The notes beneath the pieces are model-generated. The model ran no database searches. It was given only the letters and a program-made list of their open reading frames with translations, and had not been told where the DNA came from. The translations under genes and the position numbers were made by a program. 64,000 nucleotides of DNA from Chloroflexota bacterium. GTDB taxonomy: Bacteria > Chloroflexota > Anaerolineae > DTLA01. Below are positions 1 through 64,000 of this stretch, piece after piece. The first letter of the stretch is position 1; every line of letters starts with the position of its first letter. The stretch lies in NCBI GenBank assembly GCA_014874485.1, contig JADBJK010000011.1, forward strand, positions 144,328 to 208,327. Direction: 5' to 3'.

Positions 1-2400
1 TGGCGCGGTCTGGACGACCACCCGTTTGAACTGCGTTGGCGCGGGCCGGGCGGCGACGAGGTCCTGCTCATCTACCTGCGCGGCGGCTACGGCAACGCGG
101 CCCACCTCCCCGCGGGCGACCCCGACGCGTTCGCCGCCGCTGTGGAGGCGCTTGTCGCGGACATGGCCGCCCACTCCCACAGTGGCTGTCTGCCCCTGAT
201 GAACGGCACCGACCACATGGAGCCGCATCCGGGCCTGCCCGCCGCCATCCGCCACACATCCGCGCGCCTTCCGTCGGCGGAGATGCGCCACAGCACCCTG
301 TCCGCCTACATCCAGGCCGTGCGCGAGGCCCTCGGCCCGTCGGGGGTTGACGCGCTCCCCGTCGTGGAGGGCGAACTCCGCTCGTGCAAGGTGCAGCACC
401 TCCTGCCGGGCGTCCTGTCGGCCCGCATGTGGATCAAGCAGCGCAACGCCGCCGTCCAAACCCTGCTGGAGCGATGGACGGAGCCCTGGGCGGCCTTCGC
501 CGAGCACCTGGCGCAGCAGGGACACGTGCCACCCACGCCCCTCACACCGACCCGCGAAATCGTGCGCCGCGCCTGGCGCTACCTGCTGGAGAACCAGCCC
601 CACGACTCCATCTGCGGGTGCAGCGTGGATCAGGTGCACCGCGAGATGCGCACCCGCTACGACTGGGCCGAGCAAATCGCCGAGACGGTGGCGCAGCAAA
701 GCCTGGACGCCATCGCCCACGCCGTTGCGGCCTCGGGCGGGTCGCCCGCGCTGGTCGTCTTCAACCCGCTGGTCTCCCCCCGCACCGACGTGCTGGAGGC
801 CACGCTGGAACTGCCCCAGAGCCTGGAGGAATTCGCCATCACGGACGAGCGGGGTGGGCGCCTGCCCTGCCAGGTTCTGGAGCGCACGCAAGAGGAGTAC
901 TTCGCGGGCACCTTTGCGCGGGAGGAGTTGTTGCTGGTGGCGGCGGCCGTGCAGGACGGCAAGGTGCAGGACAGGCCCATCCGCGAGGTGTTCCTGCGCC
1001 GCGACGGCGAGCGGGCACGAGTGGACGTAACGCTGGGCGAAAGCGGTGCGCCCGACCCCGCCGTCCTGCAGAACTGGGCGTCGCTGTCGCAGAGCCTGAT
1101 GGACGACGAGTCCGTGCGCGAGGTGGAAGTCCGCGTGCGGAGTCCGCTGCGGTGCCGCGTGGCCCTGGCCGCGTCGGACGTGCCGGGCTTCGGCTACCGC
1201 GTGTTTGCGGTGCAAGCGGCCTCGCCCACGCCGATCAACGGCCCAGTGCGGGCGTCAGCCCTGCGCCTGGAGAACGAGTTCCTCGTCGTGGAGGTAGAGC
1301 CGCGCGACGGAACCCTGTCCATCCTACACAGGCCGACGGGCATGCGCCTCGCCGGGGTCAACCGATTCGTGGACGGCGGCGACCGCGGCGACGAGTACAA
1401 CTACTGCCCGCCCGAGCGCGATACCCTCGTGGACGCCCCGTGCGAGAAGCCCGTCATCCGGCTGGTGGAGACCGGCCCCGCGCGCGCCACGCTGGAGATA
1501 GACCTGCTGTACCGCGTGCCGGAATCCCTGTCGCCCGACCGTGCATCCCGCTCGCCCCATCACGTCGTCATTCCCATCACGACGCGGGTCTCGCTGGCCG
1601 CCGGCGTGCCGCGCTGCGACATCCAGACCACCCTCGTCAACGCCGCCCGCGACCACCGCTTGCGCGTCCTCGTGCCAACGCCGATTCAAACCGACCACTC
1701 GCTGGCCGAAGGGCACTACGACGTGGTGCGCCGCAGCCTGACGCTGCCCGCCGACACTGCCGACTGGATTGAGCAGCCCCAGCCCACCTTCCCCCAGCGC
1801 GCTTTCTGCGACGTGAACGACGGCGAGCGGGGCGTCATAGTGGCGGTGCGCGGCCTCCCCGAAGCCGAGGTCATCCCGAGCGACGGCGGCGCGACCATCG
1901 CCGTAACGCTCCTGCGCTGCGTCGGCTGGCTGTCGCGCGACGACCTGGCCACGCGCAAGTGGGGCGCCGGCCCTGGCAGGCCCACGCCCGAAGCCCAGGA
2001 ACTCGGTGAGCACACGTGCCACTATGCCATCATCCCCCACGCGGGCGGATGGGAGCAAGCCTTCCGCCACGCCCACGCCTTTGAGACACCCATGCGGGCG
2101 GTGCAGGTGGCGGCGGGCGGCTCGCTCCCCGCTGCGGCCTCGTTCCTGGCTGTGCAGCCCGACTCGCTCGTCGTTACGGCGGTCAAGGTCCCCGAAGAGG
2201 GCGATGGCCTCATCGTGCGCGTGTGCAACTACGCGGCGCGCGCCGTGGACGCCGAACTGACGTTCGCCTGGCCCATCCGCCGTGCCGAGCGCGTCAATCT
2301 CGCAGAGGAGCCGCTGGCTCCTCTGGCCGTTGTGGGCGGCCGCACCGTGCGCTTCCCTTGCGGGCCGTGGGGAACGGCGACGGTGCGGGTGGAGGCGTAG
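1..2400 (+). CDS. Glycoside hydrolase family 38 alpha-mannosidase-like protein. The 5' end lies beyond the window; the reading frame is open from base 1.
   Basis: Frame 1 is open from nt 1 (WRGLDDHPFELRW...). The motif 'NQPHDSICGCSVDQVHREM' is the GH38 catalytic-region signature, with a long C-terminal beta-sandwich region. Stop TAG at 2398-2400. Confidence 0.75.
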   Translation, partial: WRGLDDHPFELRWRGPGGDEVLLIYLRGGYGNAAHLPAGDPDAFAAAVEALVADMAAHSHSGCLPLMNGTDHMEPHPGLPAAIRHTSARLPSAEMRHSTLSAYIQAVREALGPSGVDALPVVEGELRSCKVQHLLPGVLSARMWIKQRNAAVQTLLERWTEPWAAFAEHLAQQGHVPPTPLTPTREIVRRAWRYLLENQPHDSICGCSVDQVHREMRTRYDWAEQIAETVAQQSLDAIAHAVAASGGSPALVVFNPLVSPRTDVLEATLELPQSLEEFAITDERGGRLPCQVLERTQEEYFAGTFAREELLLVAAAVQDGKVQDRPIREVFLRRDGERARVDVTLGESGAPDPAVLQNWASLSQSLMDDESVREVEVRVRSPLRCRVALAASDVPGFGYRVFAVQAASPTPINGPVRASALRLENEFLVVEVEPRDGTLSILHRPTGMRLAGVNRFVDGGDRGDEYNYCPPERDTLVDAPCEKPVIRLVETGPARATLEIDLLYRVPESLSPDRASRSPHHVVIPITTRVSLAAGVPRCDIQTTLVNAARDHRLRVLVPTPIQTDHSLAEGHYDVVRRSLTLPADTADWIEQPQPTFPQRAFCDVNDGERGVIVAVRGLPEAEVIPSDGGATIAVTLLRCVGWLSRDDLATRKWGAGPGRPTPEAQELGEHTCHYAIIPHAGGWEQAFRHAHAFETPMRAVQVAAGGSLPAAASFLAVQPDSLVVTAVKVPEEGDGLIVRVCNYAARAVDAELTFAWPIRRAERVNLAEEPLAPLAVVGGRTVRFPCGPWGTATVRVEA

Positions 2401-2539
2401 TGCCGTGCTGCGGGCGTGAACCTGCGACGCGCCCGCGCGGCACTGGCCGAGCTGGCACCTGCAACGCGCCTCGGAGGTGCGTCGCAGGTTTGACCCCTCA
2501 CCCTAGCCCTCTCCCGCGCGGGCGAGGGAACGCGCACGC

Positions 2540-3130
2540 CGCGCCCCGCCCGAGGCTGAAGCCCTCGGGCTGGGGGTTGTAGGGACGCAGCATGCTGCGT
2601 TCCTACACACGGCGGGGGTTCAGCCCCGCGCGGCCACGCCCCGCCCGAGGCTGAAGCCATCGGGCTAAAGGAGCAAAGCCCTTCGGGCTGCCTATGGGGC
2701 CCAACATGCTACCCCCAGCCCCAACGGGGCTTCGCCCTTTCAGCGCGGGGGTTCAGCCCCGCGCGGCCACGCGGCGGCCCGAGGCTGAAGCCGTCGGGCT
2801 AAAGGAGCAAAGCCCTTCGGGCTGCCTATGGGGCCCAACATGCTACCCCCAGCCCCGCAGGGGCTTCGCCCCTTTCAGCGCGGGGGTTCAGCCCCGCGCG
2901 GCTTTCGCGCCCTTCGCGCTCCAAACCCCCACGCGCCCCCAGCCCCAACGGGGCTTCGCCCTTTCAGCGCGGGGATTCAGCCCCGCGCGGCCACACCCCG
3001 CCCGAGGCTGAAGCCGTCGGGCTAAAGGAGCAAAGCCCTTCGGGCTGCCTATGGGGCCCAACATGCTACCCCCAGCCCCGCAGGGGCTTTGCCCTTTCAG
3101 CGCGGGGGTTCAGCCCCGCGCAGCCACGCC
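2540..3130. repeat. Composite tandem/dispersed mini-repeat array (family C). Sub-units are 'cccgaggctgaagccNtcgggct' hairpins, 'aaaggagcaaagcccttcgggctgcctatggggcccaacatgctacccccagcccc', and 'ggggcttcgccctttcagcgcgggggttcagccccgcgcggcc'.
   Basis: Sub-units recur at 134-223-bp spacing (e.g. 'ggggcccaacatgctaccccc' at 2698, 2832, 3055). The same sub-units recur at 16190-16330. The overlapping ORFs translate as low-complexity Pro/Arg/Ala. Confidence 0.8.
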
Positions 3131-3161
3131 CCTGCGACGCCCCGCGCAGCCCCTCACCCGC

Positions 3162-4427
3162 CTAATCCCGCTTGAAGCGGCTGTAGTCCGGGCGCTCCAG
3201 GCCGGCCGCCCAGCCGTTCTCCATGTCCAGCAGCGCCTTCACCTTCATCGGCAGGCCGAACAGGTTGATGAAACCCTGGGCGTCGCTTTGGTCGTACACG
3301 TCATCCTTGCCGAAGGTGGCGAAGTCCTCGCGGTACAGGCTAAACGGCGACTTGCGCCCGACCACCGTACACGAGCCTTTGTACAGTTTGACCCGCACGG
3401 TGCCCGTAACGCGCTCCTGCGTCTTGTCCACGAAGGCGTCCAGCGCCTCGCGCAGGGGCGTGAACCACTGGCCGTAGTACACCAGTTCGGCGTAGCGATG
3501 CGCGACCAGTTCCTTGTAGTGCAGCGTCTCGCGGTCCAGGCAAATCTGCTCCAGCCCCTGGTGCGCCGCGTACAGGATTGTGCCGCCGGGCGTCTCGTAC
3601 ACACCCCGCGACTTCATCCCCACCAGGCGGTTCTCCACCAGGTCCACGCGGCCCACGCCGTGCGCCCCGCCGATGTCGTTCAGCCGCTCCAGAATCTGCA
3701 CCGGCCCCAGCGCCTCGCCGTCCAGCGCCACCGGATACCCGCGCTCAAACTTCAGCGTGAGGTACTGGGGCGTATCGGGGGCCGCCTCGGGCGCGACCGT
3801 GAGCATGAACATGGACTCCTCAGGCTCGGCCCAGGGATCTTCCAGCACGCCCCCCTCGTGGCTAATGTGCCAGAGGTTGCGGTCGCGGCTGTAGATGGAC
3901 TTCTCGGTAACGGCCACGGGCACGTTGTGGGCGCGGGCGTAGGCCAGGGCGTCCTCGCGCGACCGAATCTCCCACTCGCGCCACGGGGCGATGACCTTCA
4001 GGTGCGGGTTCAGCGCCTTGACCGACAGTTCAAACCGCACCTGGTCGTTGCCCTTGCCCGTGCAGCCGTGAGCCACGGCGTCGGCCCCCTCCTGCTCGGC
4101 CACCTTCACCAGATGCTTGGCGGTAACGGGCCGGGCAAACGACGTCCCCAGCAGGTACAGCCGCTCGTAGATGGCGCCCGCGCGCATGGTGCGGAAGGCG
4201 TATTCCATCAGGAACTCCTCGCGCAGGTCCATGATGTACGCCTTGCTGGCCCCGCTCGCCAGCGCCTTCTGCTCCAGGCCAGCCAGTTCGTCGGCCCCCT
4301 GCCCCAGGTCGGCGGTGAAGGTGATCACCTCGCAGCCGTAGTTCTCCTTGAGCCAGGGCACGATGCAGGACGTGTCCAGCCCTCCCGAATACGCCAGAAC
4401 CACTTTGTTGACCTTGCCTTTCTTCAT
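3162..4427 (-). CDS. argG: Argininosuccinate synthase
   Basis: N-terminus '[28 protein letters not shown]' carries the PP-loop SGGxDTS. Full-length 421 aa, argG-like throughout. RBS GAGGAGG 8 nt upstream of ATG at 4427. Confidence 0.95.
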
Positions 4428-4500
4428 CTCCCATCCTCCTCATGGTGTGATCTCTTGGGTCTCTCTGGGTACGCAAAAGCGCGACGGGCATCTCCCATCG

Positions 4501-4545
4501 CGCCAAACAGAAAGGCCAGCCCCCTGTCTGGAGGCTGGCCGTATA
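4501..4545 (-). terminator. Hairpin plus U-tract on the minus strand inside the argG 5' leader, ~75 nt upstream of the argG start. Possible attenuator or insulating terminator.
   Basis: 'ggccagcc'-11 nt-'ggctggcc' at 4514-4540. On the minus strand it is followed by 'tttctgttt'. No minus-strand gene lies upstream of it before the tRNA. Confidence 0.3.
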
Positions 4546-4907
4546 TCCCTATCGCAAGGCGAACGGAACTATCCAGACGCGGGGTCTGACCTTTCGTCCG
4601 TTCGTCGTCGGGTTTCGGATGTGGGCATCGTGCCGATGTTCATGCGAGCGCGTCCATCGGATAGGTTGCCTAACTCTACACCGAAAGGCGGGGATTGTCA
4701 ATTTTGCGCCCGTCCCGCGCGGAATGCGCCCGCCGCTCTGCTCGTTGCAACCCCTCTGCGGTCTCCGCGGTCTCGGCGGTGGACTTGTACTCCGCGCCCT
4801 TGACACTCGCGCCAACCGTCGTCCGCCAGCCGATTCGCAAGCCGTAGCGCGCCGCCTGGCCCCACCGCTTTTGACGCCCCTGCCCTGCTGTGGTATACTG
4901 AAGGCGT

Positions 4908-4983
4908 GGGCCGTTAGCTCAGCATGGCAGAGCACCTGCCTTTTAAGCAGGGTGTCGCGCGTTCGAGTCGCGCACGGCTCACC
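4908..4983 (+). tRNA. tRNA-Lys (anticodon UUU)
   Basis: Cloverleaf folded by hand. Acceptor GGGCCGT/ACGGCTC, D-arm GCTC/GAGC, anticodon stem CCTGC/GCAGG with loop CTTTTAA (anticodon TTT), T-arm GCGCG-TTCGAGT-CGCGC, discriminator A then CC. Confidence 0.9.
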
Positions 4984-5125
4984 TTTTTGTTCCCCAAATC
5001 TTCATCAGACCTTCAGCCCCCCTTCATAATCCCTTCACACTCCTGTGGTATCCTGTCCGCGGAACGGTGAGAGAAACAGACACCTTCCCAAATCAGACAG
5101 AACACGCAAACAGGAGGATTTCAGC

Positions 5126-5563
5126 ATGAAACGGACAGTAGTGATCGGTGTAGCGGTTGTGCTGGCGCTCACGCTGGCGATGGTCATCGCGACGGCGGCC
5201 TTCGCCCAGGGACCCGCAGGGACCCGCGACGGCGTCCGCGATTTCTCAGGCAACGGCAACGGCCACGCCTACGGGTTTGTGGATGCCAACGGCGATGGCG
5301 TGTGCGACAACGCCGGCCAGGGCAACGGCCACGCGTGGGGCTTCGTGGATGAGAACGGCGATGGCGTGAACGACCGCTTCGTGGACGCCGACGGCGATGG
5401 GGTTTGCGACAACGCGGGCCAGGGCGGCATGGGCTACGGGCGCGCGGCTCACAGCGGCTCCAACGGCCAGGGCGCGGGCATGGCTCGGCGCGGCCACGGG
5501 ATGCGCGGCGCGAACTTCGTGGACGCCAACGGCGACGGCATCTGCGACCTGTTGCAGCAGTAG
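5126..5563 (+). CDS. Small secreted protein (145 aa) with N-terminal signal/TM segment and four degenerate Excalibur/TSP3-like Ca-binding repeats 'FVDANGDGVCDN'.
   Basis: RBS 'caggagga' 7 nt before ATG 5126. 'MKRTVVIGVAVVLALTLAMVIATAAFAQG' is signal-like. The repeat D-x-N-G-D-G-x-C-D occurs four times. The ORF-track start at 5045 is rejected (no RBS, non-hydrophobic N-terminus). Confidence 0.7.
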   Translation: MKRTVVIGVAVVLALTLAMVIATAAFAQGPAGTRDGVRDFSGNGNGHAYGFVDANGDGVCDNAGQGNGHAWGFVDENGDGVNDRFVDADGDGVCDNAGQGGMGYGRAAHSGSNGQGAGMARRGHGMRGANFVDANGDGICDLLQQ

Positions 5564-5589
5564 AATCCCTTACAACTGAATACCGCCCA

Positions 5590-5628
5590 GGCGGCGAGAG
5601 AAGGTTTCTCGCCGCCTTTTCTTTTGCA
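5590..5628 (+). terminator. Rho-independent terminator after the small repeat protein gene
   Basis: 'ggcggcgagag-aaggtt-tctcgccgcc' followed by 'ttttctttt'. Confidence 0.6.
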
Positions 5629-5746
5629 CGCGAGACCCCGCTGATGTACAATAGGGTAGGGTCTTGCGCACGCTGCACCTCTCCATGCCTCGCTTGCGTT
5701 TTCAGCAAGGGCACGCGCATCGCGCTGATCAGCACGCACCGTATCT

Positions 5747-7030
5747 GTGCACACGAGGATTCACGACGTGGAACCGGCCAACACGACTTACGCGAATCGC
5801 ACCAACCTGCTCGCATCGCTGCTGCTTGCAGTGGTCGCCGTGGGCATCACACTCCTGGCCCTTCAGCGGCCCTTCGCGTCGCCCGGCTCGCCGCACCCGC
5901 CCACCCCAACCCCAACGCCGACCGCCACGCCCACGCCGACCATGACGCCGACGCCCACGGCCACACCGACGCCCACGCCCACGCCGACCCGCACCCCCAC
6001 GCCCACTCCCACGGCGACGCCGACTCGCACCCCTACGCCCAGCCCGGTGCCGCCGGGCGTCCGCGCCTCCATGCTGGACACCCACACCATCGTCGCCTTC
6101 TACGGCCGGGCCTTCTCGCCCCACGAGCGCATGGACAAGGTCGCCATCCTGGGCAGGCTAGGCTACTACGACAACTTTGACCACTTCTACACCGAGGTCA
6201 TCTCCTACTGCGCCGAGGTGGACGCCGCCAACGGCGACCTGGGCGTGATTCCCGCCATGGACATCATCTTCCAACTGGCGTCGGGAACCAAAGAGAACGG
6301 CGGGGGTACCTACCTCATCAGCGTGCAGGAATACCTGGACGCTACCGGAGGGGGCTCGTTTGAGGAAGATTATGTAAAGCCCGCCGCCGAGAAGGGCGTG
6401 CTCGTGTTCCTGGACAACCAGTTGGGCCTGTCATCGGTGTTGAGCCAGGCCGAGGCCATGCTCCCCTACCTGGAGAAGTACGACAACGTCCACTTCTTCT
6501 TTGACCCCGAGTTCCACGTCTATCCGGAGCAGTACGAGTCGGGCGAGGTAACCATCCCCGGCAGGCCGCTGCCCGGGCGCATTGACGCTGCCGATGTCAA
6601 CGCCGCACTGCGGCGCATCCACCAGTTCATGCAGGAGAAGGGCATCCACCGCGAGGTCATCGTGGGCCTGCACCAGTTTGAGGACCTCAACGTGCCCACC
6701 GATACGCGCACCATGATCGTGGACAAGGCCGACATCGTGATTCCACCCGGCATCACCCTTGTCTTTGACGCCGACGGCTTCAGCCCATCCGAGAACAGCC
6801 AGGAGATCAAACTGTCCAAGTACCGAGGCATCACGGACCCCAAGGCGTACCCGTTCTTCGGCAAGGGCGGCGGCGCGTATCCTGCCATCAAGATTTTCCC
6901 GCCGAACGACTACGTCAGCGTAACGCGCTACGACTATGCCCCGCTGACGCCTCGCCACCTGTTCGGCCTGGAGCCGATCTCCAACGGGCGCTACTTCAGC
7001 CCGCCCCCGGCGCTGATCATCCTCAACTAA
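5747..7030 (+). CDS. Membrane-anchored extracytoplasmic protein. It has an N-terminal TM helix, a ~65-aa Pro/Thr linker and a ~330-aa globular domain, possibly a glycoside-hydrolase-like TIM-barrel domain.
   Basis: 'LLASLLLAVVAVGITLLAL' TM helix, then (TPTP)n linker, then a conserved-looking domain. No motif confidently recognised. The start could alternatively be GTG 5771. Confidence 0.55.
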   Translation: MHTRIHDVEPANTTYANRTNLLASLLLAVVAVGITLLALQRPFASPGSPHPPTPTPTPTATPTPTMTPTPTATPTPTPTPTRTPTPTPTATPTRTPTPSPVPPGVRASMLDTHTIVAFYGRAFSPHERMDKVAILGRLGYYDNFDHFYTEVISYCAEVDAANGDLGVIPAMDIIFQLASGTKENGGGTYLISVQEYLDATGGGSFEEDYVKPAAEKGVLVFLDNQLGLSSVLSQAEAMLPYLEKYDNVHFFFDPEFHVYPEQYESGEVTIPGRPLPGRIDAADVNAALRRIHQFMQEKGIHREVIVGLHQFEDLNVPTDTRTMIVDKADIVIPPGITLVFDADGFSPSENSQEIKLSKYRGITDPKAYPFFGKGGGAYPAIKIFPPNDYVSVTRYDYAPLTPRHLFGLEPISNGRYFSPPPALIILN

Positions 7031-7044
7031 CCCTGGCAAGGCCA

Positions 7045-7300
7045 CAGGACAGGATTCACCGCCGAGACGCAGAGACCGCAAAGGATTTGCACCGCAGAGA
7101 GCACAGAGAACGCAGAGAATTCAAAGAGAACCCTCTGCGCCCTCCGCGTCTCTGCGGTGAACTCAGGAGCCACAGCCGAACGAAGGGCCAAAGATTTGCA
7201 CCGCAGAGAGCACAGAGAACGCAGAGAATTCAAAGAGAACCCTCTGCGCCCTCCGCGTCTCTGCGGCGAGAATCCCTTGCGCAAGAGCAGTGCGGTGCAG
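7045..7300. repeat. Family B mini-repeats ('caccgcagagacgc...gcgtctctgcggtg' inverted-repeat elements). Two 109-bp direct copies at 7084 and 7193 plus a partial copy.
   Basis: Exact duplication 'gatttgcaccgcagagagcacagagaacgcagagaattcaaagagaaccctctgcgccctccgcgtctctgcgg' at 7084 and 7193. The same motif recurs at 14219, 16330, 26035, 27860 and 29225-29440. Confidence 0.8.
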
Positions 7301-7317
7301 TGCTCGTGCGTGGCAAA

Positions 7318-7349
7318 GCAAAAGCGGCGGGAGTTCCCGCCGCTTTTTG
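7318..7349. terminator. Bidirectional intrinsic terminator flanked by an A-tract and a T-tract, downstream of rplY/ctc
   Basis: 'aaaagcggcggga-gtt-cccgccgcttttt' at 7321-7349. Confidence 0.5.
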
Positions 7350-7371
7350 TATCCATGGTCCGGGCAGAGGA

Positions 7372-8025
7372 CTATTCCTCGGCCTCTTCCTCTTCCTTCT
7401 TGCCCTTCTTGATGACTTCCACCTCGCCAGGCTCCACCGGCGCGGCCTCGGCTTCCACCACTTCCTCGGCCACCGGGCTGACGGTCGCCACCAGGTCCTC
7501 AGGATCGTCCAGCACCTGAATCCCCGCGGGCAGCACCAGGTCCTTCACGTAGATGGCATCGTCAAACGTCTGGAGCGTGCTCACATCCACCGTAATATGG
7601 GGCACCAGGTCCTTGGGCAGGCACTCCACCTCCACCTCTTCCTTCTGCTGAAGGAGAACGCCCTGGAACTTCTGGAGCACGGGCGGTTCGCCTTCCAGTA
7701 CCAGGGGAATGTGGACGCGGATGGTCTCCGTCATCACGACGGCGTAGAAGTCCACATGCGTTATGGCCTGGGTCAGGAAGTTGCGCTGCTGGTCGCGCAC
7801 AAGGACGGTGAGCGGCTCCTTCTGGCCCGCGATGTGCAGGGAGATCAGGGTGGACTCGCCCGCCTTGCTCAGGGCCGCCTCCAGCGGGCGGCGCGGAATC
7901 TGAACGGGGATGGGCGCGGTCGCCTTGCCGTACACGACTGCCGGCACCAGCCCCTGGCGGCGCAGTTGGTTCACCTGCTTCCCCTTGATGGTTCGGGGTT
8001 CTGCTTCCAAAATGAGTTGATCCAT
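7372..8025 (-). CDS. rplY: 50S ribosomal protein L25 / general stress protein Ctc
   Basis: 'MDQLILEAEPRTIKGKQVNQLRRQGLVPAVVYG...' is a typical L25/Ctc N-terminal beta-barrel, with an acidic C-terminal tail. Start at ATG 8025 (AAGGAG upstream). Confidence 0.85.
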   Translation of the reverse strand: MDQLILEAEPRTIKGKQVNQLRRQGLVPAVVYGKATAPIPVQIPRRPLEAALSKAGESTLISLHIAGQKEPLTVLVRDQQRNFLTQAITHVDFYAVVMTETIRVHIPLVLEGEPPVLQKFQGVLLQQKEEVEVECLPKDLVPHITVDVSTLQTFDDAIYVKDLVLPAGIQVLDDPEDLVATVSPVAEEVVEAEAAPVEPGEVEVIKKGKKEEEEAEE

Positions 8026-8129
8026 ATATGCCAACACTCCTTCCCAAATTGCAGAAGCGCATTATATGCGCAATGGCGCGAGGCGTCAAAAATCGTTCGC
8101 CGCCGCCCAGCACTTTACCGCAGGTTTTC

Positions 8130-8740
8130 CTCATGGCGCGTCATGGCGAGGGCGGATAGCGCCCGAAGCAATCCCGCCAGCCTGTCATTCTGAGGCGCGC
8201 AGCGCCGAAGAATCTCGTCAACCCGGATGCTTCGCTTCGCTCAGCATGACAGATGACACTGTCATTCTGAGCGGCGAAGCCGCGAAGAATCTCCGAGCGC
8301 GAGATTGCTTCGCTTCGCTCGCAATGACACGTACCAAATGTCATTGCGAGGGCGCGCAGCGCCCGTAGGGACAATTCATGAATTGTCCCTACTGAGGCGC
8401 GCAGCGCCGAAGAATCTCGTCAACCCGGATGCTTCGCTTCGCTCAGCATGACAGATGACACTGTCATTCTGAGCGGCGAAGCCGCGAAGAATCTCCGAGC
8501 GCGAGATTGCTTCGCTTCGCTCGCAATGACACGTACCAAATGTCATTGCGAGGGCGCGCAGCGCCCGTAGGGACAATTCATGAATTGTCCCTACTGAGGC
8601 GCGCAGCGCCGAAGAATCTCGTCAACCCGGATGCTTCGCTTCGCTCAGCATGACAGATGACACTGTCATTCTGAGCGGCGAAGCCGCGAAGAATCTCGTC
8701 AACCAGATTGCCTCGCTCCGCCCGCAATGACGACGGACAA
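8130..8740. repeat. Family A palindromic repeat array, ~2.8 tandem copies of a 202-bp unit. The unit contains 'gtcattgcgag...ctcgcaatgac' inverted repeats and the 22-bp perfect palindrome 'gggacaattcatgaattgtccc'.
   Basis: Identical ORF translations 8141..8374 and 8376..8576 ('...CHAERSEASGLTRFFGAARL') show near-perfect tandem duplication. The palindrome occurs at ~8371 and ~8571. Confidence 0.85.
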
Positions 8741-8759
8741 TTTCCTCTGCGTTCAACCC

Positions 8760-9623
8760 CTAGAACCCCTCGGGCAGCGCGGCCACGGGCGCAAACGCAA
8801 CGCCCACCAGGCCGGGGCCCGTGTGCGCGCCCAGCACCGGCGCGATGGGGCCTGTCGGCAGCCACTCGCAGGCGAACAGCGAGTCCAGCCGCTCCCGCAA
8901 CTGGGCAGCACCCTCGGGGTTCGCGCCGTGCAGCACCTGCACGCGCAGCGCCGTGCCAGGGGCGTACTGCTCGGCCACCAGGTCTGCAAGCCGCGAAATC
9001 GCGCCGCGGAGCGTGCGGGCAGAGCCGCGCTGGGCGTATATCCCCTGCTCCTTCTCCACGCCGATCAGTGGCTTGATGTTGAGCACCGAACCCAGCAGGC
9101 CCTTCAGGTGGCTGATGCGCCCGCCGTGAATCAGGTAGCGCAGCGTCGCCAGCGTGTACAGCGTATCCGTGGCGGCGCGCACGCGGTCCACCAGCGCCAG
9201 AACGCGCTCCTTCGCCCATCCGGCCTTCACGGCCTTCGCCGCTGCCTCCACCTGCCACCCCAGCGCGCCCGAGAGCGTCTTGCTGTCCACGACGGTAACG
9301 TTGGCCTCGGGCACCATCTGCGCGCCCAGCCGCGCGGCGTTCACCGTCCCGCTCAGCCCCGACGAGATGTGAATGGACAGAATGTCGGGGTCCGACTTCG
9401 CCAGCCTTCGGTACAACTCGGCGAAGACGCCGGGCGAAGGTTGCGACGTGGTCGGGAAGCCGCCGTCGGCCTCCAACAGGGCGTAGAACTCGTCGGGCTG
9501 GATGTCCTCGCCCGAACGATACGATTTGCCGCCCAGCGTGAAGGTCAGCGGTACGAAGTGGATGTCCAAATCCTTCATTTGCTCGGGCGAGAGGTCCATC
9601 CCGCGGTCGGTTACAATTTGCAC
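8760..9623 (-). CDS. DegV family fatty-acid-binding protein
   Basis: 'VQIVTDRGMDLSPEQ...GGKSYRSGEDI...SQPSPGVFAELY...ISSGLSGT' matches the DegV/EDD fold. GTG start 9623 with RBS AAGGAGA 8 nt upstream. The ORF-track extension to 9755 lacks an RBS. Confidence 0.8.
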   Translation of the reverse strand: MQIVTDRGMDLSPEQMKDLDIHFVPLTFTLGGKSYRSGEDIQPDEFYALLEADGGFPTTSQPSPGVFAELYRRLAKSDPDILSIHISSGLSGTVNAARLGAQMVPEANVTVVDSKTLSGALGWQVEAAAKAVKAGWAKERVLALVDRVRAATDTLYTLATLRYLIHGGRISHLKGLLGSVLNIKPLIGVEKEQGIYAQRGSARTLRGAISRLADLVAEQYAPGTALRVQVLHGANPEGAAQLRERLDSLFACEWLPTGPIAPVLGAHTGPGLVGVAFAPVAALPEGF

Positions 9624-9830
9624 AGGAAAATCTCCTTGATCGGTTTTGCAGCAGGGGATTCGCACGGGGGCAATCAAAACCCATCCGGTTCGCTGCCGGA
9701 TGGGCGTCAACTGCTGGTAAGGCCAAGTCTCTGCCGCTGTACTCCCATGATACACCCAAACCGCCGAAACTCAAAATCCGCCGAAGGCAAGAGAGCGGGT
9801 TGTTGACGCCGCGCCGATTCATGCTATACT

Positions 9831-10508
9831 ATGGGCATGGAAAACATCCAGTCCCTGCTCGGAAGCGATAGGCAACCCGACACGCGCACCTACTGGGGCA
9901 AGATCTCCGCCGACGACCTTGCCCGCGCCCTCGTGGCCCACTTCAACACGCCCAACTCGCGCGCCCAGATGACCGGCGACGGCACCCGCATCCTGGTGCA
10001 AATCGCCAACCGCCAGGTGGAGTATTCGGACCCCACCACGGCCCTCACCGTGGGCATCGTGCAGGACTCGGACAGCATCACCGTTACGATGGGGCGGCAG
10101 AAGTGGATCGGCATCGCCGCCGACCTGGCCCGCACCGGCATCATGGCGCTCATCAACCCTTGGTACCTGCTGAACGAACTGGACAACGTGGCGCGCAACG
10201 TGGACTGGCTCAGCCTGCGCGACCAGGTGTGGGCGGTCATTGACCAGTACTGCCAGTCGGTCGGCGGGAGTTTGGGCATCCCCGAGGAACTCAAGCAGGT
10301 GGTGTGCCCGTACTGCGGCGTGGGCAACCCCATCGGCCAGCCCAAGTGCTCGGCGTGCGGCGCGCCCCTGGGCGAATATCAGCCCATCACCTGCCCCAAG
10401 TGCGGCTACCTGCTCCCCTGGAACAAGCGATTCTGCACCCGCTGCGGGGCATCCCTCACCGGCGACAAACCCGCCCAGCGCAGGCCCAAGCGCTCGTCGC
10501 TCATCTAG
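9831..10508 (+). CDS. Hypothetical protein with C-terminal double zinc-ribbon (CPYC...CSAC...CPKC...CTRC)
   Basis: Two CxxC pairs x2 in the last 70 aa. Divergent from degV. The start is either ATG 9831 or 9837. Confidence 0.55.
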   Translation: MGMENIQSLLGSDRQPDTRTYWGKISADDLARALVAHFNTPNSRAQMTGDGTRILVQIANRQVEYSDPTTALTVGIVQDSDSITVTMGRQKWIGIAADLARTGIMALINPWYLLNELDNVARNVDWLSLRDQVWAVIDQYCQSVGGSLGIPEELKQVVCPYCGVGNPIGQPKCSACGAPLGEYQPITCPKCGYLLPWNKRFCTRCGASLTGDKPAQRRPKRSSLI

Positions 10509-10524
10509 TACCGTACCACAGGGA

Positions 10525-10900
10525 TTCTTGATGGTTTGTCATTGCGAGGACGTGCGGCGCCCGTAGGGACAATTCATGAATTGTCCCTACTGAGGCGCGG
10601 AGCGCCGAAGAATCTCGTCAACCGAGATGCTTCGCTTCGCTCAGCATGACAGAGCCATATCGTCATTCTGAGGCGCGGAGCGCCGAAGAATCTCGTCAAC
10701 CGAGATGCTTCGCTTCGCTCAGCATGACAGAGCCATATCGTCATTCTGAGGCGCGGAGCGCCGAAGAATCTCGTCAACCGAGATGCTTCGCTTCGCTCAG
10801 CATGACAGAGCCATATCGTCATTCTGAGGCGCGGAGCGCCGAAGAATCTCGTCAACCGAGATGCTTCGCTTCGCTCGCAATGACAGGTGGGGTGTCATAG
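10525..10900. repeat. Family A repeat: one long unit carrying the 22-bp palindrome, followed by 4 tandem copies of a 78-bp sub-unit 'gtcattctgaggcgcggagcgccgaagaatctcgtcaaccgagatgcttcgcttcgctcagcatgacagagccatatc'.
   Basis: The translation of ORF 10574..10855 repeats a 26-aa unit 4 times (78-nt period). Confidence 0.85.
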
Positions 10901-10946
10901 CGAGGGCGTGGCAACTGGGCAGCCGGGCGTCCGGGGCGGCGTGGGC

Positions 10947-13115
10947 CTACCGGTAGGCAATCACCAGCGCCGGGCCCTTCCCCGCCACATTCCGCGACGC
11001 GAACTCGTACACGTTGCTGGAGCCAGCCGTGTACACCAGGATCAGCCCGTGGTTCGGCGTGCCGGTGGCCCAAGCCTGCACCGCAGAGGTTACGCTCACG
11101 GCCACCCACGCGTTGACAACTCCCAGTGAGGCCGTCCCGTCCGCCGTCGCCTCCACATCCGACGGGTCGGTGGCTCCCGCTCCTGCCCAGGGCACCGCCC
11201 ACGTTACGGTCATCTCCTCCCACGCCCGTTTCAGCCGGTACGCGCTTAGCGTGCCCGTGCTGGTGTTGGAGCGGGCCGACACGTAGAGCCGCAACTCGGC
11301 GCTGACGATGCTGCGGCCCATGATCTCCGCAGGCAGGTTGAACATCAGCAGGGCCTTCTGGACTCCGCCCGTGCGCACCTTGAGAGTGCTGTCGTTGCCG
11401 TGATTGGCAGGCGGGCTATCCCATGCATTGATCCACGAATCCGCGGCGGGCTGAACGGTGAGCGTAACCGGCTCGGGCAGGAGCGCGCGCCAGTCGGTGA
11501 AGACGATGGGGAGCCAGAGCACCCCACGTGCCCCGGGCACCCACGTGGGCGACGGGCCGGGCGTATTCGTGGGACGGCGCGTGGGCGTGGTCGTCGGCGT
11601 GAGCGTTGCTGTAGGCGTGCGGGTAGCGGTGGGCGTCCGCGTCGGTGTGGATGTCGGAGTCGGCGTCGTCGTCGGCGTATGCGTGGGCGTGGGCGACAGG
11701 GGGTAAATGTACGTAACGCCCGCCTGGTCATCGTCGGTCAACGTGCGCTTCTTCGTCTCGCCTTTTCCTGTAAACCCGTACATCGTCTTCTCGGCGTCCG
11801 CGGCCCCCACGAGGCTATCCAAACCGAGCATGAAGCCCATCCCCCACGCCGCGAGACTCTCCACATCGTAACGGTTTGCGCTGCCATCGGTGCCCCACGT
11901 GAACGCCCAATCGTTGAACATGAAATCCGATTCCACGATCTCGTATGGGTTATCGTGAATCCACCAGCGATACCCAGCAGCGAGAAAGCGGTCGGAGATG
12001 AGCGAAGGTGAGTCTGCCCACGAAGCCACGTTCTGGCCATCCTGCGCAAGGCCAACAAGCGTGGTCGTCCCTCCGAAACGGTACTGGAAGTTCGCCGTCG
12101 GGACGCTGCTCCACGTGCTCATCGCACGCCGCACGGCTTCCAGTTCCCCATCGCAGTCGGCGGTGTTGGGATTGATCAGCACGGGCTCCGACATAGGTTG
12201 GGGATACGTACCCTTCGGCCAGCGCCCCCCGCAGAAGCAGTACATCACGTTGAAATCCTTTGTGTTGCTGGTTCCATTCGCGTTCACGACGCGCACAGGG
12301 CCGCTGGACGCTCAGCCCGGCACGCGCACCCGGATGAGCGTGTCGCTCCAGAAGTCCACGCAGCCGGGCACCCAATAGTTGTAACCGCCGAAAAACTCCA
12401 CCCGGCCGGTCCCCTGTACTGCGCCAAAGTTGCTCCCTGAGATCGTAACGAGGGTGGAGTCCATAGCACACCCGATGCCCTCCTCGTCGTAGCGCAGCCG
12501 ATCCCAGTGCGACGCGCCTTTGGTTGGCGAGATGCTGGCAATGGAAGGCGCGGCTGCGGACACCGCCGAGGCTTCCACTTGCGCCTCGCGCCACAACCCA
12601 GCAGGGACACGGATGCCGGGCGCTCCCGCGATGCGCATCAGGAACGTGATCAGCGGCGTAGGTTCAAACCCCTCACGGGACACTTGGCCGTCCGCCAGGT
12701 AGAAGCGGCCCTGAAACCCGCCCACCGTACCGTCGGGCGTGTCGTCCAGGAACAGGAGGACGCGCTGGCCCACGCCGAACGTGGGCATGCCCGACACAGT
12801 GAGGCCCAGGCCGTCCACCTTCCCACCCTGCACCTCAAAAAGGAGCGTGTCCCCCGCCGTCCCCTTCAGCACATGCTCCACGTCCACGGTAACCGTGGTC
12901 AGGATGAGCGTGTGCGCCGGATTCCAATGCGAGCGCAACGCGGATACCGTGCCGACGACCGCCGTCTGACTGAGGCCGGCGATTTCCTGCAAGGACAGCG
13001 CCAGCCCCTGCGCTAGAACCGGATGCGGCAGCGTGAGGAAGATCAGCACAACGAGGACAACTGCGGTGAGGAACCCTTGCCGTGAACGAATCGCCCGGCC
13101 CGCCTGAATCGCCAT
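10947..13115 (-). pseudogene. Large secreted multidomain protein split by a single in-frame TGA at 12312-12314. Domains: signal peptide, IPT/TIG domain, degenerate matrixin-like (metzincin) domain lacking HExxH, Pro/Thr linker, C-terminal DNRLRE-like domain. Likely pseudogene or sequencing error.
   Basis: The 13115 start has RBS AGGAGG. The two ORFs (12312..13415 and 10947..12296) share a frame. The reading '...WSDTLIRVRVPG*ASSGPVRVVNANGTSN' places the stop inside the canonical IPT motif (VxVPxGAxSGPVxV). 'MYGFTGKGETKKRTLTDDDQAGVTYIYP' is a Met-turn-like segment. 'GVQKALLMFNL...AELRLYV' is a DNRLRE-like motif. Confidence 0.6.
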
Positions 13116-13427
13116 GGTACACCTCCTGCCGTGCAGACCTGCCGGGTGGGCCGTCGCTTTGCCGGGAGTCTGTGGTCTGCGGTCTGGGTATTGACCACCG
13201 CCTCCCGCTGTGGCCTGATCGGTACGGTCTGCGCCTCGCACCGTGCAACAACCACTGGTTGCGAACTCTCGCCGACAGTGTACCGAACCCGACTGACACC
13301 AGACTGACAGTAGGCAATGGCCCTGTGCGGGGGAAGCAATCGGCCCGCGTGGCGCCCTTCGCCGGGCGAAGCGCCGCGCGGCGGGCATGACAAGAACTCC
13401 GCCGAGCGGCTGCACCGCAGAGCAGCG

Positions 13428-14195
13428 CTACATCTCCGCGCACGCCTCGGCGGCGAGCCAGAACAGGGTCTCGCGCACCGTAGTCCGCTGGTGCCAGCCC
13501 CGCGGATCCCACTCAAGGCCGCTCACGTCGTCGCCGCCGTACAGGATTTGCGCGAAGGGCACGCCGCGAAATTGCGCCACGGCGAAGAAGGCCGCCGCTT
13601 CCATCTCCACCGTGAGGCAGCCCTCGGCGCGGCGCAGGCGCACCTTGTCGGGCGTCTCGCGGTAGGGCGCGTCGGTCGTCCACGTCTTGCCGACCAGGTA
13701 GGGGATGCCGCGCCGTTGCAGCACCCGCTCAACGGCGGCGACGGCTTCGGGGCTGGCGGCAACCTCCCGCGCGGGCGCGAGATAGTGGTACGACGTCCCT
13801 TCGTCGCGCACGGCGGACGTGGGCACGACCAGATGGCCCGCGGCGATGTCGCGCCGCAGCACGCCCGCCCCGCCGCACGCGATGAACTTGCGGCAACCCA
13901 TGGCGATGACCGCTTCCAGCAGGCCCGCGCCCAACGCCGCACCGACGCCGGGCTGGAACGCGGCCACGCGCACGCCGTTCACCTCCACGACATACACGGG
14001 AATCTCGCCGATCTCGCTCCGCAGGCTGGCGACGCGCTGAGCCTGCCCGCCCTGCTCCAGGCCGACAAGCACCTCGCGGAAGAAGCACAGCACGCACCGC
14101 TCGGGCACATCGGCGGGCTTCACCACCTGGCTCGGGTGAATCACCGCGTCGCGCGCGGGGTCAAACTCCAGGATGGGGTATCGCTCGCGCCTCAT
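13428..14195 (-). CDS. Purine/uridine nucleoside phosphorylase family (PNP_UDP_1) protein
   Basis: '...VVEVNGVRVAAFQPGVGAALGAGLLEAVIAMGCRKFIACGGAGVL...' is the PNP/MTAP-fold core. ATG 14195 has GGGAG 7 nt upstream. Confidence 0.7.
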   Translation of the reverse strand: MRRERYPILEFDPARDAVIHPSQVVKPADVPERCVLCFFREVLVGLEQGGQAQRVASLRSEIGEIPVYVVEVNGVRVAAFQPGVGAALGAGLLEAVIAMGCRKFIACGGAGVLRRDIAAGHLVVPTSAVRDEGTSYHYLAPAREVAASPEAVAAVERVLQRRGIPYLVGKTWTTDAPYRETPDKVRLRRAEGCLTVEMEAAAFFAVAQFRGVPFAQILYGGDDVSGLEWDPRGWHQRTTVRETLFWLAAEACAEM

Positions 14196-14218
14196 TCGCA
14201 TACTCCCTGGCGCGCGGT

Positions 14219-14446
14219 TCACCGCAGAGACGCGGAGACCGCAGAGGTTCTATCGTTTTTCCCGCGTTCTCTGCGGCCTGCGCGGTGAGTTGACGCTCGC
14301 TCTCCACGTCGCCCGCCGAACTCAATACTGCCTCCCAGCGGGCCATAGAAGGCCTTGCCACCAAGCGGGTCATATCCCTCAAAGACGAAGGTTCGGTCAT
14401 CCCGACGGAACACGCAGATGGCGATGGGGCGGATCGCGTTCATCAC
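14219..14446 (-). pseudogene. N-terminal ~50-aa remnant of a Nudix hydrolase gene. Its 3' part is replaced by a family B mini-repeat at 14219-14292.
   Basis: 'MNAIRPIAICVFRRDDRTFVFEGYDPLGGKAFYGPLGGSIEFG' matches the Nudix strand before the catalytic helix. The GX5EX7REUXEEXGU box is absent. The ORF runs into the repeat 'caccgcagagacgcggagaccgcagag' and stops. Confidence 0.45.
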
Positions 14447-15624
14447 TACAGCAGTCCGAGTTCCCGATGCTTCGCCGCGATGGTATCCGCCAGCACCGTC
14501 AGCGCCGCGAAGTCCGCTTCGCGTGGGTGGCCCTTACAGTACACGGGCGGAAGGATTTCGGCCTTCAGGTTGGGGATCATCCCCGCAATTGTCTCCACCG
14601 CCTTGGTACCCCAGCCGTAGGAACCGATGACCGTCGCAAACTTCACCTGCGGGCGGATAGCATTGGCGAGGTAGGCCGCGTACACGGCGGCGGGGTGCGG
14701 CCCGACCAGCACCGTGGGCGTCCCAAGCACCAGCGTGGCGGCGTCCACCAGTGCCATAGCCAGTTTCCCGATGTCGGTAACCGGCAGGCTGAACTGCTCC
14801 ACGCGCACGCCCCGCTCGGCCAGCGCGCCGACAAGGAACGTCGCCATCTTCTCGGTGCTGCCGTGCATGGAGACATAGGCCACGACGGCGACATTCTTCG
14901 GCCCGCCCGAAACCCATTCGTCGTAGGCGTCCACGATGAGCGCGGGCCTGCCGTACACGGGACCATGGCTCGGCGCGATGGCTGCGATGTCCAGCGCTCT
15001 CACCTTCTCCAGGTTCTTGGCAATGGCCGCGCGGAACGGCATCATGATCTCGGCGAAGTAGCGCTTGGCCGCCTCCACGACGCGCCCCTCGTCGGTCGCG
15101 TACAGGTCCGTCGTCGCGATATGCGAGCCGAAGAAGTCGCACGAGAACAAAATGCGCTCCTCGGGCACGTGGGTAACCATCGTTTCCGGCCAGTGCACCC
15201 AAGGCGCGTGGATGAAGCGCAGCGTCCGGTCGCCCAGCGACAGCGTCTCGCCGTCGGCCACGGTGATGAACTTCTCCCCAGGAATCAGGAGCAAGTCAAT
15301 GAGCATGTCCTTGCCCTTGGGCGTGGCTACGACCCGGGCATCGGGGTACTTCTCCAACACGGCGGGGATGGAACCCGAGTGGTCCTGCTCGGCATGGTGA
15401 GCGACGAGATAGTCCACCTTGGGCACGTCGGCCAACTGCGCCATGAGGACATCGGTCATGGCCGGGTCTACGGTGTCCAGCACCGCGGTCTTCTCGCTGC
15501 CCCGCACGAGGTAGGCGTTGTAACTCGTGCCATCGGGGAGCGGAATCAGGGAATCAAACAGCCGTCTGTTCCAATCCACCGCCCCCAGCCAACTGACCCT
15601 GTCGCTGATGCGTCGCGCTTTCAT
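14446..15624 (-). CDS. fprA: Flavodiiron protein (FprA family; metallo-beta-lactamase-like domain plus flavodoxin-like domain). O2/NO reductase.
   Basis: 'HHAEQDHSGS' is the di-iron ligand motif. The C-terminal flavodoxin domain reads 'VAVVAYVSMHGSTEKMA'. Strong RBS GGAAAGGAGG. Confidence 0.9.
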   Translation of the reverse strand: MKARRISDRVSWLGAVDWNRRLFDSLIPLPDGTSYNAYLVRGSEKTAVLDTVDPAMTDVLMAQLADVPKVDYLVAHHAEQDHSGSIPAVLEKYPDARVVATPKGKDMLIDLLLIPGEKFITVADGETLSLGDRTLRFIHAPWVHWPETMVTHVPEERILFSCDFFGSHIATTDLYATDEGRVVEAAKRYFAEIMMPFRAAIAKNLEKVRALDIAAIAPSHGPVYGRPALIVDAYDEWVSGGPKNVAVVAYVSMHGSTEKMATFLVGALAERGVRVEQFSLPVTDIGKLAMALVDAATLVLGTPTVLVGPHPAAVYAAYLANAIRPQVKFATVIGSYGWGTKAVETIAGMIPNLKAEILPPVYCKGHPREADFAALTVLADTIAAKHRELGLL

Positions 15625-15648
15625 CGCGCAACCTCCTTTCCTGCGATT

Positions 15649-16011
15649 CTACTTCTTCCCGAAGAACATCTGCGCCGCGACGATGAGCAGGTACACGGCG
15701 AACACCTTGCGCAGCACCGCATCGGGGATGCCCACGGCGACCCGCGCGCCAAGCAGCCCGCCGAGGAAGAACCCCAGCACGATGAAAACCGCCGCGCGTA
15801 AATCCACAAACCCCTGCTTGTAGTACGTCCACGCCGCCAGGATGCCGATGGGCGGGACCATGAGGGCCAGCGTCGTCCCCTGAGCCTTGTGCTGGGTGAA
15901 GCCGAACAGGAACACCAGCGCGGGGATGATAATGGTTCCGCCGCCGATTCCCACCACCCCGCTCAGCACGCCGGCGATGAGGCCAAGCAGCATGTACAGC
16001 AGGACTTGCAT
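15649..16011 (-). CDS. Small membrane protein of the TauE/SafE (DUF81) sulfite-exporter-like family. It is a half-size 120-aa unit.
   Basis: 4 predicted TM helices and a 'GIGGGTIIIP' glycine motif. ATG 16011. The upstream part of ORF 15649..16524 is non-coding-like (Arg/Gly-rich). Confidence 0.65.
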   Translation of the reverse strand: MQVLLYMLLGLIAGVLSGVVGIGGGTIIIPALVFLFGFTQHKAQGTTLALMVPPIGILAAWTYYKQGFVDLRAAVFIVLGFFLGGLLGARVAVGIPDAVLRKVFAVYLLIVAAQMFFGKK

Positions 16012-16189
16012 AGTCGGCACTCTCCGCAAAACAGGTTTGCCCGACATTCTACCACCGCGCGGGAAAGACGCCAAAGGGGAGCCGCGAAGAGGACTCGGTT
16101 CCACCCCCTGCTGGTGAACTATGCGCACCCTGCGGCCTTCCACCGTCCAAACCGCCACGGCATGCGGGGGCAACGACTTAGAACACGAA

Positions 16190-16370
16190 ACCCGCGAAGG
16201 GCCGCCCCTTTCGCGCCCTTCGCGCTCCAAACCACCCACACGTCCCCAGCCCCGCAGGGGCTTCGCCCTTTCAGCGCGGGGGTTCAACCCCGCGCGGCCA
16301 TGCCCCAGGGGACGCGCCCGAAATGCCCCGATTGCCCCTCTGCGTTCTCTGTGTCTCCGCGGTGAGGACC
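16190..16370. repeat. Family C and family B mini-repeat copies
   Basis: 'ggggcttcgccctttcagcgcgggggttcaaccccgcgcggcc' and 'ctctgcgttctctgtgtctccgcggtgagg'. Confidence 0.7.
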
Positions 16371-16375
16371 AAGCC

Positions 16376-17557
16376 CTACCCGTGCGTTCGCCGCAGCAGG
16401 GTGTGGACGAGCGACGGCTGCGGCGGGCCCAACTTCCCGCCCGGCCGCAGGGTGTACTGCTGCCCGCGCCACTGGATGGATCGCCCCACGCCGCCCGCCA
16501 CCCACACCGCGGCGGTGAGGCCATCGCGCAGGGGCAGAAGCCCCAGGTTGCGGCGCGTCGTCTCGTCGCCGGTGTACCCCGACACCTGCCACGCCACCCA
16601 CCACCGAATCAGGAGCGAGGCGACGAGAATCCACGAGAACGGCGCGGCAAAGCCCTTCGCCAGAGCGAGGCCCAGCGCCAGCGGCACGGCTAGGGTTACC
16701 AGGAGCGCGGGATACTCCAGCGGGCGGCTGACGCGATTGCACCGCGCCCAACGGACCTCGCGGTGCCACTGGTCGCGGAACGTGGTCTTGCCCAGCACCG
16801 CGCGCGGGATGTAGTCCGACAGGACGACGCGCCCTCCGTCCCGCGACAACTGGTGCCCCAACTGGAAGTCGTCGGCCAGGTAGTCGGCCAGGGCGCGGAA
16901 CCCGCCGATGCGCTCCAGGTCGGCGGCGCGCAATGCGTCGGTCGCGCCCGTGGCGAAGCGCATGTTCAGATAGCGCCGCGCCACCATCACCATCGGCAGG
17001 AACGTCGCGCCCATGTACAGGGCCTCCAGCCGCGCCGTGAGGGTTACCGCCCTGTCGCCCACGTAGGCACAGGTTACCAGCGCCACCGCGGGGTCCTCCA
17101 GCGGGGCCACCACGCGCCGCAGGTAATCGGGCCCCACCCGCATATCGCTGTCGGCGACGACCAGAACGGGATGACGCGCCTGCCCTGCCAGCGCGTGCAG
17201 GATGCTGACCTTGTTGTTGTACCCAATCGGCTCGGCCACGACGAGGCGCACCCGTTGCGGGTACTCGCGCTGGAGCCGTGCGGCCAGGCTGACCGCCGGA
17301 TCGTCCGGGTCCAGCACGCCGATGAGCACCTCGTACTCCGGATAGTCCTGGCGCACGAAACTCAGCAGGCATTCGTAGGCATCGGGGTCCACGCCCTTGA
17401 TGGGCTTCAGGATGGACACGGGCGGCGTGTATGGACGTTGGCCATCGCCGGTGCGCGAGGGGGACTGCGCCTGGTGGAAGAAGTCATACGTGCACAGCCA
17501 GGCCACCAGCCAGAAGGCCCAACTCATCACGATGAGGAGCAGGAGCGCGGATGTCAT
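16376..17557 (-). CDS. GT2/GT21-type glycosyltransferase, HpnI / ceramide-glucosyltransferase-like
   Basis: 'VSILKPIKGVDPDAYECLLSFVRQDYPEYEVLIGVLDPDDPAV...ADSDMRV' (DxD motif) plus C-terminal TM helices. ATG 17557 has RBS GGGAGG. The start overlaps the upstream stop (ATGA). Confidence 0.8.
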   Translation of the reverse strand: MTSALLLLIVMSWAFWLVAWLCTYDFFHQAQSPSRTGDGQRPYTPPVSILKPIKGVDPDAYECLLSFVRQDYPEYEVLIGVLDPDDPAVSLAARLQREYPQRVRLVVAEPIGYNNKVSILHALAGQARHPVLVVADSDMRVGPDYLRRVVAPLEDPAVALVTCAYVGDRAVTLTARLEALYMGATFLPMVMVARRYLNMRFATGATDALRAADLERIGGFRALADYLADDFQLGHQLSRDGGRVVLSDYIPRAVLGKTTFRDQWHREVRWARCNRVSRPLEYPALLVTLAVPLALGLALAKGFAAPFSWILVASLLIRWWVAWQVSGYTGDETTRRNLGLLPLRDGLTAAVWVAGGVGRSIQWRGQQYTLRPGGKLGPPQPSLVHTLLRRTHG

Positions 17558-18453
17558 GGTGCACCTCCCCGCTTCACGACCAGGTCGCGGTACGAGATGA
17601 GCCGCGCGCCCATCTGTTGCACCCGCTCGCGCACGCGCGGGCTGAGGAGCGCGGCCAGGTCGCCTGGGTTGGGGCCGCCGGGTTCGCCCAAATCCCGCTC
17701 CGATGGGTGGCCGTAAATTTCGGCCACACGCACGTGTGGCGGGATGCGCCCCAGCAGATACAGCAGGTACGGTTCCGACAGATGCCCCGTCTGGTACAGC
17801 CCATAAACCCTGTCCGCATGCGCCAGGGGCGACGCAGCCGCGCGAGCCTTGCCCCAGCGCCGCAACGCCGCATAGTACAAATGCCACAGCGTCTTGAGCG
17901 GGCGGCGCGATGCATCGTACCCCAGAGTCAGGCGCAGGTCGTCGTTGGGCAGGCGAAACCCGGGCGCGCCGAAGGTCTCGGCCAGGCGCAGGAAGATGGG
18001 GAACACGGCCGGGTGCATGTGCATGTGGTAGTGCCCGTCGGCATGGGCCAGGGGGAGCCCGGTGGCGGCAAACCGCTCAAACTGGGCCTCCATCTCGCGG
18101 GCCAACTCGGCGCGGGCCACGGCGCTGAACTGGTAGCGGATGCCCAGGCCGTAGGGGTCGGCGGGGAACCGCCCGGCCGCATCGGTGATGTGGGGCAGCG
18201 CGGCGTGGCCGAGCACCGACGGCCCGTCCACCGTTACCACATGCAGGCCCACGGCGAGGGTGGGCGTGCGCCTGGCCAGGTCCACCGCGTGCTCACAAGC
18301 CGCGCCTGCCACCATGAGGCTGGCCGAGGTCAGCACGCCGTCGCGATGGGCGCTCAGGACGGCGCGGTTGATGGCCTCGTCCCGCCCGAAATCGTCAGCG
18401 GTGAAGATGAGGGCAAGCGGCACGGGCCGCATCTGCGCCCCACGTCCGCTCAT
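17554..18453 (-). CDS. YdjC/ChbG-family carbohydrate deacetylase, HpnK-like
   Basis: 'LIFTADDFGRDEAINRAVLSAHRDGVLTSASLMV...GLHV...HADGHYHMHMHP' is the YdjC signature. ATG 18453 has GAGGGGAG upstream. Confidence 0.8.
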   Translation of the reverse strand: MSGRGAQMRPVPLALIFTADDFGRDEAINRAVLSAHRDGVLTSASLMVAGAACEHAVDLARRTPTLAVGLHVVTVDGPSVLGHAALPHITDAAGRFPADPYGLGIRYQFSAVARAELAREMEAQFERFAATGLPLAHADGHYHMHMHPAVFPIFLRLAETFGAPGFRLPNDDLRLTLGYDASRRPLKTLWHLYYAALRRWGKARAAASPLAHADRVYGLYQTGHLSEPYLLYLLGRIPPHVRVAEIYGHPSERDLGEPGGPNPGDLAALLSPRVRERVQQMGARLISYRDLVVKRGGAP

Positions 18454-18632
18454 GGAACTCGCTCCCCTCGCTGTGCCAAACACGGATTCGCAAGCCTATG
18501 ATAGCATAGCCTGGGCGTTCAGGAAAATCGCCCACGGTTGGCCCGGCTTGGCCGTCGCAATGGTGAGTGCGTCGCGTCCAAGAGCCACGCCGCTCTGCGG
18601 AGGGGCCGATTCCGCCGAGAAACGCAGCCACA

Positions 18633-20114
18633 TCATTGCAGCGCTTGCTCCCCGAGGTGCAAAGTCTCCAGCACCGCGTGCGCCACGCGGATTCCACCCA
18701 GCGCCGTGGCGGCAACAGACTGGCCGGGGAAGATGCTGTCCCCGACCAGCCAGATGCCTGGGCGCAGCCTCGGCCCGCGGAATCGGAGCAGGCTGGTCTG
18801 CGGGAAACCGCCTACCCAGCCGCCCGCTCGTCGCGTGTAGCGATGGAACGTAACCGGCGTGCCGGTGAGGACGAACTCGGCGGCATCGCGCAGGCCCGGG
18901 AGCGCGCGCTCCGCTGCGGTCAGAATCCGCGCTGTGTATGCAGCCTTGCGGGCCTCGTAGGCGACGCGGTCTGTGCGGTGCAATTCCCACCATGGGGCAG
19001 GGCGCGTGTGGGCGCTGATGGTGATGGCGCGGCGGCCCGCCGGGGCGCGGGTAGCGTCCCAAGCAGGGCTGATGGAGATGAACGGCGCGTTGCCCTCGCT
19101 GAGCGGCTCGCCCGCCACAACCTGATGGTGCAGAACGGCGTCTTCGGGCACGACGCTCGCGTCCACCCCCACGTACACCATGAACGCCCCCCAGCCGTCG
19201 GCAGGACAGCGAGGAGTCGCTTCCTGGCCTAGCAGAACCGCGGCGTCCCCTGGCGTCGTGTTCAGCAGCACGATGTCAGCGATGAAACGTTCGCCATCGC
19301 GCGTGTCTACCCCAATCGGGCGGCCGCTTTGCAGGACCACGCGTGCGGCTTCGTGGCGGTACAGCACGCGCCCGCCGAACCGCGCCACGGCATCGGCCAG
19401 CGCCTGTGCGACCGCGCCCATCCCGCCGGGGAGGTGCCCCGGGCCGCGACGGGGGAGGTCTAGCGCCGCCGCGCCGTACAGTGCCACCGCGTGCGCACTG
19501 GTGGTTTGCGCTGAGATCATCAACTGCGCGTCCACAAACAGCCGCAGCCGCTCGCCTGCGCCGCGTAGGTGCGCCGCCACCGTGCGAACTGCGTCCAGGG
19601 CCAGCGCGGGATTCATGCGCCCGCGCCAGTCGTCCTTCAGCCAATCGGCGCCCATGCCGACGAACGCCGCCACATCCCGCGCGGATTGCGGCGGCCACGG
19701 AGGCAGTCGCAAGGCGAAGTCCCACAGGGCGTCTGCCGTCTGCTCCTGCCAGCGCCAGAACCGCTCGCCCGCATGCCCGAACTTGGCCCGGCGCTCGTCC
19801 CAACGGGCATCATCGCTCCGCCGCGTGATGCACGCTCCATCGGGCAGGTGGACCGTCAGCACGCGGGGGTCGTAGCGGATGGGCCAGTCTATTCCCAGGG
19901 CGCGCCCCAGGGTGTCCATCGGGCCGCCTGGGTAGAACCCCACGGGCAGCGTCGCGCCTGCCTCAAACCGATAACCCCCGCGCGCAAAGGTGCTCGCGCA
20001 TCCGCCCGCGTCGGCGTGGGCTTCCAGCACGGTTACGTCCAGCCCCGCCCGTGCGAGAAGGGCCGCCGCGGACAATCCGCCAACTCCCCCGCCCACTACG
20101 ACCACGCGGCTCAT
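18633..20114 (-). CDS. Phytoene-desaturase-family (CrtI/CrtD/CrtP-like) FAD-dependent oxidoreductase
   Basis: N-terminus '[24 protein letters not shown]' is a Rossmann GxGxxG motif. 494 aa with a CrtI-like C-terminal region '[11 protein letters not shown]'. RBS GAGGTGG. Confidence 0.8.
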
Positions 20115-20154
20115 GCCCCACCTCGCGGCGTGATGGAGATATGGCGACGGCAAC

Positions 20155-21078
20155 TCACCGCGTCAAGTCCCGCAGTGCCCCCTCCAGCGTAGGGAAGCGG
20201 AAGGCGTATCCCAACTCCTGCAACCGCTTGGGCACGGCGCGCTGACCCTCCAGCAGGAGCGTGGCGACCTCGCCGAACAGCAGGCGCATGACGAACGCCG
20301 GCAGCGGTAGCCACGACGGCCGCCGCAACACCCGCGCGATGACGCGGCTCACCTCGGCGTTGGTCATCACATCGGGCGCGACCAGGTTGAACGGCCCGCG
20401 CGCGTCGGGATGTTCAATGAGGAAGCGGATGGCACCCACCTCGTCGGCGATGTGAATCCAGGGGACGTACTGCTTGCCGCCGCCGATTGGGCCGCCCACG
20501 AACAGGCGGAAGGGCAACAACATGAGCGGCAGCACTCCGCCTGTGCGGCTGAACACCACGGCGGTGCGGATGATGGCCCGGCGCACGCCCATGGCCTCCA
20601 CCGGCGCGGTTGCCGCTTCCCACTGGACGGCCACCTGCGCCAGCCAATCGGTGCCGGCGGGCGCGCTCTCGTCCAGCACCCGGTCGCCCGCGAACCCGTA
20701 GATGCCGATGCCCGACGACTGGATGACGACGCCGGGCTTGTGCGCGGCGGCCTGCACCGCCTCCACCACGGCCCGGCCCGCGTCCAGGCGGCTTTGCAGG
20801 ATGAGCCGCTTGCGTTCCGGCGTCCAGCGGCTGGGCAGCAGGCCCTCGCCGGCGATGCTGGCCCCCGCCAGGTTGACGATAGCGCCCGCGCCGTCGGCGA
20901 GATGCCCCCAGCCCTGGGCCGTTCGCCCATCCCAGCGTTCGGCGCGGACGCCCGCGGGCAGGCCCTGCGCCTTGGCCGGGTTGCGGGTCAGCACGATGAC
21001 CTCGTGGCCGGCCTGGGCCAGTTCGGCCGCCAGCGCCGACCCGATGAGCCCTGTTCCTCCCGTAATGAGCACACGCAT
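20155..21078 (-). CDS. TIGR01777/YfcH-family NAD-dependent epimerase-like protein (SDR39U1, DUF1731 C-terminus)
   Basis: '[32 protein letters not shown]' and C-terminal '[14 protein letters not shown]'. Confidence 0.8.
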
Positions 21079-21167
21079 GGCGATGACCTCCTAGGCGAAG
21101 ACTCGCTCGGTTACAGTTCACCAGTGAACGGCAATTGCCGTCGTGCGTCCGACACCGAACGCTGTTC

Positions 21168-21380
21168 TCAGCATTTTTCCACATGCTCAAGGACAGGGCC
21201 AAGTGGCTTGGGCCATCCTCTGACGCATGTGAGATACAGCCGCTTGCGCGCCCGCGTCATTGCCGTGTATACAAGGCGGCGCTGCTCGGACAAGTATTGT
21301 GGAGATGGATCCTCCACCGCAAAGATGTGTGGCCAGGTGGTGAGCATCGTGCTGCAAAGCAGAGGTATTCCGTTGTGCAT
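21168..21380 (-). pseudogene. C-terminal fragment (~70 aa) of a UvrD/PcrA/Rep-family helicase gene. Gene remnant.
   Basis: 'RRLVYTAMTRARKRLYLT' matches helicase motif VI / C-terminal 'RRLxYVaxTRAxxxLxL'. No upstream helicase body remains in any frame. Confidence 0.45.
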
Positions 21381-21485
21381 AATCCATTATACGCGAATGT
21401 CCGGTAATCCGAAATTGAACAAAACAACACCCCCTCCCGCACGACACGCGCCGTGCGGAGGGGGTGTATCTGCCGTAGGTGCGGG

Positions 21486-23750
21486 CTACAGTGCCAACCC
21501 GACTCGGTACCCCGCCTTGACCGCCTCAAACACGCGGCCCACGGAGAACGAGTCGCCCAGGTTGTGCACCTCCGGCGCCACGCGCTCGCGGACGCACGCC
21601 TCGTACAGCGCGTCGTCCGGCTTCAGGCCGACGGCCAGCACCACCAGGTCGGCCTCCAGCGTCTCCTCGCGCAACTCCTCGCGGATGGGCCGGGCCAGCG
21701 GGTTGGGCACGTTCTCGGGCAGGATGGGCCGCCAGGTAACGTAGGGGTCGGGCACCGTCGGCGACACGTTGCGGGCGATGACCACCTCGCGCTCGCCGAT
21801 GCGCTTGACCGTGGCGCAGTTGAGCAGGCGCACGCCCTTACGCTCCAGATGGTGAATCAGGTGCCCGCGGTTGGCCGTGCAGACACCCTTCATGAAGTAC
21901 GGCAGCATCTCCACGACGGCCACATCCTTGCCCAGTTCGTAGGCCAGGAAGTAGGCCGTCTCGCAGCCCACGGAGCCGCCACCGACGATGACGATGTGGC
22001 TCTTGCCGTCGGCCGGCGACGGGTCGCGCAGCAGGTCCACCGCCTGCACCACATGCGGCAGGTCGGCGCCGGGAACGGGCAGACCGCACGGCTTCGCGCC
22101 CGCGCAGATGACGACGGCGTCAAACCCGCCCGCGCGCAGGTCGTCGGGCGAGATGGCGGTGCCGAACCGCGCTGTCAGGTCATGGTCGCGCGCGCACGCT
22201 TCCAGCGCCGCGTTCAGGTAGTCCACGTAGTTGGCCACATCGTACTTGATTTTGGGCACGCAGCCGGGGATCAGCATGCCGCCGGCCTTCGGATTGCGGT
22301 CGTACAGCGTAACGTGGTGGCCGCGGCGTGCCGCCGTCATGGCGCACACGACGCCCGCCGGGCCGGCCCCCACCACCGCGACGCGCTTGGGCTTCTCGGC
22401 GAGGGGCGGCGTCTCGGGCAGGAGTTCCTCAAAGCCAGTGCGCGGGTTCACGGCGCACTGGGGGTGGCCTCCCTCCAGGAACTCGTTGAGGCAGCCTTCC
22501 TGGTCGCCGATGCAGGGGACGATCTCGCTCACGCGGCCGGCATACGCCTTGTTGGGCCATTCGGGGTCGGCCAGCAAGGGCCGCGCCAGCATGATCATGT
22601 CGCACATCCCCTCGCGCAGCGCCCGCTCGGCCAGGTCGGGGTAGCCCAGTTTGCCGACGGCCACGATGGGCACATCCAGCCCGACATTGGACTTGACGCC
22701 GCGCTCGGCGAAGTAGTCCTTGACGATCTTGGCGACTTCCAGATAGCACCCGGGCGGCATGGACGCCGGCGGATGGGGCAGCCACCAGTTGTCGTAGCAG
22801 CCCAGGTCCACGTCAAACATGTCCACGCCCGCGCGCACCAGGTTGACCATGTACTCCAGCGTCATCTCTACGGTGCGCTCGTTGCGGAACTTGCGCAGGC
22901 CCTTGACCGACTGCATGCGCTCGCCGTAGGTGGCGTTGAGCGCCAGCGAGAGGTCAATGCGGTACATGATGGGGTAGCGCGGGCCGGTGCGCTTGCGAAT
23001 CTCCTTGACCAGTTCAGTCCCAAACGCCTGCCAGTCGGCGAATGTGCCCCACTTGCGGCGGTTGAAGGCGGGGTTGGTCATCTGCTCCAGCAGGTACCCC
23101 TCGTGCCCGTGCAGGTACACGCCGTCAATGAGCAGGCCCTTGGCGTCGGCGGCGGCCTGGCCCGCGTTGTCGATGATCTTCCAGCACTCGCGGTTGGTCA
23201 GCGGACGGCAGGGCACTTCCGGGATGTAGAAGTTGGGGTTCCAGTAGGACGAGATGGGCAGTTTGTACTTCTTGACCAGGCACTCGGGCGAGCCGACGCG
23301 CCCCAGGCCCGGCGTGAGTTGGATGAAGAACCGCGCGCCGTGGGCGTGGCAGTTCTCGGCCAGGATGCGCCACCCGGCGTAGTTGGTGCGCGAGCGGTCA
23401 ATGCGCGGGAAGTAGGACAGGTCGCCGGGCTCGGTTACCGACGGGTCCACGCCGTGGCTCACGGGCACCAGACCCGACGTGATGAGGCCCGCGCCGCCTT
23501 TGGCCCGCTCCACGAAGTACTCTATCATCTTGTTGCTGGGCCGGCCCGTCTCGTCGGCCAGGCAGATGTTGCCCATGGGCCCCATGACGATGCGGTTGCG
23601 AATCTTCACGCCGTTGACCTGGATGGGCTGGAACAGGTGGGTGTAGGGGTACAGGTCGGCAGTCATGCGGCCGTCGCGGAGTTTGGCGTCATCGGCGAAC
23701 CAGTCGCCGAAGCCACTCACCAGTTGTCGCAGTCGTTCCTCGTAGTCCAT
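21486..23750 (-). CDS. Old-yellow-enzyme-family FMN oxidoreductase fused to an FAD/NAD(P)-binding domain (2,4-dienoyl-CoA reductase / enoate reductase-like)
   Basis: 754 aa. OYE TIM-barrel N-domain with 'HGHEGYLLEQ'. C-terminal 'RVAVVGAGPAG' and 'IVIVGGGSVGCE' Rossmann motifs. Confidence 0.85.
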   Translation of the reverse strand: MDYEERLRQLVSGFGDWFADDAKLRDGRMTADLYPYTHLFQPIQVNGVKIRNRIVMGPMGNICLADETGRPSNKMIEYFVERAKGGAGLITSGLVPVSHGVDPSVTEPGDLSYFPRIDRSRTNYAGWRILAENCHAHGARFFIQLTPGLGRVGSPECLVKKYKLPISSYWNPNFYIPEVPCRPLTNRECWKIIDNAGQAAADAKGLLIDGVYLHGHEGYLLEQMTNPAFNRRKWGTFADWQAFGTELVKEIRKRTGPRYPIMYRIDLSLALNATYGERMQSVKGLRKFRNERTVEMTLEYMVNLVRAGVDMFDVDLGCYDNWWLPHPPASMPPGCYLEVAKIVKDYFAERGVKSNVGLDVPIVAVGKLGYPDLAERALREGMCDMIMLARPLLADPEWPNKAYAGRVSEIVPCIGDQEGCLNEFLEGGHPQCAVNPRTGFEELLPETPPLAEKPKRVAVVGAGPAGVVCAMTAARRGHHVTLYDRNPKAGGMLIPGCVPKIKYDVANYVDYLNAALEACARDHDLTARFGTAISPDDLRAGGFDAVVICAGAKPCGLPVPGADLPHVVQAVDLLRDPSPADGKSHIVIVGGGSVGCETAYFLAYELGKDVAVVEMLPYFMKGVCTANRGHLIHHLERKGVRLLNCATVKRIGEREVVIARNVSPTVPDPYVTWRPILPENVPNPLARPIREELREETLEADLVVLAVGLKPDDALYEACVRERVAPEVHNLGDSFSVGRVFEAVKAGYRVGLAL

Positions 23751-23924
23751 GGTGGTATTCCCTCTTCGGTAGGATATGCCCGCAGTGCGAATCGCCGCGG
23801 GTTGGATTTGTGTATTCCTTCACAAACCATTGTACACCGCCCGCGGACCGCTGTCAAAACCGTCGGTTGCCCTTGCAGGGGAGGCAAGGCGCCTCGCGCG
23901 GTATCCGCGAATGGGCGCGAATTC

Positions 23925-24300
23925 GCACGAATATTCAATCCACGAATCGCGCGAATCTGCACGAATGTAACAGCCTCCCTGCCCTGTCATGCTGAGCGAA
24001 GCGAAGCATCAGCGAAGCGAAGCATCTCGGTTGGCGAGATTCTTCGCGGCTGCGCCGCTCAGAATGACAGTATGGCCCTGTCATGCCGAGCGGAGCGAAG
24101 CAAATCCACGAATCGCGCGAATCTGCACGAATGTAACAGCCTCCCTGCCCTGTCATGCTGAGCGAAGCGAAGCATCAGCGAAGCGAAGCATCTCGGTTGG
24201 CGAGATTCTTCGCGGCTGCGCCGCTCAGAATGACAGTATGGCCCTGTCATGCCGAGCGGAGCGAAGCAAATCCACGAATCGCGCGAATCTGCACGAATGC
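23925..24300. repeat. Family A-related repeat: two tandem 166-bp copies
   Basis: ORF 23989..24519 translates to the same 48-aa string twice (period 166 nt). Contains 'gtcatgctgagcgaagcgaagcatc' inverted repeats. Confidence 0.8.
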
Positions 24301-24488
24301 AAAGGTGCCATTCGTGTTCATTCGCGCGGATTCGCGGTTCCATGCCGCGCCGCGATTGCCTCGGGCGCTCCGCCCGCCCGCGCAAGGGCAACTTCCACCC
24401 GCCATCGCAAGACGCGGCAAGCGGCGAAGCACTCTCTGCGCCAGCCGGGTAGTCGCACCAGGCTTTGCAGCAAGTGCCGTTGGCCGCC

Positions 24489-24917
24489 CTACTTACCAGG
24501 CAGGTTGTACTGGGCGTAGTTGCCCTCAAACTCCGTCGGGATGGTGGTCAGGATTTCCACCCAGCGGATGATGCGGTTCGCGCCCTGCAGGAGTTGCAGG
24601 AACGGCCCTTGCGTCTTGAGTTTGCGCATGGTGATGGCCTTGGTGGCGCCCATCTTGCCGCGCAGGATGTCCACCCACACGCCGTAGGGAGCCGACAGGG
24701 TGAACAGCGTGGGGCGCTCGCCGATCCACACCTCGTTCATCTTGCCGTCCACGTTGTTGAATCCGATGACGATGCGCTCGTGGACGCCCTGGGCCGGCTC
24801 CGGTTCCAGCACCAGCGTGTACGACTCGTTGTTGCCCTTGGCCAGTTCCAGGTACTGCGGGTCGGCGTTGGAGCGCTTCTTGACCTCTTCCAGGTACTCC
24901 AGGCTCGCGAGTTTCAT
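24489..24917 (-). CDS. SCP2 sterol-carrier-domain protein
   Basis: '...RGKMGATKAITMRKLKTQGPFLQLLQ' is the SCP2 C-terminal amphipathic motif. RBS GGAGGAGG 5 nt before ATG 24917. Confidence 0.65.
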   Translation of the reverse strand: MKLASLEYLEEVKKRSNADPQYLELAKGNNESYTLVLEPEPAQGVHERIVIGFNNVDGKMNEVWIGERPTLFTLSAPYGVWVDILRGKMGATKAITMRKLKTQGPFLQLLQGANRIIRWVEILTTIPTEFEGNYAQYNLPGK

Positions 24918-24934
24918 GTGTACCTCCTCCATTC

Positions 24935-24998
24935 AGCAGTCAGCGATCAGCAGTCAGCGATCAGCAATCAGCGGTCAGCGGTTAGCGGTCGGCGGTCA
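24935..24998. repeat. 7-bp microsatellite, 9 units of (cagcRRt), in the spacer between the ADH stop and the SCP2 RBS
   Basis: 'cagcagt cagcgat cagcagt cagcgat cagcaat cagcggt cagcggt tagcggt cggcggt'. Confidence 0.85.
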
Positions 24999-26019
24999 GT
25001 TCGCCGCCGATGCGGACGAGAACTTTGACCGCCCCGCTGTTGGGCGTATCCAGCAACTTGAACCCTTTCTCCACAGCGTCGTCCAGGGCGATCTCGTGGG
25101 TAATCAGCGACTCCACGTCCACGCGCCCCTGCGCCACGAAGTCAATGGCAGCGGCGAATTGGGCGCGACCGGCTAGGCTGCCCTCAATGCACAGGTCGCC
25201 CATCGCCACGCTCATGAAGTCGGCTTCCACGGGCTCCACGCATAGGCCCAGGACGAAAATCTGCCCGCCCTTGCGCACCAGGGAGATGGCGTCGCGGTAG
25301 GGCTGGGGCGCGCCCGTGCACACGTAGATGACGTCGGGGCCTTGGCCGTCGGTCAGGGCCGACAGGTTCACGACCACGTTGTCGCGCGTTGGGTCCAGCA
25401 CGACCGCTGCACCCAACTTCTGGGCCAGGGCCGCGCGGGTGGGGTCCACCTCGGTTACGGCCACCATCCGCGCCCCGGCCACGAGCGCGCACTGGAGCGT
25501 GAGCAGGCCGATGGGCCCCGCGCCCATGACCAGCGCGCGGTCGCCGGGCTTGAGCCGCGAGCGGTGCACGCCGTGCAGCGCCACCGAAAGCGGCTCCACC
25601 AGCGCGCCGCGGCGCAGGCCCACGCCATCGGGCAGGCGGTGCAAGCCGCGCACGGGCGCGACGCAGTACTCGGCCATGGCCCCGTCGTGGGTTACGCCGA
25701 TCATGTACAGGCTTTCGCAGGCGTCCAGTCGCCCGTCGCGGCAGGGCCGGCACTCGCCGCAGGGGACGGCGTCGTTGACCACGACGCGGTCGCCCGGCCG
25801 CCAGTCGGCCACGTCCGGCCCCACCTGGGCGATGACGCCCGCGAACTCGTGGCCCACGATCAGCCCGGGCGCGTACATGCCGGTGTGGTACGCCTCCATG
25901 TCGGATCCGCAGATGCCGCAATAGCCCACGCGGATGAGGACCTCCCCCGCAGCCGGTTCGGGCATGGGCACATCGGCGACCTCAAACTGCTGGATTCCTC
26001 GCACAACGACGGCTTTCAT
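24982..26019 (-). CDS. Zinc-dependent alcohol dehydrogenase (MDR family, sorbitol/threonine-DH-like)
   Basis: 'GYCGICGSDMEAYHTG...GHEFAGVI' and 'CGECRPCRDG' (structural Zn). 'LVMGAGPIGL' Rossmann motif. Confidence 0.9.
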   Translation of the reverse strand: MKAVVVRGIQQFEVADVPMPEPAAGEVLIRVGYCGICGSDMEAYHTGMYAPGLIVGHEFAGVIAQVGPDVADWRPGDRVVVNDAVPCGECRPCRDGRLDACESLYMIGVTHDGAMAEYCVAPVRGLHRLPDGVGLRRGALVEPLSVALHGVHRSRLKPGDRALVMGAGPIGLLTLQCALVAGARMVAVTEVDPTRAALAQKLGAAVVLDPTRDNVVVNLSALTDGQGPDVIYVCTGAPQPYRDAISLVRKGGQIFVLGLCVEPVEADFMSVAMGDLCIEGSLAGRAQFAAAIDFVAQGRVDVESLITHEIALDDAVEKGFKLLDTPNSGAVKVLVRIGGELTADR

Positions 26020-26123
26020 GTGCTCCTCCTACATATCTTTGCACCGCAGAGACGCGTTCGGTTGTTCGCACCGCAGAGACGCAGAGCGCACAGAGGGTAT
26101 TCGGTTGTTTGCGGTGAAACTCC

Positions 26124-27848
26124 TTACCACGGGAGTTCGCACCCCTCCATCCAGACGGCATCCAGGTTCTCCAGGTCGGGCGGCGTCAGGTTGGCCCATT
26201 TGTCCACCACCACGTCCAGCACCGCCGGCTTGCCCGACTTGACCGCGCGCTCCAGGGCCGGCGTGATCTGCGACGGCTCCTCAACGCGTTCCCCGTAGCA
26301 GCCCATGGCCCGCGCCACCAGGTCGTAGCGCACGTCGTCAAAGTCCACGCCGATGTAGCGTGCGTCGTAGGCGGCCAACTGCGCACCCTTGATCATCCCC
26401 CACTGGCAGTCGTTGGCAACGATGACGACAAACGGCAACTTGAGCCGCGCCGCCGTCTCCAACTCCTGCATGTTGAGGCCGAAGGCCCCGTCGCCGCAGA
26501 TGGCGTACACCGGGCGGTCGGGCGCGGCCAGTTTCGCGCCGATGGCGTAGGGCAGGCCCGTGCCCAGTTGCCCCGAGTCGGCGGCCCACAGGAACGACCG
26601 CGGCGCGTACACGCGGTTCAGGTAGTGCGCCCAGACGTTGGTGTTGCCGCCGTCCACGATGGTGATGGCGTCGCGCGGGAAGAAGGCCCGCACGTCGCGC
26701 ACCAGGCGCAGCGGGTGAATCGGCGTCCTGTCCGAGGCGGCGTCGGCGGCGAACTGCGCCAGCCAGGCCTCCTGCGTCGCGCGGTAGTCGGCCATGTCGG
26801 GCCGTTCGGGGATGGGCTTGGTGAGGCGTTTCACGGCCTCAATCAGCAGGCGCAGGGTGGCCTTGGCGTCGCCGATGAGGGCCAAATCCACGGGGCGGTT
26901 CAGGCCGACCACCTGCGGCTCAATGTCAATCTGAATCAGTTTCTGCGCATCAGGCTCGCCCCAATAAGGTGGCTGGCCCCAGAAATCCACATCGCCAAGC
27001 CGCCCGCCGACGAGGAGCACCACGTCGGCCATGGCCTGGGCCCCCAGCGCGCCGAACCCGCCCGGAATCAGGCACAGGGGGTGGTCCTCCGGGATGACGC
27101 CACACGCGCCCTGGCTGGTGGTAACGGGGGCCGACAGGTACTCGGCGAGTTCGCGGACCTCGTCCCACGCGCCGGAGCGAAGCGCGCCGCCGCCCGGGTG
27201 GATGAGCGGGCGCTCGGCTTCCACCAGCATCCGCGCCGCCTGCTCAATTAACTCGGGCTGGGCCACGGGGCCGCGGTCGGCTCGGTAGCGGGATGGCGGC
27301 GAGATGTCCAGCGACTCCTCGTCGCCGGTGCCCACCATCACGTCCACGTGCAGGTCCAGGTGCACCGGACGCGGGCGACCGGACACCGCCGCGCGGAAGG
27401 CCGCATGCACCAGTTCCGGGATGCGCTTCCAGTGGGCCACGCGGGCGCTCCATTTGGTGATGGGCTGGAACAGGCCGATTTGGTCCAGCGACTGCATGGA
27501 GCCGCGCTCCGGGTACGATTTCCACGTCTGGTTCTGGGCCGTGAGCACCACCATCGGGATGGAGTCGGCCCAGGCCGCGTACACGCCGGGCACCAGGTCT
27601 GCGGCGCCAGGCCCCACCGTGCCGATGCACACGCCCGGCTCGCCGGTAACCCGCGCGTAGGCGTCGGCCATGTGGGCGGCGGCCTGCTCGTGGCGCGTCA
27701 TGATGAATTGCAGGCCCGCGTCGCTCCCGAAGCGCCGTATGGCATCCAGGATGGGGCACAGTTGCCCGCCGGGGATGCCGAAGACAAACCGCACGTTCTC
27801 CTGAATCAGGCATTTGACCAGGACATCGGAACCCATGATTGCGCCCAT
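26124..27848 (-). CDS. Thiamine-diphosphate-dependent enzyme (acetolactate-synthase / benzoylformate-decarboxylase-like)
   Basis: N-terminal Pyr domain 'RHEQAAAHMADAYARVTGEPGVC'. C-terminal PP motif 'GDGAFGLNMQELETA...IVANDCQWGMI' (GDG-X24-N). Confidence 0.85.
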   Translation of the reverse strand: MGAIMGSDVLVKCLIQENVRFVFGIPGGQLCPILDAIRRFGSDAGLQFIMTRHEQAAAHMADAYARVTGEPGVCIGTVGPGAADLVPGVYAAWADSIPMVVLTAQNQTWKSYPERGSMQSLDQIGLFQPITKWSARVAHWKRIPELVHAAFRAAVSGRPRPVHLDLHVDVMVGTGDEESLDISPPSRYRADRGPVAQPELIEQAARMLVEAERPLIHPGGGALRSGAWDEVRELAEYLSAPVTTSQGACGVIPEDHPLCLIPGGFGALGAQAMADVVLLVGGRLGDVDFWGQPPYWGEPDAQKLIQIDIEPQVVGLNRPVDLALIGDAKATLRLLIEAVKRLTKPIPERPDMADYRATQEAWLAQFAADAASDRTPIHPLRLVRDVRAFFPRDAITIVDGGNTNVWAHYLNRVYAPRSFLWAADSGQLGTGLPYAIGAKLAAPDRPVYAICGDGAFGLNMQELETAARLKLPFVVIVANDCQWGMIKGAQLAAYDARYIGVDFDDVRYDLVARAMGCYGERVEEPSQITPALERAVKSGKPAVLDVVVDKWANLTPPDLENLDAVWMEGCELPW

Positions 27849-27908
27849 CTCTACCTCCTTATGCTCTCAATCTTCGTGGTCTCCGCGGTGATTTCCAGTG
27901 CAAGGCGT

Positions 27909-29222
27909 TTACTCCAGGATCGGGAACGTGATGCCGCCGTGGGGGAAGGCGCGGACGGCGGCCCGTCGTGGGAATCGGCGCTGGGCGTGGGCGATGGCCG
28001 CCTCGGGCGTGTCGGCGAACTCCACGAACGGCAGGTTCCCGCGCACTTCGGCGGGGATGGTCGGCGCGTAGATCACCAGCGTGGCGTGGCGCATCGCCTG
28101 GAGCGCGAAGTACAGGAAGAACCGGTCTTCCTCGCCCATGCCGCGCATCTTCATCTTCGGGATGGCCTTCAGGAGCAGCGGGGCCAGTACCCGCAGCGCC
28201 CCGCGTCCCAGGGGCAGTTTCCGATTCGCCAGGCCGAACACGCCCACGCCTTCATCCGCCTTGACCAGCGTGATGAGGACGCCGCCCCGCCGCACCGCGC
28301 GGATGGTATTCGCCAGCGCCTTCACGCCCTGGCGCAGGTCCTGGTTCATGGGGTTGGAGTCGGTGATGACCACATCGGCGGGAGCGGGCACGGCAACGCC
28401 GTACAGGGTCGCGCTGGTGCGGACGCCCTCCCGATGCGCCGCGATGGGATCGCCCGACACGACGCGCACCACCTGCTGGCGGCTGTCCAGCACGGCGTTG
28501 ACGATGAAGACCGGCGGCGTGAGCATGCGTCCGGCCTCCTCCAGGTCCAGGCGCATGGGGTTGCGGTCAATGGGCTGGCCCACCATGTTGAACGTGGCCG
28601 GCGCGCAGTTCAAGGCGTGGTTGTGGGCGATGGCCTCGCGGGACGCCACGCCCGGCAGGATGTTCTTGTACCCGCCGCCGAAACTGGCGATGATGTGCGG
28701 CTCAATGCAGCCGACGGACACGACCACGTCCGCCTCCGCCACGGTCTTGTGAATGCGGACGGGCGTGCCCCGCTGGGTCGTGCCCAGGAATGCGAGCCTG
28801 GCGGGGTCATCGCCGTCGGGGTTCTCCCAGCGTAGGCCGGCGAAGTTGTCCGGCCCCACGCGCGCGGCCAGTTCGTCCTCGTTCATCGGGCGGTGGACGC
28901 CAAGCGCAGGGACGAGGGTGATGTCCCCCCGCGCCACGCCCGCGGCCTCCAGTTCCGCCAGGACGCCGCCGACCAGAACCGACGCGGGCGTGGGGCGGCT
29001 GCCGTCGTCCACCACCAGGGCCACGCGCATGCCTGGGCGGGCGAGTTCCCGCAGGCGCGGCATTCCGAAGGGCTGCTGCAGGCTGCGACGGACTTCCTCG
29101 GCGGCGTCGGGCGCAGGGGGAAGCGAGGCGGGTTCGTGGATTCCGGCCACCGTCCAGGATTCGGGCAACCGAAGGGAGAGCGTCTCCCTTCCCCAGGGCA
29201 TGTCCAGGGTCTGACTCGCCAT
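27909..29222 (-). CDS. LarA-family (lactate racemase N-terminal domain / DUF2088) protein
   Basis: 437 aa with LarA-like topology ('...RVALVVDDGSRPTP...', 'GCIEPHIIASFGGGYKNILPGV'). ATG 29222 has RBS GGAGG. The ORF-track 5' extension reads through family B repeats. Confidence 0.65.
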   Translation of the reverse strand: MASQTLDMPWGRETLSLRLPESWTVAGIHEPASLPPAPDAAEEVRRSLQQPFGMPRLRELARPGMRVALVVDDGSRPTPASVLVGGVLAELEAAGVARGDITLVPALGVHRPMNEDELAARVGPDNFAGLRWENPDGDDPARLAFLGTTQRGTPVRIHKTVAEADVVVSVGCIEPHIIASFGGGYKNILPGVASREAIAHNHALNCAPATFNMVGQPIDRNPMRLDLEEAGRMLTPPVFIVNAVLDSRQQVVRVVSGDPIAAHREGVRTSATLYGVAVPAPADVVITDSNPMNQDLRQGVKALANTIRAVRRGGVLITLVKADEGVGVFGLANRKLPLGRGALRVLAPLLLKAIPKMKMRGMGEEDRFFLYFALQAMRHATLVIYAPTIPAEVRGNLPFVEFADTPEAAIAHAQRRFPRRAAVRAFPHGGITFPILE

Positions 29223-29224
29223 AG

Positions 29225-29440
29225 AACGCCTCCTTATTATGCATTCGGTTGTCGTCAACGAATTCACCGCGGAGACGCAAAGGACGCAGAGATTTGCTTG
29301 AATCCTCCGCGGTCTCTGCATTCTCTGCGGTGAGAATCCCTCCACCGCCCCATTCCCCGCAGCGACGCACAGGGCGCAGAGATTTGCTCTGAATCCTCCG
29401 CGGTCTCCGCGCTCTCTGCGGTAAAAACCCCTCCGTTACT
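29225..29440. repeat. Family B mini-repeats, two ~95-bp copies
   Basis: 'ccgcggagacgcaaaggacgcagagatttgc...ccgcggtctctgcattctctgcggtgagaatccc' and a second copy at 29351. Confidence 0.8.
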
Positions 29441-29477
29441 CAGAATGCGCTGCCATCAGCGAATGTCGGAGCCAACG

Positions 29478-30014
29478 CTAATACCAGACCTTGTCCAGGC
29501 GCACCAGGTCCTCGCCTGCAAAGGCGACGCCCTCCATCTCCAGGAGCGCGCGCTTCATGGCGAGGCCGCCGCGGTAGCCGCCCAAGTTGCCGTCGGAGCG
29601 GACGGCGCGGTGGCATGGGATGACGATGGGGAAGGGGTTGGTGGCCAGCGCCCTGCCGACCGCCCGCGCCGCCTGGGGCGCTCCCAGATGCTTGGCGATG
29701 CGCGCGTAGGTGCTCACCCAGCCGCGAGGGATGCCGAATTCGGCCAGCAGCACCTTGCGTTGAAACTCGCCGCACTGCTCCATCAACAACAGATCCAGGT
29801 CAAAAGCAACCGGTTCGCCGGCCAGATACGCCTCTATGCGGGCAGCCAGTTCCTTCAGGGGGGAAGGGGGAACGCGCTCCTCGCTCGGAAACCAGGAAGG
29901 TACCTCGTTGGGCAGGTAAATGTGGGCAACGCGAGGGCCTGCGGGCGTGTCCAGTGCGGACATGCCCAGCGCACCGAAGCGAGAGGGGATTCGGTAATGC
30001 AGGAGTTCTGCCAC
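29478..30014 (-). CDS. ogt: Methylated-DNA--protein-cysteine methyltransferase (O6-alkylguanine-DNA alkyltransferase)
   Basis: Active-site 'IPCHRAV' and 'GNLGGYRGGL'. GTG 30014 has RBS GGGAGGA. Confidence 0.8.
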   Translation of the reverse strand: MAELLHYRIPSRFGALGMSALDTPAGPRVAHIYLPNEVPSWFPSEERVPPSPLKELAARIEAYLAGEPVAFDLDLLLMEQCGEFQRKVLLAEFGIPRGWVSTYARIAKHLGAPQAARAVGRALATNPFPIVIPCHRAVRSDGNLGGYRGGLAMKRALLEMEGVAFAGEDLVRLDKVWY

Positions 30015-30115
30015 GCTTGCTCCTCCCACAAAACAGTGTACCGAAACCGCCGACGGGTGTCAAGCCTCGGCGCGGGGCTGCCTCGCGGGCTGGGGCGGCA
30101 AACGGGCCTGCGCCG

Positions 30116-33100
30116 CTACACCTTCGCCTCCACCTGGTCCAGGCGCAGGGATAGCACCCGCGACACGCTGTCGGCACCCATGGAGACGCCGTAGATGGTG
30201 CTGGCGGCCTCAATGGTCCCGCGGTTGTGGGTGATGACGATAAACTGCGTGTCGCGGGCCAGTTCCTCCAGCACGGCGCGGAACCGCCGAACGTTGGACT
30301 CGTCCAGCATGGCGTCCACCTCGTCCAGGATGCAGAACGGGGTGGGGCTGACCTTCAGGATGGCGAAGATGAGGGCCGCTGCCGTGAGGGCGCGTTCGCC
30401 ACCAGACAACAGCGCCAGGCTTTGGGTGCGCTTGCCTGGGGGCCGCGCCACGATGTCCACGCCCGACGCCATGGGGTTGTCGGGGTCGGTGAGCACCAGG
30501 CGGGCCGTGCCCCCGCCGAACAGTTGGGTGAAGTACACCGTGAACTGCTCGGCGACGGCCTCAAACGTGCGGACGAACTCATCGTTCATCATGCGGTCCA
30601 GTTCGGCGATGGCCGCCCGCAGGGATTTGTCCGCTTCCTGCAGGTCCTCGGACTGGGACGTGAGGAAGTTGTACCGCTCAAGAGTTTCGGCGTATTCGGT
30701 GGGGGCGGTGGGGTTGATGCCGCCGAGCCGCCGAATCTGCCCGCGCAGTTGCTGAATCTGCTCCTCCAGGCCATCGGGCAGGGTGTCCACTTCGGGCAGC
30801 GAACTCACGATGGGGCGGAGCGGCAGCGGGGGCTGGGCAGGCAGCCCCTCGGCGATTTCCACGTCAATGAGGCCCAGGTCGCTCTCCATCTGGCGCTTGA
30901 GGGCGGCCAGTTCGTCGCGGCGGCGTTCCATCTCCAGCAGCGCCTGGTTGTGGGCCTGTTCGGCTTCGCGCAGGGCGGCGCGTTCTTTCTGGATGCGCGC
31001 CTCCACATCCATCTGGGCGGCTTCCATCTCTTGCAGACGCGCCTCCGCAGGGCGGATGCGGGCCGCCACTTCCTCCAGTTGGGCCGCCAGCGCCTCGGAA
31101 CGGCTGCGGAGGTCGCGTTCGGCAGCCTCCAGTTCCTCGCGCTCGGACTGCAACGCCTGCATCCTGGCGCGGCGGCTCTCTATCTGCCCGTCCAGTTGCG
31201 CCAGCGATTGCTGGTGGCCGCGCACGATGGCCTTGTGGTTCTCCACGTTCTGCTCGGCCAGCGACACCGCAGCCTTGGCCTCGGCCAGCGGCACCGCCAA
31301 CGAGTCGGGCATGGCGTCCAGCGACGCCTGCAGTTGGGCCAGGCGTGCCTGGGCGTCGGCCTCGCGCTGGGCCAGTTGCGCCAGGTCGTCGCGGGCCTGG
31401 GCGTCCTTCTGCGCCAGGGCTTCCAGGTTCTGGTCCAGTTGGTGGATGAGGGCTTGCCGCCACTCGGTTTCCTGGGCCTTCTTGTCGGCCTGGCGCTGGA
31501 GCGCGGCGAGGGACGCGCGCAGTTGGGCCTCTTTCGCGGCCAGGGCGCTCATCTCCCGCTCGGCCTGGGCCAGTTCATCCCGTGCAGTCTGTTCCGCTTC
31601 AGCAGCGGAATGGAGGGCTGCCTGGAGCGCCTCGCGCCGCTGGGCCAGGTCGCGCAGGAGCGCCTCGTGCTCGGCCCGCTCGCGCTGGCGGGACAGCAGC
31701 CCAGGCGACTTGCGGGTTTCGGCCCCGCCCGTGATCGCGCCCGTGGAGCGGATGAGTTCGCCGTCCAGCGTTACAATCTGGAACGCGCCGCGCATCTGGC
31801 GATACAGTTCGCGGGCGGCCTTCATGTCCTTCGCCACGACCGTGTGGCCCAGGAGCAAATCCAGCACAGGGGCCAGGCGCTTGGGAGCCTGCACCAGGCG
31901 CGACGCAACGCCCAAAACGCCCTGCACATCTGGCGGGTTCACGGGCGAGGGCGGCCGCAGCGTCTCCAGGGGGAGGAACGTGGCGCGGCCCGCCGACTCG
32001 CGCCGCAGGTACTGGATGGCCTGCTCGGCGTCGGCCCAGGTCTCGGTGATGATGTCCTGGAGGTGCGCGCCCAGGGCCGTCTCCACGGCCTTCTCCAACT
32101 CGGGCGGCGTCTGAATCTGGTCAGCGACGACGCCGAGCGTGCCCCGCAGTCGGCCCTCGCGTGCGGCGGCCAGGACGGCCCTGGTGCCTGCGTACAGGCC
32201 CGTGCCCTCTTCCTGCATGCGGCGGAGCATGTCCAGTCGCGTCTGGACGGTGGCGGCCTCTTCGCGGACGCGGGACATCTCCTGCTCGGCCTGGCGCGCC
32301 TGGGCCTGGGCGGCCTGGATGCGCTGCCGCGCCTGGTCCAGGGCCTCGCGCAGTCGTGCGGCCTCGCGCTCGCACTCGGACAGCGACTGCTGAAGCGCCT
32401 GCTGCTGTGCGCGTAACTGGCTCAACTCGTCCCGCTGGGCGGCGATGGCCGATTCGTGCTGCGCCTTCTCGGCGAGTTGCTCTTTGCGCCGCTCGGCGAG
32501 TTGGGCGAGGCGGTTGCGGCGGTCGGCGGCCTGGGTCGCAATTTCAAACAGTTCGTTCTGCAGTGCCGTAATGCGGGACAGGATTTCCTGCCGCGCGCGC
32601 TGCTGGGACTGGTATTCCGCCTCCACCTGGCGCAGGCCAGCGATGGCCTGTTCCCACTGGGCCACGAGGCCCTGAAGGTGCGACTCTGCCGCCTGGAGGC
32701 GCTCGGCCTGGGCCGCCCGACTGGCCTTCAGAGGCTCCATCTCCTCTTGCGCTTCGGCGAGGAGACGCCCCACGAGGCGCAGGCGCTCCTGGCGCACGGC
32801 CCAGTCCCGCTGGACGGTCTCGGCGCGGGTGTGGAGGTCGGCGCTTTCCCGATGCCATTCGGCCAGTTGCTGGCGCAGGGTGTTCTGCTCGGCGCGGGCG
32901 GATGCGGCCTGCGATTCCAGGCGTTCCAGCCGCGCCTGCGCCTGCTGGAGTTGCTGGCGTGCCTGGTTCAGCGCCTCGCGGGCCTGCTGCAGGGCGCGGC
33001 TTCCCTTCCGCCAGCGGTAGCCGTACCAGACGCGCAGCAGGTCTTCCAGTTCGCGGTTCAGCGCATGGTACACCTCGGCCTGCTGGGCCTGGCGGCGCAA

Positions 33101-33712
33101 CGTCTTCAGGCGCGGCTCAATTTCGGCCAGGATGTCGCGCACGCGCACCAGGTTCTGCTCGGTGGCCTCCAGTTTGGCGAGGGACGCATCGCGCTTGGAC
33201 TGGTACAGCGTGATGTTGGCCGCCTCCTCAAACAGCGTCCGCCGCTCTTCGGGGCGGAGCGAGAGGGCCGCGTCTATGTGCCCCTGGCCGATGACGATGG
33301 AGTTGCGCTTGGTCAGGCCGCTCTTGGCGAGGAGTTCCGTTACGTCGCGCAGGCGCACGCGGCTGCCGTTGATGGTGTACTCGTTCTCGCCCGAGCGATA
33401 GGCGCGGTGGGTGATGGTAACTTCGGCGAAGTCCAGGGGAAGCCAGCCGTCGGAGTTATCCAGCGTGATGCTGACCTGGGCCATGCCCACGCGGGCGCGC
33501 TGGGAACTCCCGTGGAAGATCATGTCCTCGGTGCGCTTGGCGCGGAGGAGGCGATAGGACTGCTCGCCGAGAACCCAGCGCACGGCGTCGGCGATGTTGC
33601 TCTTGCCGCTGCCGTTGGGGCCGACGATGGCCGTGATGCCATCGTTGAAGACGAACTCGGTCTTGGTCGCGAATGTCTTGTATCCCTGGAGTTCCAGTCG
33701 TTTGAGACGCAA
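30116..33712 (-). CDS. smc: Chromosome segregation protein SMC
   Basis: N-terminus '(M)[13 protein letters not shown]...[10 protein letters not shown]' is a Walker A, followed by a long coiled coil, hinge and C-terminal 'LSGGE' signature. The start is assigned to TTG 33712 (RBS GGAGGG) by N-terminal homology and promoter position. The ORF-track GTG at 33817 lacks an RBS. Confidence 0.9.
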
Positions 33713-33833
33713 TCTGCCCTCCGCAAATGCCAGGCGGGTTGTCTGGGACGCGCTCACCAGGCGACGGACGAGGCGAAATGGCGTTCCCGAAGCCCATCGC
33801 GCAACGTGAGGAGGCACTTACCCATCGTGTGCA

Positions 33834-33862
33834 AGTATACGTGCGCGGGGGTCGGTTGTCAA
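33834..33862 (-). promoter_or_regulatory. Sigma70-like promoter for smc (TTGACA-17-TATACT on the minus strand)
   Basis: Reverse-complement of 33834-33862 reads 'ttgacaaccgacccccgcgcacgtatact'. Confidence 0.5.
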
Positions 33863-33870
33863 CGCGGACT

Positions 33871-33938
33871 ACACCATGGGGGCATTTCGGTCTTGGGCGA
33901 GAATGACCGAACGCCGTTGGGTTGGCGGCGAATCTGCC
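33871..33938 (+). other. Conserved ~60-nt element E (copy 1), immediately upstream of the smc promoter
   Basis: 'gcatttcggtcttgggcgagaatgaccgaacgccgttgggttggcggcgaatctgcctcgcc' is ~80% identical to 49603-49676. Confidence 0.5.
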
Positions 33939-34012
33939 TCGCCAACCCCGCGGCGCAGTCGGGAACGGGGCGCGCAGGACAAGCGCCCCACCGTGCAACC
34001 CGCGGTGCCCGA

Positions 34013-35011
34013 TCAGGGGCGCTTGGCCTGTGAGCCCGCTACCTTGCGCTCGCAGCCGCTCAGCAGCCACTCCAGCGCATCGGGGGTGCCGACCCACGCT
34101 TCCCAGGCCATATACAGATACTCCATTGCCTCGGTTTCGCCGCCGGACGCTATCAGAATCGGAAGGCGCTTGGGCGGCCGCTTCAGCCCGAACAAGTACA
34201 ACGGTACATAGGGGTTTGCCTCCAGCGCCTTGTCCAGGGCGCGGTAGGCCCTGGGCGTGGCGCCAGATTTGCGGAACAGAAGAAGCGCACGATGGTAGGC
34301 CCAGTAAGCCGACTCGTCTTCGGGATACTGATCCAGCAACTTCTCCGCCGCCGCGTCATCCCCCGTCGCCAACAGCCAGGCGACGAGATTGTAGCGGAGT
34401 CCCAGATGGTCGCCGGGATTCAAGCGGAGCAAGTCCCGAAGATGATCTATGGCTTCCTGCCGCTTCCCCATCACCCACAAGGTCTCGGCGAGGCCAGAGC
34501 GCGCCCGCATGTAGGGGCGGGTCTCCAAAATCTCCCAGAAATGCCCTACTTCCTCCTGGAACATGCTGCCTCCAAGTGCCCGTTCCCCGGCCCTCACTCC
34601 TTGCTCAAACAGGTCATGGGCTTCCTGTAGGCTGCGCGAGGTCTCCTCCGCGAGGAGCACATAGGCATCGGCGCAGTCGGGCGAGATTTCCAGGGCCTCG
34701 CGCGCCAGTCTGGCACGCTTGGGACCCTGTGCGGCCCATGCGTCGTACATGACATCCTGCGCCTGCTCCAGCGGTGTTCGCGGGGGAACGTAGGGAAAGC
34801 CCCCATGTGCCATGAGTTCCTCAACGATATCCTGCGCTTCCTCCATGGTCGCGGGCGCCCTTTCCTCCAGTGCGCGGGTGATGTGCACCAGGGTCCGCTC
34901 TGCAGCGCGCGGATCAATTACCGAATCGGAATCGCGGCGCGCGGATGTCTTAGGTTTCTCCTTCTTTGATGCCAGTTGCGGCCGTGCCCTCTTTTTCCGT
35001 GGTTCGCTCAT
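34013..35011 (-). CDS. TPR-like helical-repeat protein with basic N-terminal tail
   Basis: Lys/Arg-rich N-terminus then helical repeats. Strong RBS GGAGGTGAGGAGG. Function not recognisable. Confidence 0.5.
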   Translation of the reverse strand: MSEPRKKRARPQLASKKEKPKTSARRDSDSVIDPRAAERTLVHITRALEERAPATMEEAQDIVEELMAHGGFPYVPPRTPLEQAQDVMYDAWAAQGPKRARLAREALEISPDCADAYVLLAEETSRSLQEAHDLFEQGVRAGERALGGSMFQEEVGHFWEILETRPYMRARSGLAETLWVMGKRQEAIDHLRDLLRLNPGDHLGLRYNLVAWLLATGDDAAAEKLLDQYPEDESAYWAYHRALLLFRKSGATPRAYRALDKALEANPYVPLYLFGLKRPPKRLPILIASGGETEAMEYLYMAWEAWVGTPDALEWLLSGCERKVAGSQAKRP

Positions 35012-35067
35012 CTCTTACCTCCTCACCTCCTTGAAACCTTTGACCTCACCTTCGTCCTACCCGTGCC

Positions 35068-35880
35068 CTACACCGTGCCGGCGAGGGCCACCATCGCCCG
35101 GAAGGTCCGGTAGGCCGACTCCATGTCCGGGGCGGCGAATTCCAGCGTCAGCCCGTCCACGCGGCGGCTCCCGGGAATCAGCGCGGCCATGTCGGCCTGG
35201 GCGGGGCGCTGAAACACGGCGCGCACCTCCACGGGCGTCGCCACGACGAACGGCTGCACGCGCTTGCGGACGGCGCGCTGGGCGGCCTCGCGTATCCGCC
35301 GGTGCGCCACCTCGGGGTGCAAACAGCGCGCCGCCTTCCAGCCCACGCCCTCCTTGACGGCGACCGTTTCCACGTCGCCCAGCAGGGCGCGGGCCTCGTC
35401 GGTTACGGCGCGGTCTCCGGTTACCAGCACCACCGGCACGCCGTAGGCTCCGGCCACCGCTGCGTTCAGCCCGGTCTCGCCCACGGCCTGCCCGTTCAGG
35501 CGCACCTCGGTAACGATGCTGCCCGCGTAGGTGTGGGCCAGCACGCCCCCGCCCGTACCCATGCGCGAGTGGTAGCCCACGAAGAAGACCGCGTCCACGT
35601 CCGGGCCGATGCCCTCCATCATGCTCAGGGGCTTGGGGCTTCCGGAGATGAGTTCGGCGGCTGGGTTCAGTTCCTCCAGCAGGATGTTGGCCATCCCACC
35701 GTGGCTATCGTTGACCACGACGCGGGTGGCTCCGCCTGCCAGCGCGCCCTCAATGGCGGCGTTGGCCTCGGCGGTCATCAGTTTGCGGAAGCGGTCATAC
35801 TCCTTGTGGCTGGCGGTAACGTGGTCGGTGGTAACCACGCCCGAAATGCCCTCCATGTCCACAGAAATCAAAATGTGCAT
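35068..35880 (-). CDS. dppA: D-aminopeptidase DppA (peptidase M55 family)
   Basis: 'MHILISVDMEGISGVV...VNDSHGGM' is the M55 signature. RBS GGAGA. Confidence 0.85.
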   Translation of the reverse strand: MHILISVDMEGISGVVTTDHVTASHKEYDRFRKLMTAEANAAIEGALAGGATRVVVNDSHGGMANILLEELNPAAELISGSPKPLSMMEGIGPDVDAVFFVGYHSRMGTGGGVLAHTYAGSIVTEVRLNGQAVGETGLNAAVAGAYGVPVVLVTGDRAVTDEARALLGDVETVAVKEGVGWKAARCLHPEVAHRRIREAAQRAVRKRVQPFVVATPVEVRAVFQRPAQADMAALIPGSRRVDGLTLEFAAPDMESAYRTFRAMVALAGTV

Positions 35881-35894
35881 CGTAGCATCTCCTC

Positions 35895-36010
35895 AATGCG
35901 GATGTCCTGTCATTGCGAGGAGCACAGCGACGAAGCAATATCGGTAGACCGTTATTCTGGAGCGCGGGGCGCTGAAGAATCTCGTCAACCGAGAGGCTTC
36001 GCTTCGCTCG
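35895..36010. repeat. Family A repeat, single copy
   Basis: 'gtcattgcgaggagcacagcgacgaagcaat...gaagaatctcgtcaaccgagaggcttcgcttcgctcgcaat'. Confidence 0.75.
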
Positions 36011-36151
36011 CAATAAGATTACGGACAATTCCCCCTGCGGTCAAATACACCGCTGCCATTCGGTTGCGATGCGCCTCGCAGGTGCGTCGCAATTGGATAC
36101 CCTGCCTCTGACAGTGCCCATCCAACGTCGGAGCAAGGCTCTGCGGCCCGC

Positions 36152-36652
36152 CTACGCCGTCGGCCCATCGGCGGGGCCTTCGGTAGTGGGCTTGGCCGTG
36201 AGGACTTTGCCCTCCGGCGTTACCACGTGGACTTCTGCGCCGGTGCCTTTGGCCACCGACTCGGCGAAGTGGAGCACCTCTTCGGGCGTGAACACGCGAT
36301 GGCGGGTTGGCGGCCCCGACGCGCCCAGCACCAGTGTGCTCGCGTGCGTCTGCACCAGGTAGTCGTGGATCGTCTCGCGCACGCGGCCGCACAGAACGAC
36401 GGGTTGCGCGTTGATTCCTCGGCGAGCGGCCCGCCTTTGGGCAACGGAAAGGAGGGATTGTCCCAGGCGCACCAACTCATCCCGCACGGCGTCCAGCAGG
36501 GGGGCCTTCAGGGAGCCCGCGAACTCGCAGTCGGCGACGTACAGGAAGACAAGCGCGGCCCCTCGCTCCTTTGCCAGTGCGATGGCATGTTCCTGCGTGC
36601 TTCGGCTCGCCTCACCGCCTCGGGTGGCACAGACAATCGGCCCAGGGTTCAT
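36152..36652 (-). CDS. Universal stress protein (UspA family)
   Basis: 'ALVFLYV...' and 'STLVLGASG' (ATP-binding G-x2-G-x9-G(S/T)). Start overlaps the antiporter stop (ATGA). Confidence 0.8.
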   Translation of the reverse strand: MNPGPIVCATRGGEASRSTQEHAIALAKERGAALVFLYVADCEFAGSLKAPLLDAVRDELVRLGQSLLSVAQRRAARRGINAQPVVLCGRVRETIHDYLVQTHASTLVLGASGPPTRHRVFTPEEVLHFAESVAKGTGAEVHVVTPEGKVLTAKPTTEGPADGPTA

Positions 36653-38220
36653 GACTCCTCCGCACCGCGCTCGTGCTCTTGAATCAGGCGGACCGCTTCC
36701 AGATGGTAATCCGCATCCCTCCGCAACTCATCGTACGTTGGCTCGGAGATGAGACCGCGCCTAAGGGCATCCTCCAGTGCCGCCCTCTCGGCCAGCAGGA
36801 TTTCCCGACGAGTCTGAAGTAGCATATCCCGCTCCAACTCCGCATGGGTGCGAAACAGGCGGCCTATCTCGCTCATGATCTGTTCTTTCTGCGCGCGGAA
36901 ATTGGATTGGAGGCCAGACCACATGTCCTCGGACAGAAGCCCTTCCTCCCGCAGTTGTGCCAGCCGCCTGAGGCCCGCCTGCAGGGCGAAGGACTGACCG
37001 ACGCGCCGCTCAAATTCCAGTTGGTGCTCGGACCTGTCGGTGATGCCCAGTGCCCGGATGAGGAACTGGATGGTCGTGCCCTGGGCCAGGAGCGTGAACA
37101 ACAGGACGCCGAAGGTCATCACCTGGAGCGTGCCGCGCGCGGCCAGGGTCAGGGGCAGGCTCAACGCCAGCGCAAGGCTGATGGCCCCCCTCAGCCCGCC
37201 CCAGAACAGGATGTGTCGCCACTGGAACGGGATGCGCGTGCCTCTGGACGCCACATCCGCCAGCCAGGAAAGCCCGTACACCACGACGGCCCGACTCAAC
37301 AGGACTGCTGCCACGGCAACGGCGATTGGCCTCGCGTTCGCCACAAGTTCGGAGATGTGGACGTTCAGCCCGATGAGCAGGAAGACGAGCGAGTTGGACA
37401 GAAACGCCAGGAACTCCCACAGGCTGAACAGCATGATGCGCGTGGTCGGCGACGCGCCCCGCAGGCCGACGTTGCCGCTGTACATCCCCGCCGCGACGAC
37501 TGCCAGCACGCCGCTCACCTGCAGCCGCTCCGCCGCCAGGTAGGCCCCGTAAGCCAGCAGGGCCGTTAGGGTGGTCTCTATGAGGCGGTCATCTATCCGC
37601 GCCATCAATTGCGCGACGAGCCAGCCCAGGGCAAACCCGATGGCCAGCCCCCCGATGGCAACCTCAAGGAATCGGAACACGCTTTCTACAAGTCGGAACT
37701 CACCCGAGACTGCGGCAAGCAGGGCAATCTGAAACACAACGATGGCCGTCCCGTCGTTGAACAGGCTTTCGCCCTCCACGGCCACGCCCAGGCGCTCGGG
37801 CACTCCCAGAGCGCGGAACAACGACACAACGGCAACAGGGTCGGTGGCGGAGATGAGCGCGCCGAAGACGACCGCAGGCCCCACGGGAAGGCCCGCGCCC
37901 AGCGCCACCACGCCCCCCACGAGGACGGCCGTAACGATCACCCCCGGGACGGCCAGGAATACGATGCTCGCCAGGCTGCTGCGCAGCATGCGAAAATCCA
38001 GGCGAAACGCGGCCTCAAATACCAGCGGCGGCACAAAGATGGCGAGAATCAACTCCGGCGTTACTTCTGCCCTCACGGGCCGCCAGGCGGCGATGAGCAG
38101 GCCCACCAGCACCAGGCTCACCGTGTAGGGCAGCCGCACGCGACGGATCATGATGGCAACCACCGTCGCCACCAGCATCAGGACAACGATGATGATCTCT
38201 GCGGAGATGAGTGAACTCAT
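36649..38220 (-). CDS. Na+/H+ (cation:proton) antiporter, CPA1/NhaP type, with C-terminal cytoplasmic regulatory domain
   Basis: 12-13 TM helices, a 'FNDGTAIVVF' motif and a C-terminal soluble ~150 aa. Confidence 0.85.
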   Translation of the reverse strand: MSSLISAEIIIVVLMLVATVVAIMIRRVRLPYTVSLVLVGLLIAAWRPVRAEVTPELILAIFVPPLVFEAAFRLDFRMLRSSLASIVFLAVPGVIVTAVLVGGVVALGAGLPVGPAVVFGALISATDPVAVVSLFRALGVPERLGVAVEGESLFNDGTAIVVFQIALLAAVSGEFRLVESVFRFLEVAIGGLAIGFALGWLVAQLMARIDDRLIETTLTALLAYGAYLAAERLQVSGVLAVVAAGMYSGNVGLRGASPTTRIMLFSLWEFLAFLSNSLVFLLIGLNVHISELVANARPIAVAVAAVLLSRAVVVYGLSWLADVASRGTRIPFQWRHILFWGGLRGAISLALALSLPLTLAARGTLQVMTFGVLLFTLLAQGTTIQFLIRALGITDRSEHQLEFERRVGQSFALQAGLRRLAQLREEGLLSEDMWSGLQSNFRAQKEQIMSEIGRLFRTHAELERDMLLQTRREILLAERAALEDALRRGLISEPTYDELRRDADYHLEAVRLIQEHERGAEES

Positions 38221-38485
38221 GGGGCCGCATCCATCCTTCAGGTGATGAGGTTATACTACCCGATGCCCGCGCCGTCAAGCGGAGAACAGCGGTTGGGGGA
38301 ATGTCCCGCTTCTCCCCAACCCCCTCGGTAGTTCCCCACACGGCGCATGAGGGCTTCCCCCCATCGCACGATGGACACAAGACCCGATAGCCTTCCGCAA
38401 ACGGATGCCGTATGCTTTAGGTGGAAGAACGGAGAGGCGTCGGCAGTTCGGCGCCCACATGGAACCGTGAACGAGGAGGTCGGCG

Positions 38486-38833
38486 ATGGAATCGGTACTT
38501 GCGGTAATCGGGCTGTTTGTGTTGCGCATTGGGGTGCCCATTGTGGTGATGGTGCTGCTGTCGTGGGGCGTGAGCGTGTACGTGCAGCGCGAGGAAGCGC
38601 GGGCACTGGAGGCCGAGAAGCGCGCCGCCCTTGCCCAGGCGGCAGCGGCGGCTGCCCCGTCGGCCTGCTGGGATGTGAAGGGGTGCAGCGACGAGGCGAA
38701 GGCCGATTGCCCCGCGGTGAAGCGGCCTGACCTGCCCTGCTGGCTTGCCAAGCAACTGGCCACCGGCAGGCTCTCCCCCGCGTGCGAGGCCTGCGCCATG
38801 TACCAGAAGAGCCTTGCCACGGCCCGGGCTTGA
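38486..38833 (+). CDS. Small membrane protein (115 aa) with one N-terminal TM helix and an 8-Cys soluble tail
   Basis: RBS GAGGAGG. 'VLRIGVPIVVMVLLS' is a TM helix. The tail carries 'CWDVKGC...DCPAVKRPDLPC...PACEAC'. Confidence 0.55.
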   Translation: MESVLAVIGLFVLRIGVPIVVMVLLSWGVSVYVQREEARALEAEKRAALAQAAAAAAPSACWDVKGCSDEAKADCPAVKRPDLPCWLAKQLATGRLSPACEACAMYQKSLATARA

Positions 38834-38880
38834 CCCGCCCACGCCCAGGCAACGGCTTGAACGAACGGAGGTGAAGGAAG

Positions 38881-39003
38881 ATGGCTACCGTGATGGATGA
38901 TCTGATCCTTGTGGGGATGATGGTCGTGCGGCTTGGCGTTCCCATCCTGATGATGGCGCTGTTGTCCGCGCTGCTGAATCGTTTGGTCCGCTCATCGGCG
39001 TAA
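38881..39003 (+). CDS. 40-aa membrane peptide, paralog of the preceding gene's TM segment. Not in the ORF track because it is below the track's length cutoff.
   Basis: RBS 'aggtgaagga'. 'MATVMDDLILVGMMVVRLGVPILMMALLSALLNRLVRSSA' shares the motif (V/L)(L/V)R(I/L)GVPI(V/L)(V/M)M(V/A)LLS with 38486..38833. Confidence 0.4.
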   Translation: MATVMDDLILVGMMVVRLGVPILMMALLSALLNRLVRSSA

Positions 39004-39076
39004 CCCGGCGCCGCGCCGTGAGCCTTTGCGCGGCAAAGGTTGCAATGCTCTACAATCTTGTACATGGAGGAATCGC

Positions 39077-40003
39077 ATGACAAACCGCTGTCATTCACAG
39101 CGCAGCCGAACCTTTGCGCACGGGTTGGTCATCGGCTGCATTCTCGCCCTGGTTGTCCTGATGGCATTCTCATCGGCAGCGCTGGCGCAGGGGCCTGCCC
39201 CGACGTACAAGGGGCCGGACCAGTGTGCCGCCTGCCATTCGGCCGAGGCGCGGGCCTGGCAGAACTCCACCCACGCAAAGGCCACGTCCGCGGTCCCGCC
39301 GGATGCCGACCGCGCCTGCCTGCGGTGCCACACCACCGCGTTTGACGCGGAGGAAGGCACGTGCGCGTACAAGGACGTGGAGTGCGAAGCCTGCCACGGG
39401 CCATATGTGGAAGGCCACCCGCGCAGCACCGTGATGAAACTGCCGGCCGACTCCACCGCGTGCCAGGAGTGCCACGCCAAGACCTACGAGCAGTGGCAGG
39501 CGACGCCCCACGCCGCGCTCAACGTTCAGTGCATCGGCTGCCACGACGCCCATTCGCAGAGTCTGCGGCTGCCCGCCGACCAACTGTGCACGTCGTGCCA
39601 CAGGGCCAAACTGGACTCGTTCCCTCACAGCGAGCACAACAGCCTGGGCATTGAGTGCACGGTCTGCCACGTGCCCCTGGACCACTCGGGCCAGGCCGGG
39701 GCGGTGCTGGCGAGCACCGGCGGGGGCAACGCGCCCAATCATACCTTTGCGCCGCCTGCCGAAGCGTGCGTCGGCTGCCATGCACAGGGCACCGTGCCCA
39801 TGACCGCTGGCGAAACCCAGCCCGATCCTGCGAAGGTGTTGGCCGACCAACTGGAGGCTGCGGAGCGCGAGAACACTTCCCTGCGCAACCTGGCCATCGT
39901 AACCCTGGGCGTGGGCCTGGGCATCGGCGGTGTGCTGGGTGTCGTGGCCATCCTGCTCATCGGATACATCGCGCAGAGGAGGGGCAAGCCATGGACGATC
40001 TAG
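39077..40003 (+). CDS. Membrane-anchored octaheme c-type cytochrome (8 CxxCH motifs)
   Basis: Motifs CAACH, CLRCH, CEACH, CQECH, CIGCH, CTSCH, CTVCH, CVGCH. N-terminal signal/TM and C-terminal TM 'LAIVTLGVGLGIGGVLGVVAILLIGYI'. RBS GGAGG. Confidence 0.85.
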   Translation: MTNRCHSQRSRTFAHGLVIGCILALVVLMAFSSAALAQGPAPTYKGPDQCAACHSAEARAWQNSTHAKATSAVPPDADRACLRCHTTAFDAEEGTCAYKDVECEACHGPYVEGHPRSTVMKLPADSTACQECHAKTYEQWQATPHAALNVQCIGCHDAHSQSLRLPADQLCTSCHRAKLDSFPHSEHNSLGIECTVCHVPLDHSGQAGAVLASTGGGNAPNHTFAPPAEACVGCHAQGTVPMTAGETQPDPAKVLADQLEAAERENTSLRNLAIVTLGVGLGIGGVLGVVAILLIGYIAQRRGKPWTI

Positions 40004-40923
40004 AGAAGGCCCGAATCTCCCGCCGCGACTTTCTGAAGAGCCTGGGGTTGGGCGCGGCTGCGGCTGCTGCGGCATCGGTTCTGCCTGGCGCTGCGGCGCA
40101 GGCTGCCGAGGAGACAGCAGGCGCGACCTGGGGGATGTTGGTGGACCTGACCCGCTGCACCGGCTGCAACTCCTGCGCGCTGGCCTGCAAGGAGGCCAAC
40201 GGCCTGCCGCAGATTCCCGGCAAGGTGCCCACCGCCCTGGACGCCGACACGTACACCTTCGTGGAGGCATTCCAGGTGGCGAACCTGCGCGGCGAGATCG
40301 TTACCCGCTACGTCAAGCGCCAGTGCATGCACTGCCTGGAGGCAGCGTGCGTCTCGGCCTGCCCGGCTGCCGCCATGCACAGCAGCGGCGAAGGCCCCAT
40401 CATCTACCGCGCCAGCCGCTGCCTGGGGTGCCGGTACTGCGAAGTGGCGTGTCCTTTTGGCATCCCGCGCTTCAACTGGGACAACAGCATCACGCCCAAG
40501 ATCAACAAGTGCTGGATGTGCTACGAGCGGCTCAAGGAAGGCGAGGAACCTGCCTGCGTGAGCGCCTGCCCCACCGGCGCGATCCGCTTCGGCCGGCGCG
40601 AGGACCTGCTGGTCCAGGCCCACGCCCGCATCGCCTCGCACCCCGACCGCTACATAGACCACGTGCTGGGCGAATCGGAGGTGGGCGGCACCTCGGTGCT
40701 GTACCTCTCCGACGTGCCGTTTGACCGCCTGGGCTTCCCGGCCAACTTGCCGCAGGTCGCCCCTCCCAAGCAGACCGAGAAGATTCTGTACAAACTCCCT
40801 TACGTGATCTTCGGGATGGCGGCGTTCATGACCGGCACGGCGCTGTACACCCACCGGAAGCCGGCAGCAACCGTGCCGGTGGAAGCCGACGCCGCAACCG
40901 AGACCCCGGACAAGGAGGCGTAG
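39991..40923 (+). CDS. Tat-exported 4Fe-4S ferredoxin-type subunit (NrfC/PsrB/HybA-like) with C-terminal TM anchor
   Basis: Twin-arginine 'SRRDFLKSLGLGAAAAAAAS'. Four Cys clusters: CTGCNSCALAC, CMHCLEAACVSACP, CLGCRYCEVACP, CVSACP. Start overlaps the cytochrome gene by 13 nt. Confidence 0.85.
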   Translation: MDDLEKARISRRDFLKSLGLGAAAAAAASVLPGAAAQAAEETAGATWGMLVDLTRCTGCNSCALACKEANGLPQIPGKVPTALDADTYTFVEAFQVANLRGEIVTRYVKRQCMHCLEAACVSACPAAAMHSSGEGPIIYRASRCLGCRYCEVACPFGIPRFNWDNSITPKINKCWMCYERLKEGEEPACVSACPTGAIRFGRREDLLVQAHARIASHPDRYIDHVLGESEVGGTSVLYLSDVPFDRLGFPANLPQVAPPKQTEKILYKLPYVIFGMAAFMTGTALYTHRKPAATVPVEADAATETPDKEA

Positions 40924-40926
40924 CCC

Positions 40927-42255
40927 ATGGGCGAGATCATCACCTATCCGGCATTCTGGATCGTGGCCGCGTTGAGCATCGGCATCCCGGTGGTGTTCCT
41001 CGCCGGGGCGCGGTTCTTGGCGGTGCGGCTGGCGGGCCGGTCGCAGGGCGCGGCCGCCGCTGCAGCCGAGGGCATCGTCATCACCGTGCCGCGGGTCCGC
41101 TCGCCCTGGAAGGTGCTGCGCGACCTGGTGCTCATCGGCGTGATGGCGACCGGCACCGCCATCATCCTGGTGCGGTTCATGTTCGGCCTGGGTGCGGTAA
41201 CCAACCTCAGCGACCGGTTCCCGCTGGGGTTCTGGATCGGGTTTGACGTGATGAGCGGCGTCGCGCTGGCCGCGGGTGGGTTCGTCATGGCGGCCACCGT
41301 GCACATCTTCCGCATTCACCGGTTTGAGCCGCTGGTGCGCCCCGCGATCCTCACGGCGTTCCTGGGCTACCTGCTGGTCATCGCCGCGCTCCTGGTGGAC
41401 CTGGGCCGGCCCTACAACGTCTGGCGGCCGCTGGTGCACTGGCAGTACCACTCGGTGCTCTGGGAGGTGGGCGTCTGCGTCGCCACGTACACGACGGTCC
41501 TGTTCTTTGAGTTCCTGCCCGTCATCCTGGAGCGCGTGAACCGGATAGAGGCCATCACAAAGCGCCTGCCGACCGTCGCCTTCTACCGCTGGCTCAAGAA
41601 GGTGTCCATCGTGTTCATCATCCTGGGCGTGGTGCTGTCCACGCTGCACCAGTCTTCGCTCGGCTCCCTGTGGGTCATCGTCCCGCAGAAACTGCACCCG
41701 CTGTGGTACTCGCTGTACCTACCAGTGTTCTTCTGGATGTCGGCGGTGGCGGTCGGGTTCGCCATGACCATCGTGGAGTCCAACCTGAGTTCCCGCGCCT
41801 TCAAGCGGGGGCTGGAGCAGCCCCTGCTGGCCGAACTGGGGCAGATCGCGTCGGTGGTGCTGGCGGTGTACCTGGTGGCGCGCGTCGCGGACATCACCGC
41901 ACGCGGCGCATGGCCTCGCGCCTTTGAGCCGACGCTCCAGGCCGCTTCGTTCTGGGTGGAGATGATCGCGGGCGTGGTTGTCCCCATCATCCTGTTCGCC
42001 GTGCCGTCGCTGCGCCGCAACCCCAAGGTTCTGTTTGCGGGCGCGTCGCTGGTCGTGGCCTTCGGCGTGGCGCTCAACCGCCTGAACGTGTCGTGGATCG
42101 GCCTGTTGTCGTACACGGGCAACATCTACAGCCCGTCGTGGATGGAACTGGTGGTAACCGTTACCCTCCTGGGGTTCGGCGTGCTGGCCTTCTACCTGGC
42201 GGCCAAGTACCTGCCCGTCTTCCCCGAAGAGGGCGCGCACAAGGCCCAAGAGTAG
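40927..42255 (+). CDS. NrfD/PsrC-family integral membrane quinol-interacting subunit
   Basis: 442 aa, ~10 TM helices, NrfD-like. RBS AAGGAGG. Confidence 0.8.
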   Translation: MGEIITYPAFWIVAALSIGIPVVFLAGARFLAVRLAGRSQGAAAAAAEGIVITVPRVRSPWKVLRDLVLIGVMATGTAIILVRFMFGLGAVTNLSDRFPLGFWIGFDVMSGVALAAGGFVMAATVHIFRIHRFEPLVRPAILTAFLGYLLVIAALLVDLGRPYNVWRPLVHWQYHSVLWEVGVCVATYTTVLFFEFLPVILERVNRIEAITKRLPTVAFYRWLKKVSIVFIILGVVLSTLHQSSLGSLWVIVPQKLHPLWYSLYLPVFFWMSAVAVGFAMTIVESNLSSRAFKRGLEQPLLAELGQIASVVLAVYLVARVADITARGAWPRAFEPTLQAASFWVEMIAGVVVPIILFAVPSLRRNPKVLFAGASLVVAFGVALNRLNVSWIGLLSYTGNIYSPSWMELVVTVTLLGFGVLAFYLAAKYLPVFPEEGAHKAQE

Positions 42256-42278
42256 CTGACCATAGGGAAAGTGTCCCG

Positions 42279-42394
42279 TTGTCATTGCGAGCGAAGCGAA
42301 GCAATCCCGCGTTCGGAGATTGCTTCGGGACGCTGCGCGCCCTCGCAATGACACACGATCAAGAATCGCCGTGGCAGAGTACTGGCCCCCGACG
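42279..42394. repeat. Family A repeat copy (upstream flank of the adaptor gene)
   Basis: 'gtcattgcgagcgaagcgaagcaatcccgcgttcggagattgcttcgggacgctgcgcgccctcgcaatgacacacgatcaagaatcgccgtggcagagtactggcc'. Confidence 0.8.
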
Positions 42395-42585
42395 GTCTCG
42401 CTTCTCTGCGGGCGGGCTGCCTTCCGTGGTAGCCCGCCCGTCTTGTCGTGATTTTACACTTTCATCACAAGCCTCTAATGTCCCTTTCATGTACCCGCGC
42501 GCGGCTCGTGATACAATAATGGCAGTTCGCGTCGCGGAATTGGGGCATTCGCCCAGGCCGCGCCAGCTTCACCATGGAGGGCGGT

Positions 42586-44007
42586 ATGCAGAAGAGAACC
42601 ATTTGGATTATCGTCCTGGTCGCCGTGCTCGTCGTGGCGGCCATCTTCTGGGTCAACCGCTGGAATGCGGCCCGCAAGGCCAGCGCCACCGCGCCCCAGA
42701 CGTCCACCGTGCAGCGGGGAAACCTGCAGGCCATCGTGGGGACGTCGGGCACCGTGCGCGCAGCCCAGTCCATGGACCTGACTTTCGGCGTTGCCGGCAC
42801 CGTCGTGGAGATTCTGGTGGCCGAGGGGGACCAGGTCAAAGCAGGGCAGCCGCTGGCCCGCCTGGACACCACGACGCTGGAGGCGCAGGTCGCCAGCGCG
42901 GAACTGTCGCTGCGCCTGGCCGAGAAGAACCTGGAGGACTTGAAGTCGCCGCCCACCGAAGTTGAACTCGCCCAGGCAGAAGCGGCCCTGGCCAGCGCCA
43001 AGGCGGCCTACGAAGCCGCCAAGGCCAAGCCGGTGGAGTGGCAAATCGCCCAGGCCGAGGCCGCGCTGGAAAAGGCACGCAAGACGCTGCAGGAGGCTCA
43101 GGCGGCCTACGATGCCGTCTCGTGGCGTCCGAATATCGCCATGCTCCCGCAGGCCACGCAACTGCAGCAGGCGACCGAAGCCTATCAGACCGCGCTGGAC
43201 AACTATCGCATCGCCATGGCCAGCGTGAGCGACGCCCCCATCAAGAGTGCCTACGCGCAACTCCTCCAGGCCCAGCAAGCCTATGACAAACTCAAGTCCG
43301 GCCCGACCGAGGAGGAACTCCTGAGCGCCGAAAATCAGGTAACCCAGGCGAAACTCGCGCTGGACACCGCGCGCAAGAATCTGGAAAGCGCCACCCTCAG
43401 GGCGCCCTTTGACGGCACCATCACCGCCGTCAACATTATCACGGGCCAGACGGTGGCCGCGAACACGGTCGCCATGTCCATCGCCGACCTGGATCATCTG
43501 CAAATCCAGGCCAACCTGCCCGAGGTGGACGCCGTGCAGGTGAAGGTGGGCCAGCGCGCCGAGATCACCCTGGACGCCCTCTCCACGCAGACGTTGAGCG
43601 GCCAGGTGAGCAAGATCGCGCTCATCGGCACCGTTACCCAGGGCGTGGTCAACTATCCGGTTACCATCAGCCTGGATTCCACCGACCTGCCGGTGAAGCC
43701 GGGCATGACCGCCAGCGTCAGCATCATCGTGGACGAGCGGAAGAACGTCCTCATGGTGCCCAACCGCGCCGTGCGCTCCCAGGGCGGCAACCGAGGGTAC
43801 TACGTGGAGGTCATGGTGGAGGGACAAATCGTACAGGTGCCGGTTACCATCGGCCTGAGCAACGGCTCCATGACCGAGATCACAAGCACCGGCCTGCGCG
43901 AAGGGGACACGGTCGTCGTGTCCAGCACCACAACGACCACCAGCAGCCGTATCCCGGGCGTCGGGGGTGGCTTCTTCGTAGGCGGCCCCGTGGGGCCTAG
44001 GGACTAG
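42586..44007 (+). CDS. Efflux periplasmic adaptor (HlyD/MacA-family membrane fusion protein)
   Basis: N-terminal TM, long coiled-coil (QxAE repeats), and a beta-barrel/MPD C-terminus 'GMTASVSI'. Confidence 0.85.
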   Translation: MQKRTIWIIVLVAVLVVAAIFWVNRWNAARKASATAPQTSTVQRGNLQAIVGTSGTVRAAQSMDLTFGVAGTVVEILVAEGDQVKAGQPLARLDTTTLEAQVASAELSLRLAEKNLEDLKSPPTEVELAQAEAALASAKAAYEAAKAKPVEWQIAQAEAALEKARKTLQEAQAAYDAVSWRPNIAMLPQATQLQQATEAYQTALDNYRIAMASVSDAPIKSAYAQLLQAQQAYDKLKSGPTEEELLSAENQVTQAKLALDTARKNLESATLRAPFDGTITAVNIITGQTVAANTVAMSIADLDHLQIQANLPEVDAVQVKVGQRAEITLDALSTQTLSGQVSKIALIGTVTQGVVNYPVTISLDSTDLPVKPGMTASVSIIVDERKNVLMVPNRAVRSQGGNRGYYVEVMVEGQIVQVPVTIGLSNGSMTEITSTGLREGDTVVVSSTTTTTSSRIPGVGGGFFVGGPVGPRD

Positions 44008-44027
44008 AAGTTGACCACAGAAAAAAA

Positions 44028-44140
44028 GTGCCCGCTGTCATTGCGAGCGAAGCGAAGCAATCCCTCGCTCGGAGATTGCTTCGGGCGCCGCGCCCTCGCA
44101 ATGACACACCATCAAGAATCCCTGTGGCAGAGTACTAGCC
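44028..44140. repeat. Family A repeat copy (downstream flank of the adaptor gene), ~90% identical to 42279-42394
   Basis: 'gtcattgcgagcgaagcgaagcaatccctcgctcggagattgcttcgggcgccgcgccctcgcaatgacacaccatcaagaatccctgtggcagagtactagcc'. Confidence 0.8.
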
Positions 44141-44180
44141 CGTGTCTGGCAGTGCTCGGGAGGCACGAGGAGAAAGCCCT

Positions 44181-44873
44181 ATGGCGCTAATTGAGATAGA
44201 GAACGTTACGAAGGTTTACCGCATGGGCGAGGTGGAGGTGCACGCCCTGCGCGGCGTCTCGCTGGCGATTGAGAAGGGCGAGATGGTCGCCATCATGGGG
44301 CCGTCCGGCTCGGGCAAGTCCACGCTGATGAATATCCTGGGGTGTCTGGACAAGCCCACGTCGGGCGTGTACCGGCTGGACGGCGTGGACGTGGGCAGCC
44401 TGGACGACGACGCCCTGGCGCGAATCCGCAACCGCAAGATCGGGTTCGTGTTCCAGACGTTCAACCTGCTGCGGCGCACGTCGGCGCTGGCCAACGTGGA
44501 ACTGCCGATGATCTACTCGGGCAACGGCAACCGGCGCGAGCGGGCGCTGGCGCTGTTGGCGTCGGTCGGGCTGGCCGAGCGCGTTCACCACCAGCCGACG
44601 CAACTGTCGGGTGGCGAGCAGCAGCGCGTGGCGATTGCGCGGGCGCTGGTCAACGAGCCGTCCATCATCCTGGCCGACGAGCCGACGGGGAACCTGGACA
44701 GCAAGGCGGGCGCCGAAATCATGGCCATCTTCCACCGCCTGCACCGCGAGCAGGGGCAGACCGTCGTCCTGGTAACCCACGATCCACTCATCGCGGCCCA
44801 GGCCCAGCGCATCATCCGCCTGCGCGACGGCCTTATCGTGGATGGCGACGGGGCGCAGGAGGAGGCAGCATGA
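44181..44873 (+). CDS. ABC transporter ATP-binding protein, MacB/LolD type
   Basis: Walker A 'GPSGSGKST', signature '[15 protein letters not shown]', Walker B '[11 protein letters not shown]'. Confidence 0.9.
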
Positions 44874-46105
44874 ACGTTCAAGAGAGCCTTCGGACGGCGA
44901 TCACAAGCCTTGCGGCCAACAAACTGCGGTCGTTTCTGACCATGCTGGGCATCGTCATCGGCGTGGCCGCCGTCATCGCCATGCTGTCCATTGGGCGGGG
45001 CGCGCAGGCAGCCATCACCAGCCAGATCACCAGCATGGGCACCAACCTGCTGTTCGTCAGGCCGGGCGCGGCCAGCCAGGGCGGCGTGCGCATGGCGCAG
45101 GGGTCGGCGGCCACGCTGACCTACGAGGACGCGCTGGCGCTGGCCGCGGCGCCGTCGGTGGCGGCCGTCGCGCCCGAAGCCTCTACGTTTGGCCAGGTGG
45201 TGTATCTGTCCAACAACATCAACACGCAGATCACCGGCGTTACGCCCGAATACGAGCAGGTACGCAACATGCCGGTGGAGTACGGCTCGTTCATCACGGC
45301 GCAGCACGTCGCCGCGCGCAGCCCGGTGGCGGTCATCGGCGCGAATGTGGCGGCGGAACTGTTCAACGGCGACGACCCGCTGGACAAGACCATCCGCATC
45401 AACGGGCAGAACTTCCGGGTCATCGGCATCCTCAAGGCCAAGGGCGGCACCGGCTTCGGCGTGGTGGACGACCGCATCCTGATTCCGCTGACCACGCTGC
45501 AGAGCCGGTTGGCGTCCAGCGGGCGGTTCCGCGGCGGGAACACCATCCAGACCATCAACGTCCAGGTGGTCAGTGAGAAGGTAACCGACCAGGCCGTTGA
45601 GGAGATTAGCGCCATCCTGCGCGAGCGCCACAACATCCTGTACGAGGACGACTTCACCATCACGTCGCAGCAGGATACGATAGAGGCGGCCAACCAGATC
45701 ACGGGCATCCTCACGGTGTTCCTGGGCGGCATCGCGGCCATCTCGCTCCTCGTGGGCGGCATCGGCATCATGAACATCATGCTGGTGTCGGTTACGGAGC
45801 GCACCCGCGAGATCGGCATCCGCAAGGCCGTCGGCGCGCGGAAACGCGACATCCTGGCCCAGTTCCTGACCGAGGCCACCCTGCTCAGCGTGGTCGGGGG
45901 GCTGGTAGGCATCCTGGTGGGCTACGGCATCTCGCGGTTCATCACCGGCATCAACTTGGGCAACACGCAAATCAGCGCCGTGGTGAGCGCCGACTCGGTG
46001 CTCCTGGCGACGCTGTTCTCGGTGGCGGTGGGGCTGTTCTTCGGGATTTTCCCGGCCCAGCGCGCCGCCGACTTGAATCCGATTGAGGCGTTGAGGTACG
46101 AGTAG
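44870..46105 (+). CDS. ABC transporter permease, MacB/FtsX family
   Basis: N-terminal TM, large periplasmic domain, and C-terminal FtsX 4-TM domain '[27 protein letters not shown]'. ATGA overlap with the ATPase gene. Confidence 0.9.
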
Positions 46106-46109
46106 CCTC

Positions 46110-46200
46110 TTGCCGTTAGCCAATAGCCCTTGGCCGACAGGCAGTGCTTTGTGCCTGCACCCATGGCTAAAGGCTATCGGCGAAAGGCTAACGGCTATCA
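46110..46200 (+). other. Structured palindromic element F ('gccgttagcc...ggctaacggc'), ending 12 nt before the RBS of the following gene
   Basis: Outer stem 'gccgttagcc' (46112-46121) pairs with 'ggctaacggc' (46186-46195). Related to 50178-50268. Confidence 0.4.
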
Positions 46201-46212
46201 CGAGGAGGACAC

Positions 46213-46659
46213 ATGAAGAAGAACATCCTGTGGATTGCGTTGGCAGTCGTGCTCATCGTGGGCGCGGGCGTGGGTGGCTACTTCTACGGCGTGGAGCAGG
46301 GCAAGGCCCAGGCCGCCAGCGTCCGCGAGCGGTTCATCGCCGAGCGGTTCGGCACCGCCCAGCCGAACGGGCAGGCCGCGCCAGGCCAGTTCTTCGGCGG
46401 GCAGGGCGCAACCGGCCGCACGGGCATGGGTGGCCGCGGCGCGACCGGCACCATCAAGGAGATTCAGGGCAACACCATCCTGGTCAGCACCGCCGAGCAG
46501 GAACTGAAGGTGCAGGTTACCGCGGACACGCGCATCACCCTGACCACGCAGGGCAGCATCTCGGACCTCAAAGTCGGCGACCGCATCATCATCGGCGGCC
46601 AGACCCAGGGCAACACCATGACCGCGACGCAGATTCAGATCATCCCGAACATCCCGTGA
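46213..46659 (+). CDS. Small exported protein, DUF5666-like
   Basis: Signal/TM 'MKKNILWIALAVVLIVGAGVGG', Gly-rich linker, and 'GTIKEIQGNTILVSTAEQELKVQVTADTRITLTTQGSISDLKVGDRIIIGG'. RBS GAGGAGG. Confidence 0.6.
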   Translation: MKKNILWIALAVVLIVGAGVGGYFYGVEQGKAQAASVRERFIAERFGTAQPNGQAAPGQFFGGQGATGRTGMGGRGATGTIKEIQGNTILVSTAEQELKVQVTADTRITLTTQGSISDLKVGDRIIIGGQTQGNTMTATQIQIIPNIP

Positions 46660-46744
46660 GGTTCCACGCCAGGAGCGGCGCATTCCCCGGTGGGTGCGCC
46701 GCTCCCTATCCTCTCCGCCCAGCTTACCTTTGGTCCACAGAGGA

Positions 46745-46890
46745 GATTATCCGCTGTCATTGCGAGCGAAGCATCTCGGTCGCCGAGATTCTTCGGCGCT
46801 GCGCGCCTCAGTAGGGACAATTCATGAATTGTCCCTACGGGCGTTGCGCTCCTCGCAATGACATGCCATCAAGAATCGCCACGGTGAAGC
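46745..46890. repeat. Family A repeat copy carrying the 22-bp palindrome
   Basis: 'gtcattgcgagcgaagcatctcggtcgccgagattcttcggcgctgcgcgcctcagtagggacaattcatgaattgtccctacggg...ctcgcaatgacatgcc'. Confidence 0.8.
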
Positions 46891-46891
46891 A

Positions 46892-47545
46892 CTACGGCTC
46901 AATCAGCCCCTTGCGGATGGCGTATTTGGTCAGTTCAATGCGGTTGTGCAGGTTGAGTTTCTCCATGATGTTGGAACGATGGCGCTCCACAGTCTTGGTG
47001 CTGATGTGCAGCGCCAGGGCAATCTCCTGGGTGGTGTACCCTTCGGCGATAAGGGTGAGCACTTCGCGCTCGCGCTCGGTCAGGCCGTCGTAGGTCTCCT
47101 GCTCACCCCCTTCGCGCACGCGCCGCATGTAGTCTTCCACCAGCGAGCGCGCCACGGTGGGGTACAGGTACACGCCGCCGCTCTGCACCGCGCGCACGGC
47201 CTCGGCCAGGGCCATGGGCGCGGCCTTCTTGGGCACATACCCCGACGCCCCCGCGCTCAAAATCTCAAAGAAGTACTGCTCGTTGTCGTACATGCTGAGC
47301 ACCAGGATGTTGCACTCCGGGTGCTTCTTCTTGATCTGCCGCGTCGCCTCAAACCCGTCCATATCGGGCATGACGATGTCCATCACCACGACGTCGGGCT
47401 TCAGTTCGTCGGCCAGCCGCACGGCCTCCCGACCGTCCCCCGCCTCGCCCACGATTTGCAATTCGGGGTCGGTCTCCAGCAGCATGCGCACGCCCGCACG
47501 GACGATGGCGTGATCATCCACCAACAGGATGCGTATCGGGCTCAT
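46892..47545 (-). CDS. NarL/LuxR-family response regulator
   Basis: 'ILLVDDHAIVRAG...VVVMDIVMPDMDG' is the receiver domain. C-terminal HTH 'GYTTQEIALALHISTKTVERHRSNIMEKL'. Confidence 0.9.
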   Translation of the reverse strand: MSPIRILLVDDHAIVRAGVRMLLETDPELQIVGEAGDGREAVRLADELKPDVVVMDIVMPDMDGFEATRQIKKKHPECNILVLSMYDNEQYFFEILSAGASGYVPKKAAPMALAEAVRAVQSGGVYLYPTVARSLVEDYMRRVREGGEQETYDGLTEREREVLTLIAEGYTTQEIALALHISTKTVERHRSNIMEKLNLHNRIELTKYAIRKGLIEP

Positions 47546-49505
47546 GGCCCACCTCCTGAATCAGGGGGACTTCCACGGTGATGCGCGTGCCGGCGCCCGG
47601 ACGCGAGTCAATCGCCATGCTCCCGCCCAGGCCCTCGGCGCGCTCCTTCATGCCGAGAAGCCCCCACGCCGGCCGCGGCGACAGCGGGTCCATCGCCGCC
47701 TGGGGATCAAACCCCGCGCCGTCGTCCTCCACCACCAACAGCACCCGCCCCGGCTCCGCCCTCAACGAGATGCGCACGTGCTTGGCGTTGGCATGCCGAA
47801 TGATGTTCTTCACCGATTCCTGCGCAATTCGGAAGAGTTCCACCTCCAGGTGGGGCGGCAGGCGGGTCTTTCCCAACGACAGTTTCAACTCCACCGACGG
47901 CAGGCGGTCCTTGTTGGATTCCACCAGCCAGCGCAACGCGGCGACCAGCCCCAGGTCGTCCAGCAACGTGGGGCGCAGGTCGGCGATGAGGCGGTCAATC
48001 TCGTCCATCGCCTGCAAGCCCACCTGGAGCAAGTCCTTGAGCCGCTGCTCGGCCAGGTACGGATCCGAGGCGACGGTGGCCTGCAACGCGCCCAAGCCGG
48101 TAACCAGGGCGGTGAGCGCCTGGCCGGTTTCGTCGTGCAGTTCGCGGGCGATGCGGCGGCGCTCCTCCTCCTGCGCGGCGACGACCCGTTCCAGCAGCCT
48201 GCGGAGCATCTGCTCGCGGCGCTGGACCTCGCGGTAGAGCCACGCTTTCTCCATGCCGACGGCGACCTGATTGGCCAACGCCTGGGCCTGCTGCAGTTCG
48301 CGGTCGGTGAAACGCCCCTCCTCGCTCTGGTTCGCCAGGCTCATGACGCCCAGCACCCAGTTCTCGGAGCGCAAGGGGACGCACAGCACGCTGGGCAATT
48401 CGTCGCTCATGGTCGCCGCGCCGCGTCCCGACCGCATGACCTGCTCGGCCAATTCCAGCGCGCGGGAACAGGGGGTGTCAATGCCGGTGCATACCTTGGT
48501 CTCCAGTCTGCCGGTGGCGGGGTTCGTTACCAGGATGCACCCGCACTCCACGCCGTCAAACAGGTCCACGATGCGCTCAATGGCCTCCTTGGCCAGCGTG
48601 TCCATATCCAGGCGCGACGCCACGATGCGGGTTGTTTCCAGCAGGGCCGAGAGTTCCCGCGCCAGGCGCGACAGTTGGGCGGTGTGCTGTTCGGCCTCGC
48701 GGCGGCGGGCGGCTTCGGCTTCCAGCGCGGCCATCTGGGCACGCAGCAGCATCTGGCGTTCGGCCTGCTCGGCGACGCCCAAAGCCCGAACGATGCCGCA
48801 GGTCTCGGCCGCCAGGGCCGCCGCCCGGAAGAACTGCACGGGGATGCCGAACGCGCCGGCGAACCACACGTCGTTGATCACTGAGGCTGGCCAAAGAACG
48901 CTGCGCGGGCCTGTGATGCTGTCAAAGACGGCGAACCAGATGGCGGCCCAGGCCGCGGTCAGCATGTGGTTCCCGAAGGCGCTCTGCAACTTGGAGGCCA
49001 TCTCCCGCCGCTGGAGCCAGAAGGCGTAGGCGGTCAGCGCGCCGGCGGGCAGCCCCAGCGTGTACCGCGCCCACACATCCGCGGCCCGCGTCCAGGTGGC
49101 CACGTCGGCGATAAGCAGGCGCATGACGACCGCCCCCGCCAGCCATACCCCCGCCAGCGCGGGCAGTACCCACCGCCGCCAGTCCCGCCGAGGGTCCACC
49201 CGCTGCCAGATGATGAGCCCGTAGATGACCAGGAGCAGGTACGCCGCCACGAGGAGGACCAGTTCGGACACGCCCGTGCCCTGGCGGGCCGGCAGGCCAT
49301 GCAACTGGCTATCCAGTACGCCGAGGTCCATCCACTTCTTGATGGCGCGCAGGAACGCCGCCGCCGCGATGAGCGCCAACGGCCGGCGATAGGGGTAGTC
49401 GTGGGCGCGGCCCATCTGCAGCGCGACCGACAGGCCCAGCGCGAAGAACGCCAGGCCCGACAGAAAGTACGCCAGAACCTCGCTCTGCAATTCCACCGTA
49501 GCCAT
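47514..49505 (-). CDS. Sensor histidine kinase (HisKA_3/NarX-LiaS type) with multi-TM sensor and GAF domain
   Basis: 'ELHDETGQALTAL' H-box and 'VEDDGAGFDP' HATPase motif. ATG 49505 has RBS GGAAGG. 32-nt overlap with the response-regulator gene. Confidence 0.85.
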   Translation of the reverse strand: MATVELQSEVLAYFLSGLAFFALGLSVALQMGRAHDYPYRRPLALIAAAAFLRAIKKWMDLGVLDSQLHGLPARQGTGVSELVLLVAAYLLLVIYGLIIWQRVDPRRDWRRWVLPALAGVWLAGAVVMRLLIADVATWTRAADVWARYTLGLPAGALTAYAFWLQRREMASKLQSAFGNHMLTAAWAAIWFAVFDSITGPRSVLWPASVINDVWFAGAFGIPVQFFRAAALAAETCGIVRALGVAEQAERQMLLRAQMAALEAEAARRREAEQHTAQLSRLARELSALLETTRIVASRLDMDTLAKEAIERIVDLFDGVECGCILVTNPATGRLETKVCTGIDTPCSRALELAEQVMRSGRGAATMSDELPSVLCVPLRSENWVLGVMSLANQSEEGRFTDRELQQAQALANQVAVGMEKAWLYREVQRREQMLRRLLERVVAAQEEERRRIARELHDETGQALTALVTGLGALQATVASDPYLAEQRLKDLLQVGLQAMDEIDRLIADLRPTLLDDLGLVAALRWLVESNKDRLPSVELKLSLGKTRLPPHLEVELFRIAQESVKNIIRHANAKHVRISLRAEPGRVLLVVEDDGAGFDPQAAMDPLSPRPAWGLLGMKERAEGLGGSMAIDSRPGAGTRITVEVPLIQEVGHEPDTHPVGG

Positions 49506-49602
49506 CCTTCCGGTTTTGTGCGGCGTGCCATTTGTGCGCCGCCGCACAAGCAGTATAGCAGGGGTTTGCCGACGGCGCAACACGCGCAGTTGTCCACGGG
49601 TG

Positions 49603-49676
49603 CATTTCCATTTTGGGGCGAGAATGACCGAACGTCGTTAGGTCGCTGAGCGGAATCTACCTCGCCTATCCCCACC
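49603..49676 (+). other. Conserved element E (copy 2), upstream of the histidine-kinase promoter and distal to the ileS promoter
   Basis: 'gcatttccattttggggcgagaatgaccgaacgtcgttaggtcgctgagcggaatctacctcgcc'. Confidence 0.5.
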
Positions 49677-49691
49677 CCGGCCCTCCCCTTT

Positions 49692-49731
49692 CCTCTCCGC
49701 GGGCGGAGAGGAAAGGGGAGGGTGCGGGAGG
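49692..49731. other. Perfect 18-bp GC-rich inverted repeat with 4-nt loop (very stable hairpin). No flanking U-tract.
   Basis: 'cctcccctttcctctccg-cggg-cggagaggaaaggggagg'. Confidence 0.6.
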
Positions 49732-49857
49732 GGTTAGGTGAGGTCAGGCGGCGACAGCGGATTTCGTTGGATGTGGAACGGCTCACGACGCTGCTACGAG
49801 GTGCCTATTGCAGCACGCTGGTCCCCGAACCGAAGTGCACCCCACCGCCCGCGAATT

Positions 49858-49886
49858 TTGACACATCCCGCGACCTATGCTAGAAT
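49858..49886 (+). promoter_or_regulatory. Sigma70-like promoter for the ileS leader (TTGACA-17-TAGAAT)
   Basis: 'ttgaca catcccgcgacctatgc tagaat'. Confidence 0.55.
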
Positions 49887-49892
49887 TCCTGT

Positions 49893-50172
49893 AACCGAAT
49901 ACGCGAAGCAACGGCGATGATGGAAACGAGTAGTCGGGCGGAGCCGCCCAGCGAGTCCGGGCCTGGTGCAAGCCGGATGCGCGAACCCCGACGAAAATCC
50001 TTCCGGAGCCGCCAACCGAACGGAGGCAACTCCCAGTAGACTTGGCCGGGGCGCGCCCGTTACAGCGGCGGGGGTATGAACACGTACCCACAGAGCGGAC
50101 AGGCTTGCCTGTCAACCGGGGTGGTACCGCGGGAGTCAGACTCTCGTCCCTATGGGGCGGGAGTTTTCTTTA
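49893..50172 (+). promoter_or_regulatory. T-box riboswitch leader for ileS (tRNA-Ile sensing), with terminator-like hairpin and U-tract
   Basis: Canonical T-box sequence 'GGGTGGTACCGCGG' at 50118-50133. A GA/K-turn-like 'gatgatgg...cgagtag' lies near the 5' end of the leader. Hairpin 'cgtccc-tat-ggggcg' plus 'ggagttttcttt' at 50145-50172. Confidence 0.7.
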
Positions 50173-50177
50173 TGTGT

Positions 50178-50268
50178 TGCCGTTGGCCTTTAGCCGTTAG
50201 CCTTTCGCCGGGCGCCAGACCTGATACGGTTCGCTAGAGGCTATGGGCCAATGGCGAAAGGCCTTTTT
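50178..50268 (+). other. Structured element F (copy 2), between the T-box terminator and the ileS RBS
   Basis: 'gccgttggcctttagccgttagcctttcgcc...ggctatgggccaatggcgaaaggcc' then 'tttttggagga atccc ATG'. Confidence 0.4.
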
Positions 50269-50279
50269 GGAGGAATCCC

Positions 50280-53200
50280 ATGTTTCGTGAGGTTACGCCA
50301 CAGGTCAACTTTCCGAAAATGGAAGAGGGCATCCTGGAGTTCTGGCGGGCGCACAACGTCTTCGCCAAGACGCTGGAACTCCGCAAGGACGCGCCCCGCT
50401 GGGTGTTCTACGAGGGGCCGCCCACGGCCAACGGTCGCCCCCACGCCGGGCACGTCCTGCCCCGCGTCCTGAAGGACCTGTTCCCCCGCTATCGCACCAT
50501 GAAGGGCTACTACGTCCTGCGCAAGGGCGGGTGGGACACCCAGGGCCTGCCCGTTGAACTGGAAGTGGAAAAGGAACTCAAGATCAACAGCAAGGCCGAG
50601 ATTGAAGCCTACGGCGTGGAGGCGTTCAACCAGAAGTGCCGCGAGAGCGTGTGGAAGTACGTCAAAGAGTGGGAGCAACTGACGGAGCGCATCGCCTTCT
50701 GGGTGGATTTGGAAAACGCCTACATCACGTACAAGACCGAGTACATAGAATCGCTGTGGTGGATTCTAAAACAACTGTGGGACAAGGGCCTCATCTACCA
50801 GGGGTACAAGGTGGTGCCCTACTGCGCTCGCTGCGGCACGTCCCTGTCCAGCCATGAGGTGTCCCAGGGCTACCGCGACGTGCAGGACCCGTCGGTCTTC
50901 GTCAAGTTCCCGCTGCGGGATGAGCCGGGCACCTACTTCCTCGTCTGGACCACGACGCCGTGGACGCTGCCCGGCAACGTGGCGCTGGCGGTGCACCCGC
51001 ACGTGGAGTACGTGCTGGTGCAGCAGGGCGACGACAAACTCATCCTCGCCAAGGCGCTGCTGGATTACGCCCTGCGCGGCGAGTATCAGGTCCTGCGCTC
51101 GTTGAAGGCGAAGGAACTCATCGGCAAGCACTATCGGCCTCTCTACACCTTCCTGCCGGTGGACAAGGACTACGCCTACGTGGTGGGCGCGGAGTTCGTC
51201 AACACCGAGGAGGGCACCGGCATCGTCCACATCGCGCCGGCCTTCGGCGCCGACGACCTGGACGTGGGCAAGGAGTACAACCTCCCCGTGCTGATGACGG
51301 TGGATTTGCGCGGGCGGTTCGTGAACGAGGTAACGCCCTGGCGCGGGATGTTCGTCAAGGACGCCGACCCGCTCATCACCGACGACCTCAAGGCGCGGGG
51401 CCTGCTTTACCGCGCGGGCAAGTACGAGCACTCGTACCCCTTCTGCTGGCGCTGCCACCAGCCGCTGCTCTACTACGCCAAGACCACCTGGTACATTGAG
51501 ACCACCAAGGTCCGCGACCAGATGCTGGCGACCAACGAACAGATCAACTGGTATCCGGAGCACATCAAGCACGGGCGGTTCGGCAACTGGCTAGAGACCA
51601 ATGTGGACTGGGCGCTGGGCCGCGAGCGGTACTGGGGCACGCCGCTGCCCATCTGGGAGTGCCAGGACTGCGGCCACCGCGATTGCATCGGGAGCCTGGC
51701 GGAGTTGAGCGAGAAGGCCGGGCGCGACCTGTCGGGCCTGGACCCGCACCGCCCGTTCGTGGATGCCGTCGTGCTCAAATGCCCCAACTGCGGCGGGCAG
51801 ATGCGCCGCATCCCAGAGGTGGCCGACGCCTGGTTTGACTCCGGCTCCATGCCCGTGGCCCAGTGGCACTATCCGTTTGAGAATCAGGACGTCTTCAAGG
51901 AGCAGTTCCCGGCCGACTTCATCTGCGAGGCCATTGACCAGACGCGCGGGTGGTTTTACACGCTCCACGCCGTGGCCACCATGCTGTTCAACAGCCCGGC
52001 GTACAAGAACTGCCTGGTTACCGAGTTCGGCACCGACGAGAAGGGTGCCAAGATGAGCAAGCACGTGGGCAACGTGGTGGACCCGTGGCCCATCCTCAAC
52101 GAGCAGGGGGCCGACGCGCTGCGCTGGTACACCTACTCGGTGGCCGCGCCCTGGTATCCGCGCCGCTTCGGCAACGAACTGGTGCGCGAGACGCTGCGCC
52201 GCTTCCTGCTCACGGTGTGGAACACCTACTCGTTCTTCGTAACCTACGCACGCATTGACAACTTCAACCCCATGGAGCACCACATGCCCGTTTCCAAGCG
52301 GTCGGAACTGGACCGCTGGGTGCTGTCGGAGTTGAACCTGCTGGTGGAGCGCGTGGACACGTCGCTGGACAAGTACGACGTAACGGGGGCCACCCGCGCC
52401 ATTGAGGCATTCGTGGACGGGTTGAGCAACTGGTACGTCCGCCGAAGCCGCCGCCGGTTCTGGAAGAGCGGCGAGGACACGGACAAGGTCGCCGCGTACC
52501 TGACCTTGTACGAGTGCCTGGTAACGCTGGCCAAGTTGATGGCTCCGTTCACGCCGTTCCTGTCGGAGGAGATGTACCAGAACCTGGTGCGCAGCGTGGA
52601 TTCGGGCGCGCCGCTCAGTGTGCACCTGTGCGACTTCCCCGTCGCCGACCGCGCCGCAATTGACAACGCCCTGGTGTCGGATGTACAATTGGTGCGGCAG
52701 GTGGTGAGCCTGGGCCACGCAGCCCGCAACGCCGCCAACCTCAAGGTGCGCCAGCCGCTGGCAAAGGTCGTCGTCAAGCCCAGGGACGAGGCCGGGCGGG
52801 CGGTTGTGGAACGGATGGCAGCCGTCATCACCGACGAACTGAACGTGAAGGCGCTGGAAGTGGTGGCGCAGGCGGATGACCTGGTGCGGTACGAGATCGG
52901 CCTGCTGCCCAACGTGCTCGGCAAGAAGCACGGTGCCCTGTTCCCGAAACTCCGCGCGGCGGTGGCGGCGCTCCCCGCAGCGGATTTGGCCCGCGAGTTG
53001 CAGGCGGGCAAGAGTGTGCGCGTCCCTGTGGACGGTCAAGAGATAGAACTCCTGCCGGAAGAGGCGGAGGTGCGCGTCCACAGCGCAGAGGGCTTCTCGG
53101 CGGCGGAGGAGAACGGCCTCATCGTGGCCGTCAGCACCGCCCTCACCGAGGCGCTCGTGCGCGAGGGCCTGGCGCGGGAAGTCGTGCGGCGTATCCAGAC

Positions 53201-53423
53201 CCAGCGCAAGGACGCAGGCTTCCGGATTGAGGACCACATTCGGGTCTTCTACCGCTGCGGCGCAGAGTTGCAGGCAGTCTTCGCCGAGTTCGGCGACTAC
53301 ATCCGGCAGGAAACGCTGGCCGACGAAATGACAGAGGGCGACGCTCCGCAGGGCGCTCACCTGCAGGAGCACAATCTGGACGGCGAACCCCTGGTCTTGG
53401 GGTTGCTCAGAATAGAAGGGTAG
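50280..53423 (+). CDS. ileS: Isoleucyl-tRNA synthetase (type 2, ~1047 aa)
   Basis: 'PTANGRPHAGH' HIGH motif, 'KMSKHVGN' KMSKS motif, CP1 editing domain. RBS GGAGGA. Confidence 0.95.
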   Translation: MFREVTPQVNFPKMEEGILEFWRAHNVFAKTLELRKDAPRWVFYEGPPTANGRPHAGHVLPRVLKDLFPRYRTMKGYYVLRKGGWDTQGLPVELEVEKELKINSKAEIEAYGVEAFNQKCRESVWKYVKEWEQLTERIAFWVDLENAYITYKTEYIESLWWILKQLWDKGLIYQGYKVVPYCARCGTSLSSHEVSQGYRDVQDPSVFVKFPLRDEPGTYFLVWTTTPWTLPGNVALAVHPHVEYVLVQQGDDKLILAKALLDYALRGEYQVLRSLKAKELIGKHYRPLYTFLPVDKDYAYVVGAEFVNTEEGTGIVHIAPAFGADDLDVGKEYNLPVLMTVDLRGRFVNEVTPWRGMFVKDADPLITDDLKARGLLYRAGKYEHSYPFCWRCHQPLLYYAKTTWYIETTKVRDQMLATNEQINWYPEHIKHGRFGNWLETNVDWALGRERYWGTPLPIWECQDCGHRDCIGSLAELSEKAGRDLSGLDPHRPFVDAVVLKCPNCGGQMRRIPEVADAWFDSGSMPVAQWHYPFENQDVFKEQFPADFICEAIDQTRGWFYTLHAVATMLFNSPAYKNCLVTEFGTDEKGAKMSKHVGNVVDPWPILNEQGADALRWYTYSVAAPWYPRRFGNELVRETLRRFLLTVWNTYSFFVTYARIDNFNPMEHHMPVSKRSELDRWVLSELNLLVERVDTSLDKYDVTGATRAIEAFVDGLSNWYVRRSRRRFWKSGEDTDKVAAYLTLYECLVTLAKLMAPFTPFLSEEMYQNLVRSVDSGAPLSVHLCDFPVADRAAIDNALVSDVQLVRQVVSLGHAARNAANLKVRQPLAKVVVKPRDEAGRAVVERMAAVITDELNVKALEVVAQADDLVRYEIGLLPNVLGKKHGALFPKLRAAVAALPAADLARELQAGKSVRVPVDGQEIELLPEEAEVRVHSAEGFSAAEENGLIVAVSTALTEALVREGLAREVVRRIQTQRKDAGFRIEDHIRVFYRCGAELQAVFAEFGDYIRQETLADEMTEGDAPQGAHLQEHNLDGEPLVLGLLRIEG

Positions 53424-53715
53424 AAAGGCTGTACACGACAACCGAAAGAGGGAAGGGCAGTCATCCAGAGGAGGGAAGTCGCGCGGAATCCATGCAAGGC
53501 ACAACAACGCAACAACCCTAGTCCCCGGCCTTAGGAGGCGCGAGGCTCATTCAATTCGCGTCCGTCGGGGCCTTGTGCCTGTGCGGGCTGGGTACGTCGG
53601 GGCCGCCGGCTGAAGCGGGCCAGCAGGCGTGCCAGTCGGGGGGCACCGACCTCTGGGAGGCCCTGGGCCTGCCTGCGAGGCAGGATGCCTGCCCTGAGCA
53701 TCAGGGGAGACGACA

Positions 53716-54060
53716 ATGGTAGTCCGAAGTTACGAGCAACTGCATACCATGCTGTTGAAAGAGCAGCAGCGGCTCAAAGCGGCGATTGCGCAGCATCCGG
53801 TCATGGAACGGACTCCCGCCGGATATGGCAATCACGCGGCAGATGACGCGACGGACGTTTTTGACCAGGCGGCGAACGTTTCCTTGCTGCAGAGTCTGTG
53901 GCGCAATCTGGAAGAGGTGGAGGCGGCGCTGGACCGCTTTGAGCGGGGCACGTATGGCCTGTGCCTGCGGTGCGGGGAGAAGATTGAGTGGGCGCGGCTG
54001 GAGGCGCACCCGCAGGCGGCCTTGTGCATGCGCTGCCAGCGGCGGCAAGAATCGCGGTAG
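53716..54060 (+). CDS. DksA/TraR-family C4 zinc-finger protein
   Basis: C-terminal 'CLRCGEKIEWARLEAHPQAALCMRCQ' is a C4 finger, preceded by a coiled-coil N-terminus. Confidence 0.75.
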   Translation: MVVRSYEQLHTMLLKEQQRLKAAIAQHPVMERTPAGYGNHAADDATDVFDQAANVSLLQSLWRNLEEVEAALDRFERGTYGLCLRCGEKIEWARLEAHPQAALCMRCQRRQESR

Positions 54061-54074
54061 GCCGCACGATCAGG

Positions 54075-54533
54075 TTGGCACCTTTGCCCAAACACAGATG
54101 GATTTTGCCCCTGGTTTCGGTGCTGGCGTTCGCCGCCGACCAGGGGAGCAAGGTTGTGCTGCGCGCGGCGCTGCCCGACGGCGCGGTGTGGACGCCGTTT
54201 CGGGGTGTGGCGTGGTTGTACCTGCGCGCGGGAACGAACACCGGAGCCGCCTTTGGCCTGTTTCAGGGGGCCGGGGCGGTTTTCGTTTGGGTTGCGGCGG
54301 CGGCCCTCGTCGCCATCGCGTGGGCTTACCTGCGGCAGCCGCGCATGGCCGTGCCCGTCGCGGTGGGGCTGGGCCTCATCGCGGGCGGCGCTGCGGGCAA
54401 CCTGCTGGATCGGCTCCTGCTGGGCGGCGCGGTGGACTTCGTCCGCGTTGGCCCACTGCCCGCCTTCAACCTAGCGGACGTGTGCATTGTCCTGGGCGCG
54501 GCGGTGCTGGCGGCGAGCCAGGCGCGACGGTAG
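54075..54533 (+). CDS. lspA: Lipoprotein signal peptidase (signal peptidase II)
   Basis: '...LAFAADQGSKVV...NTGAAFGLF...LGLIAGGAAGNLLDRL...VDFV...FNLADVCIVLG' are LspA conserved blocks. Start inferred at TTG 54075 (uncertain); the ORF-track ATG 53988 overlaps the dksA-like gene. Confidence 0.75.
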   Translation: MAPLPKHRWILPLVSVLAFAADQGSKVVLRAALPDGAVWTPFRGVAWLYLRAGTNTGAAFGLFQGAGAVFVWVAAAALVAIAWAYLRQPRMAVPVAVGLGLIAGGAAGNLLDRLLLGGAVDFVRVGPLPAFNLADVCIVLGAAVLAASQARR

Positions 54534-54615
54534 GCCGCCTTGGGTCCCGGCGCCATTTGCCGCTGGGACGCCAACCCCGTACAATCCTGCCAATCCCATA
54601 CATCGGAGGCGCAAC

Positions 54616-55455
54616 GTGATCCTGCTCTCCACCGGAACCCTCAACACTCTGGGGCTGTCCCGCATCTTCGCCATGGCCGCCGAGGCCGGGTTTGACGGGA
54701 TAGAGATCATGGTGGACGGCCGGCTGGACACCCGCGACGCGCGCTACCTGCGCCGTCTGTCGTCGGACTTCGGCCTGCCCATCACCGCCGTCCACAGCCC
54801 ATTCCTGCCGGATGTAGAAGGCTGGCCCGCCGACCAGTTGGGCCGCCTGGAGCGCACCCTGGCCCTCGCCGGCGAGTTGGGCGTGGGCCTCGTCGTTACG
54901 CACCTGCCCTACCGCCTCTACCTGATGTGGATTGCTGCAACCGGCCCCAGGGCGTTCCGTTTCACCACGCCGCTCCCCTGGCTACGGCGCGGGCCGTACT
55001 ACGCCCTGCTGCGCGATGGCGGCCTGGCCGCGCTGGAGGAGGAGACCGGCATCACCATCGCGGTGGAGAACATGCCCGCGCGGAGGTTTCTGGGGCGGCT
55101 GCGGAGGCTGTACTGGTTCAACACGCCCGACGAGATGCGCCGCTTCCCCCACCTGACGCTGGACACGACGCACCTGGGCACCTGGGGATTGGACCCTGTC
55201 GCGGTGTACGGGCAGTTGCACGACCGCGTGGTTCACGTGCACCTGTCCAACTTCGCGGGGGGCAAGGAGCATCGCGCCCCGATGGACGGCGACCTGGCGC
55301 TGGGCGAGTTCTTGCAGGCGCTGGCGCGGAACCGCTACGCCGGCACGGTCAGCGTGGAAGGCGAACCGAACGCCTTTCACGCCGACGACGAGGCCGCCTG
55401 CCTGGCCGAACTGCGCGCGGCGCTGGCCTTCTGCAGGGAACACCTGAGGCAGTAG
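54616..55455 (+). CDS. Sugar-phosphate isomerase/epimerase (xylose-isomerase-like TIM barrel)
   Basis: GTG 54616 with RBS GGAGGCG. 'GFDGIEIMV', 'AVHSPF', 'VVTHLP', 'IAVENM' are TIM-barrel AP-endonuclease-2-family blocks. Confidence 0.7.
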   Translation: MILLSTGTLNTLGLSRIFAMAAEAGFDGIEIMVDGRLDTRDARYLRRLSSDFGLPITAVHSPFLPDVEGWPADQLGRLERTLALAGELGVGLVVTHLPYRLYLMWIAATGPRAFRFTTPLPWLRRGPYYALLRDGGLAALEEETGITIAVENMPARRFLGRLRRLYWFNTPDEMRRFPHLTLDTTHLGTWGLDPVAVYGQLHDRVVHVHLSNFAGGKEHRAPMDGDLALGEFLQALARNRYAGTVSVEGEPNAFHADDEAACLAELRAALAFCREHLRQ

Positions 55456-55479
55456 GCAAGGCACGACTACTTTGCCGTA

Positions 55480-55905
55480 GGGATTCTTGATGCCGTGTCA
55501 TTGCGAGAGCGCACCACGCCCGTGGGGACAATTCATGAATTGTCCCCACTGAGGCGCGGAGCGCCGAAGAATCTCGTGAACCGAGATGCTTCGCTTCGCT
55601 CGCAATGACGCGAGAAGGCACGTGCGACGCACCTCGGAGGTGCGTCGCACGTGGGCCGACTGGATGGCTTCCCTTCGCTCGCAATGACAGCCAGAGGTGT
55701 CATTGCGAGGGTGCAAAGCACCCGAAGCAATCCCGGCAGACTGTCATTCTGGGGCGCGGAGCGCCGAAGAATCTCGTGAACCGAGATGCTTCGCTTCGCT
55801 CGCAATGACGCGAGAAGGCACGTGCGACGCACCTCGGAGGTGCGTCGCACGTGGGCCGACTGGATGGCTTCCCTTCGCTCGCAATGACAGCGGGTAATTC
55901 CCCCG
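55480..55905. repeat. Composite repeat block: family A units (with 22-bp palindrome) interleaved with family D palindromes 'gtgcgacgcacctcggaggtgcgtcgcac'. It is internally duplicated; ~200 bp repeats at 55560 and 55760.
   Basis: 'gaagaatctcgtgaaccgagatgcttcgcttcgctcgcaatgacgcgagaaggcacgtgcgacgcacctcggaggtgcgtcgcacgtgggccgactggatggcttcccttcgctcgcaatgacag' occurs twice. Confidence 0.85.
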
Positions 55906-55915
55906 TAGTCAACCA

Positions 55916-56794
55916 CTACATCGGCGCGCGGCCGTTGTGCACCCAAATCTCCTGCTGGCAGGTGAAATCCTTCGCCAGTCGCCGGTTGATGGATGCCCTA
56001 AGCACCCAGGTTACCACGCTTCGCCCGGTCCGGCGTGAAGGGCACCCCTGCTTCGGAATCAAGACGCTGAACGGGAAATCCGTCGCGGTTCCGGGGCGGA
56101 AGTCCTTGCCCCCTGCCAGGTCCACCTTCGCCTCGGTAACCGTGTGAGTGTTGCCAAGACCGCGCGGCACGTACTCGGTGCGCACCAGTTCCAACCGCAC
56201 GCCGCTGGCGCCGAAGCCCTTGCGCGGGGCAATCCGCACCAGACCCTCAACCTGCTCGCCTTCCACCCAGTCCAGGCGCGGGAGCACGAACTTGATGTCC
56301 ACGTCATCCGGGTGGCTGCACAGGCCGAACGTGCCCGACTGGCTCGTTTCCGGCGGCGGCACGATGATGGGAATCTCCACCTCTGCCGAGATGTCCTTCT
56401 TCATGGGGCGGTTCATCACCGCCTTGATGAGCCAGCGGTTCTGCGTGATCTTGCCGGTGTAGGGCGGCGCAATGTCCAGCGGGATGCGGAAGTCCACGCG
56501 GTAGGTCTGCCGAAAGCGGGCAGGAATCGTCCCCTCGTCTACGAGGGTTTCGGTGAGCAGGGCATCTTCGGCCGTCGTCCACACGCTGGAGATATCCCCT
56601 TCGTTGTCGCGCTCGCGGTACTGGTACTTCTCCCAGGCGACCAGCGCCACGGAGACGGAACGCACTTTGACCTCGGTTTCGGTCTCCAGTGCGGCCGTAG
56701 CGTGGATGGTCTCGCCTGCGTAGTAGGGCAAGCCGGGCTTGTCCACCGAGACACTGATGTTGGCCTTTTCGCTTTTCAGGAACCCGAGCACCAT
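55916..56794 (-). CDS. Spo0M-like / arrestin-N-fold protein
   Basis: ATG 56794 has RBS GGAGGG. 'MVLGFLKSEKANISVSVDKPGLPYYAGETIHATAALETETEVKVRSVSVALVAWEKY' is Spo0M-type, with two beta-sandwich halves. Confidence 0.55.
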   Translation of the reverse strand: MVLGFLKSEKANISVSVDKPGLPYYAGETIHATAALETETEVKVRSVSVALVAWEKYQYRERDNEGDISSVWTTAEDALLTETLVDEGTIPARFRQTYRVDFRIPLDIAPPYTGKITQNRWLIKAVMNRPMKKDISAEVEIPIIVPPPETSQSGTFGLCSHPDDVDIKFVLPRLDWVEGEQVEGLVRIAPRKGFGASGVRLELVRTEYVPRGLGNTHTVTEAKVDLAGGKDFRPGTATDFPFSVLIPKQGCPSRRTGRSVVTWVLRASINRRLAKDFTCQQEIWVHNGRAPM

Positions 56795-56846
56795 TTTGTC
56801 CCTCCAGATTGTGGTCCCCCATCGCGCGGATGGGGGGATGATGTGC

Positions 56847-58514
56847 CTACGGAAGCGTGATTTCCCAGAACCCCTTGCGCTGCCACGCGGCATAGTGCCC
56901 GTCGTCGTCCAGCGCGCTGGCGTAGATGTATCGCCAGCCTGCGAAGGCGGGCTTGAACCGCAGCGCCCAGTTGGACACCAGCGTGTCAGCCGTGCCGACG
57001 GCCGTGCACGCGGCCACATCCACGATGACGCGGCCGTTCTCTATGGTGTTCGGCGAGCCCGGCGCGTAGCCGCCCAGCCAGGCTGTGTTGGCATCGTTGC
57101 GCAGGAAGATCTTGTTCAGGTCGCGGTTGTACGCCAGATAGACCACGTTGCCGCTGACGCTGGGGGTTTGGCCCACCAGCAGGTAGGCGATCTTCAAGTT
57201 GTCCAGGCCATCCGGGTCGCCGAACTGGGTGGTGAGGTGCGCCACCTCTCCTGCCGCGCTGGTGCCCGATGCCGGGTTCACCGCGCCGACGCACGGCGGA
57301 TGGCCGGTCGTCCCCACGCCCCACGCGCCGATGTTCTGCCAGCCGGAGTTCAGCCCGCTGTAGTCCACGCCCGCCACGTACAGGTTGTACGCATGGCCCG
57401 CGAAGGGAGCCTTGAACGTGATCTTCCAGCGCACCACCAATCGGCCATCCACCTCGGCGGCGGATGACTCGGCGACGTGGAGCGTGGCGCGGCCGGTGTT
57501 CAGGTCGCCGCCGCTACCGGGCGCGCCGCCCACGATCCAGGCCGTGCCGGCGTCGTTGCGCAGGCTCATCTTGTTGACCTGGCGGTTGTAGGCCATGCCC
57601 ACGCCGTTGGTGTACGACGGCGCGGTGTTGATGATGAAATACACGAGTTTCAGGTCGGCGAAGCCGTCGGGGTCCTCCACGACGGTGATGAGTTCCACCT
57701 TTTCGCCCGGGTCGCTGCGCCCGCACCACACGTCAAACCCGGGCACTGCGGGCGCGCGGTTGGGGATGCGCGTGGCCGTGGGCGCGGCGGTACGGGTGGG
57801 CGTGGGCGTGCGCGTCGGCGTCTGCGTGGGCGTGGGCGACAGGGTCGGGCTGGGCGTGGCGGTCATGGCCGGGCCGCGGATGTCGGTGCAGGTCCAGTCG
57901 TCGTTCACCGGCGTGTCGGGGTCGTCGGTCGGCTCGTCGGCCACACACGGCCCGGAGGCGCACCGCACGGACACCAAGCCCATGTTGCAGATGCGGTCGG
58001 GTCCCACCTGCACCACAACGCGGAACCGCACCGTAATCACACCGCCCGGGTCAATGCTGCCCGCGACGATGATGGGAATCTCGCTGACCACGCTGCCCGC
58101 CGGTGAAACGTTCACGCTCCCCGCCACGAGCGTTGTCCCGGCCGGTATCTGATCGGTGAAGGTGAAGGCGGCCGTGGCGGACAGGTTGGACTGGATGACG
58201 ACCCCATATTCCACAGTGTCGCCGGGGGAAACTTGGCCATCGTGGGCCAAGTCGTCCACCAGGGTGTCCACCTTCCAGACGCAGAGCGGCTCGGCGCAGG
58301 CCGGGGGCCATGGCGTCGGCGTGGGCGTGTCCGTCGGGGTCGGCGTCGGGGTGTCGGCGGGGATGCCGGTCTCGGTGGGCGTCTCCGTGATGCCCGCAAC
58401 GACCGGGGGCGCAGCCTCCGTCTGGGTGCCCGGCGAGAGGGCCACGACCCCCAGGGCAACCAGGACCAGGGCCATCACGACAAAGGGCATCGCGCTGCCT
58501 CGTTCGCGCTGCAT
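56847..58514 (-). CDS. Secreted protein: signal peptide, DUF11-like domain, Pro/Thr linker, and two tandem ~110-aa repeats of an unknown domain
   Basis: ATG 58514 has RBS AGGAGG. 'FTDQIPAGTTLVAGSV' is DUF11. Internal duplication: 'ADLKLVYFIINTAPSYTNGVGMAYNRQVNKMSLRNDAGTAW' vs 'DNLKIAYLLVGQTPSVSGNVVYLAYNRDLNKIFLRNDANTAW'. Confidence 0.6.
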   Translation of the reverse strand: MQRERGSAMPFVVMALVLVALGVVALSPGTQTEAAPPVVAGITETPTETGIPADTPTPTPTDTPTPTPWPPACAEPLCVWKVDTLVDDLAHDGQVSPGDTVEYGVVIQSNLSATAAFTFTDQIPAGTTLVAGSVNVSPAGSVVSEIPIIVAGSIDPGGVITVRFRVVVQVGPDRICNMGLVSVRCASGPCVADEPTDDPDTPVNDDWTCTDIRGPAMTATPSPTLSPTPTQTPTRTPTPTRTAAPTATRIPNRAPAVPGFDVWCGRSDPGEKVELITVVEDPDGFADLKLVYFIINTAPSYTNGVGMAYNRQVNKMSLRNDAGTAWIVGGAPGSGGDLNTGRATLHVAESSAAEVDGRLVVRWKITFKAPFAGHAYNLYVAGVDYSGLNSGWQNIGAWGVGTTGHPPCVGAVNPASGTSAAGEVAHLTTQFGDPDGLDNLKIAYLLVGQTPSVSGNVVYLAYNRDLNKIFLRNDANTAWLGGYAPGSPNTIENGRVIVDVAACTAVGTADTLVSNWALRFKPAFAGWRYIYASALDDDGHYAAWQRKGFWEITLP

Positions 58515-58760
58515 GGCACTCCTCCTTGTTCCTGTAACGCAAAACCCGACCGGCGGGTTCGCATTCGGCGTTGGGGGTAGGATAGCACCTCCCGCGACGG
58601 GCGTCAAGGGCGTCGTCGTGGTGCCGAACTCGCCGGCATGGCAGAAAACCACAGGGCGCGTCGCACCTGTGCTGCGCCTTTGCGGTCGCTGCAGCCCTCA
58701 ACCGCTTGACTTGCAGGCGGGTGTGCGCTATGATTGGGCAACGCGAACGTAGGAGGCCGC

Positions 58761-59462
58761 ATGATACCGCTGAAAGACACCATTCGGGCGCGGGGGTTCT
58801 CCATCGTCAACTGGGGCCTCATCGCCGCCAACGTGGGCGTGTTCCTGGTGATGACCTGGCTCAGCCCGGCGCAGCAGGAGTCGCTCATCCGCGCGCTGGG
58901 CGTGGTCCCCGCCCGCCTGCTGGGCAGCCTCGGCCTGGGCCAGGCGCTGACGCTCCTCACGTCCCAGTTCCTGCACGGAGGCTGGTTCCACCTCATCAGC
59001 AACATGTGGGCACTCTACATCTTCGGCGACAACGTGGAGGACTGCATGGGGAGCCGCCGCTACCTGGCGTTCTACCTGTTCTCGGGCGTGGTGGCGGGGC
59101 TAACGCAGGCGCTCCTCTCCCCCAATTCCGGCGTCCCGATGGTCGGGGCCAGCGGGGCCATCGCGGGGGTGCTGGGCGCGTACCTGGTGCTGTTCCCCCA
59201 GTCGCGGGTCATCACGCTGGTGCCCGTCTTCCTGTTCCCGTGGTTCGTGCAGATACCGGCGGTGCTGTACCTGTTCCTGTGGTTCGTGTCGCAACTGTTC
59301 AGCGGGCTGTTCGCGCTGGCCGCCGCCGACGCGGTGGGCATGTACGGCGGCGTGGCCTGGTGGGCCCACGTGGGCGGGTTCGTTACCGGGCTGGTGCTGG
59401 CCCGCGTGCTGGCGCGGCGCGGATACAACCGCTGCTATGCCGACGAAATCTATCCCTGGTAA
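58761..59462 (+). CDS. Rhomboid-family intramembrane serine protease
   Basis: 'GASGAIAGVLGAY' catalytic Ser and 'AHVGGFVTG' His, in a 6-TM arrangement. RBS AGGAGG. Confidence 0.85.
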   Translation: MIPLKDTIRARGFSIVNWGLIAANVGVFLVMTWLSPAQQESLIRALGVVPARLLGSLGLGQALTLLTSQFLHGGWFHLISNMWALYIFGDNVEDCMGSRRYLAFYLFSGVVAGLTQALLSPNSGVPMVGASGAIAGVLGAYLVLFPQSRVITLVPVFLFPWFVQIPAVLYLFLWFVSQLFSGLFALAAADAVGMYGGVAWWAHVGGFVTGLVLARVLARRGYNRCYADEIYPW

Positions 59463-59482
59463 ACCGCAAGGAGGTTATCGCC

Positions 59483-60328
59483 ATGTCGCTGTTTGATGTC
59501 TTCTGGTTCTTCCTCATCATCTCATCGCTCACCCCCTTGCTCAGGCAGAGGATGCTGGACGCGGCGCGGGTCCGTACCATGCGCAAACTGGAGATCAAGC
59601 GCAAGAGCCGCGTCATCGCCCTCATTCACCGGCAGGAGACGTTCTCGTTCCTGGGGCTGCCCCTGGCGCGCTACATTGACGTGCACGACTCGGAGCAGAT
59701 TCTGCGGGCCATCCACCTGACCGACCCCGAAGTGCCCATTGACCTCATCATCCACACGCCGGGCGGGCTGGTCCTGGCCGCCGAGCAAATCGCCTACGCC
59801 CTGTGCCGCCACAAGGGGCCGGTTACCGTGTTCGTGCCCCACTACGCCATGTCGGGCGGCACGATGATCGCGCTGGCCGCCGACCATATCGTGATGGACC
59901 CCAACGCCGTCCTGGGGCCGGTGGATCCCCAACTGGGGCAGTGGCCCGCCGCGTCCATCGTGAAGGCCGTGGAGCAGAAGGACGTGAACGAGGTGGACGA
60001 CCAGACGCTCATCATGGCCGACATGGCGCGCAAGGCCCTGGCGCAGGTCAAGCGGACCGTGATGCAGATTCTCAGCGAGAACAACATGCCCGCCGACAAG
60101 GCCGAGGAACTGGCCACGGTGCTCACATCGGGCACGTGGACGCACGATTACCCCATCTCGGTGCGCGAGGCGCAGGAACTGGGCCTGCCGGTGAGCACCG
60201 ACATGCCCGCCGAGGTGTACGAACTCATGAACCTGTACCCGCAGACCGTGCAGCGGCGGCCCTCGGTGGAGTACATCCCGACGCCCTACGCGCCGCCTGC
60301 CCGGCCCGCCCGCAACGGCAAGGAGTAG
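59483..60328 (+). CDS. SDH-family / ClpP-class serine protease (S49-like, 'IIHTPGG' motif) with N-terminal membrane anchor
   Basis: 'DLIIHTPGGLVLAAEQIA' and 'AMSGGTMIALAAD'. RBS AAGGAGG. Confidence 0.7.
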   Translation: MSLFDVFWFFLIISSLTPLLRQRMLDAARVRTMRKLEIKRKSRVIALIHRQETFSFLGLPLARYIDVHDSEQILRAIHLTDPEVPIDLIIHTPGGLVLAAEQIAYALCRHKGPVTVFVPHYAMSGGTMIALAADHIVMDPNAVLGPVDPQLGQWPAASIVKAVEQKDVNEVDDQTLIMADMARKALAQVKRTVMQILSENNMPADKAEELATVLTSGTWTHDYPISVREAQELGLPVSTDMPAEVYELMNLYPQTVQRRPSVEYIPTPYAPPARPARNGKE

Positions 60329-60332
60329 CGCA

Positions 60333-62951
60333 CTACCAGGGCACGGTCAGGGTGCAATCCTGCGTCGCCTTGACCCAGTAGCCAAACCCCGGGCGCATGG
60401 CTTGCAAGGTGTTGGCGAAATCCGGCACCTGCGGGCTGTAACTGCGCCACGGGGCATTGGGGGCCGAGGCGTCGTACTCAAACACGAGCGTGTACTTGCC
60501 CGCGATGGACGCCAGCGCCTCGGGGACGGGCCGCGCGGCCCCTGCCGGATAGCCGACGAGGTTCCACCCCGTGTACAGCGGAATGCTGGTCGTCGTCGGC
60601 GTCTCGCCCTCAACCGTGAGCGTGCCCGCCTGCGTCATGTGCACCCACAGGCCCATGCCGCGCGAGATGTACGTGAGGTCGCCCCCCAGGCCCGGCATGT
60701 ACGACTTCCAGGGGTCGGCCGGGTCGCTGGCGTCCCATGCGTGCACCAGGTCATACTTCCCTGCGATGGACGCCAGGACGACATCCGGCGAGGTCCCGTT
60801 AAGCACGCGCGGAATGGAGATGAGGTTCCAGCCCTCGCGCAACTGCGCCGAGAACGGCGACGAGAAACTGTACTGCCACACACTGCCCCCCACCGTGCCC
60901 GCGAAGACCGTGGGGTTGGCCCCCGACGAGATGCCCAGCGCCTGCACGTAGGTGTGGCCCAGCCCGTCGGTGAAGGCAGCCCACGTGGCCCCGCCGTCGG
61001 TGGAGCGGAACACGCCACCGTTGTTGGAGCCAACGTACAGCGTGCGGTCGGTGGCGAACTCCGATGAAACCGCAATGGACGTGATGCGGCGCGTGCCGAT
61101 GGTGTTGGTGAGTTGCGACCACGAGCCGCCGCCGTTGGTGGAACGGTACAGGCCGCCGTCGGTGCCCGCGAACAGCGTCTGGTCCGTGGCGAAGGCGGGC
61201 GACAGCGCCACCGCCCACACGCGCAGGTTGCCCAGGCCGCTGCTGGCGTTGGCCCAACTCCCGCCGCCGTTGGTGGATTTGTACACGCCACCGTCCCACA
61301 TGCCCGCGAACAGGGTCTGGTCGGCGGCGTAGTTGGGCGAGACCGCCAGGGAGTAGATGCCCTTCTTGGGCAGGCCGGTCAACGCCCGCGCCCACGTGTT
61401 ACCGCCGTCGGTGGACTTGAACACGCCGGTTACATAGGAGTCGGTGCAGGTCGGGAAGTCCTTGCACAGGGTCCCGGCGAACACGGTGCGGTCGCTGGCG
61501 TAACTCGGCGAGATGGCCAGGGCGCGCACGTTCTTGTTTTCCAAGCCGGTCTCCGGGTTGCTCCACGACAGGCCGCCGTCAGTAGTGCGGGCGATGCCGT
61601 TGCGCCCGTTGCCCATGCCCATGTGGTTGCCCGCGAACAGCGTGCGGTCGGCGGCGAAGTTGGGCGAGATGGCCAGCGCATAGGTGTCCAGCAGGCTGAA
61701 GGTCTGCGCGTTGCGGTTGTGCCACGTGAGGCCGCCGTCGGTGGACGCGAAGATGCCCGGCCCACCCGCAGCGCTGTACACCGTGCGGTCGGCGGCGAAG
61801 TTGGGCGACACGGCCAGCGCCGTCAGCCGCTGGGCCATCATCCCGTGGCGGACGATGCTCCACGTGGCCCCGCCGTCGGTGGACTTCAGGACGCCCGTGC
61901 CGAAGGTGCCGGCGAACACGGTGCGGTCGTTGGCGAAGGCGGGGGAGATGGCCATGGCCCACACGTCGGGGTTGATGCGGTTGCCCTCGTCCAGGTAGTC
62001 TATGTTGAACTGGTACATGGTCCACGAGTCGCCGCCGTTGGTGGACTTGAACCCCTGCCACGACGGACAGCCGGTGAACAGGGTGCGGTCGCTGGCGAAG
62101 TTGGGCGAGATGACGATGGACCCAACATCCTGCTGCGGGGTGTGGCCGGCGTTGATGGCCGTCCACGACGCGCCGCCGTTGGTGGAGCGCCAGATGCCCG
62201 CCCGGCCCGTGCCCAGGAACAGCGTCTGGTCCGTGGCATACGCGGGCGAGAAGGCCACGGTGCGCATGTCCGACAGCGCCGTGGACGACAGGCCCGTGCT
62301 GATGGCCGTCCACGTGTTGCCGCGGTTGGTGCTCTTGTACACGCCCGCGGACGTGAGGGCGACAAGCGTGTTGTCGGCGGCGAAGGCCGGCGAGACCGCC
62401 ACCGCGCCCACGCTGACCGAGCCGATGTTCGCGCGGATGTCCGTCCACGTGGCCCCGCCGTCGGTGGAGCGGTACAGGGCGTCGGTGTTGCCGCGGCTCA
62501 CGAACAGCGTGCGGTCGGTGGCGAAGGCGGGCGAGAAGGCGATGGCGCGAATCTCGCCCGAGTTGAGCGGGCTGGGCATCTGAGCCCACGACGCGCCGCC
62601 GTCGGTGGAGCGGAACAGGCCGGAGTAGTTGGTCCCGGCCATGACGAGGGTGTCGCTGGGGAACGCGGGCGAAATCCCCAGCACGTACACGGTCAGGTTG
62701 GTGAGGCCGTTGCTGACCGCGGCCCACGTGGCCCCGCCGTCGGTGGTCTTGAACACGCCGCCGCCGTTGGTGCCTGCGAAGAGCGTCCCATCCGCGGCGA
62801 AGTTGGGCGAGATCGCGAGCGCATCCACCGCGCCGCCTTCCGGCCCGCCGCGCGTCCAGATTCTGTCGCCGGCGCGTGCGGGCGCAGGCCAGCCTGCGAT
62901 GACGGCCAGGCAGACGGCGACCGCCAGCGCCTTTCGGATTGTGTCCAACAT
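60333..62951 (-). CDS. Secreted BNR/Asp-box repeat beta-propeller protein with two tandem C-terminal ~75-aa domains
   Basis: Signal peptide 'MLDTIRKALAVAVCLAVIAGWPAPARA'. More than 15 'S(T)xDGGxTW' repeats. C-terminal duplication 'GWNLISIP...IAGKYDLVHAWDA' / 'GWNLVGYP...IAGKYTLVFEYDA'. Confidence 0.8.
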   Translation of the reverse strand: MLDTIRKALAVAVCLAVIAGWPAPARAGDRIWTRGGPEGGAVDALAISPNFAADGTLFAGTNGGGVFKTTDGGATWAAVSNGLTNLTVYVLGISPAFPSDTLVMAGTNYSGLFRSTDGGASWAQMPSPLNSGEIRAIAFSPAFATDRTLFVSRGNTDALYRSTDGGATWTDIRANIGSVSVGAVAVSPAFAADNTLVALTSAGVYKSTNRGNTWTAISTGLSSTALSDMRTVAFSPAYATDQTLFLGTGRAGIWRSTNGGASWTAINAGHTPQQDVGSIVISPNFASDRTLFTGCPSWQGFKSTNGGDSWTMYQFNIDYLDEGNRINPDVWAMAISPAFANDRTVFAGTFGTGVLKSTDGGATWSIVRHGMMAQRLTALAVSPNFAADRTVYSAAGGPGIFASTDGGLTWHNRNAQTFSLLDTYALAISPNFAADRTLFAGNHMGMGNGRNGIARTTDGGLSWSNPETGLENKNVRALAISPSYASDRTVFAGTLCKDFPTCTDSYVTGVFKSTDGGNTWARALTGLPKKGIYSLAVSPNYAADQTLFAGMWDGGVYKSTNGGGSWANASSGLGNLRVWAVALSPAFATDQTLFAGTDGGLYRSTNGGGSWSQLTNTIGTRRITSIAVSSEFATDRTLYVGSNNGGVFRSTDGGATWAAFTDGLGHTYVQALGISSGANPTVFAGTVGGSVWQYSFSSPFSAQLREGWNLISIPRVLNGTSPDVVLASIAGKYDLVHAWDASDPADPWKSYMPGLGGDLTYISRGMGLWVHMTQAGTLTVEGETPTTTSIPLYTGWNLVGYPAGAARPVPEALASIAGKYTLVFEYDASAPNAPWRSYSPQVPDFANTLQAMRPGFGYWVKATQDCTLTVPW

Positions 62952-63095
62952 GGCAACCCTCCCTTTCCCCAGGGCGCAAGTTGTGTGCCAGGCAGGGCAT
63001 GTGCACCTGCCCCATTTTAGAGCGCGGCGAATGGGGGTGCAATAGGAAAACGGTATGATAGAACGATGGGGTACGGTATCGGGAGAAGGTAACGG

Positions 63096-64000
63096 TCAAC
63101 GTGAGCGGAGCCGGTTCGTGGGTACGGTCACACCTTCCTGGAACAGGACCTCAAACTCAACGGCACCCGTAAACAGATCACCCTGAAGTGCTCGCAGCCT
63201 GCGCTCAGCCACTGCGATGGTGTGCTCCGACTGGTCTACGCCGATCCACCTTCTGCCTAATTGCTGGGCAGCCACCAACGTGGTGCCCGATCCACAGAAG
63301 CAGTCCAGCACCAAGTCCCCAGGGTTGGAAGAGGCTCCTATGATAAACTTCAGCAGGTCCAAGTTCTTTTCCGTCGGGTAGCAAGGATACTGCGGATCTT
63401 TGAACTCCCATACGTCTTGCGCCTTCTTGCCCACCTGTTCATCGGCGAAAATCTTCTTCCGGGGAACTCCGGCGGCAGACCACTCAATGAGGCCCTGTCT
63501 GTCCAGTTCTTCCAGGACCTCCGGCGGGCTTCGCCAGTGCCGGCCTTTGGGCGGCATCAGCCCTCGCCAGGGTTGCCCTGTCTTGCCGTTCTGAGTCTCC
63601 CCAGGTGCATGAAGCGGGACGGTTGTGTACCTTCGGCCGCTCTTGTCCACTTTCTTGAAAAGCCTCTCTACATCCTCAGCCAGAAAAGGCATTCGTGGCT
63701 CGTTCCAGGTTGGCGAATCCGTCTTGGAATAGAAGAGGATCAAGTCTTTGATGTTGCCATAAGCCTGTCGCCTGAAGTTCTTGGGGTTGCACTTGATTCG
63801 GGCAATGTCGTTTCGGAAGTTTTCTCGCCCGAACACCTCGTCCATGATGATCTTCACATAGTGGCCGATCTTGTAGTCAATGTGCAGGTAGATGGATGCC
63901 CTATCGGACATCAGTTCGCGCAGAAAGATGAGCCGCTCGCGCAAGAACTCCAGGTACTCGGCCCCGACCAGGGTATCGCTGTAGGCAACCTCGTCATCGT
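63096..64000 (-). CDS. Beta-class DNA (N6-adenine or N4-cytosine) methyltransferase. The 5' end, expected to carry the DPPY motif, lies beyond the window end.
   Basis: C-terminal motif I 'VLDCFCGSGTT'. Post-DPPY block 'SIYLHIDYKIGHYVKIIMDEVFGRENF'. Locally lower GC (~52%) than the surroundings. Confidence 0.75.
   Translation of the reverse strand, partial: DDEVAYSDTLVGAEYLEFLRERLIFLRELMSDRASIYLHIDYKIGHYVKIIMDEVFGRENFRNDIARIKCNPKNFRRQAYGNIKDLILFYSKTDSPTWNEPRMPFLAEDVERLFKKVDKSGRRYTTVPLHAPGETQNGKTGQPWRGLMPPKGRHWRSPPEVLEELDRQGLIEWSAAGVPRKKIFADEQVGKKAQDVWEFKDPQYPCYPTEKNLDLLKFIIGASSNPGDLVLDCFCGSGTTLVAAQQLGRRWIGVDQSEHTIAVAERRLRALQGDLFTGAVEFEVLFQEGVTVPTNRLRSR

Follow-up and report, generated by a model that had tools for sequence, protein, structure and literature searches.

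Locus 1, read on the minus strand, begins at the TAG stop codon of a DegV gene, where its R flank (8732-8762) starts. Inward of this flank follow an outer short arm and about 590 bp of nested hairpins, including 2.7 copies of a 202-bp tandem unit (TRF, 8190-8731, 97% matches), and on the far side lie an outer long arm, the L flank (8108-8139) and then an L25 promoter-like site at 8089-8061. The locus belongs to a palindromic repeat family, here called family A, that recurs through the 64-kb stretch of DNA analysed (the window): a profile trained on five simple elements and run over the window gives exactly eight loci, all eight of them intergenic and together about 2.45 kb, or 3.8% of its length (Table 1). 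A sequence-only reading of this DNA had spoken of at least nine loci and listed eight; the profile gives no ninth. Exact copies of the 22-bp palindrome noticed in that reading number five in the 64 kb (at 8368, 8570, 10566, 46814 and 55525), where chance predicts none, and GTCATTGCGAG with at most one mismatch occurs 22 times in the window against 1.4 expected. Together with the TRF arrays and the profile loci, these counts establish that the family is real.

Table 1. Family A loci and copies of palindrome P in the window
Feature	Position	Strand	Profile match	Basis
Locus 1, composite element	8108..8762	-	8109-8761	repeats, profile, relatives' sites
Palindrome P (GTAGGGACAATTCATGAATTGTCCCTAC), double-foot GTAG-type REP	8365..8392	.		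sequence and PMC6006769
Other copies of P (the last with a GTG...CAC frame)	8567-8594, 10563-10590, 46811-46838, 55522-55549			
Locus 2, composite element	10506..10905	+	10507-10885	TRF, profile, junctions
Locus 3, type-B hairpins (GTCATGCTGAG...CTCAGAATGAC) and half arm	23937..24299	+	23985-24235	TRF, profile
Locus 4, element with R flank only	35906..36048	-	35901-36048	profile, relatives' spacers
Locus 5, simple element of about 134 bp	42253..42386	+	42251-42383	profile, empty sites
Locus 6, simple element of 134 bp	44005..44138	+	44006-44136	junctions, empty sites
Locus 7, element with P	46725..46894	+	46733-46893	junctions, empty sites
Locus 8, composite element: L flank, two units of about 200 bp, R flank	55465..55918	+	55468-55918	profile, empty site

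The remaining loci range from simple elements to mosaics. At locus 2 the L flank begins at the TAG stop of a DZR zinc-ribbon gene and is followed by a long arm, P, four tandem 78-bp type-B hairpins (TRF, 10590-10886, 3.8 copies, 99% matches) and a degenerate arm at 10894. The type-B hairpins of locus 3 sit inside a different inverted-repeat element, of CACGAAT/ATTCGCG type, and have been duplicated together with part of this host element as a 166-bp tandem repeat (TRF, 23937-24299, 2.2 copies, 100% matches). Locus 4 lies downstream of a Usp gene and upstream of a Peptidase_M55 gene, with the left side of its hairpin abutting the conserved leader of the latter. Locus 5 has its R flank on the TAG stop of an NrfD gene and an L flank that ends in TGG, a decayed TA; locus 6, between genes for an HlyD-like adaptor and an ABC ATPase, has CTAG on both sides, the first TAG being the adaptor's stop; and locus 7 has TA on both sides, the right one within the stop (CTA on the plus strand) of a minus-strand response-regulator gene. 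The R flank of locus 8 ends at the stop codon of a minus-strand arrestin-like gene. Its two units share the palindrome CGACGCACCTCGGAGGTGCGTCG and differ in that one carries P and the other an ordinary stretch of equal length; comparison of 55522 with 55723 shows that P replaces a same-length stretch rather than being a clean insertion.

Family A elements are built of three nested layers, an outer shell, a core hairpin and tip hairpins. The shell is MITE-like, 133-135 bp long, with imperfect inverted ends (TAGTnnTnnnCCACAGGG) flanked by TA. Within it, the core consists of one long hairpin, GTCATTGCGAG...CTCGCAATGAC, which forms a head-to-head doublet of CGTC-tagged REP-like arms, and its tip holds further hairpins, one of which is P; a nested hairpin within the apical loop is also found in the contigs L053 and L228. 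The arms follow the pattern (C/T)GTC-ATTGC...GCAAT-CC(A/C), in which only ATTGC/GCAAT (5 bp) pairs around an interior of 12-18 nt. A GC-rich mini-hairpin is present in one of the two arms, the other being short; the doublets almost always join a short arm to a long one, and in 44 distinct arm doublets the tags point outward. Both element ends read TAGTnnTnnnCCACAG(G/A)G and consist of TAG and about 30 nt before the hairpin foot; they pair in the predicted fold, with a poor match at the extreme tips. A simple element is predicted to fold into one long hairpin, at -29.9 kcal/mol as DNA (z -5.3) and -51.3 kcal/mol as RNA (z -5.5), and the predicted RNA fold of the locus 1 array reaches z -14. No covariation is seen among the five simple copies, whose variation is too small to inform on it.

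A coding reading can be set aside: stop codons interrupt the translated frames, including the two read at locus 2, and the flanking genes have homologues that stop short of the repeats. A phmmer search with a translated simple element against 1.84 billion proteins returned only two spurious repeat ORFs, and literature searches by repeat sequence or translated peptide gave no relevant match. Repeats of this kind yield spurious ORFs such as VIASEAKQS... and VGTIHELSLQ. A CRISPR reading was likewise rejected, as the arrays have no unique spacers and no cas genes.

Are the elements mobile? Relatives with 86-96% protein identity have contigs of matching gene order, and these contain empty orthologous sites for six of the eight loci (1, 4, 5, 6, 7 and 8), which bears out the proposal of a MITE/REP-like mobile family. 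Because contigs end inside repeats (L099, L227), the repeats evidently break metagenome assemblies, and the relatives' contigs are therefore biased toward repeat-free versions. The locus 1 site is empty in L231, those of loci 5 and 7 in L100, L103, L105, L107 and L213, that of locus 6 in seven related contigs (spacers of 34-55 bp) and that of locus 8 in L214 (spacer of 13 bp), while the locus 4 spacer measures 271 bp in the window versus about 40-46 bp in L103 and L214. At locus 2, L228 and L231 have the identical stop codon followed by unrelated sequence.

The junctions point to a TA target. Locus 6 reads gggaCTAG[...]gtaCTAGccc, locus 7 gctTA[...]gcacTAcgg against the empty gaCTAtgg, and locus 8 cgacTA[...]ccacTAcatc against the empty gcCTAcacc, so that the single TA of relatives corresponds to a pair of flanking TAs at loci 6, 7 and 8. 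At loci 1 and 5, one flank has TA and the opposite flank TG. The TA duplication is based on four clean filled/empty comparisons, with one TA decayed to TG at two loci. At most ends the TA is located 10 nt outside CCACAG. Of 21 ends returned by an automated scan, 7 have a terminal TAG that closes, in frame, an ORF of 100 aa or more, and three more stop-codon ends (8760, 42253, 55916) were read by eye. The insertions sit on the TA of a TAG stop and rebuild that stop.

The state of these sites in relatives also bears on what the hairpins do. They could be selected cis-acting 3' UTR RNA elements (terminators, mRNA stabilisers or RNase III sites) repeated for their function, as would suit their intergenic position, mostly abutting gene 3' ends, the very strong predicted RNA folding of both the single element and the array, and the known effects of REPs and Correia elements on mRNA stability (PMC2229807, PMC3733652). 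We consider this improbable, since close relatives do without the elements at the same sites, among the same genes in the same order. The hairpins are not followed by a T-tract, and terminator-like sites are not enriched: none lies inside the arrays, and the interval 7900-11100 has 4 where shuffled sequence predicts 2.4. Neighbouring genes may run in either direction relative to an element, and elements also lie upstream of genes (locus 4); at the gathering threshold, an Rfam scan of the window gave only a T-box leader and tRNA, with no family at the repeats; and these modules recur in unrelated phyla and within genes of phages. The elements may nonetheless exert a putative secondary, exapted effect on transcripts and mRNA ends, as a by-product. 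The suggestion that such repeats shape operon boundaries fares poorly, as relatives without the elements keep the same gene order and orientation.

Locus 1 is found in three states: an 82-bp empty spacer in L231, one 135-bp element in the closer relative L228, and the 653-bp array in the window. The L228 element and the window array agree in their outer flanks and in the right TA, which has decayed to TG in both. Identity is 97-100% between copies within an array versus about 60-90% between loci. Expansion by recent tandem duplication, proposed from sequence alone, is upheld by these identities and by the succession from empty site to one element to array. Elsewhere, a composite like that of locus 8 occurs at a different genomic site in L220, with about 90% identity over 194 nt, and the L-flank pattern has 7 matches in metagenomes, of which 6 are family A copies, all from one project.

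The window and about 150 kb of related contigs contain no transposase of any kind, and specifically no tnpA, tnpB, Y1 transposase or RAYT-like ORF. A parent IS with family A inverted ends was absent from the window, the related contigs and the 7 metagenome matches, none of which (0 of 7) is an autonomous element. In viral contigs the L-flank pattern gave only four chance matches, inside genes, and among the protein clusters beside the hairpin arm at 105 viral loci, those inspected look like phage structural proteins, with no transposase apparent. The sequence-only reading had suggested a search for a cognate transposase and pointed to IS200/IS605 TnpB-type elements; the window holds no such enzyme, and the inverted ends and TA duplication are found with no tnpA or tnpB nearby. 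Derivation from IS200/IS605 as a PATE is not supported, on the same grounds, namely the inverted ends, the TA duplication and the failure to find a Y1 transposase or TnpB in the window and related contigs. Such derivatives are recognised by asymmetric ends with subterminal hairpins, by having neither inverted ends nor a duplication, and by a tnpA/tnpB that shares their ends.

The closest counterparts of the shell are the Correia/NEMIS elements of Neisseria and the RUP elements of S. pneumoniae, the latter linked to IS630-Spn1, which are bacterial MITEs with TA termini (PMC2229807). Like family A, they are non-coding and mostly intergenic, measure about 100-200 bp, have terminal inverted repeats and a long stem-loop, and show 5'-TA-3' termini, target duplication and filled and empty sites between relatives. 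Of the features by which bacterial MITEs are recognised (PMC2229807), family A has the small size (under 200 bp), the non-coding character, the inverted repeats and the TA duplication, and no parent IS was found in the window, the related contigs or the metagenome matches. It differs from Correia/NEMIS and RUP in that its inverted ends match only partly and its core is a REP doublet rather than a deleted IS, no parent IS having been found; it also falls on stop codons, rebuilds them and grows inside-out into arrays.

Might the whole element, including its TA/TAG junctions, instead be moved by a single-strand HUH enzyme of IS200/IS605 or RAYT type with insertion 3' to a target that contains TAG? 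What looks like a TA duplication would in that case consist of the target and a similar cleavage site at the right end, rather than the true duplication that a DDE transposase leaves. Such a route would suit a core of REP-like arms with a RAYT-type REP (P) nested inside, the distance of TAG and about 30 nt to the hairpin foot at both ends, the poorly matching extreme tips, and insertion into hairpin tips, as expected of enzymes that act on single-stranded hairpins; moreover, the CGTC REPs that resemble the arms have no known transposase (PMC3733652). We nevertheless regard it as rather unlikely, because the surroundings of the family A copies hold no tnpA, tnpB or RAYT and the arms have CGTC in place of the GT[AG]G guide that known RAYTs require (PMC6006769). 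The inverted ends (CCACAGGG/CCCTGTGG) are symmetric, whereas IS200/IS605 ends are asymmetric, and TA-flanked bacterial MITEs are classically tied to IS630-type DDE enzymes (PMC2229807).

Palindrome P is, judged by its sequence, an independent cross-phylum 'double-foot' REP and not a defining part of family A, to which it had earlier been assigned. Taken at first as 22 bp, the palindrome is 28 bp in full, with a GTA...TAC frame that is complete in 63 of 99 distinct copies. At least 98 stretches contain P exactly; they come from more than 10 phyla and place it in unrelated contexts. P fits GTAG-GG...CC-CTAC, and three G-C pairs form the foot of its stem. GT[AG]G 5' of the hairpin foot is present for P only; the GTCATTGCGAG arms have (C/T)GTC there. 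Among the protein families enriched beside P (98 loci), only a RAYT-like cluster is informative. [quoted passage not shown] The motifs NH[IFV]H / WQ / Y...NP are present in 104 of 120 top homologues, in which translated GTAGGG...CCCTAC palindromes come after the HUH motif; VGTIHELSLQ is P translated and occupies this position in many of them. In Nostocales, P lies inside other repeats and MITEs. The SDR modules of Nostoc, reportedly treated by Elhai et al. in 2008, are said to be very short palindromic modules nested in other cyanobacterial repeats and MITEs, and P resembles them in its nesting. The TnpA_REP subclass 2.4 double-foot REP is defined by 5' GT[AG]G, 3' C[TC]AC and three G-C pairs, with gene-flanking and in-frame copies (Quentin et al. 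2018, PMC6006769). P agrees with it in its 5' GTAG and 3' CTAC, in flanking or entering RAYT-like genes elsewhere, and in its spread over many phyla, and differs here in lying inside another repeat family, with no cognate gene in the window. A REP inside its own transposase gene is not in itself a new finding, having been published in 2018 (PMC6006769).

The palindrome had been taken for a protein-binding site. Recognition by a protein is plausible, though probably not as a duplex operator. A duplex site for a dimeric transcription factor regulating the adjacent genes would account for a perfect dyad of typical operator size, but the palindrome is embedded in repeat units, not at promoters, and all five copies are downstream of or between convergent gene ends. 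Moreover, more than 10 phyla share the identical 28-mer beside unrelated genes, it is found both around and within RAYT-like genes, and it fits the double-foot REP as defined in the literature (PMC6006769). We regard such an operator as highly improbable; a hairpin of single-stranded DNA is the form in which P is most likely recognised.

The arms point to another family. CGTC-tagged REPs likewise start with (C/T)GTC, have AT at either end of the stem and a CC(A) tail behind it, and pair head-to-head, and they too are spread across phyla with no dedicated transposase known (PMC3733652). In published members the stem measures 8-9 bp and the loop 4-5 nt (Di Nocera et al. 2013, PMC3733652), whereas family A has a 5-bp stem around its 12-18 nt interior and doublets of a short and a long arm; with so short a stem and so long an interior, we call the arms 'CGTC-like' rather than members of CGTC-1 to CGTC-4. 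Chloroflexota is not among the phyla listed for CGTC repeats (PMC3733652). The 26-nt arm of the GTCATTGCGAG doublet is identical across contigs of 35-71% GC, about 100 of them viral. Family A also resembles the BIMEs and REPINs of enterobacteria and pseudomonads in its hairpins of inverted REP doublets, intergenic mosaic clusters and tandem arrays (PMC3116915). By contrast, vertical inheritance and species specificity are attributed to REPIN-RAYT systems (PMC3116915); the module sequences here are identical across phyla, and the shell has a TA duplication.

Taken together, family A is mobile selfish DNA, a new mix of known repeat types and not a new kind of system, and very probably represents lineage-restricted non-autonomous mobile DNA of Anaerolineae (Chloroflexota) built of nested hairpin modules. 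Why land on stop codons? The basic 133-135 bp unit would insert at TA, which in a genome of 66% GC would usually be the TA of a TAG stop, and because the first base that the element places behind the TA is G, it restores the stop codon, and the insertion is presumably tolerated for that reason. An inserted element would then grow from its tip, acquiring extra hairpin units in the apical loop, and blocks of these tip hairpins would be duplicated in tandem, probably by slippage or unequal recombination, giving the periods of 78, 166 and 202 bp. P would enter as a separate, nested module, moved by RAYT-like HUH tyrosine transposases (TnpA_REP subclass 2.4), which cut and rejoin single-stranded REP hairpins; these enzymes would have acted in the source genome, the association of P with RAYT-like genes being seen in other phyla. 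We also entertain, as an unlikely and more speculative variant, that the GTCATTGCGAG doublet and its TA shell are moved by an enzyme class new to REPs that recognises hairpin tips and TA-containing stops, with the pairing of a short and a long arm serving as a strand-choice signal, much as the extrahelical bases of integron attC sites do. If this were true, the three-state series at locus 1 would be a natural system for finding that enzyme.

In conclusion, our analysis extends the known hosts of CGTC-like REP doublets to Chloroflexota (Anaerolineae) and provides a natural series from a single hairpin insertion to a mosaic array by tip growth, an origin of BIME-like clusters that was mostly inferred before. 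Two short modules are identical in sequence over many phyla, which bears on what moves CGTC REPs. Moreover, family A suggests a low-cost route by which mobile DNA may enter a GC-rich, gene-dense genome, namely to land on the TA of a stop codon and bring the base that rebuilds it.

Family A is a real family of nested-hairpin repeats, built from a TA-flanked shell, a core hairpin and modules nested at its tip. A profile made from five simple copies returned exactly eight loci and no ninth in the window, so that the sequence-only reading was right that a repeat family exists and too high in counting at least nine loci. All eight are intergenic, with ordinary housekeeping genes as neighbours (GC3-based gene map and Pfam annotation), in a window of 66.5% GC. 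Judged by its protein matches and by related contigs, the window belongs to a metagenome-assembled genome of the Anaerolineae (Chloroflexota). Tandem Repeats Finder recovered the same three tandem arrays as had been picked out from the sequence, the 22-bp palindrome occurs exactly five times (0 expected by chance), and GTCATTGCGAG, when one mismatch is allowed, has 22 matches where 1.4 would be expected. The earlier main idea, a mobile repeat family growing by tandem duplication, holds in outline; that the repeats shape operon boundaries found no support.

Aligning all copies on the hairpin head and then extracting the simple ones gave the anatomy. The simplest elements are 133-135 bp long (42253-42386 and 44005-44138, and also in contigs L221 and L228), and their shell reads TA, 8 nt, CCACAGGG, about 12 nt, hairpin, about 12 nt, CCCTGTGG, 8 nt, TA. 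Both flanks carry TAGTnnTnnnCCACAGGG, and their inner parts differ (TAGTACTCTGCCACAGGGATTCTTGATGGTG on the left, TAGTGGTTGACCACAGGGGAAATTGTCCGC on the right). A simple unit is predicted to fold into a single long hairpin, at -29.9 kcal/mol as DNA (z -5.3) and -51.3 kcal/mol as RNA (z -5.5). The left half of the core hairpin runs GTCATTGCGAG, then CGAAGC or a GC-rich mini-hairpin of 12-17 nt, then GAAGCAAT, CCNNN and the loop; the right half runs NNNGG, ATTGCTTC, the other of CGAAGC and mini-hairpin, and CTCGCAATGAC. Among 44 distinct copies, taken from the window and from unrelated contigs, a short arm is nearly always paired with a long one, and in the same copies the five apical base pairs covary, with a mean of 3.52 of 5 complementary against 2.58 in 1000 shuffles (maximum 3.11). 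The apical loop takes up type-B hairpins (GTCATTCTGAG...CTCAGCATGAC), the 28-bp palindrome P, whose core is the 22-mer, and the palindrome CGACGCACCTCGGAGGTGCGTCG, which we also saw in metagenome contigs L220, L223 and L225. In L053 (2928-3131) and L228 (3826-4040) the outer hairpin is intact and encloses a type-B hairpin in its loop. At locus 3 the type-B hairpins are hosted by a different inverted-repeat element, of CACGAAT/ATTCGCG type, part of which is taken in by the 166-bp tandem duplication.

Filled and empty sites show that family A is mobile (table). Contigs of relatives with the same gene order and 86-96% protein identity, retrieved via two flanking proteins, all lack family A in the region matching 32-54 kb of the window. 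This presence/absence pattern between relatives speaks against a selected RNA function as the primary explanation of the hairpins, as does the lack of T-tracts after them, and we consider such a function unlikely; a side effect of the hairpins on transcripts is possible. The junctions read gggaCTAG[element]gtaCTAGccc at locus 6, cgacTA[element]ccacTAcatc at locus 8 (empty site gcCTAcacc), gctTA[element]gcacTAcgg at locus 7 (empty site gaCTAtgg) and gagTAG[element]tacTGGcccc at locus 5 (empty site cacTAGcccc). The element thus sits on a TA that is found on both sides after insertion, and this TA is part of a TAG stop codon, or of CTA for a gene on the opposite strand. When the window, L053 and six metagenome contigs were scanned automatically, 21 element ends came up; in seven cases an ORF of 100 aa or more has its in-frame stop at the terminal TAG, and three further stop-codon ends were found by eye (8760, 42253 and 55916). 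Because the first base of the element after TA is G, the stop codon is rebuilt, which would explain the survival of such insertions in a GC-rich genome, in which TA is rare other than at stop codons. Two short-read Logan contigs from the source organism (L099, L227) end inside repeat flanks, so family A elements fragment metagenome assemblies. In the efflux operon of two relatives, an additional gene for a PMT_2 glycosyltransferase separates ABC from FtsX (L100, 12241-15045; L101, 4914-7718); it is missing there from the window and the other relatives.

Features of the window, with spacers compared between the window and relatives
Feature	Position	Strand	Remarks
Locus 1	8109-8761		Window (DegV 100%): 653 bp; L228 (GCA_029907165.1; DegV 95.5% identical to window): one 135-bp element, right flank on TAG; L231 (GCA_036172365.1; DegV 90.9% identical): empty, 82-bp spacer
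Locus 2	10507-10885		
Locus 3	23985-24235		
Locus 4	35901-36048		M55 / Usp spacer: window 271 bp, filled; relatives ~40-46 bp, empty
Locus 5	42251-42383		NrfD / HlyD spacer: window ~115 bp longer, filled; relatives shorter, empty
Locus 6	44006-44136		HlyD / ABC spacer: window 134 bp, filled; relatives 34-55 bp, empty
Locus 7	46733-46893		DUF5666 / response-regulator spacer: window 232 bp, filled; relatives 72-85 bp, empty
Locus 8	55468-55918		AP-endonuclease / arrestin spacer: window 460 bp, filled; relatives 13 bp, empty
Tandem array	8190-8731		Period 202 x 2.7, 97% matches
Tandem array	10590-10886		Period 78 x 3.8, 99% matches
Tandem array	23937-24299		Period 166 x 2.2, 100% matches
CACGAAT/ATTCGCG element	23890-24340		Host of locus 3 type-B hairpins
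CGACGCACCTCGGAGGTGCGTCG palindromic module	2448-2489, 36053-36094, 55611-55652, 55811-55852		Nested in family A composites, also alone
Ribosomal protein L25 gene	7372-8034	minus	Neighbour of locus 1
Promoter-like TTGACG-17-TATAAT	8089-8061	minus	Near-consensus, 11/12 matches; directly upstream of L25 gene
DegV gene	8763-9755	minus	Stop borders locus 1
GC-rich palindromic family CCCCAGCCCCAACGGGGCTTCGCCCTTTCAGCGCGGGGGTTCAGCCCCGCGCGG	2612-3129, 16230-16306		Tandem arrays, periods 134 and 223 bp
CACCGCAGAGA / GCAGAG heptamer-like repeats	7057-7121, 14220-14260, 26069-26109, 29262-29434		
GCGTGG / CGCCCA low-complexity tracts	5880-6047, 11551-11719, 57748-57875		Periods 6-18 nt; within long ORFs, one for a CBM96/peptidase-like protein
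tRNA gene	4908-4981		
T-box leader	49908-50154		Upstream of tRNA-synt_1 gene
tRNA-synt_1 gene	50280-53423		Class I aminoacyl-tRNA synthetase, probably isoleucyl-tRNA synthetase

How does a single element become an array? At locus 1 it grew by nesting and tandem duplication. The empty spacer of L231 reads ggttcTAG, 18 nt and then the conserved promoter-like site of the L25 gene, which is kept in L228 as well; the repeat array stops just short of it. Outer flanks, arms and the decayed right-hand TA (now TG) are common to the window and L228, and the surplus of about 590 bp in the window lies within the apical loop, where P units and hybrid A/B hairpins repeat every 202 bp. Within an array, copies are 97-100% identical, versus roughly 60-90% between loci, so the arrays are recent. 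Metagenome contig L220 holds a counterpart of the locus 8 composite (P unit with the CGACGCACC... palindrome; about 90% identity over 194 nt) at another genomic position, so whole composites, too, can be moved or copied.

The layers differ in distribution. The 26-nt core arm GTCATTGCGAGCGAAGCGAAGCAATC is found exactly in 105 viral-contig stretches of 35-71% GC without the window's flanks, so this arm, too, is a module that is distributed independently. The exact left-flank 19-mer of the shell is rare: it has only seven metagenome matches, six of which are genuine copies and come from a single sequencing project, and is present too in a close relative (L053, L228). In the unrelated viral contigs L130 and L168, the GTCATTGCGAG hairpin is bordered by heptamer-type ends that resemble the CACCGCAGAGA / GCAGAG repeats of the window. 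The arms read (C/T)GTC-AT...AT-CC(A) and are paired head-to-head, and in both respects match the hallmarks of CGTC-tagged REPs, for which no dedicated transposase was found (Di Nocera et al. 2013, PMC3733652). Their stem and loop dimensions, however, depart from those of the four published families (PMC3733652), and we therefore name the arms CGTC-like.

The palindrome, which the sequence-only reading had made part of the family, is instead a separate and known kind of REP. In a collection with one genome per species, its exact 22-mer is present in at least 98 stretches; hosts among the matches listed are, by record title, mostly Cyanobacteria, with Roizmanbacteria, Ignavibacteria, Balneola, Electronema and other Desulfobulbaceae (cable bacteria), Gammaproteobacteria, Nitrospirae, KSB1, Zixibacteria, WOR-3, Desulfosporosinus and Anaerolineae also represented. 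The flanks of these copies are unrelated to one another, the full GTA...TAC frame is present in 63 of 99 distinct copies among the matches listed, and some copies cap a longer host hairpin. Unbiased clustering of the ORFs next to P gave one informative family, a Y1 transposase resembling REP-associated tyrosine transposases (RAYTs), with which P is associated in other genomes. P plus 22 nt plus GTAGGGGCGAAAAATTTTTCGCCCCTAC stands on both sides of such a gene in Electronema (L083), P follows 2 nt beyond the end of the reading frame in L028, and in Roizmanbacteria (L063) it lies in-frame immediately after the HUH motif, translated as VGTIHELSLQ. The protein matches Pfam Y1_Tnp, and its best NCBIfam match is 'REP-associated tyrosine transposase', with a score under the cutoff for that model. 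It has 1973 homologues; in the best 120 of these, translated GTAGGG...CCCTAC palindromes crowd the post-HUH loop, and 104 of the 120 carry the NH[IFV]H / WQ / Y...NP motifs. In L083 (4560-6600; Candidatus Electronema halotolerans) the P-flanked gene is split just after the HUH motif by some 1.3 kb of inserted DNA, which contains a long opposite-strand ORF and is apparently an insertion sequence. RAYTs are typically present as one copy per genome, and the several RAYT-like copies in this genome are unusual. P and its RAYT-like genes are as described for TnpA_REP subclass 2.4, with 'double-foot' REPs whose stem foot has three G-C pairs, REPs inserted in-frame within the gene and a distribution scattered across phyla (Quentin et al. 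2018, PMC6006769); P therefore belongs to a REP type already described, here nested into family A. Comparison of 55522 with 55723 shows P substituting for a stretch of the same length, not a clean insertion. A half-site of P, GGACAATTC, is found in the right flank of two window copies (8735-8743, 36018-36026) and, as the one-mismatch version GGGCAATTT, in that of an L053 copy (7300-7320), which may be due to chance or to recognition by a common protein.

As for mechanism, the shell would behave like classical TA-flanked bacterial MITEs, such as RUP, which is tied to an IS630-type transposase (PMC2229807). P may be the substrate of a subclass 2.4 TnpA_REP that works on hairpins in single-stranded form, and the arrays could come from slippage or unequal recombination. 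A serious rival, which we nonetheless hold to be doubtful, is that the whole element is moved by a single-strand HUH route. No transposase of any kind was found in the window or related contigs, and the proposal that an IS200/IS605 TnpB-type element mobilizes the repeats gained no support.

Family A is assembled from already known kinds of repeats, in a combination that is new, and its record offers an unusually clear natural series for how such arrays arise.

Follow-up and report, generated by a model that had tools for sequence, protein, structure and literature searches.

Five genes in a 64-kb stretch of DNA from a Chloroflexota bacterium (the whole stretch is hereafter called the window) probably encode a membrane complex of the HybAB/HmcBC/NhcBC lineage that would link the menaquinone pool to multiheme cytochromes and would lack a catalytic subunit by design. 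We assign this interpretation a probability of roughly 65%. From the comparisons described below, we infer that the complex is best read as a regulated menaquinol:multiheme-cytochrome oxidoreductase, similar to Nhc or NetBCD, that feeds periplasmic or extracellular cytochromes. Modules of this type are already known; the present one is specific to Chloroflexi and differs by two new putative single-helix subunits, a dedicated two-component regulator, and an operator. The features of the locus are as follows.

38347..38403, + strand: operator-like site, core CCCCCCATCGCACGATGGACACAAGACCCGATAG at 38357-38391; best matrix match in the window
38486..38833, + strand: small1, 115 aa, one transmembrane (TM) helix, 6 Cys
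38881..39003, + strand: small2, 40 aa, one TM helix, 0 Cys
39077..40003 (most likely), + strand: octaheme cytochrome c, 308 aa, Sec signal, 8 CxxCH motifs, C-terminal TM anchor
39991..40923, + strand: FeS protein, 310 aa, TAT signal, 16 Cys forming four ferredoxin-type motifs
40927..42255, + strand: NrfD-like protein, 442 aa, PF03916, 11 predicted TM helices
46892..47545, - strand: NarL/LuxR-type response regulator, Pfam Response_reg and GerE
47514..49583, - strand: HisKA_3 histidine kinase, 689 aa, Pfam GAF, HisKA_3, and HATPase_c

All five co-oriented open reading frames on the + strand (window positions 38486-42255) were confirmed at the coordinates first assigned to them. Each start codon is preceded at a distance of 5-12 nt by a GGAGG-like Shine-Dalgarno sequence, and the same five genes were predicted on a Logan contig by an independent gene caller. 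For the cytochrome, the most likely start is the ATG at 39077, which has a Shine-Dalgarno sequence and is favored over the TTG at 39026. The initial annotation described the three large genes as a tight, partly overlapping operon, and this description holds: the cytochrome and FeS genes overlap by 13 nt, and the NrfD-like gene starts 3 nt past the FeS stop codon. It did not recognize the small proteins as conserved, probable subunits, nor did it see the downstream two-component system or the operator before small1.

The arrangement recurs well beyond this contig. Cytochrome, FeS, and NrfD genes follow one another in this order in all 64 related loci with enough room, where the trio remains compact among unrelated flanking genes. 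Nearly all members of the cytochrome family come from metagenome-assembled genomes of Anaerolineae, Caldilineales, and Ardenticatenales. There is also a class of loci without any cytochrome (small1-FeS-NrfD), and thus the cytochrome is not a universal partner of the other subunits.

The FeS protein begins with a twin-arginine signal (SRRDFLK; Pfam TAT_signal above cutoff) and matches Fer4_11 at 1.2e-22, and the NrfD-like protein matches PF03916 at 1.9e-20. Among family models, the FeS protein scores 257 bits with HmcB (equivalog cutoff 420) and 231 bits with HybA, and the NrfD-like protein scores 313 bits with HmcC (equivalog cutoff 550), 308 with HybB, and 152 with QrcD; all of these scores fall under the equivalog cutoffs, and function can therefore be transferred only at the superfamily level. 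Direct comparison with the E. coli proteins gives 32% identity to HybA, including its C-terminal membrane helix, and 32% identity to HybB over its full length (371 aa). Residues R89, Y99, E148, and H184 of HybB, which have been implicated in its proton pathway (PMC8076601), are kept as R138, Y148, E195, and H241. Among solved structures, FdnH (1kqf_B) is the best match of the FeS protein, at 2e-37, compared with 1.4e-20 for ActB. By sequence, the two proteins are thus classified as a TAT-exported 4x[4Fe-4S] subunit of the HybA/HmcB/FdnH type and an integral membrane, predicted quinone-interacting subunit of the HybB/HmcC type. The earlier label of NrfBCD/PsrBC-like is better sharpened to HybAB/HmcBC/NhcBC-like. 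The name "Ni/Fe-hydrogenase cytochrome b subunit" that relatives carry in public annotation is misleading, because HybO and HybC are missing here and at related loci, which carry the cytochrome instead.

The cytochrome has exactly 8 CxxCH motifs, as first counted, packed into ~185 residues that follow a Sec signal peptide. A helical stalk and a Gly-rich (Gly-zipper) TM helix at residues 277-295 confirm the C-terminal anchor that had been proposed. Seven non-motif His residues (66, 114, 145, 159, 184, 187, and 222) and M120 show either complete conservation or conservation of 90% or more, and together they suffice as distal ligands for eight hexacoordinate hemes. The protein probably serves as an electron wire, and none of its hemes is obviously open for catalysis. 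Its AF2 model (pLDDT 77) yields top fold matches, all weak, to MtrA, OcwA, an S-layer cytochrome of C. ferrireducens, NrfA, and c554, and its sequence has weak local similarity to c554 and to the N-terminal portions of octaheme nitrite reductase.

A TM helix bearing an invariant LRxGxP motif is common to both small proteins. In small1, an N-terminal helix with invariant F..LR.G.P precedes a predicted cytoplasmic Cys domain with the pattern CW..K.C-x7-C-x9-CW-x14-C..C, in which four Cys (C61, C85, C100, and C103) are invariant. No model for small1 exists in Pfam or NCBIfam, and no sequence relatives were found in the PDB, whereas a search of 1.84 billion proteins returned 471 cluster representatives (E<=1e-3), all ~100-225 aa long; on these grounds we regard small1 as a new protein family. 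AF2 models it as a helix spanning residues 2-55 (pLDDT >90 over residues 1-40) followed by a Cys domain with pLDDT 57-67. Comparison with L009, a relative of 81% identity, shows 23 synonymous and 11 non-synonymous codon changes in small1, which is under purifying selection. The corresponding counts for small2 are 10 and 13, the substitutions being conservative, and selection on this gene is weaker.

The sequence of small2 carries the shared helix as VVRLGVP without the Cys domain, and it scores 30 bits on the small1 family HMM. Thus, the initial view of a Cys-rich single-pass protein accompanied by a Cys-less paralog (6 versus 0 Cys) is borne out. At least 53 of 64 loci have a homolog of 40-50 aa directly 5' of the cytochrome gene, including loci whose cytochrome is only 33% identical, and small2 is probably a micro-subunit. 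Relatives provide a further hint, in that their NrfD can carry one or two copies of the LRxGxP helix as an N-terminal fusion. Single copies occur on 19 of 68 NrfD proteins from genome loci (E 1e-4 to 1e-7), and NrfD proteins of the cytochrome-less class bear a single or a double copy, with E values as low as 1e-13. The window NrfD has an extra N-terminal TM helix at the same place (residues 9-27), whose match to the small1 HMM is weak (E 0.03). Given these fusions, small1 and small2 probably act as subunits docked on NrfD.

Regulation appears to be part of the same inherited unit. The kinase and response regulator genes (46892-49583) lie 4.6 kb downstream of the module. Regulator orthologs were found in 46 of ~78 loci, usually in the order HK-RR-small1. 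Kinase orthologs occupy fixed positions in 43 loci, either at ~-3.6 kb (same strand) or at +5-6 kb (convergent); as syntenic partners, the two can be assigned to the module. The N-terminal region of the kinase (~290 aa) is hydrophobic, with three segments over the hydropathy threshold and ~6-7 as judged by eye, and its first 294 aa have no match in Pfam. Upstream of the small genes is a composite operator (short form CCCCAT..AAATGGGG..CCCnATnGA) whose family-wide motif is CCCCAT-N5-6-AAAATGGGG-N2-ATT-N-CCCnATnGA. Across 3.46 Mb of fetched loci, 59 of 61 regular-expression matches sit 5' of small1, small2, or cytochrome genes of the family. The window copy, ~95 nt before the small1 ATG, is degenerate and falls outside the strict expression. 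We derived a position weight matrix from 58 copies of the motif found in other genomes, leaving out the window and its close relatives, and scanned it over both strands of the 64 kb. Its single best match is 38347-38403 (score 11.5), against a next best of -0.3 and a background mean of -60.6 (sd 13.4). The NarL-type regulator is presumed to bind this operator.

In Pfam scans of ~50 open reading frames spread over the entire 64 kb, no terminal reductase was detected, whether NrfA, a molybdopterin enzyme, a hydrogenase, or one of another type, in agreement with the initial observation that no catalytic partner is close by. No further window reading frame has two or more CxxCH motifs, and no additional multiheme cytochrome is encoded in the window or on the syntenic contig of L009. 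Elsewhere, 22 of 76 related loci have large multiheme cytochromes no more than 10 kb away, among them decaheme lipoproteins, cytochromes fused to NapC/NirT, and CbcL-like proteins, and an anchor-less octaheme paralog lies nearby in 13 loci.

In the preferred interpretation, the five gene products would form one complex that serves cytochromes at the outer face of the cytoplasmic membrane. The HybB-type NrfD, with its four conserved proton-pathway residues, would oxidize menaquinol, and the TAT-exported protein of the HybA/HmcB type would relay the electrons through its four [4Fe-4S] clusters. The membrane-anchored octaheme cytochrome would then act as a wire, passing them to multiheme cytochromes that are soluble or at the surface and whose genes lie elsewhere. 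Both small2 and the N-terminal helix of small1 may dock on NrfD with the N-terminus outside and the C-terminus inside, an orientation that would put the small1 Cys4(-6) domain, a candidate metal-binding site, on the cytoplasmic face. The operator upstream of small1 would control the operon, most likely through the co-inherited HisKA_3 kinase and NarL-type regulator. A role in periplasmic or extracellular electron transfer is plausible, and such extracellular transfer, both anodic and cathodic, has been demonstrated in Ardenticatena, a cultured member of the group (PMC5808234).

The same complex could also run in reverse, as an Hmc/Nhc-like cytochrome:menaquinone oxidoreductase that takes electrons from donors in the periplasm or outside the cell and delivers them to the quinone pool. 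Such donors might be H2 or formate acting through soluble cytochromes, Fe(II), cathodes, or syntrophic partners. We consider this possible but rather unlikely. The sequence itself does not set the direction, the most closely related families (HmcBC, NhcBC, and HybAB of Hyd-2) are mainly quinone reductases (PMC8076601), and Ardenticatena transfers electrons both ways (PMC5808234). However, none of ~150 loci examined carries a hydrogenase, formate dehydrogenase, or cytochrome c3 gene, and the NapC/NirT-fused, CbcL-like, and decaheme lipoprotein types found as neighbors in relatives are linked to outward transfer. A supply line of the NrfBCD type to a soluble reductase elsewhere in the genome (NrfA, octaheme nitrite reductase, or sulfite reductase) would fit the nrfBCD-like gene order and the weak local resemblance of the cytochrome to c554 and octaheme nitrite reductase. 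It is nonetheless improbable, given an NrfC score of 100 bits against a cutoff of 378, an NrfD subunit of the HybB/HmcC type, an octaheme cytochrome with its own membrane anchor where NrfB is a pentaheme, and the finding that neither NrfA nor another catalytic cytochrome adjoins the module in 76 genome loci.

Two other proposals fare poorly. The FeS-NrfD-small1 core might sense the redox state of the quinone pool or the proton-motive state and signal through the small1 Cys domain, by a hypothetical contact, to the adjacent kinase, with the cytochrome as an optional addition. The persistent company of small1, FeS-NrfD, and the kinase even in cytochrome-less loci, the constant adjacency of small1 to HK-RR, and the absence of a large periplasmic sensor domain from window-type kinases speak for such a function. 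Yet a full 4x[4Fe-4S] and NrfD machine with conserved proton-pathway residues would be a costly sensor, and the operator before small1 marks the module as a regulated target; we judge the proposal very doubtful. That the genes are Alternative Complex III (ACIII) fragments (ActA, an ActB fragment, and ActC) with the other subunits outside the window, the refutation that the initial annotation set for itself, can be dismissed for practical purposes. The likeness (multiheme cytochrome, FeS, and NrfD-like protein) is superficial: the FeS protein is free-standing and complete from TAT signal to C-terminal helix, has no molybdopterin-like domain, and matches ActB chains far worse than FdnH. Furthermore, there is one NrfD-like gene, ActD, ActE, and ActF are absent from the 64 kb, and the same trio recurs as a unit among unrelated flanks.

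Several characterized systems share parts of this architecture. ACIII, QrcABCD, NrfABCD, and PsrABC have an NrfD-like subunit and a four-cluster ferredoxin module in common with it (PMC8076601), whereas the window lacks the ActB fusion and the other ACIII subunits already named, QrcB (QrcD and QrcC score low, at 152 and 98), NrfA, and the molybdopterin subunit PsrA. HybA-HybB of E. coli hydrogenase-2 shows ~32% full-length identity and shares the TAT signal and C-terminal helix, but the HybO/HybC hydrogenase genes are missing at every related locus and a cytochrome replaces them. NetBCD of Aeromonas hydrophila, likened here by description, likewise combines a cytochrome, an FeS protein, and an NrfD-like protein without a catalytic subunit; it is described as Nrf-derived, and its lineage, cytochrome family, and regulation differ, as do the extra small subunits. 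SirCD and the Geobacter Cbc complexes are grouped with NetBCD as similar systems. NetBCD itself serves extracellular electron transfer as the quinol dehydrogenase of the inner membrane (PMC8805035, PMC9012536).

Among the closest parallels are NhcABCD and HmcABC(DEF) of the sulfate reducer Desulfovibrio. NhcABCD comprises a multiheme cytochrome, a periplasmic 4x[4Fe-4S] protein with a membrane helix, a 10-TM NrfD-like protein, and a small membrane subunit, without a catalytic subunit; the study that describes it did not report NhcC in Chloroflexi (PMC8076601). The window module likewise unites a multiheme cytochrome, a 4x[4Fe-4S] protein with a helix, an NrfD-like protein, and small hydrophobic subunits, and HmcB and HmcC are the top NCBIfam matches of its FeS and NrfD proteins, both under equivalog cutoffs. 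Unlike HmcA and NhcA, which are of the c3-repeat type, its cytochrome is a c554/NrfB/MtrA-like octaheme protein with its own C-terminal anchor. The module has no cytochrome b or CCG subunit, its small subunits are encoded upstream and belong to the putative new LRxGxP family, and it is accompanied by a dedicated two-component system and operator.

The initial annotation proposed a five-gene redox module in this stretch, and the gene calls bear this out. Five co-oriented open reading frames each carry a GGAGG-type ribosome-binding site 5-12 nt 5' of the start codon, and an independent gene caller applied to a Logan contig returned the same five genes. The exact module proteins occur on two short Logan contigs only. 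The FeS gene overlaps the cytochrome gene by 13 nt, and 3 nt separate its stop codon from the NrfD start codon. The module genes, together with those located between the module and a two-component system further along the window, are as follows.

38486-38833, plus strand: small1, 115 amino acids, with a hydrophobic helix at residues 7-25 and six cysteines
38881-39003, plus strand: small2, 40 amino acids, a single helix without cysteine
From ATG 39077 (most likely start), plus strand: cytochrome, 308 amino acids, with a Sec signal ending ALA-QG and a C-terminal glycine-rich helix at residues 277-295
39991-40923, plus strand: FeS protein with an SRRDFLK twin-arginine signal, 16 cysteines and four ferredoxin motifs
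40927-42255, plus strand: NrfD protein, matching PF03916 at 1.9e-20, with 11 predicted transmembrane helices
42574-46105: MacAB-like exporter (HlyD adaptor, ABC ATPase, MacB_PCD/FtsX permease), between the module and the two-component system
46213-46659: DUF5666 gene, also between the redox module and the two-component system

Neither sigma-70 promoters nor intrinsic terminators were found above shuffled expectation in 38100-42700, and Rfam yielded no match inside the module. A perfect 7-bp hairpin (CCTTTGC-gcg-GCAAAGG) is present at 39023-39039, 20 nt 3' of the small2 stop codon and 38 nt 5' of the cytochrome start. This hairpin has no T-run after it and may act in processing or stability, determining how much small protein is made relative to cytochrome. 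Copies of a REP-like intergenic repeat, roughly 115 nt long (GTCATTGCGAGCGAAGCGAAGCAATC...), occur 20 nt past the NrfD stop codon (42275-42388) and after the HlyD-like gene (44031-44141), with partial copies beside the response-regulator gene (46846-46898) and near 35.9 kb (35901-35929). Translation of this repeat generates spurious 'SLRAKRSNP...LAMT' open reading frames.

Pfam scans of essentially all plausible open reading frames found no terminal reductase and no second cytochrome in the 64-kb window, in agreement with the earlier view that no terminal reductase lies nearby. The Pfam content is of a housekeeping and transport kind, including SMC, IleRS, ArgG, L25, glycosyltransferases, the MacAB-like exporter, a flavodiiron protein and others. 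Genes for Usp and a Na+/H+ exchanger (36152-38220) flank the module on one side, and HlyD and a MacB-type ABC transporter flank it on the other. The flavodiiron-type protein (ODP/metallo-beta-lactamase plus flavodoxin; 14446-15624, minus strand) fits an oxygen-exposed anaerobe or microaerophile. Also present are a tRNA gene (4908-4981) and a T-box leader (49908-50154; 102 bits, above the gathering score) that precedes the isoleucyl-tRNA synthetase gene (50280-53423) in an ordinary arrangement. Three open reading frames with coding-like GC3 have no Pfam match at 1e-5, namely 56847-58652 (minus strand, 601 amino acids), 5747-7030 (plus strand, 427 amino acids) and 12312-13415 (minus strand, 367 amino acids), the first of which adjoins a gene for a bacterial arrestin-like protein (Arrestin_N/C; 55916-57019).

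The cytochrome has exactly eight CxxCH motifs and no CxxCK motif, and both the heme count and the C-terminal membrane anchor that had been read from the sequence are thus confirmed. In Pfam and NCBIfam it matches only generic models for multiheme proteins (Cytochrome_C554, C7, paired CXXCH) and parts of decaheme families, and phmmer gives a weak match to cytochrome c554 and to the N-terminal portion of octaheme nitrite reductase. Fold searches that started from its structural model likewise produced only weak, local matches, which tentatively suggest a place in the c554/NrfA/MtrA/OcwA heme-packing superfamily and nothing finer. In alignments of 19 and 121 homologues, Met120 and seven histidines outside the motifs are invariant or at least 90% conserved. 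Because these conserved ligands suffice for eight six-coordinate hemes, the protein is probably an electron-transfer wire rather than a catalytic heme protein. There are 167 detectable relatives, all unannotated, and the named ones derive from Anaerolineae or Anaerolineales metagenome-assembled genomes (MAGs).

The remaining two large proteins can be placed more precisely. Searches with hidden Markov models (HMMs) matched the families expected from the initial annotation: PF03916, Fer4 domains and the generic multiheme models. The FeS protein scores above cutoff for both the Pfam TAT_signal model and TIGR01409, and it aligns end to end with E. coli K-12 HybA at 32% identity, the C-terminal membrane helix included. 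The NrfD protein is 32% identical to E. coli K-12 HybB over 371 residues, and its R138, Y148, E195 and H241 align with HybB R89, Y99, E148 and H184. Replacement of these HybB residues impairs hydrogen oxidation, and they have been assigned to a proton half-channel (PMC8076601). With 74 bits against PF03916 (cutoff 25.8), 11 predicted transmembrane helices and the four HybB residues, the window protein falls in the HybB-like branch of the NrfD superfamily; no solved relative was detectable by sequence.

A genome scan using one genome per GTDB species produced 79 loci, none from a cultured isolate. Aside from a few weak matches of at most 26% identity, all are in Chloroflexota MAGs of class Anaerolineae (Anaerolineales, Caldilineales, Ardenticatenales). 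Open reading frames were called in the fetched loci, HMM and phmmer queries were built from the window proteins, and conserved neighbors were found by all-against-all clustering of the flanking reading frames. The FeS and NrfD genes follow the cytochrome gene in every one of the 64 loci with at least 2.4 kb of room. No NrfA was found among 76 related loci, as in the window, and the related loci also lack hydrogenase genes, as does the window. Even so, relatives are automatically annotated either as 'hypothetical' or as 'Ni/Fe-hydrogenase cytochrome b subunit', a recurrent label that can now be corrected. Genes for further multiheme cytochromes occur within 10 kb in 22 of 76 loci, namely for a 742-amino acid decaheme protein (in one locus, L005, a lipoprotein by its signal sequence), NapC/NirT-fused proteins of 626-765 amino acids and a CbcL-like fusion of cytochrome b561 with a multiheme domain. 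Furthermore, 13 loci carry an octaheme paralogue without the membrane anchor, termed cyt2.

Two regulatory genes recur beside the module: a NarL/LuxR-type response regulator of about 220 amino acids (46 loci) and a HisKA_3 kinase of about 690 amino acids (43 loci). These clusters contain the minus-strand window genes 46892-47545 and 47514-49583 (Pfam), respectively. The kinase gene takes one of two positions: upstream by about 3.6 kb and on the same strand, in the order kinase, regulator, small1, small2, cytochrome, FeS and NrfD, or 5-6 kb downstream and convergent. The exporter and the DUF5666 gene part the module from the two-component system in the window; the units are adjacent in most relatives. 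In three loci whose cytochromes are 81% identical to that of the window (L009, L089 and L090), small1 alone is inverted and divergent from the other four genes, and the Usp and Na+/H+ exchanger genes are absent. In L009, the inverted small1 lies at 9157-9507 (versus 38486-38833 in the window), and this locus otherwise keeps the window layout. An additional insert of roughly 3 kb separates the ATPase and permease genes of its exporter. Given these inversions, co-transcription of small1 with the module is not required.

A composite motif, CCCCAT-N5-6-AAAATGGGG-N2-ATT-N-CCCnATnGA, emerged from k-mer enrichment over the 250 nt that precede small1 genes. A regular expression for its 3' two-thirds, searched on both strands of all fetched loci (3.46 Mb), gave 61 matches: 42 precede a full-length small1 by no more than 330 nt, 10 are upstream of a short gene for the small1-type helix, 7 are upstream of a family cytochrome and 2 are elsewhere. 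The copy in the window is a degenerate one that the strict expression misses. A weight matrix derived from 58 instances, leaving out the window and its close relatives, nevertheless ranks the plus-strand site at 38347-38403, some 95 nt ahead of the small1 start codon, as the top match in the 64 kb (11.5; runner-up, -0.3). The inverted half-sites are of the type bound by NarL/GerE-type regulators, and this putative operator probably pairs with the co-inherited response regulator. Overall, comparison of these sequences establishes a conserved set comprising a quinone-type NrfD, a periplasmic ferredoxin with four clusters, an octaheme cytochrome anchored in the membrane and a pair of single-helix proteins, with no catalytic subunit, and marks the two-component system and the operator as dedicated to it.

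Neither Pfam nor NCBIfam has a family for small1. Searching 1.84 billion representatives with a profile returned 471 clusters (258 below 1e-10), all of them small proteins with a common layout. The alignment has invariant F11, L13, R14 and P18 in the helix, which define an 'LRxGxP' motif, and invariant C61, P81, C85, W86, A88, C100 and C103 in the tail, whereas the remaining two cysteines vary. Small2 consists of the LRxGxP helix alone and scores 30 bits against the small1 family HMM, so its description as a cysteine-free paralogue holds. Codon comparisons with two relatives (L009 and L008) indicate that small1 is under purifying selection (23 synonymous and 11 non-synonymous changes versus L009), and the changes in small2 (10 synonymous, 13 non-synonymous) indicate weaker but conservative selection. 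The AF2 model of small1 is confident for the helix only, with a pLDDT of 57-67 in the cysteine domain, and a search of PDB sequences gave no related solved structure, only transmembrane noise such as rhodopsin helices. A likeness to the 'two-CW domain', with its two CW motifs and six cysteines, is not supported by NCBIfam: the window protein has no match to NF045718, and among 23 members of the family just one matched, at E 0.96. A literature search likewise found no description for this domain name. Sub-threshold, whole-protein matches to PF09527 (ATPase_gene1) occur in 6 of 23 small1-family members (best E 0.0056). Proteins of that family have a conserved membrane arginine, and, if the match falls in the transmembrane helix, it would be no more than a hint that the buried arginine of small1 could face a carboxylate or an ion path.

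In at least 53 of 64 loci, a gene for a small2 homologue of 40-50 amino acids immediately precedes the cytochrome gene, and full-length small1 is present in 52 of 76 genome loci. Small1 lies directly upstream of a family cytochrome (the anchored form or cyt2) in 37 occurrences and directly downstream of NrfD in 8, two of which are also upstream of a family cytochrome. Many loci have exactly the window order of the five genes. A search from the small1 side added 80 metagenome loci, among which is a class without the cytochrome: here small1 sits directly 5' of the FeS and NrfD genes, and genes for a HisKA_3 kinase and a NarL-type regulator come next. At the N-terminus, the NrfD proteins of this class (517-556 amino acids) have the LRxGxP helix in one or two copies (domain E 1e-7 to 1e-13). 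Its members (L107, L118, L120, L124, L126, L130, L161, L165, L168 and L169) have the order short LRxGxP peptide, small1, FeS, NrfD with one or two fused helices, dCache/HAMP/HisKA_3 kinase and NarL regulator. The last two also have a second module downstream, made up of FeS, NrfD (449 amino acids) and a GAF-HisKA_3 kinase, and preceded by a protein of about 315 amino acids that is beta-propeller-like or unannotated.

Helix fusions are not confined to that class, as 19 of the 68 NrfD proteins encoded in genome loci have one N-terminal LRxGxP copy (E 1e-4 to 1e-7). The window NrfD itself has an extra N-terminal helix at the fusion position (AALSIGIPVVFLAG) with a marginal match to the family HMM (E 0.03). 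Fusions of this kind are a classical indication that the unfused LRxGxP helices associate with NrfD, and the microprotein family appears integral to NrfD-type complexes. Since HybB-type proteins begin in the cytoplasm, a helix fused before NrfD must run from outside to inside, a topology that agrees with the positive-inside charge distribution and that would make the cysteine domain of small1 cytoplasmic. This domain could serve in structural metal binding, redox sensing or signaling to the kinase.

These observations can be joined in one speculative proposal, to which we would assign a probability of only about one in five. The LRxGxP helix would be a previously unrecognized class of single-transmembrane micro-subunit of NrfD-type quinone modules, occurring free, duplicated or fused to NrfD, with a buried invariant arginine that may serve ion or quinone chemistry. 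Small1 would tether a cytoplasmic Cys4 domain (Fe-S or Zn) that couples the redox or proton-translocation state of the complex to the HisKA_3/NarL system, creating a three-component feedback circuit. If this is true, extracellular respiration in Anaerolineae would have its entry point under the control of such a circuit.

The module products probably form a single complex, analogous to NhcABCD and NetBCD, through which electrons pass between menaquinol and cytochromes at the outer face of the membrane. An outward role, toward extracellular or periplasmic cytochromes, is favored because the neighborhoods of the relatives are rich in cytochromes and because electrode and iron respiration have been shown by experiment for Ardenticatena (PMC5808234). 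Flow in the opposite direction, with the module reducing quinone, is possible as well, given that Hmc, Nhc and Hyd-2 mainly reduce quinone (PMC8076601). The module is a concrete, lineage-wide and testable candidate for the quinone-to-cytochrome step of a very abundant and mostly uncultured class. Our literature search found no description of this membrane step joining the Anaerolineae quinone pool to multiheme cytochromes, and none of the operator, the small-protein family or, for Chloroflexi or Anaerolineae, the gene set itself. Members of this class rank with the most abundant bacteria in activated sludge, digesters and sediments and have many multiheme cytochromes. Experimental handles come from the defined operator, from the kinase and regulator dedicated to the module, and from the two unannotated small subunits. 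Microproteins are usually ignored by gene callers and annotation pipelines, and the helix-NrfD fusions offer a clear example of ones that are probably real subunits.

Several characterized systems resemble the module, although every NCBIfam score of its FeS and NrfD proteins falls below the curated equivalog cutoff, and membership fails for alternative complex III (ACIII), Nrf, Qrc and hydrogenase-2 alike. The initial annotation had raised the possibility that the large genes are pieces of an ACIII. That complex has a large ActB (about 1000 amino acids) that fuses molybdopterin-like and FeS domains, the NrfD-like ActC and ActF, ActD and the monoheme ActE. The FeS protein here has 310 amino acids with Fer4 and TAT domains only and aligns with HybA throughout. 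Its closest solved relative is FdnH (2e-37), whereas the ActB chains 6f0k_B and 6btm_B match through the ferredoxin part alone (1e-20 and 7e-15). There is also a single NrfD-like gene and no further cytochrome in the 64 kb, and the ACIII explanation can be set aside. The Nrf- or Psr-like topology claimed for the operon survives as far as the trio of cytochrome, FeS and NrfD-type proteins is concerned; the family assignment does not. NrfABCD combines NrfC and NrfD with a pentaheme NrfB and a catalytic, CxxCK-containing NrfA. The FeS protein reaches just 100 bits with NrfC (TIGR03149; cutoff 378), and neither NrfA nor a CxxCK motif accompanies it. Membership in Psr fails on HMM cutoffs and on absent defining subunits. 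QrcABCD consists of the molybdopterin-like QrcB, QrcC, QrcD and a hexaheme QrcA, and here QrcC scores 98 (cutoff 400), QrcD scores 152 (cutoff 570) and no QrcB-like gene is found; DsrO, TtrB and DmsB are similarly far below the best FeS models.

Those best models are from hydrogenase-2 and Hmc. Hydrogenase-2 (HybOABC) accounts for high scores with HybA (231 bits; cutoff 263) and HybB (308; cutoff 450), but genes for the [NiFe] small and large subunits are missing from the window and the related loci. The likeness to NetBCD, which serves Aeromonas as quinol dehydrogenase in extracellular electron transfer (PMC8805035, PMC9012536), is drawn from published descriptions of that system. HmcB (257; cutoff 420) and HmcC (313; cutoff 550) are the top matches of the FeS and NrfD proteins, a relationship that, judged from these scores, is at the superfamily level only. 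Hmc and Nhc have a small hydrophobic subunit (HmcD/NhcD). The module has a 40-amino acid transmembrane protein, although it is encoded 5' of the cytochrome and is matched by no NCBIfam or Pfam model. No HmcA or NhcA model matched the cytochrome, and TmcA did so only at E 0.01. The Hmc and Nhc cytochromes are built of cytochrome c3-like repeats (16 hemes in HmcA, 9 in NhcA), whereas by sequence and fold the module cytochrome comes closest to c554, MtrA, OcwA and the N-terminal portion of octaheme nitrite reductase.
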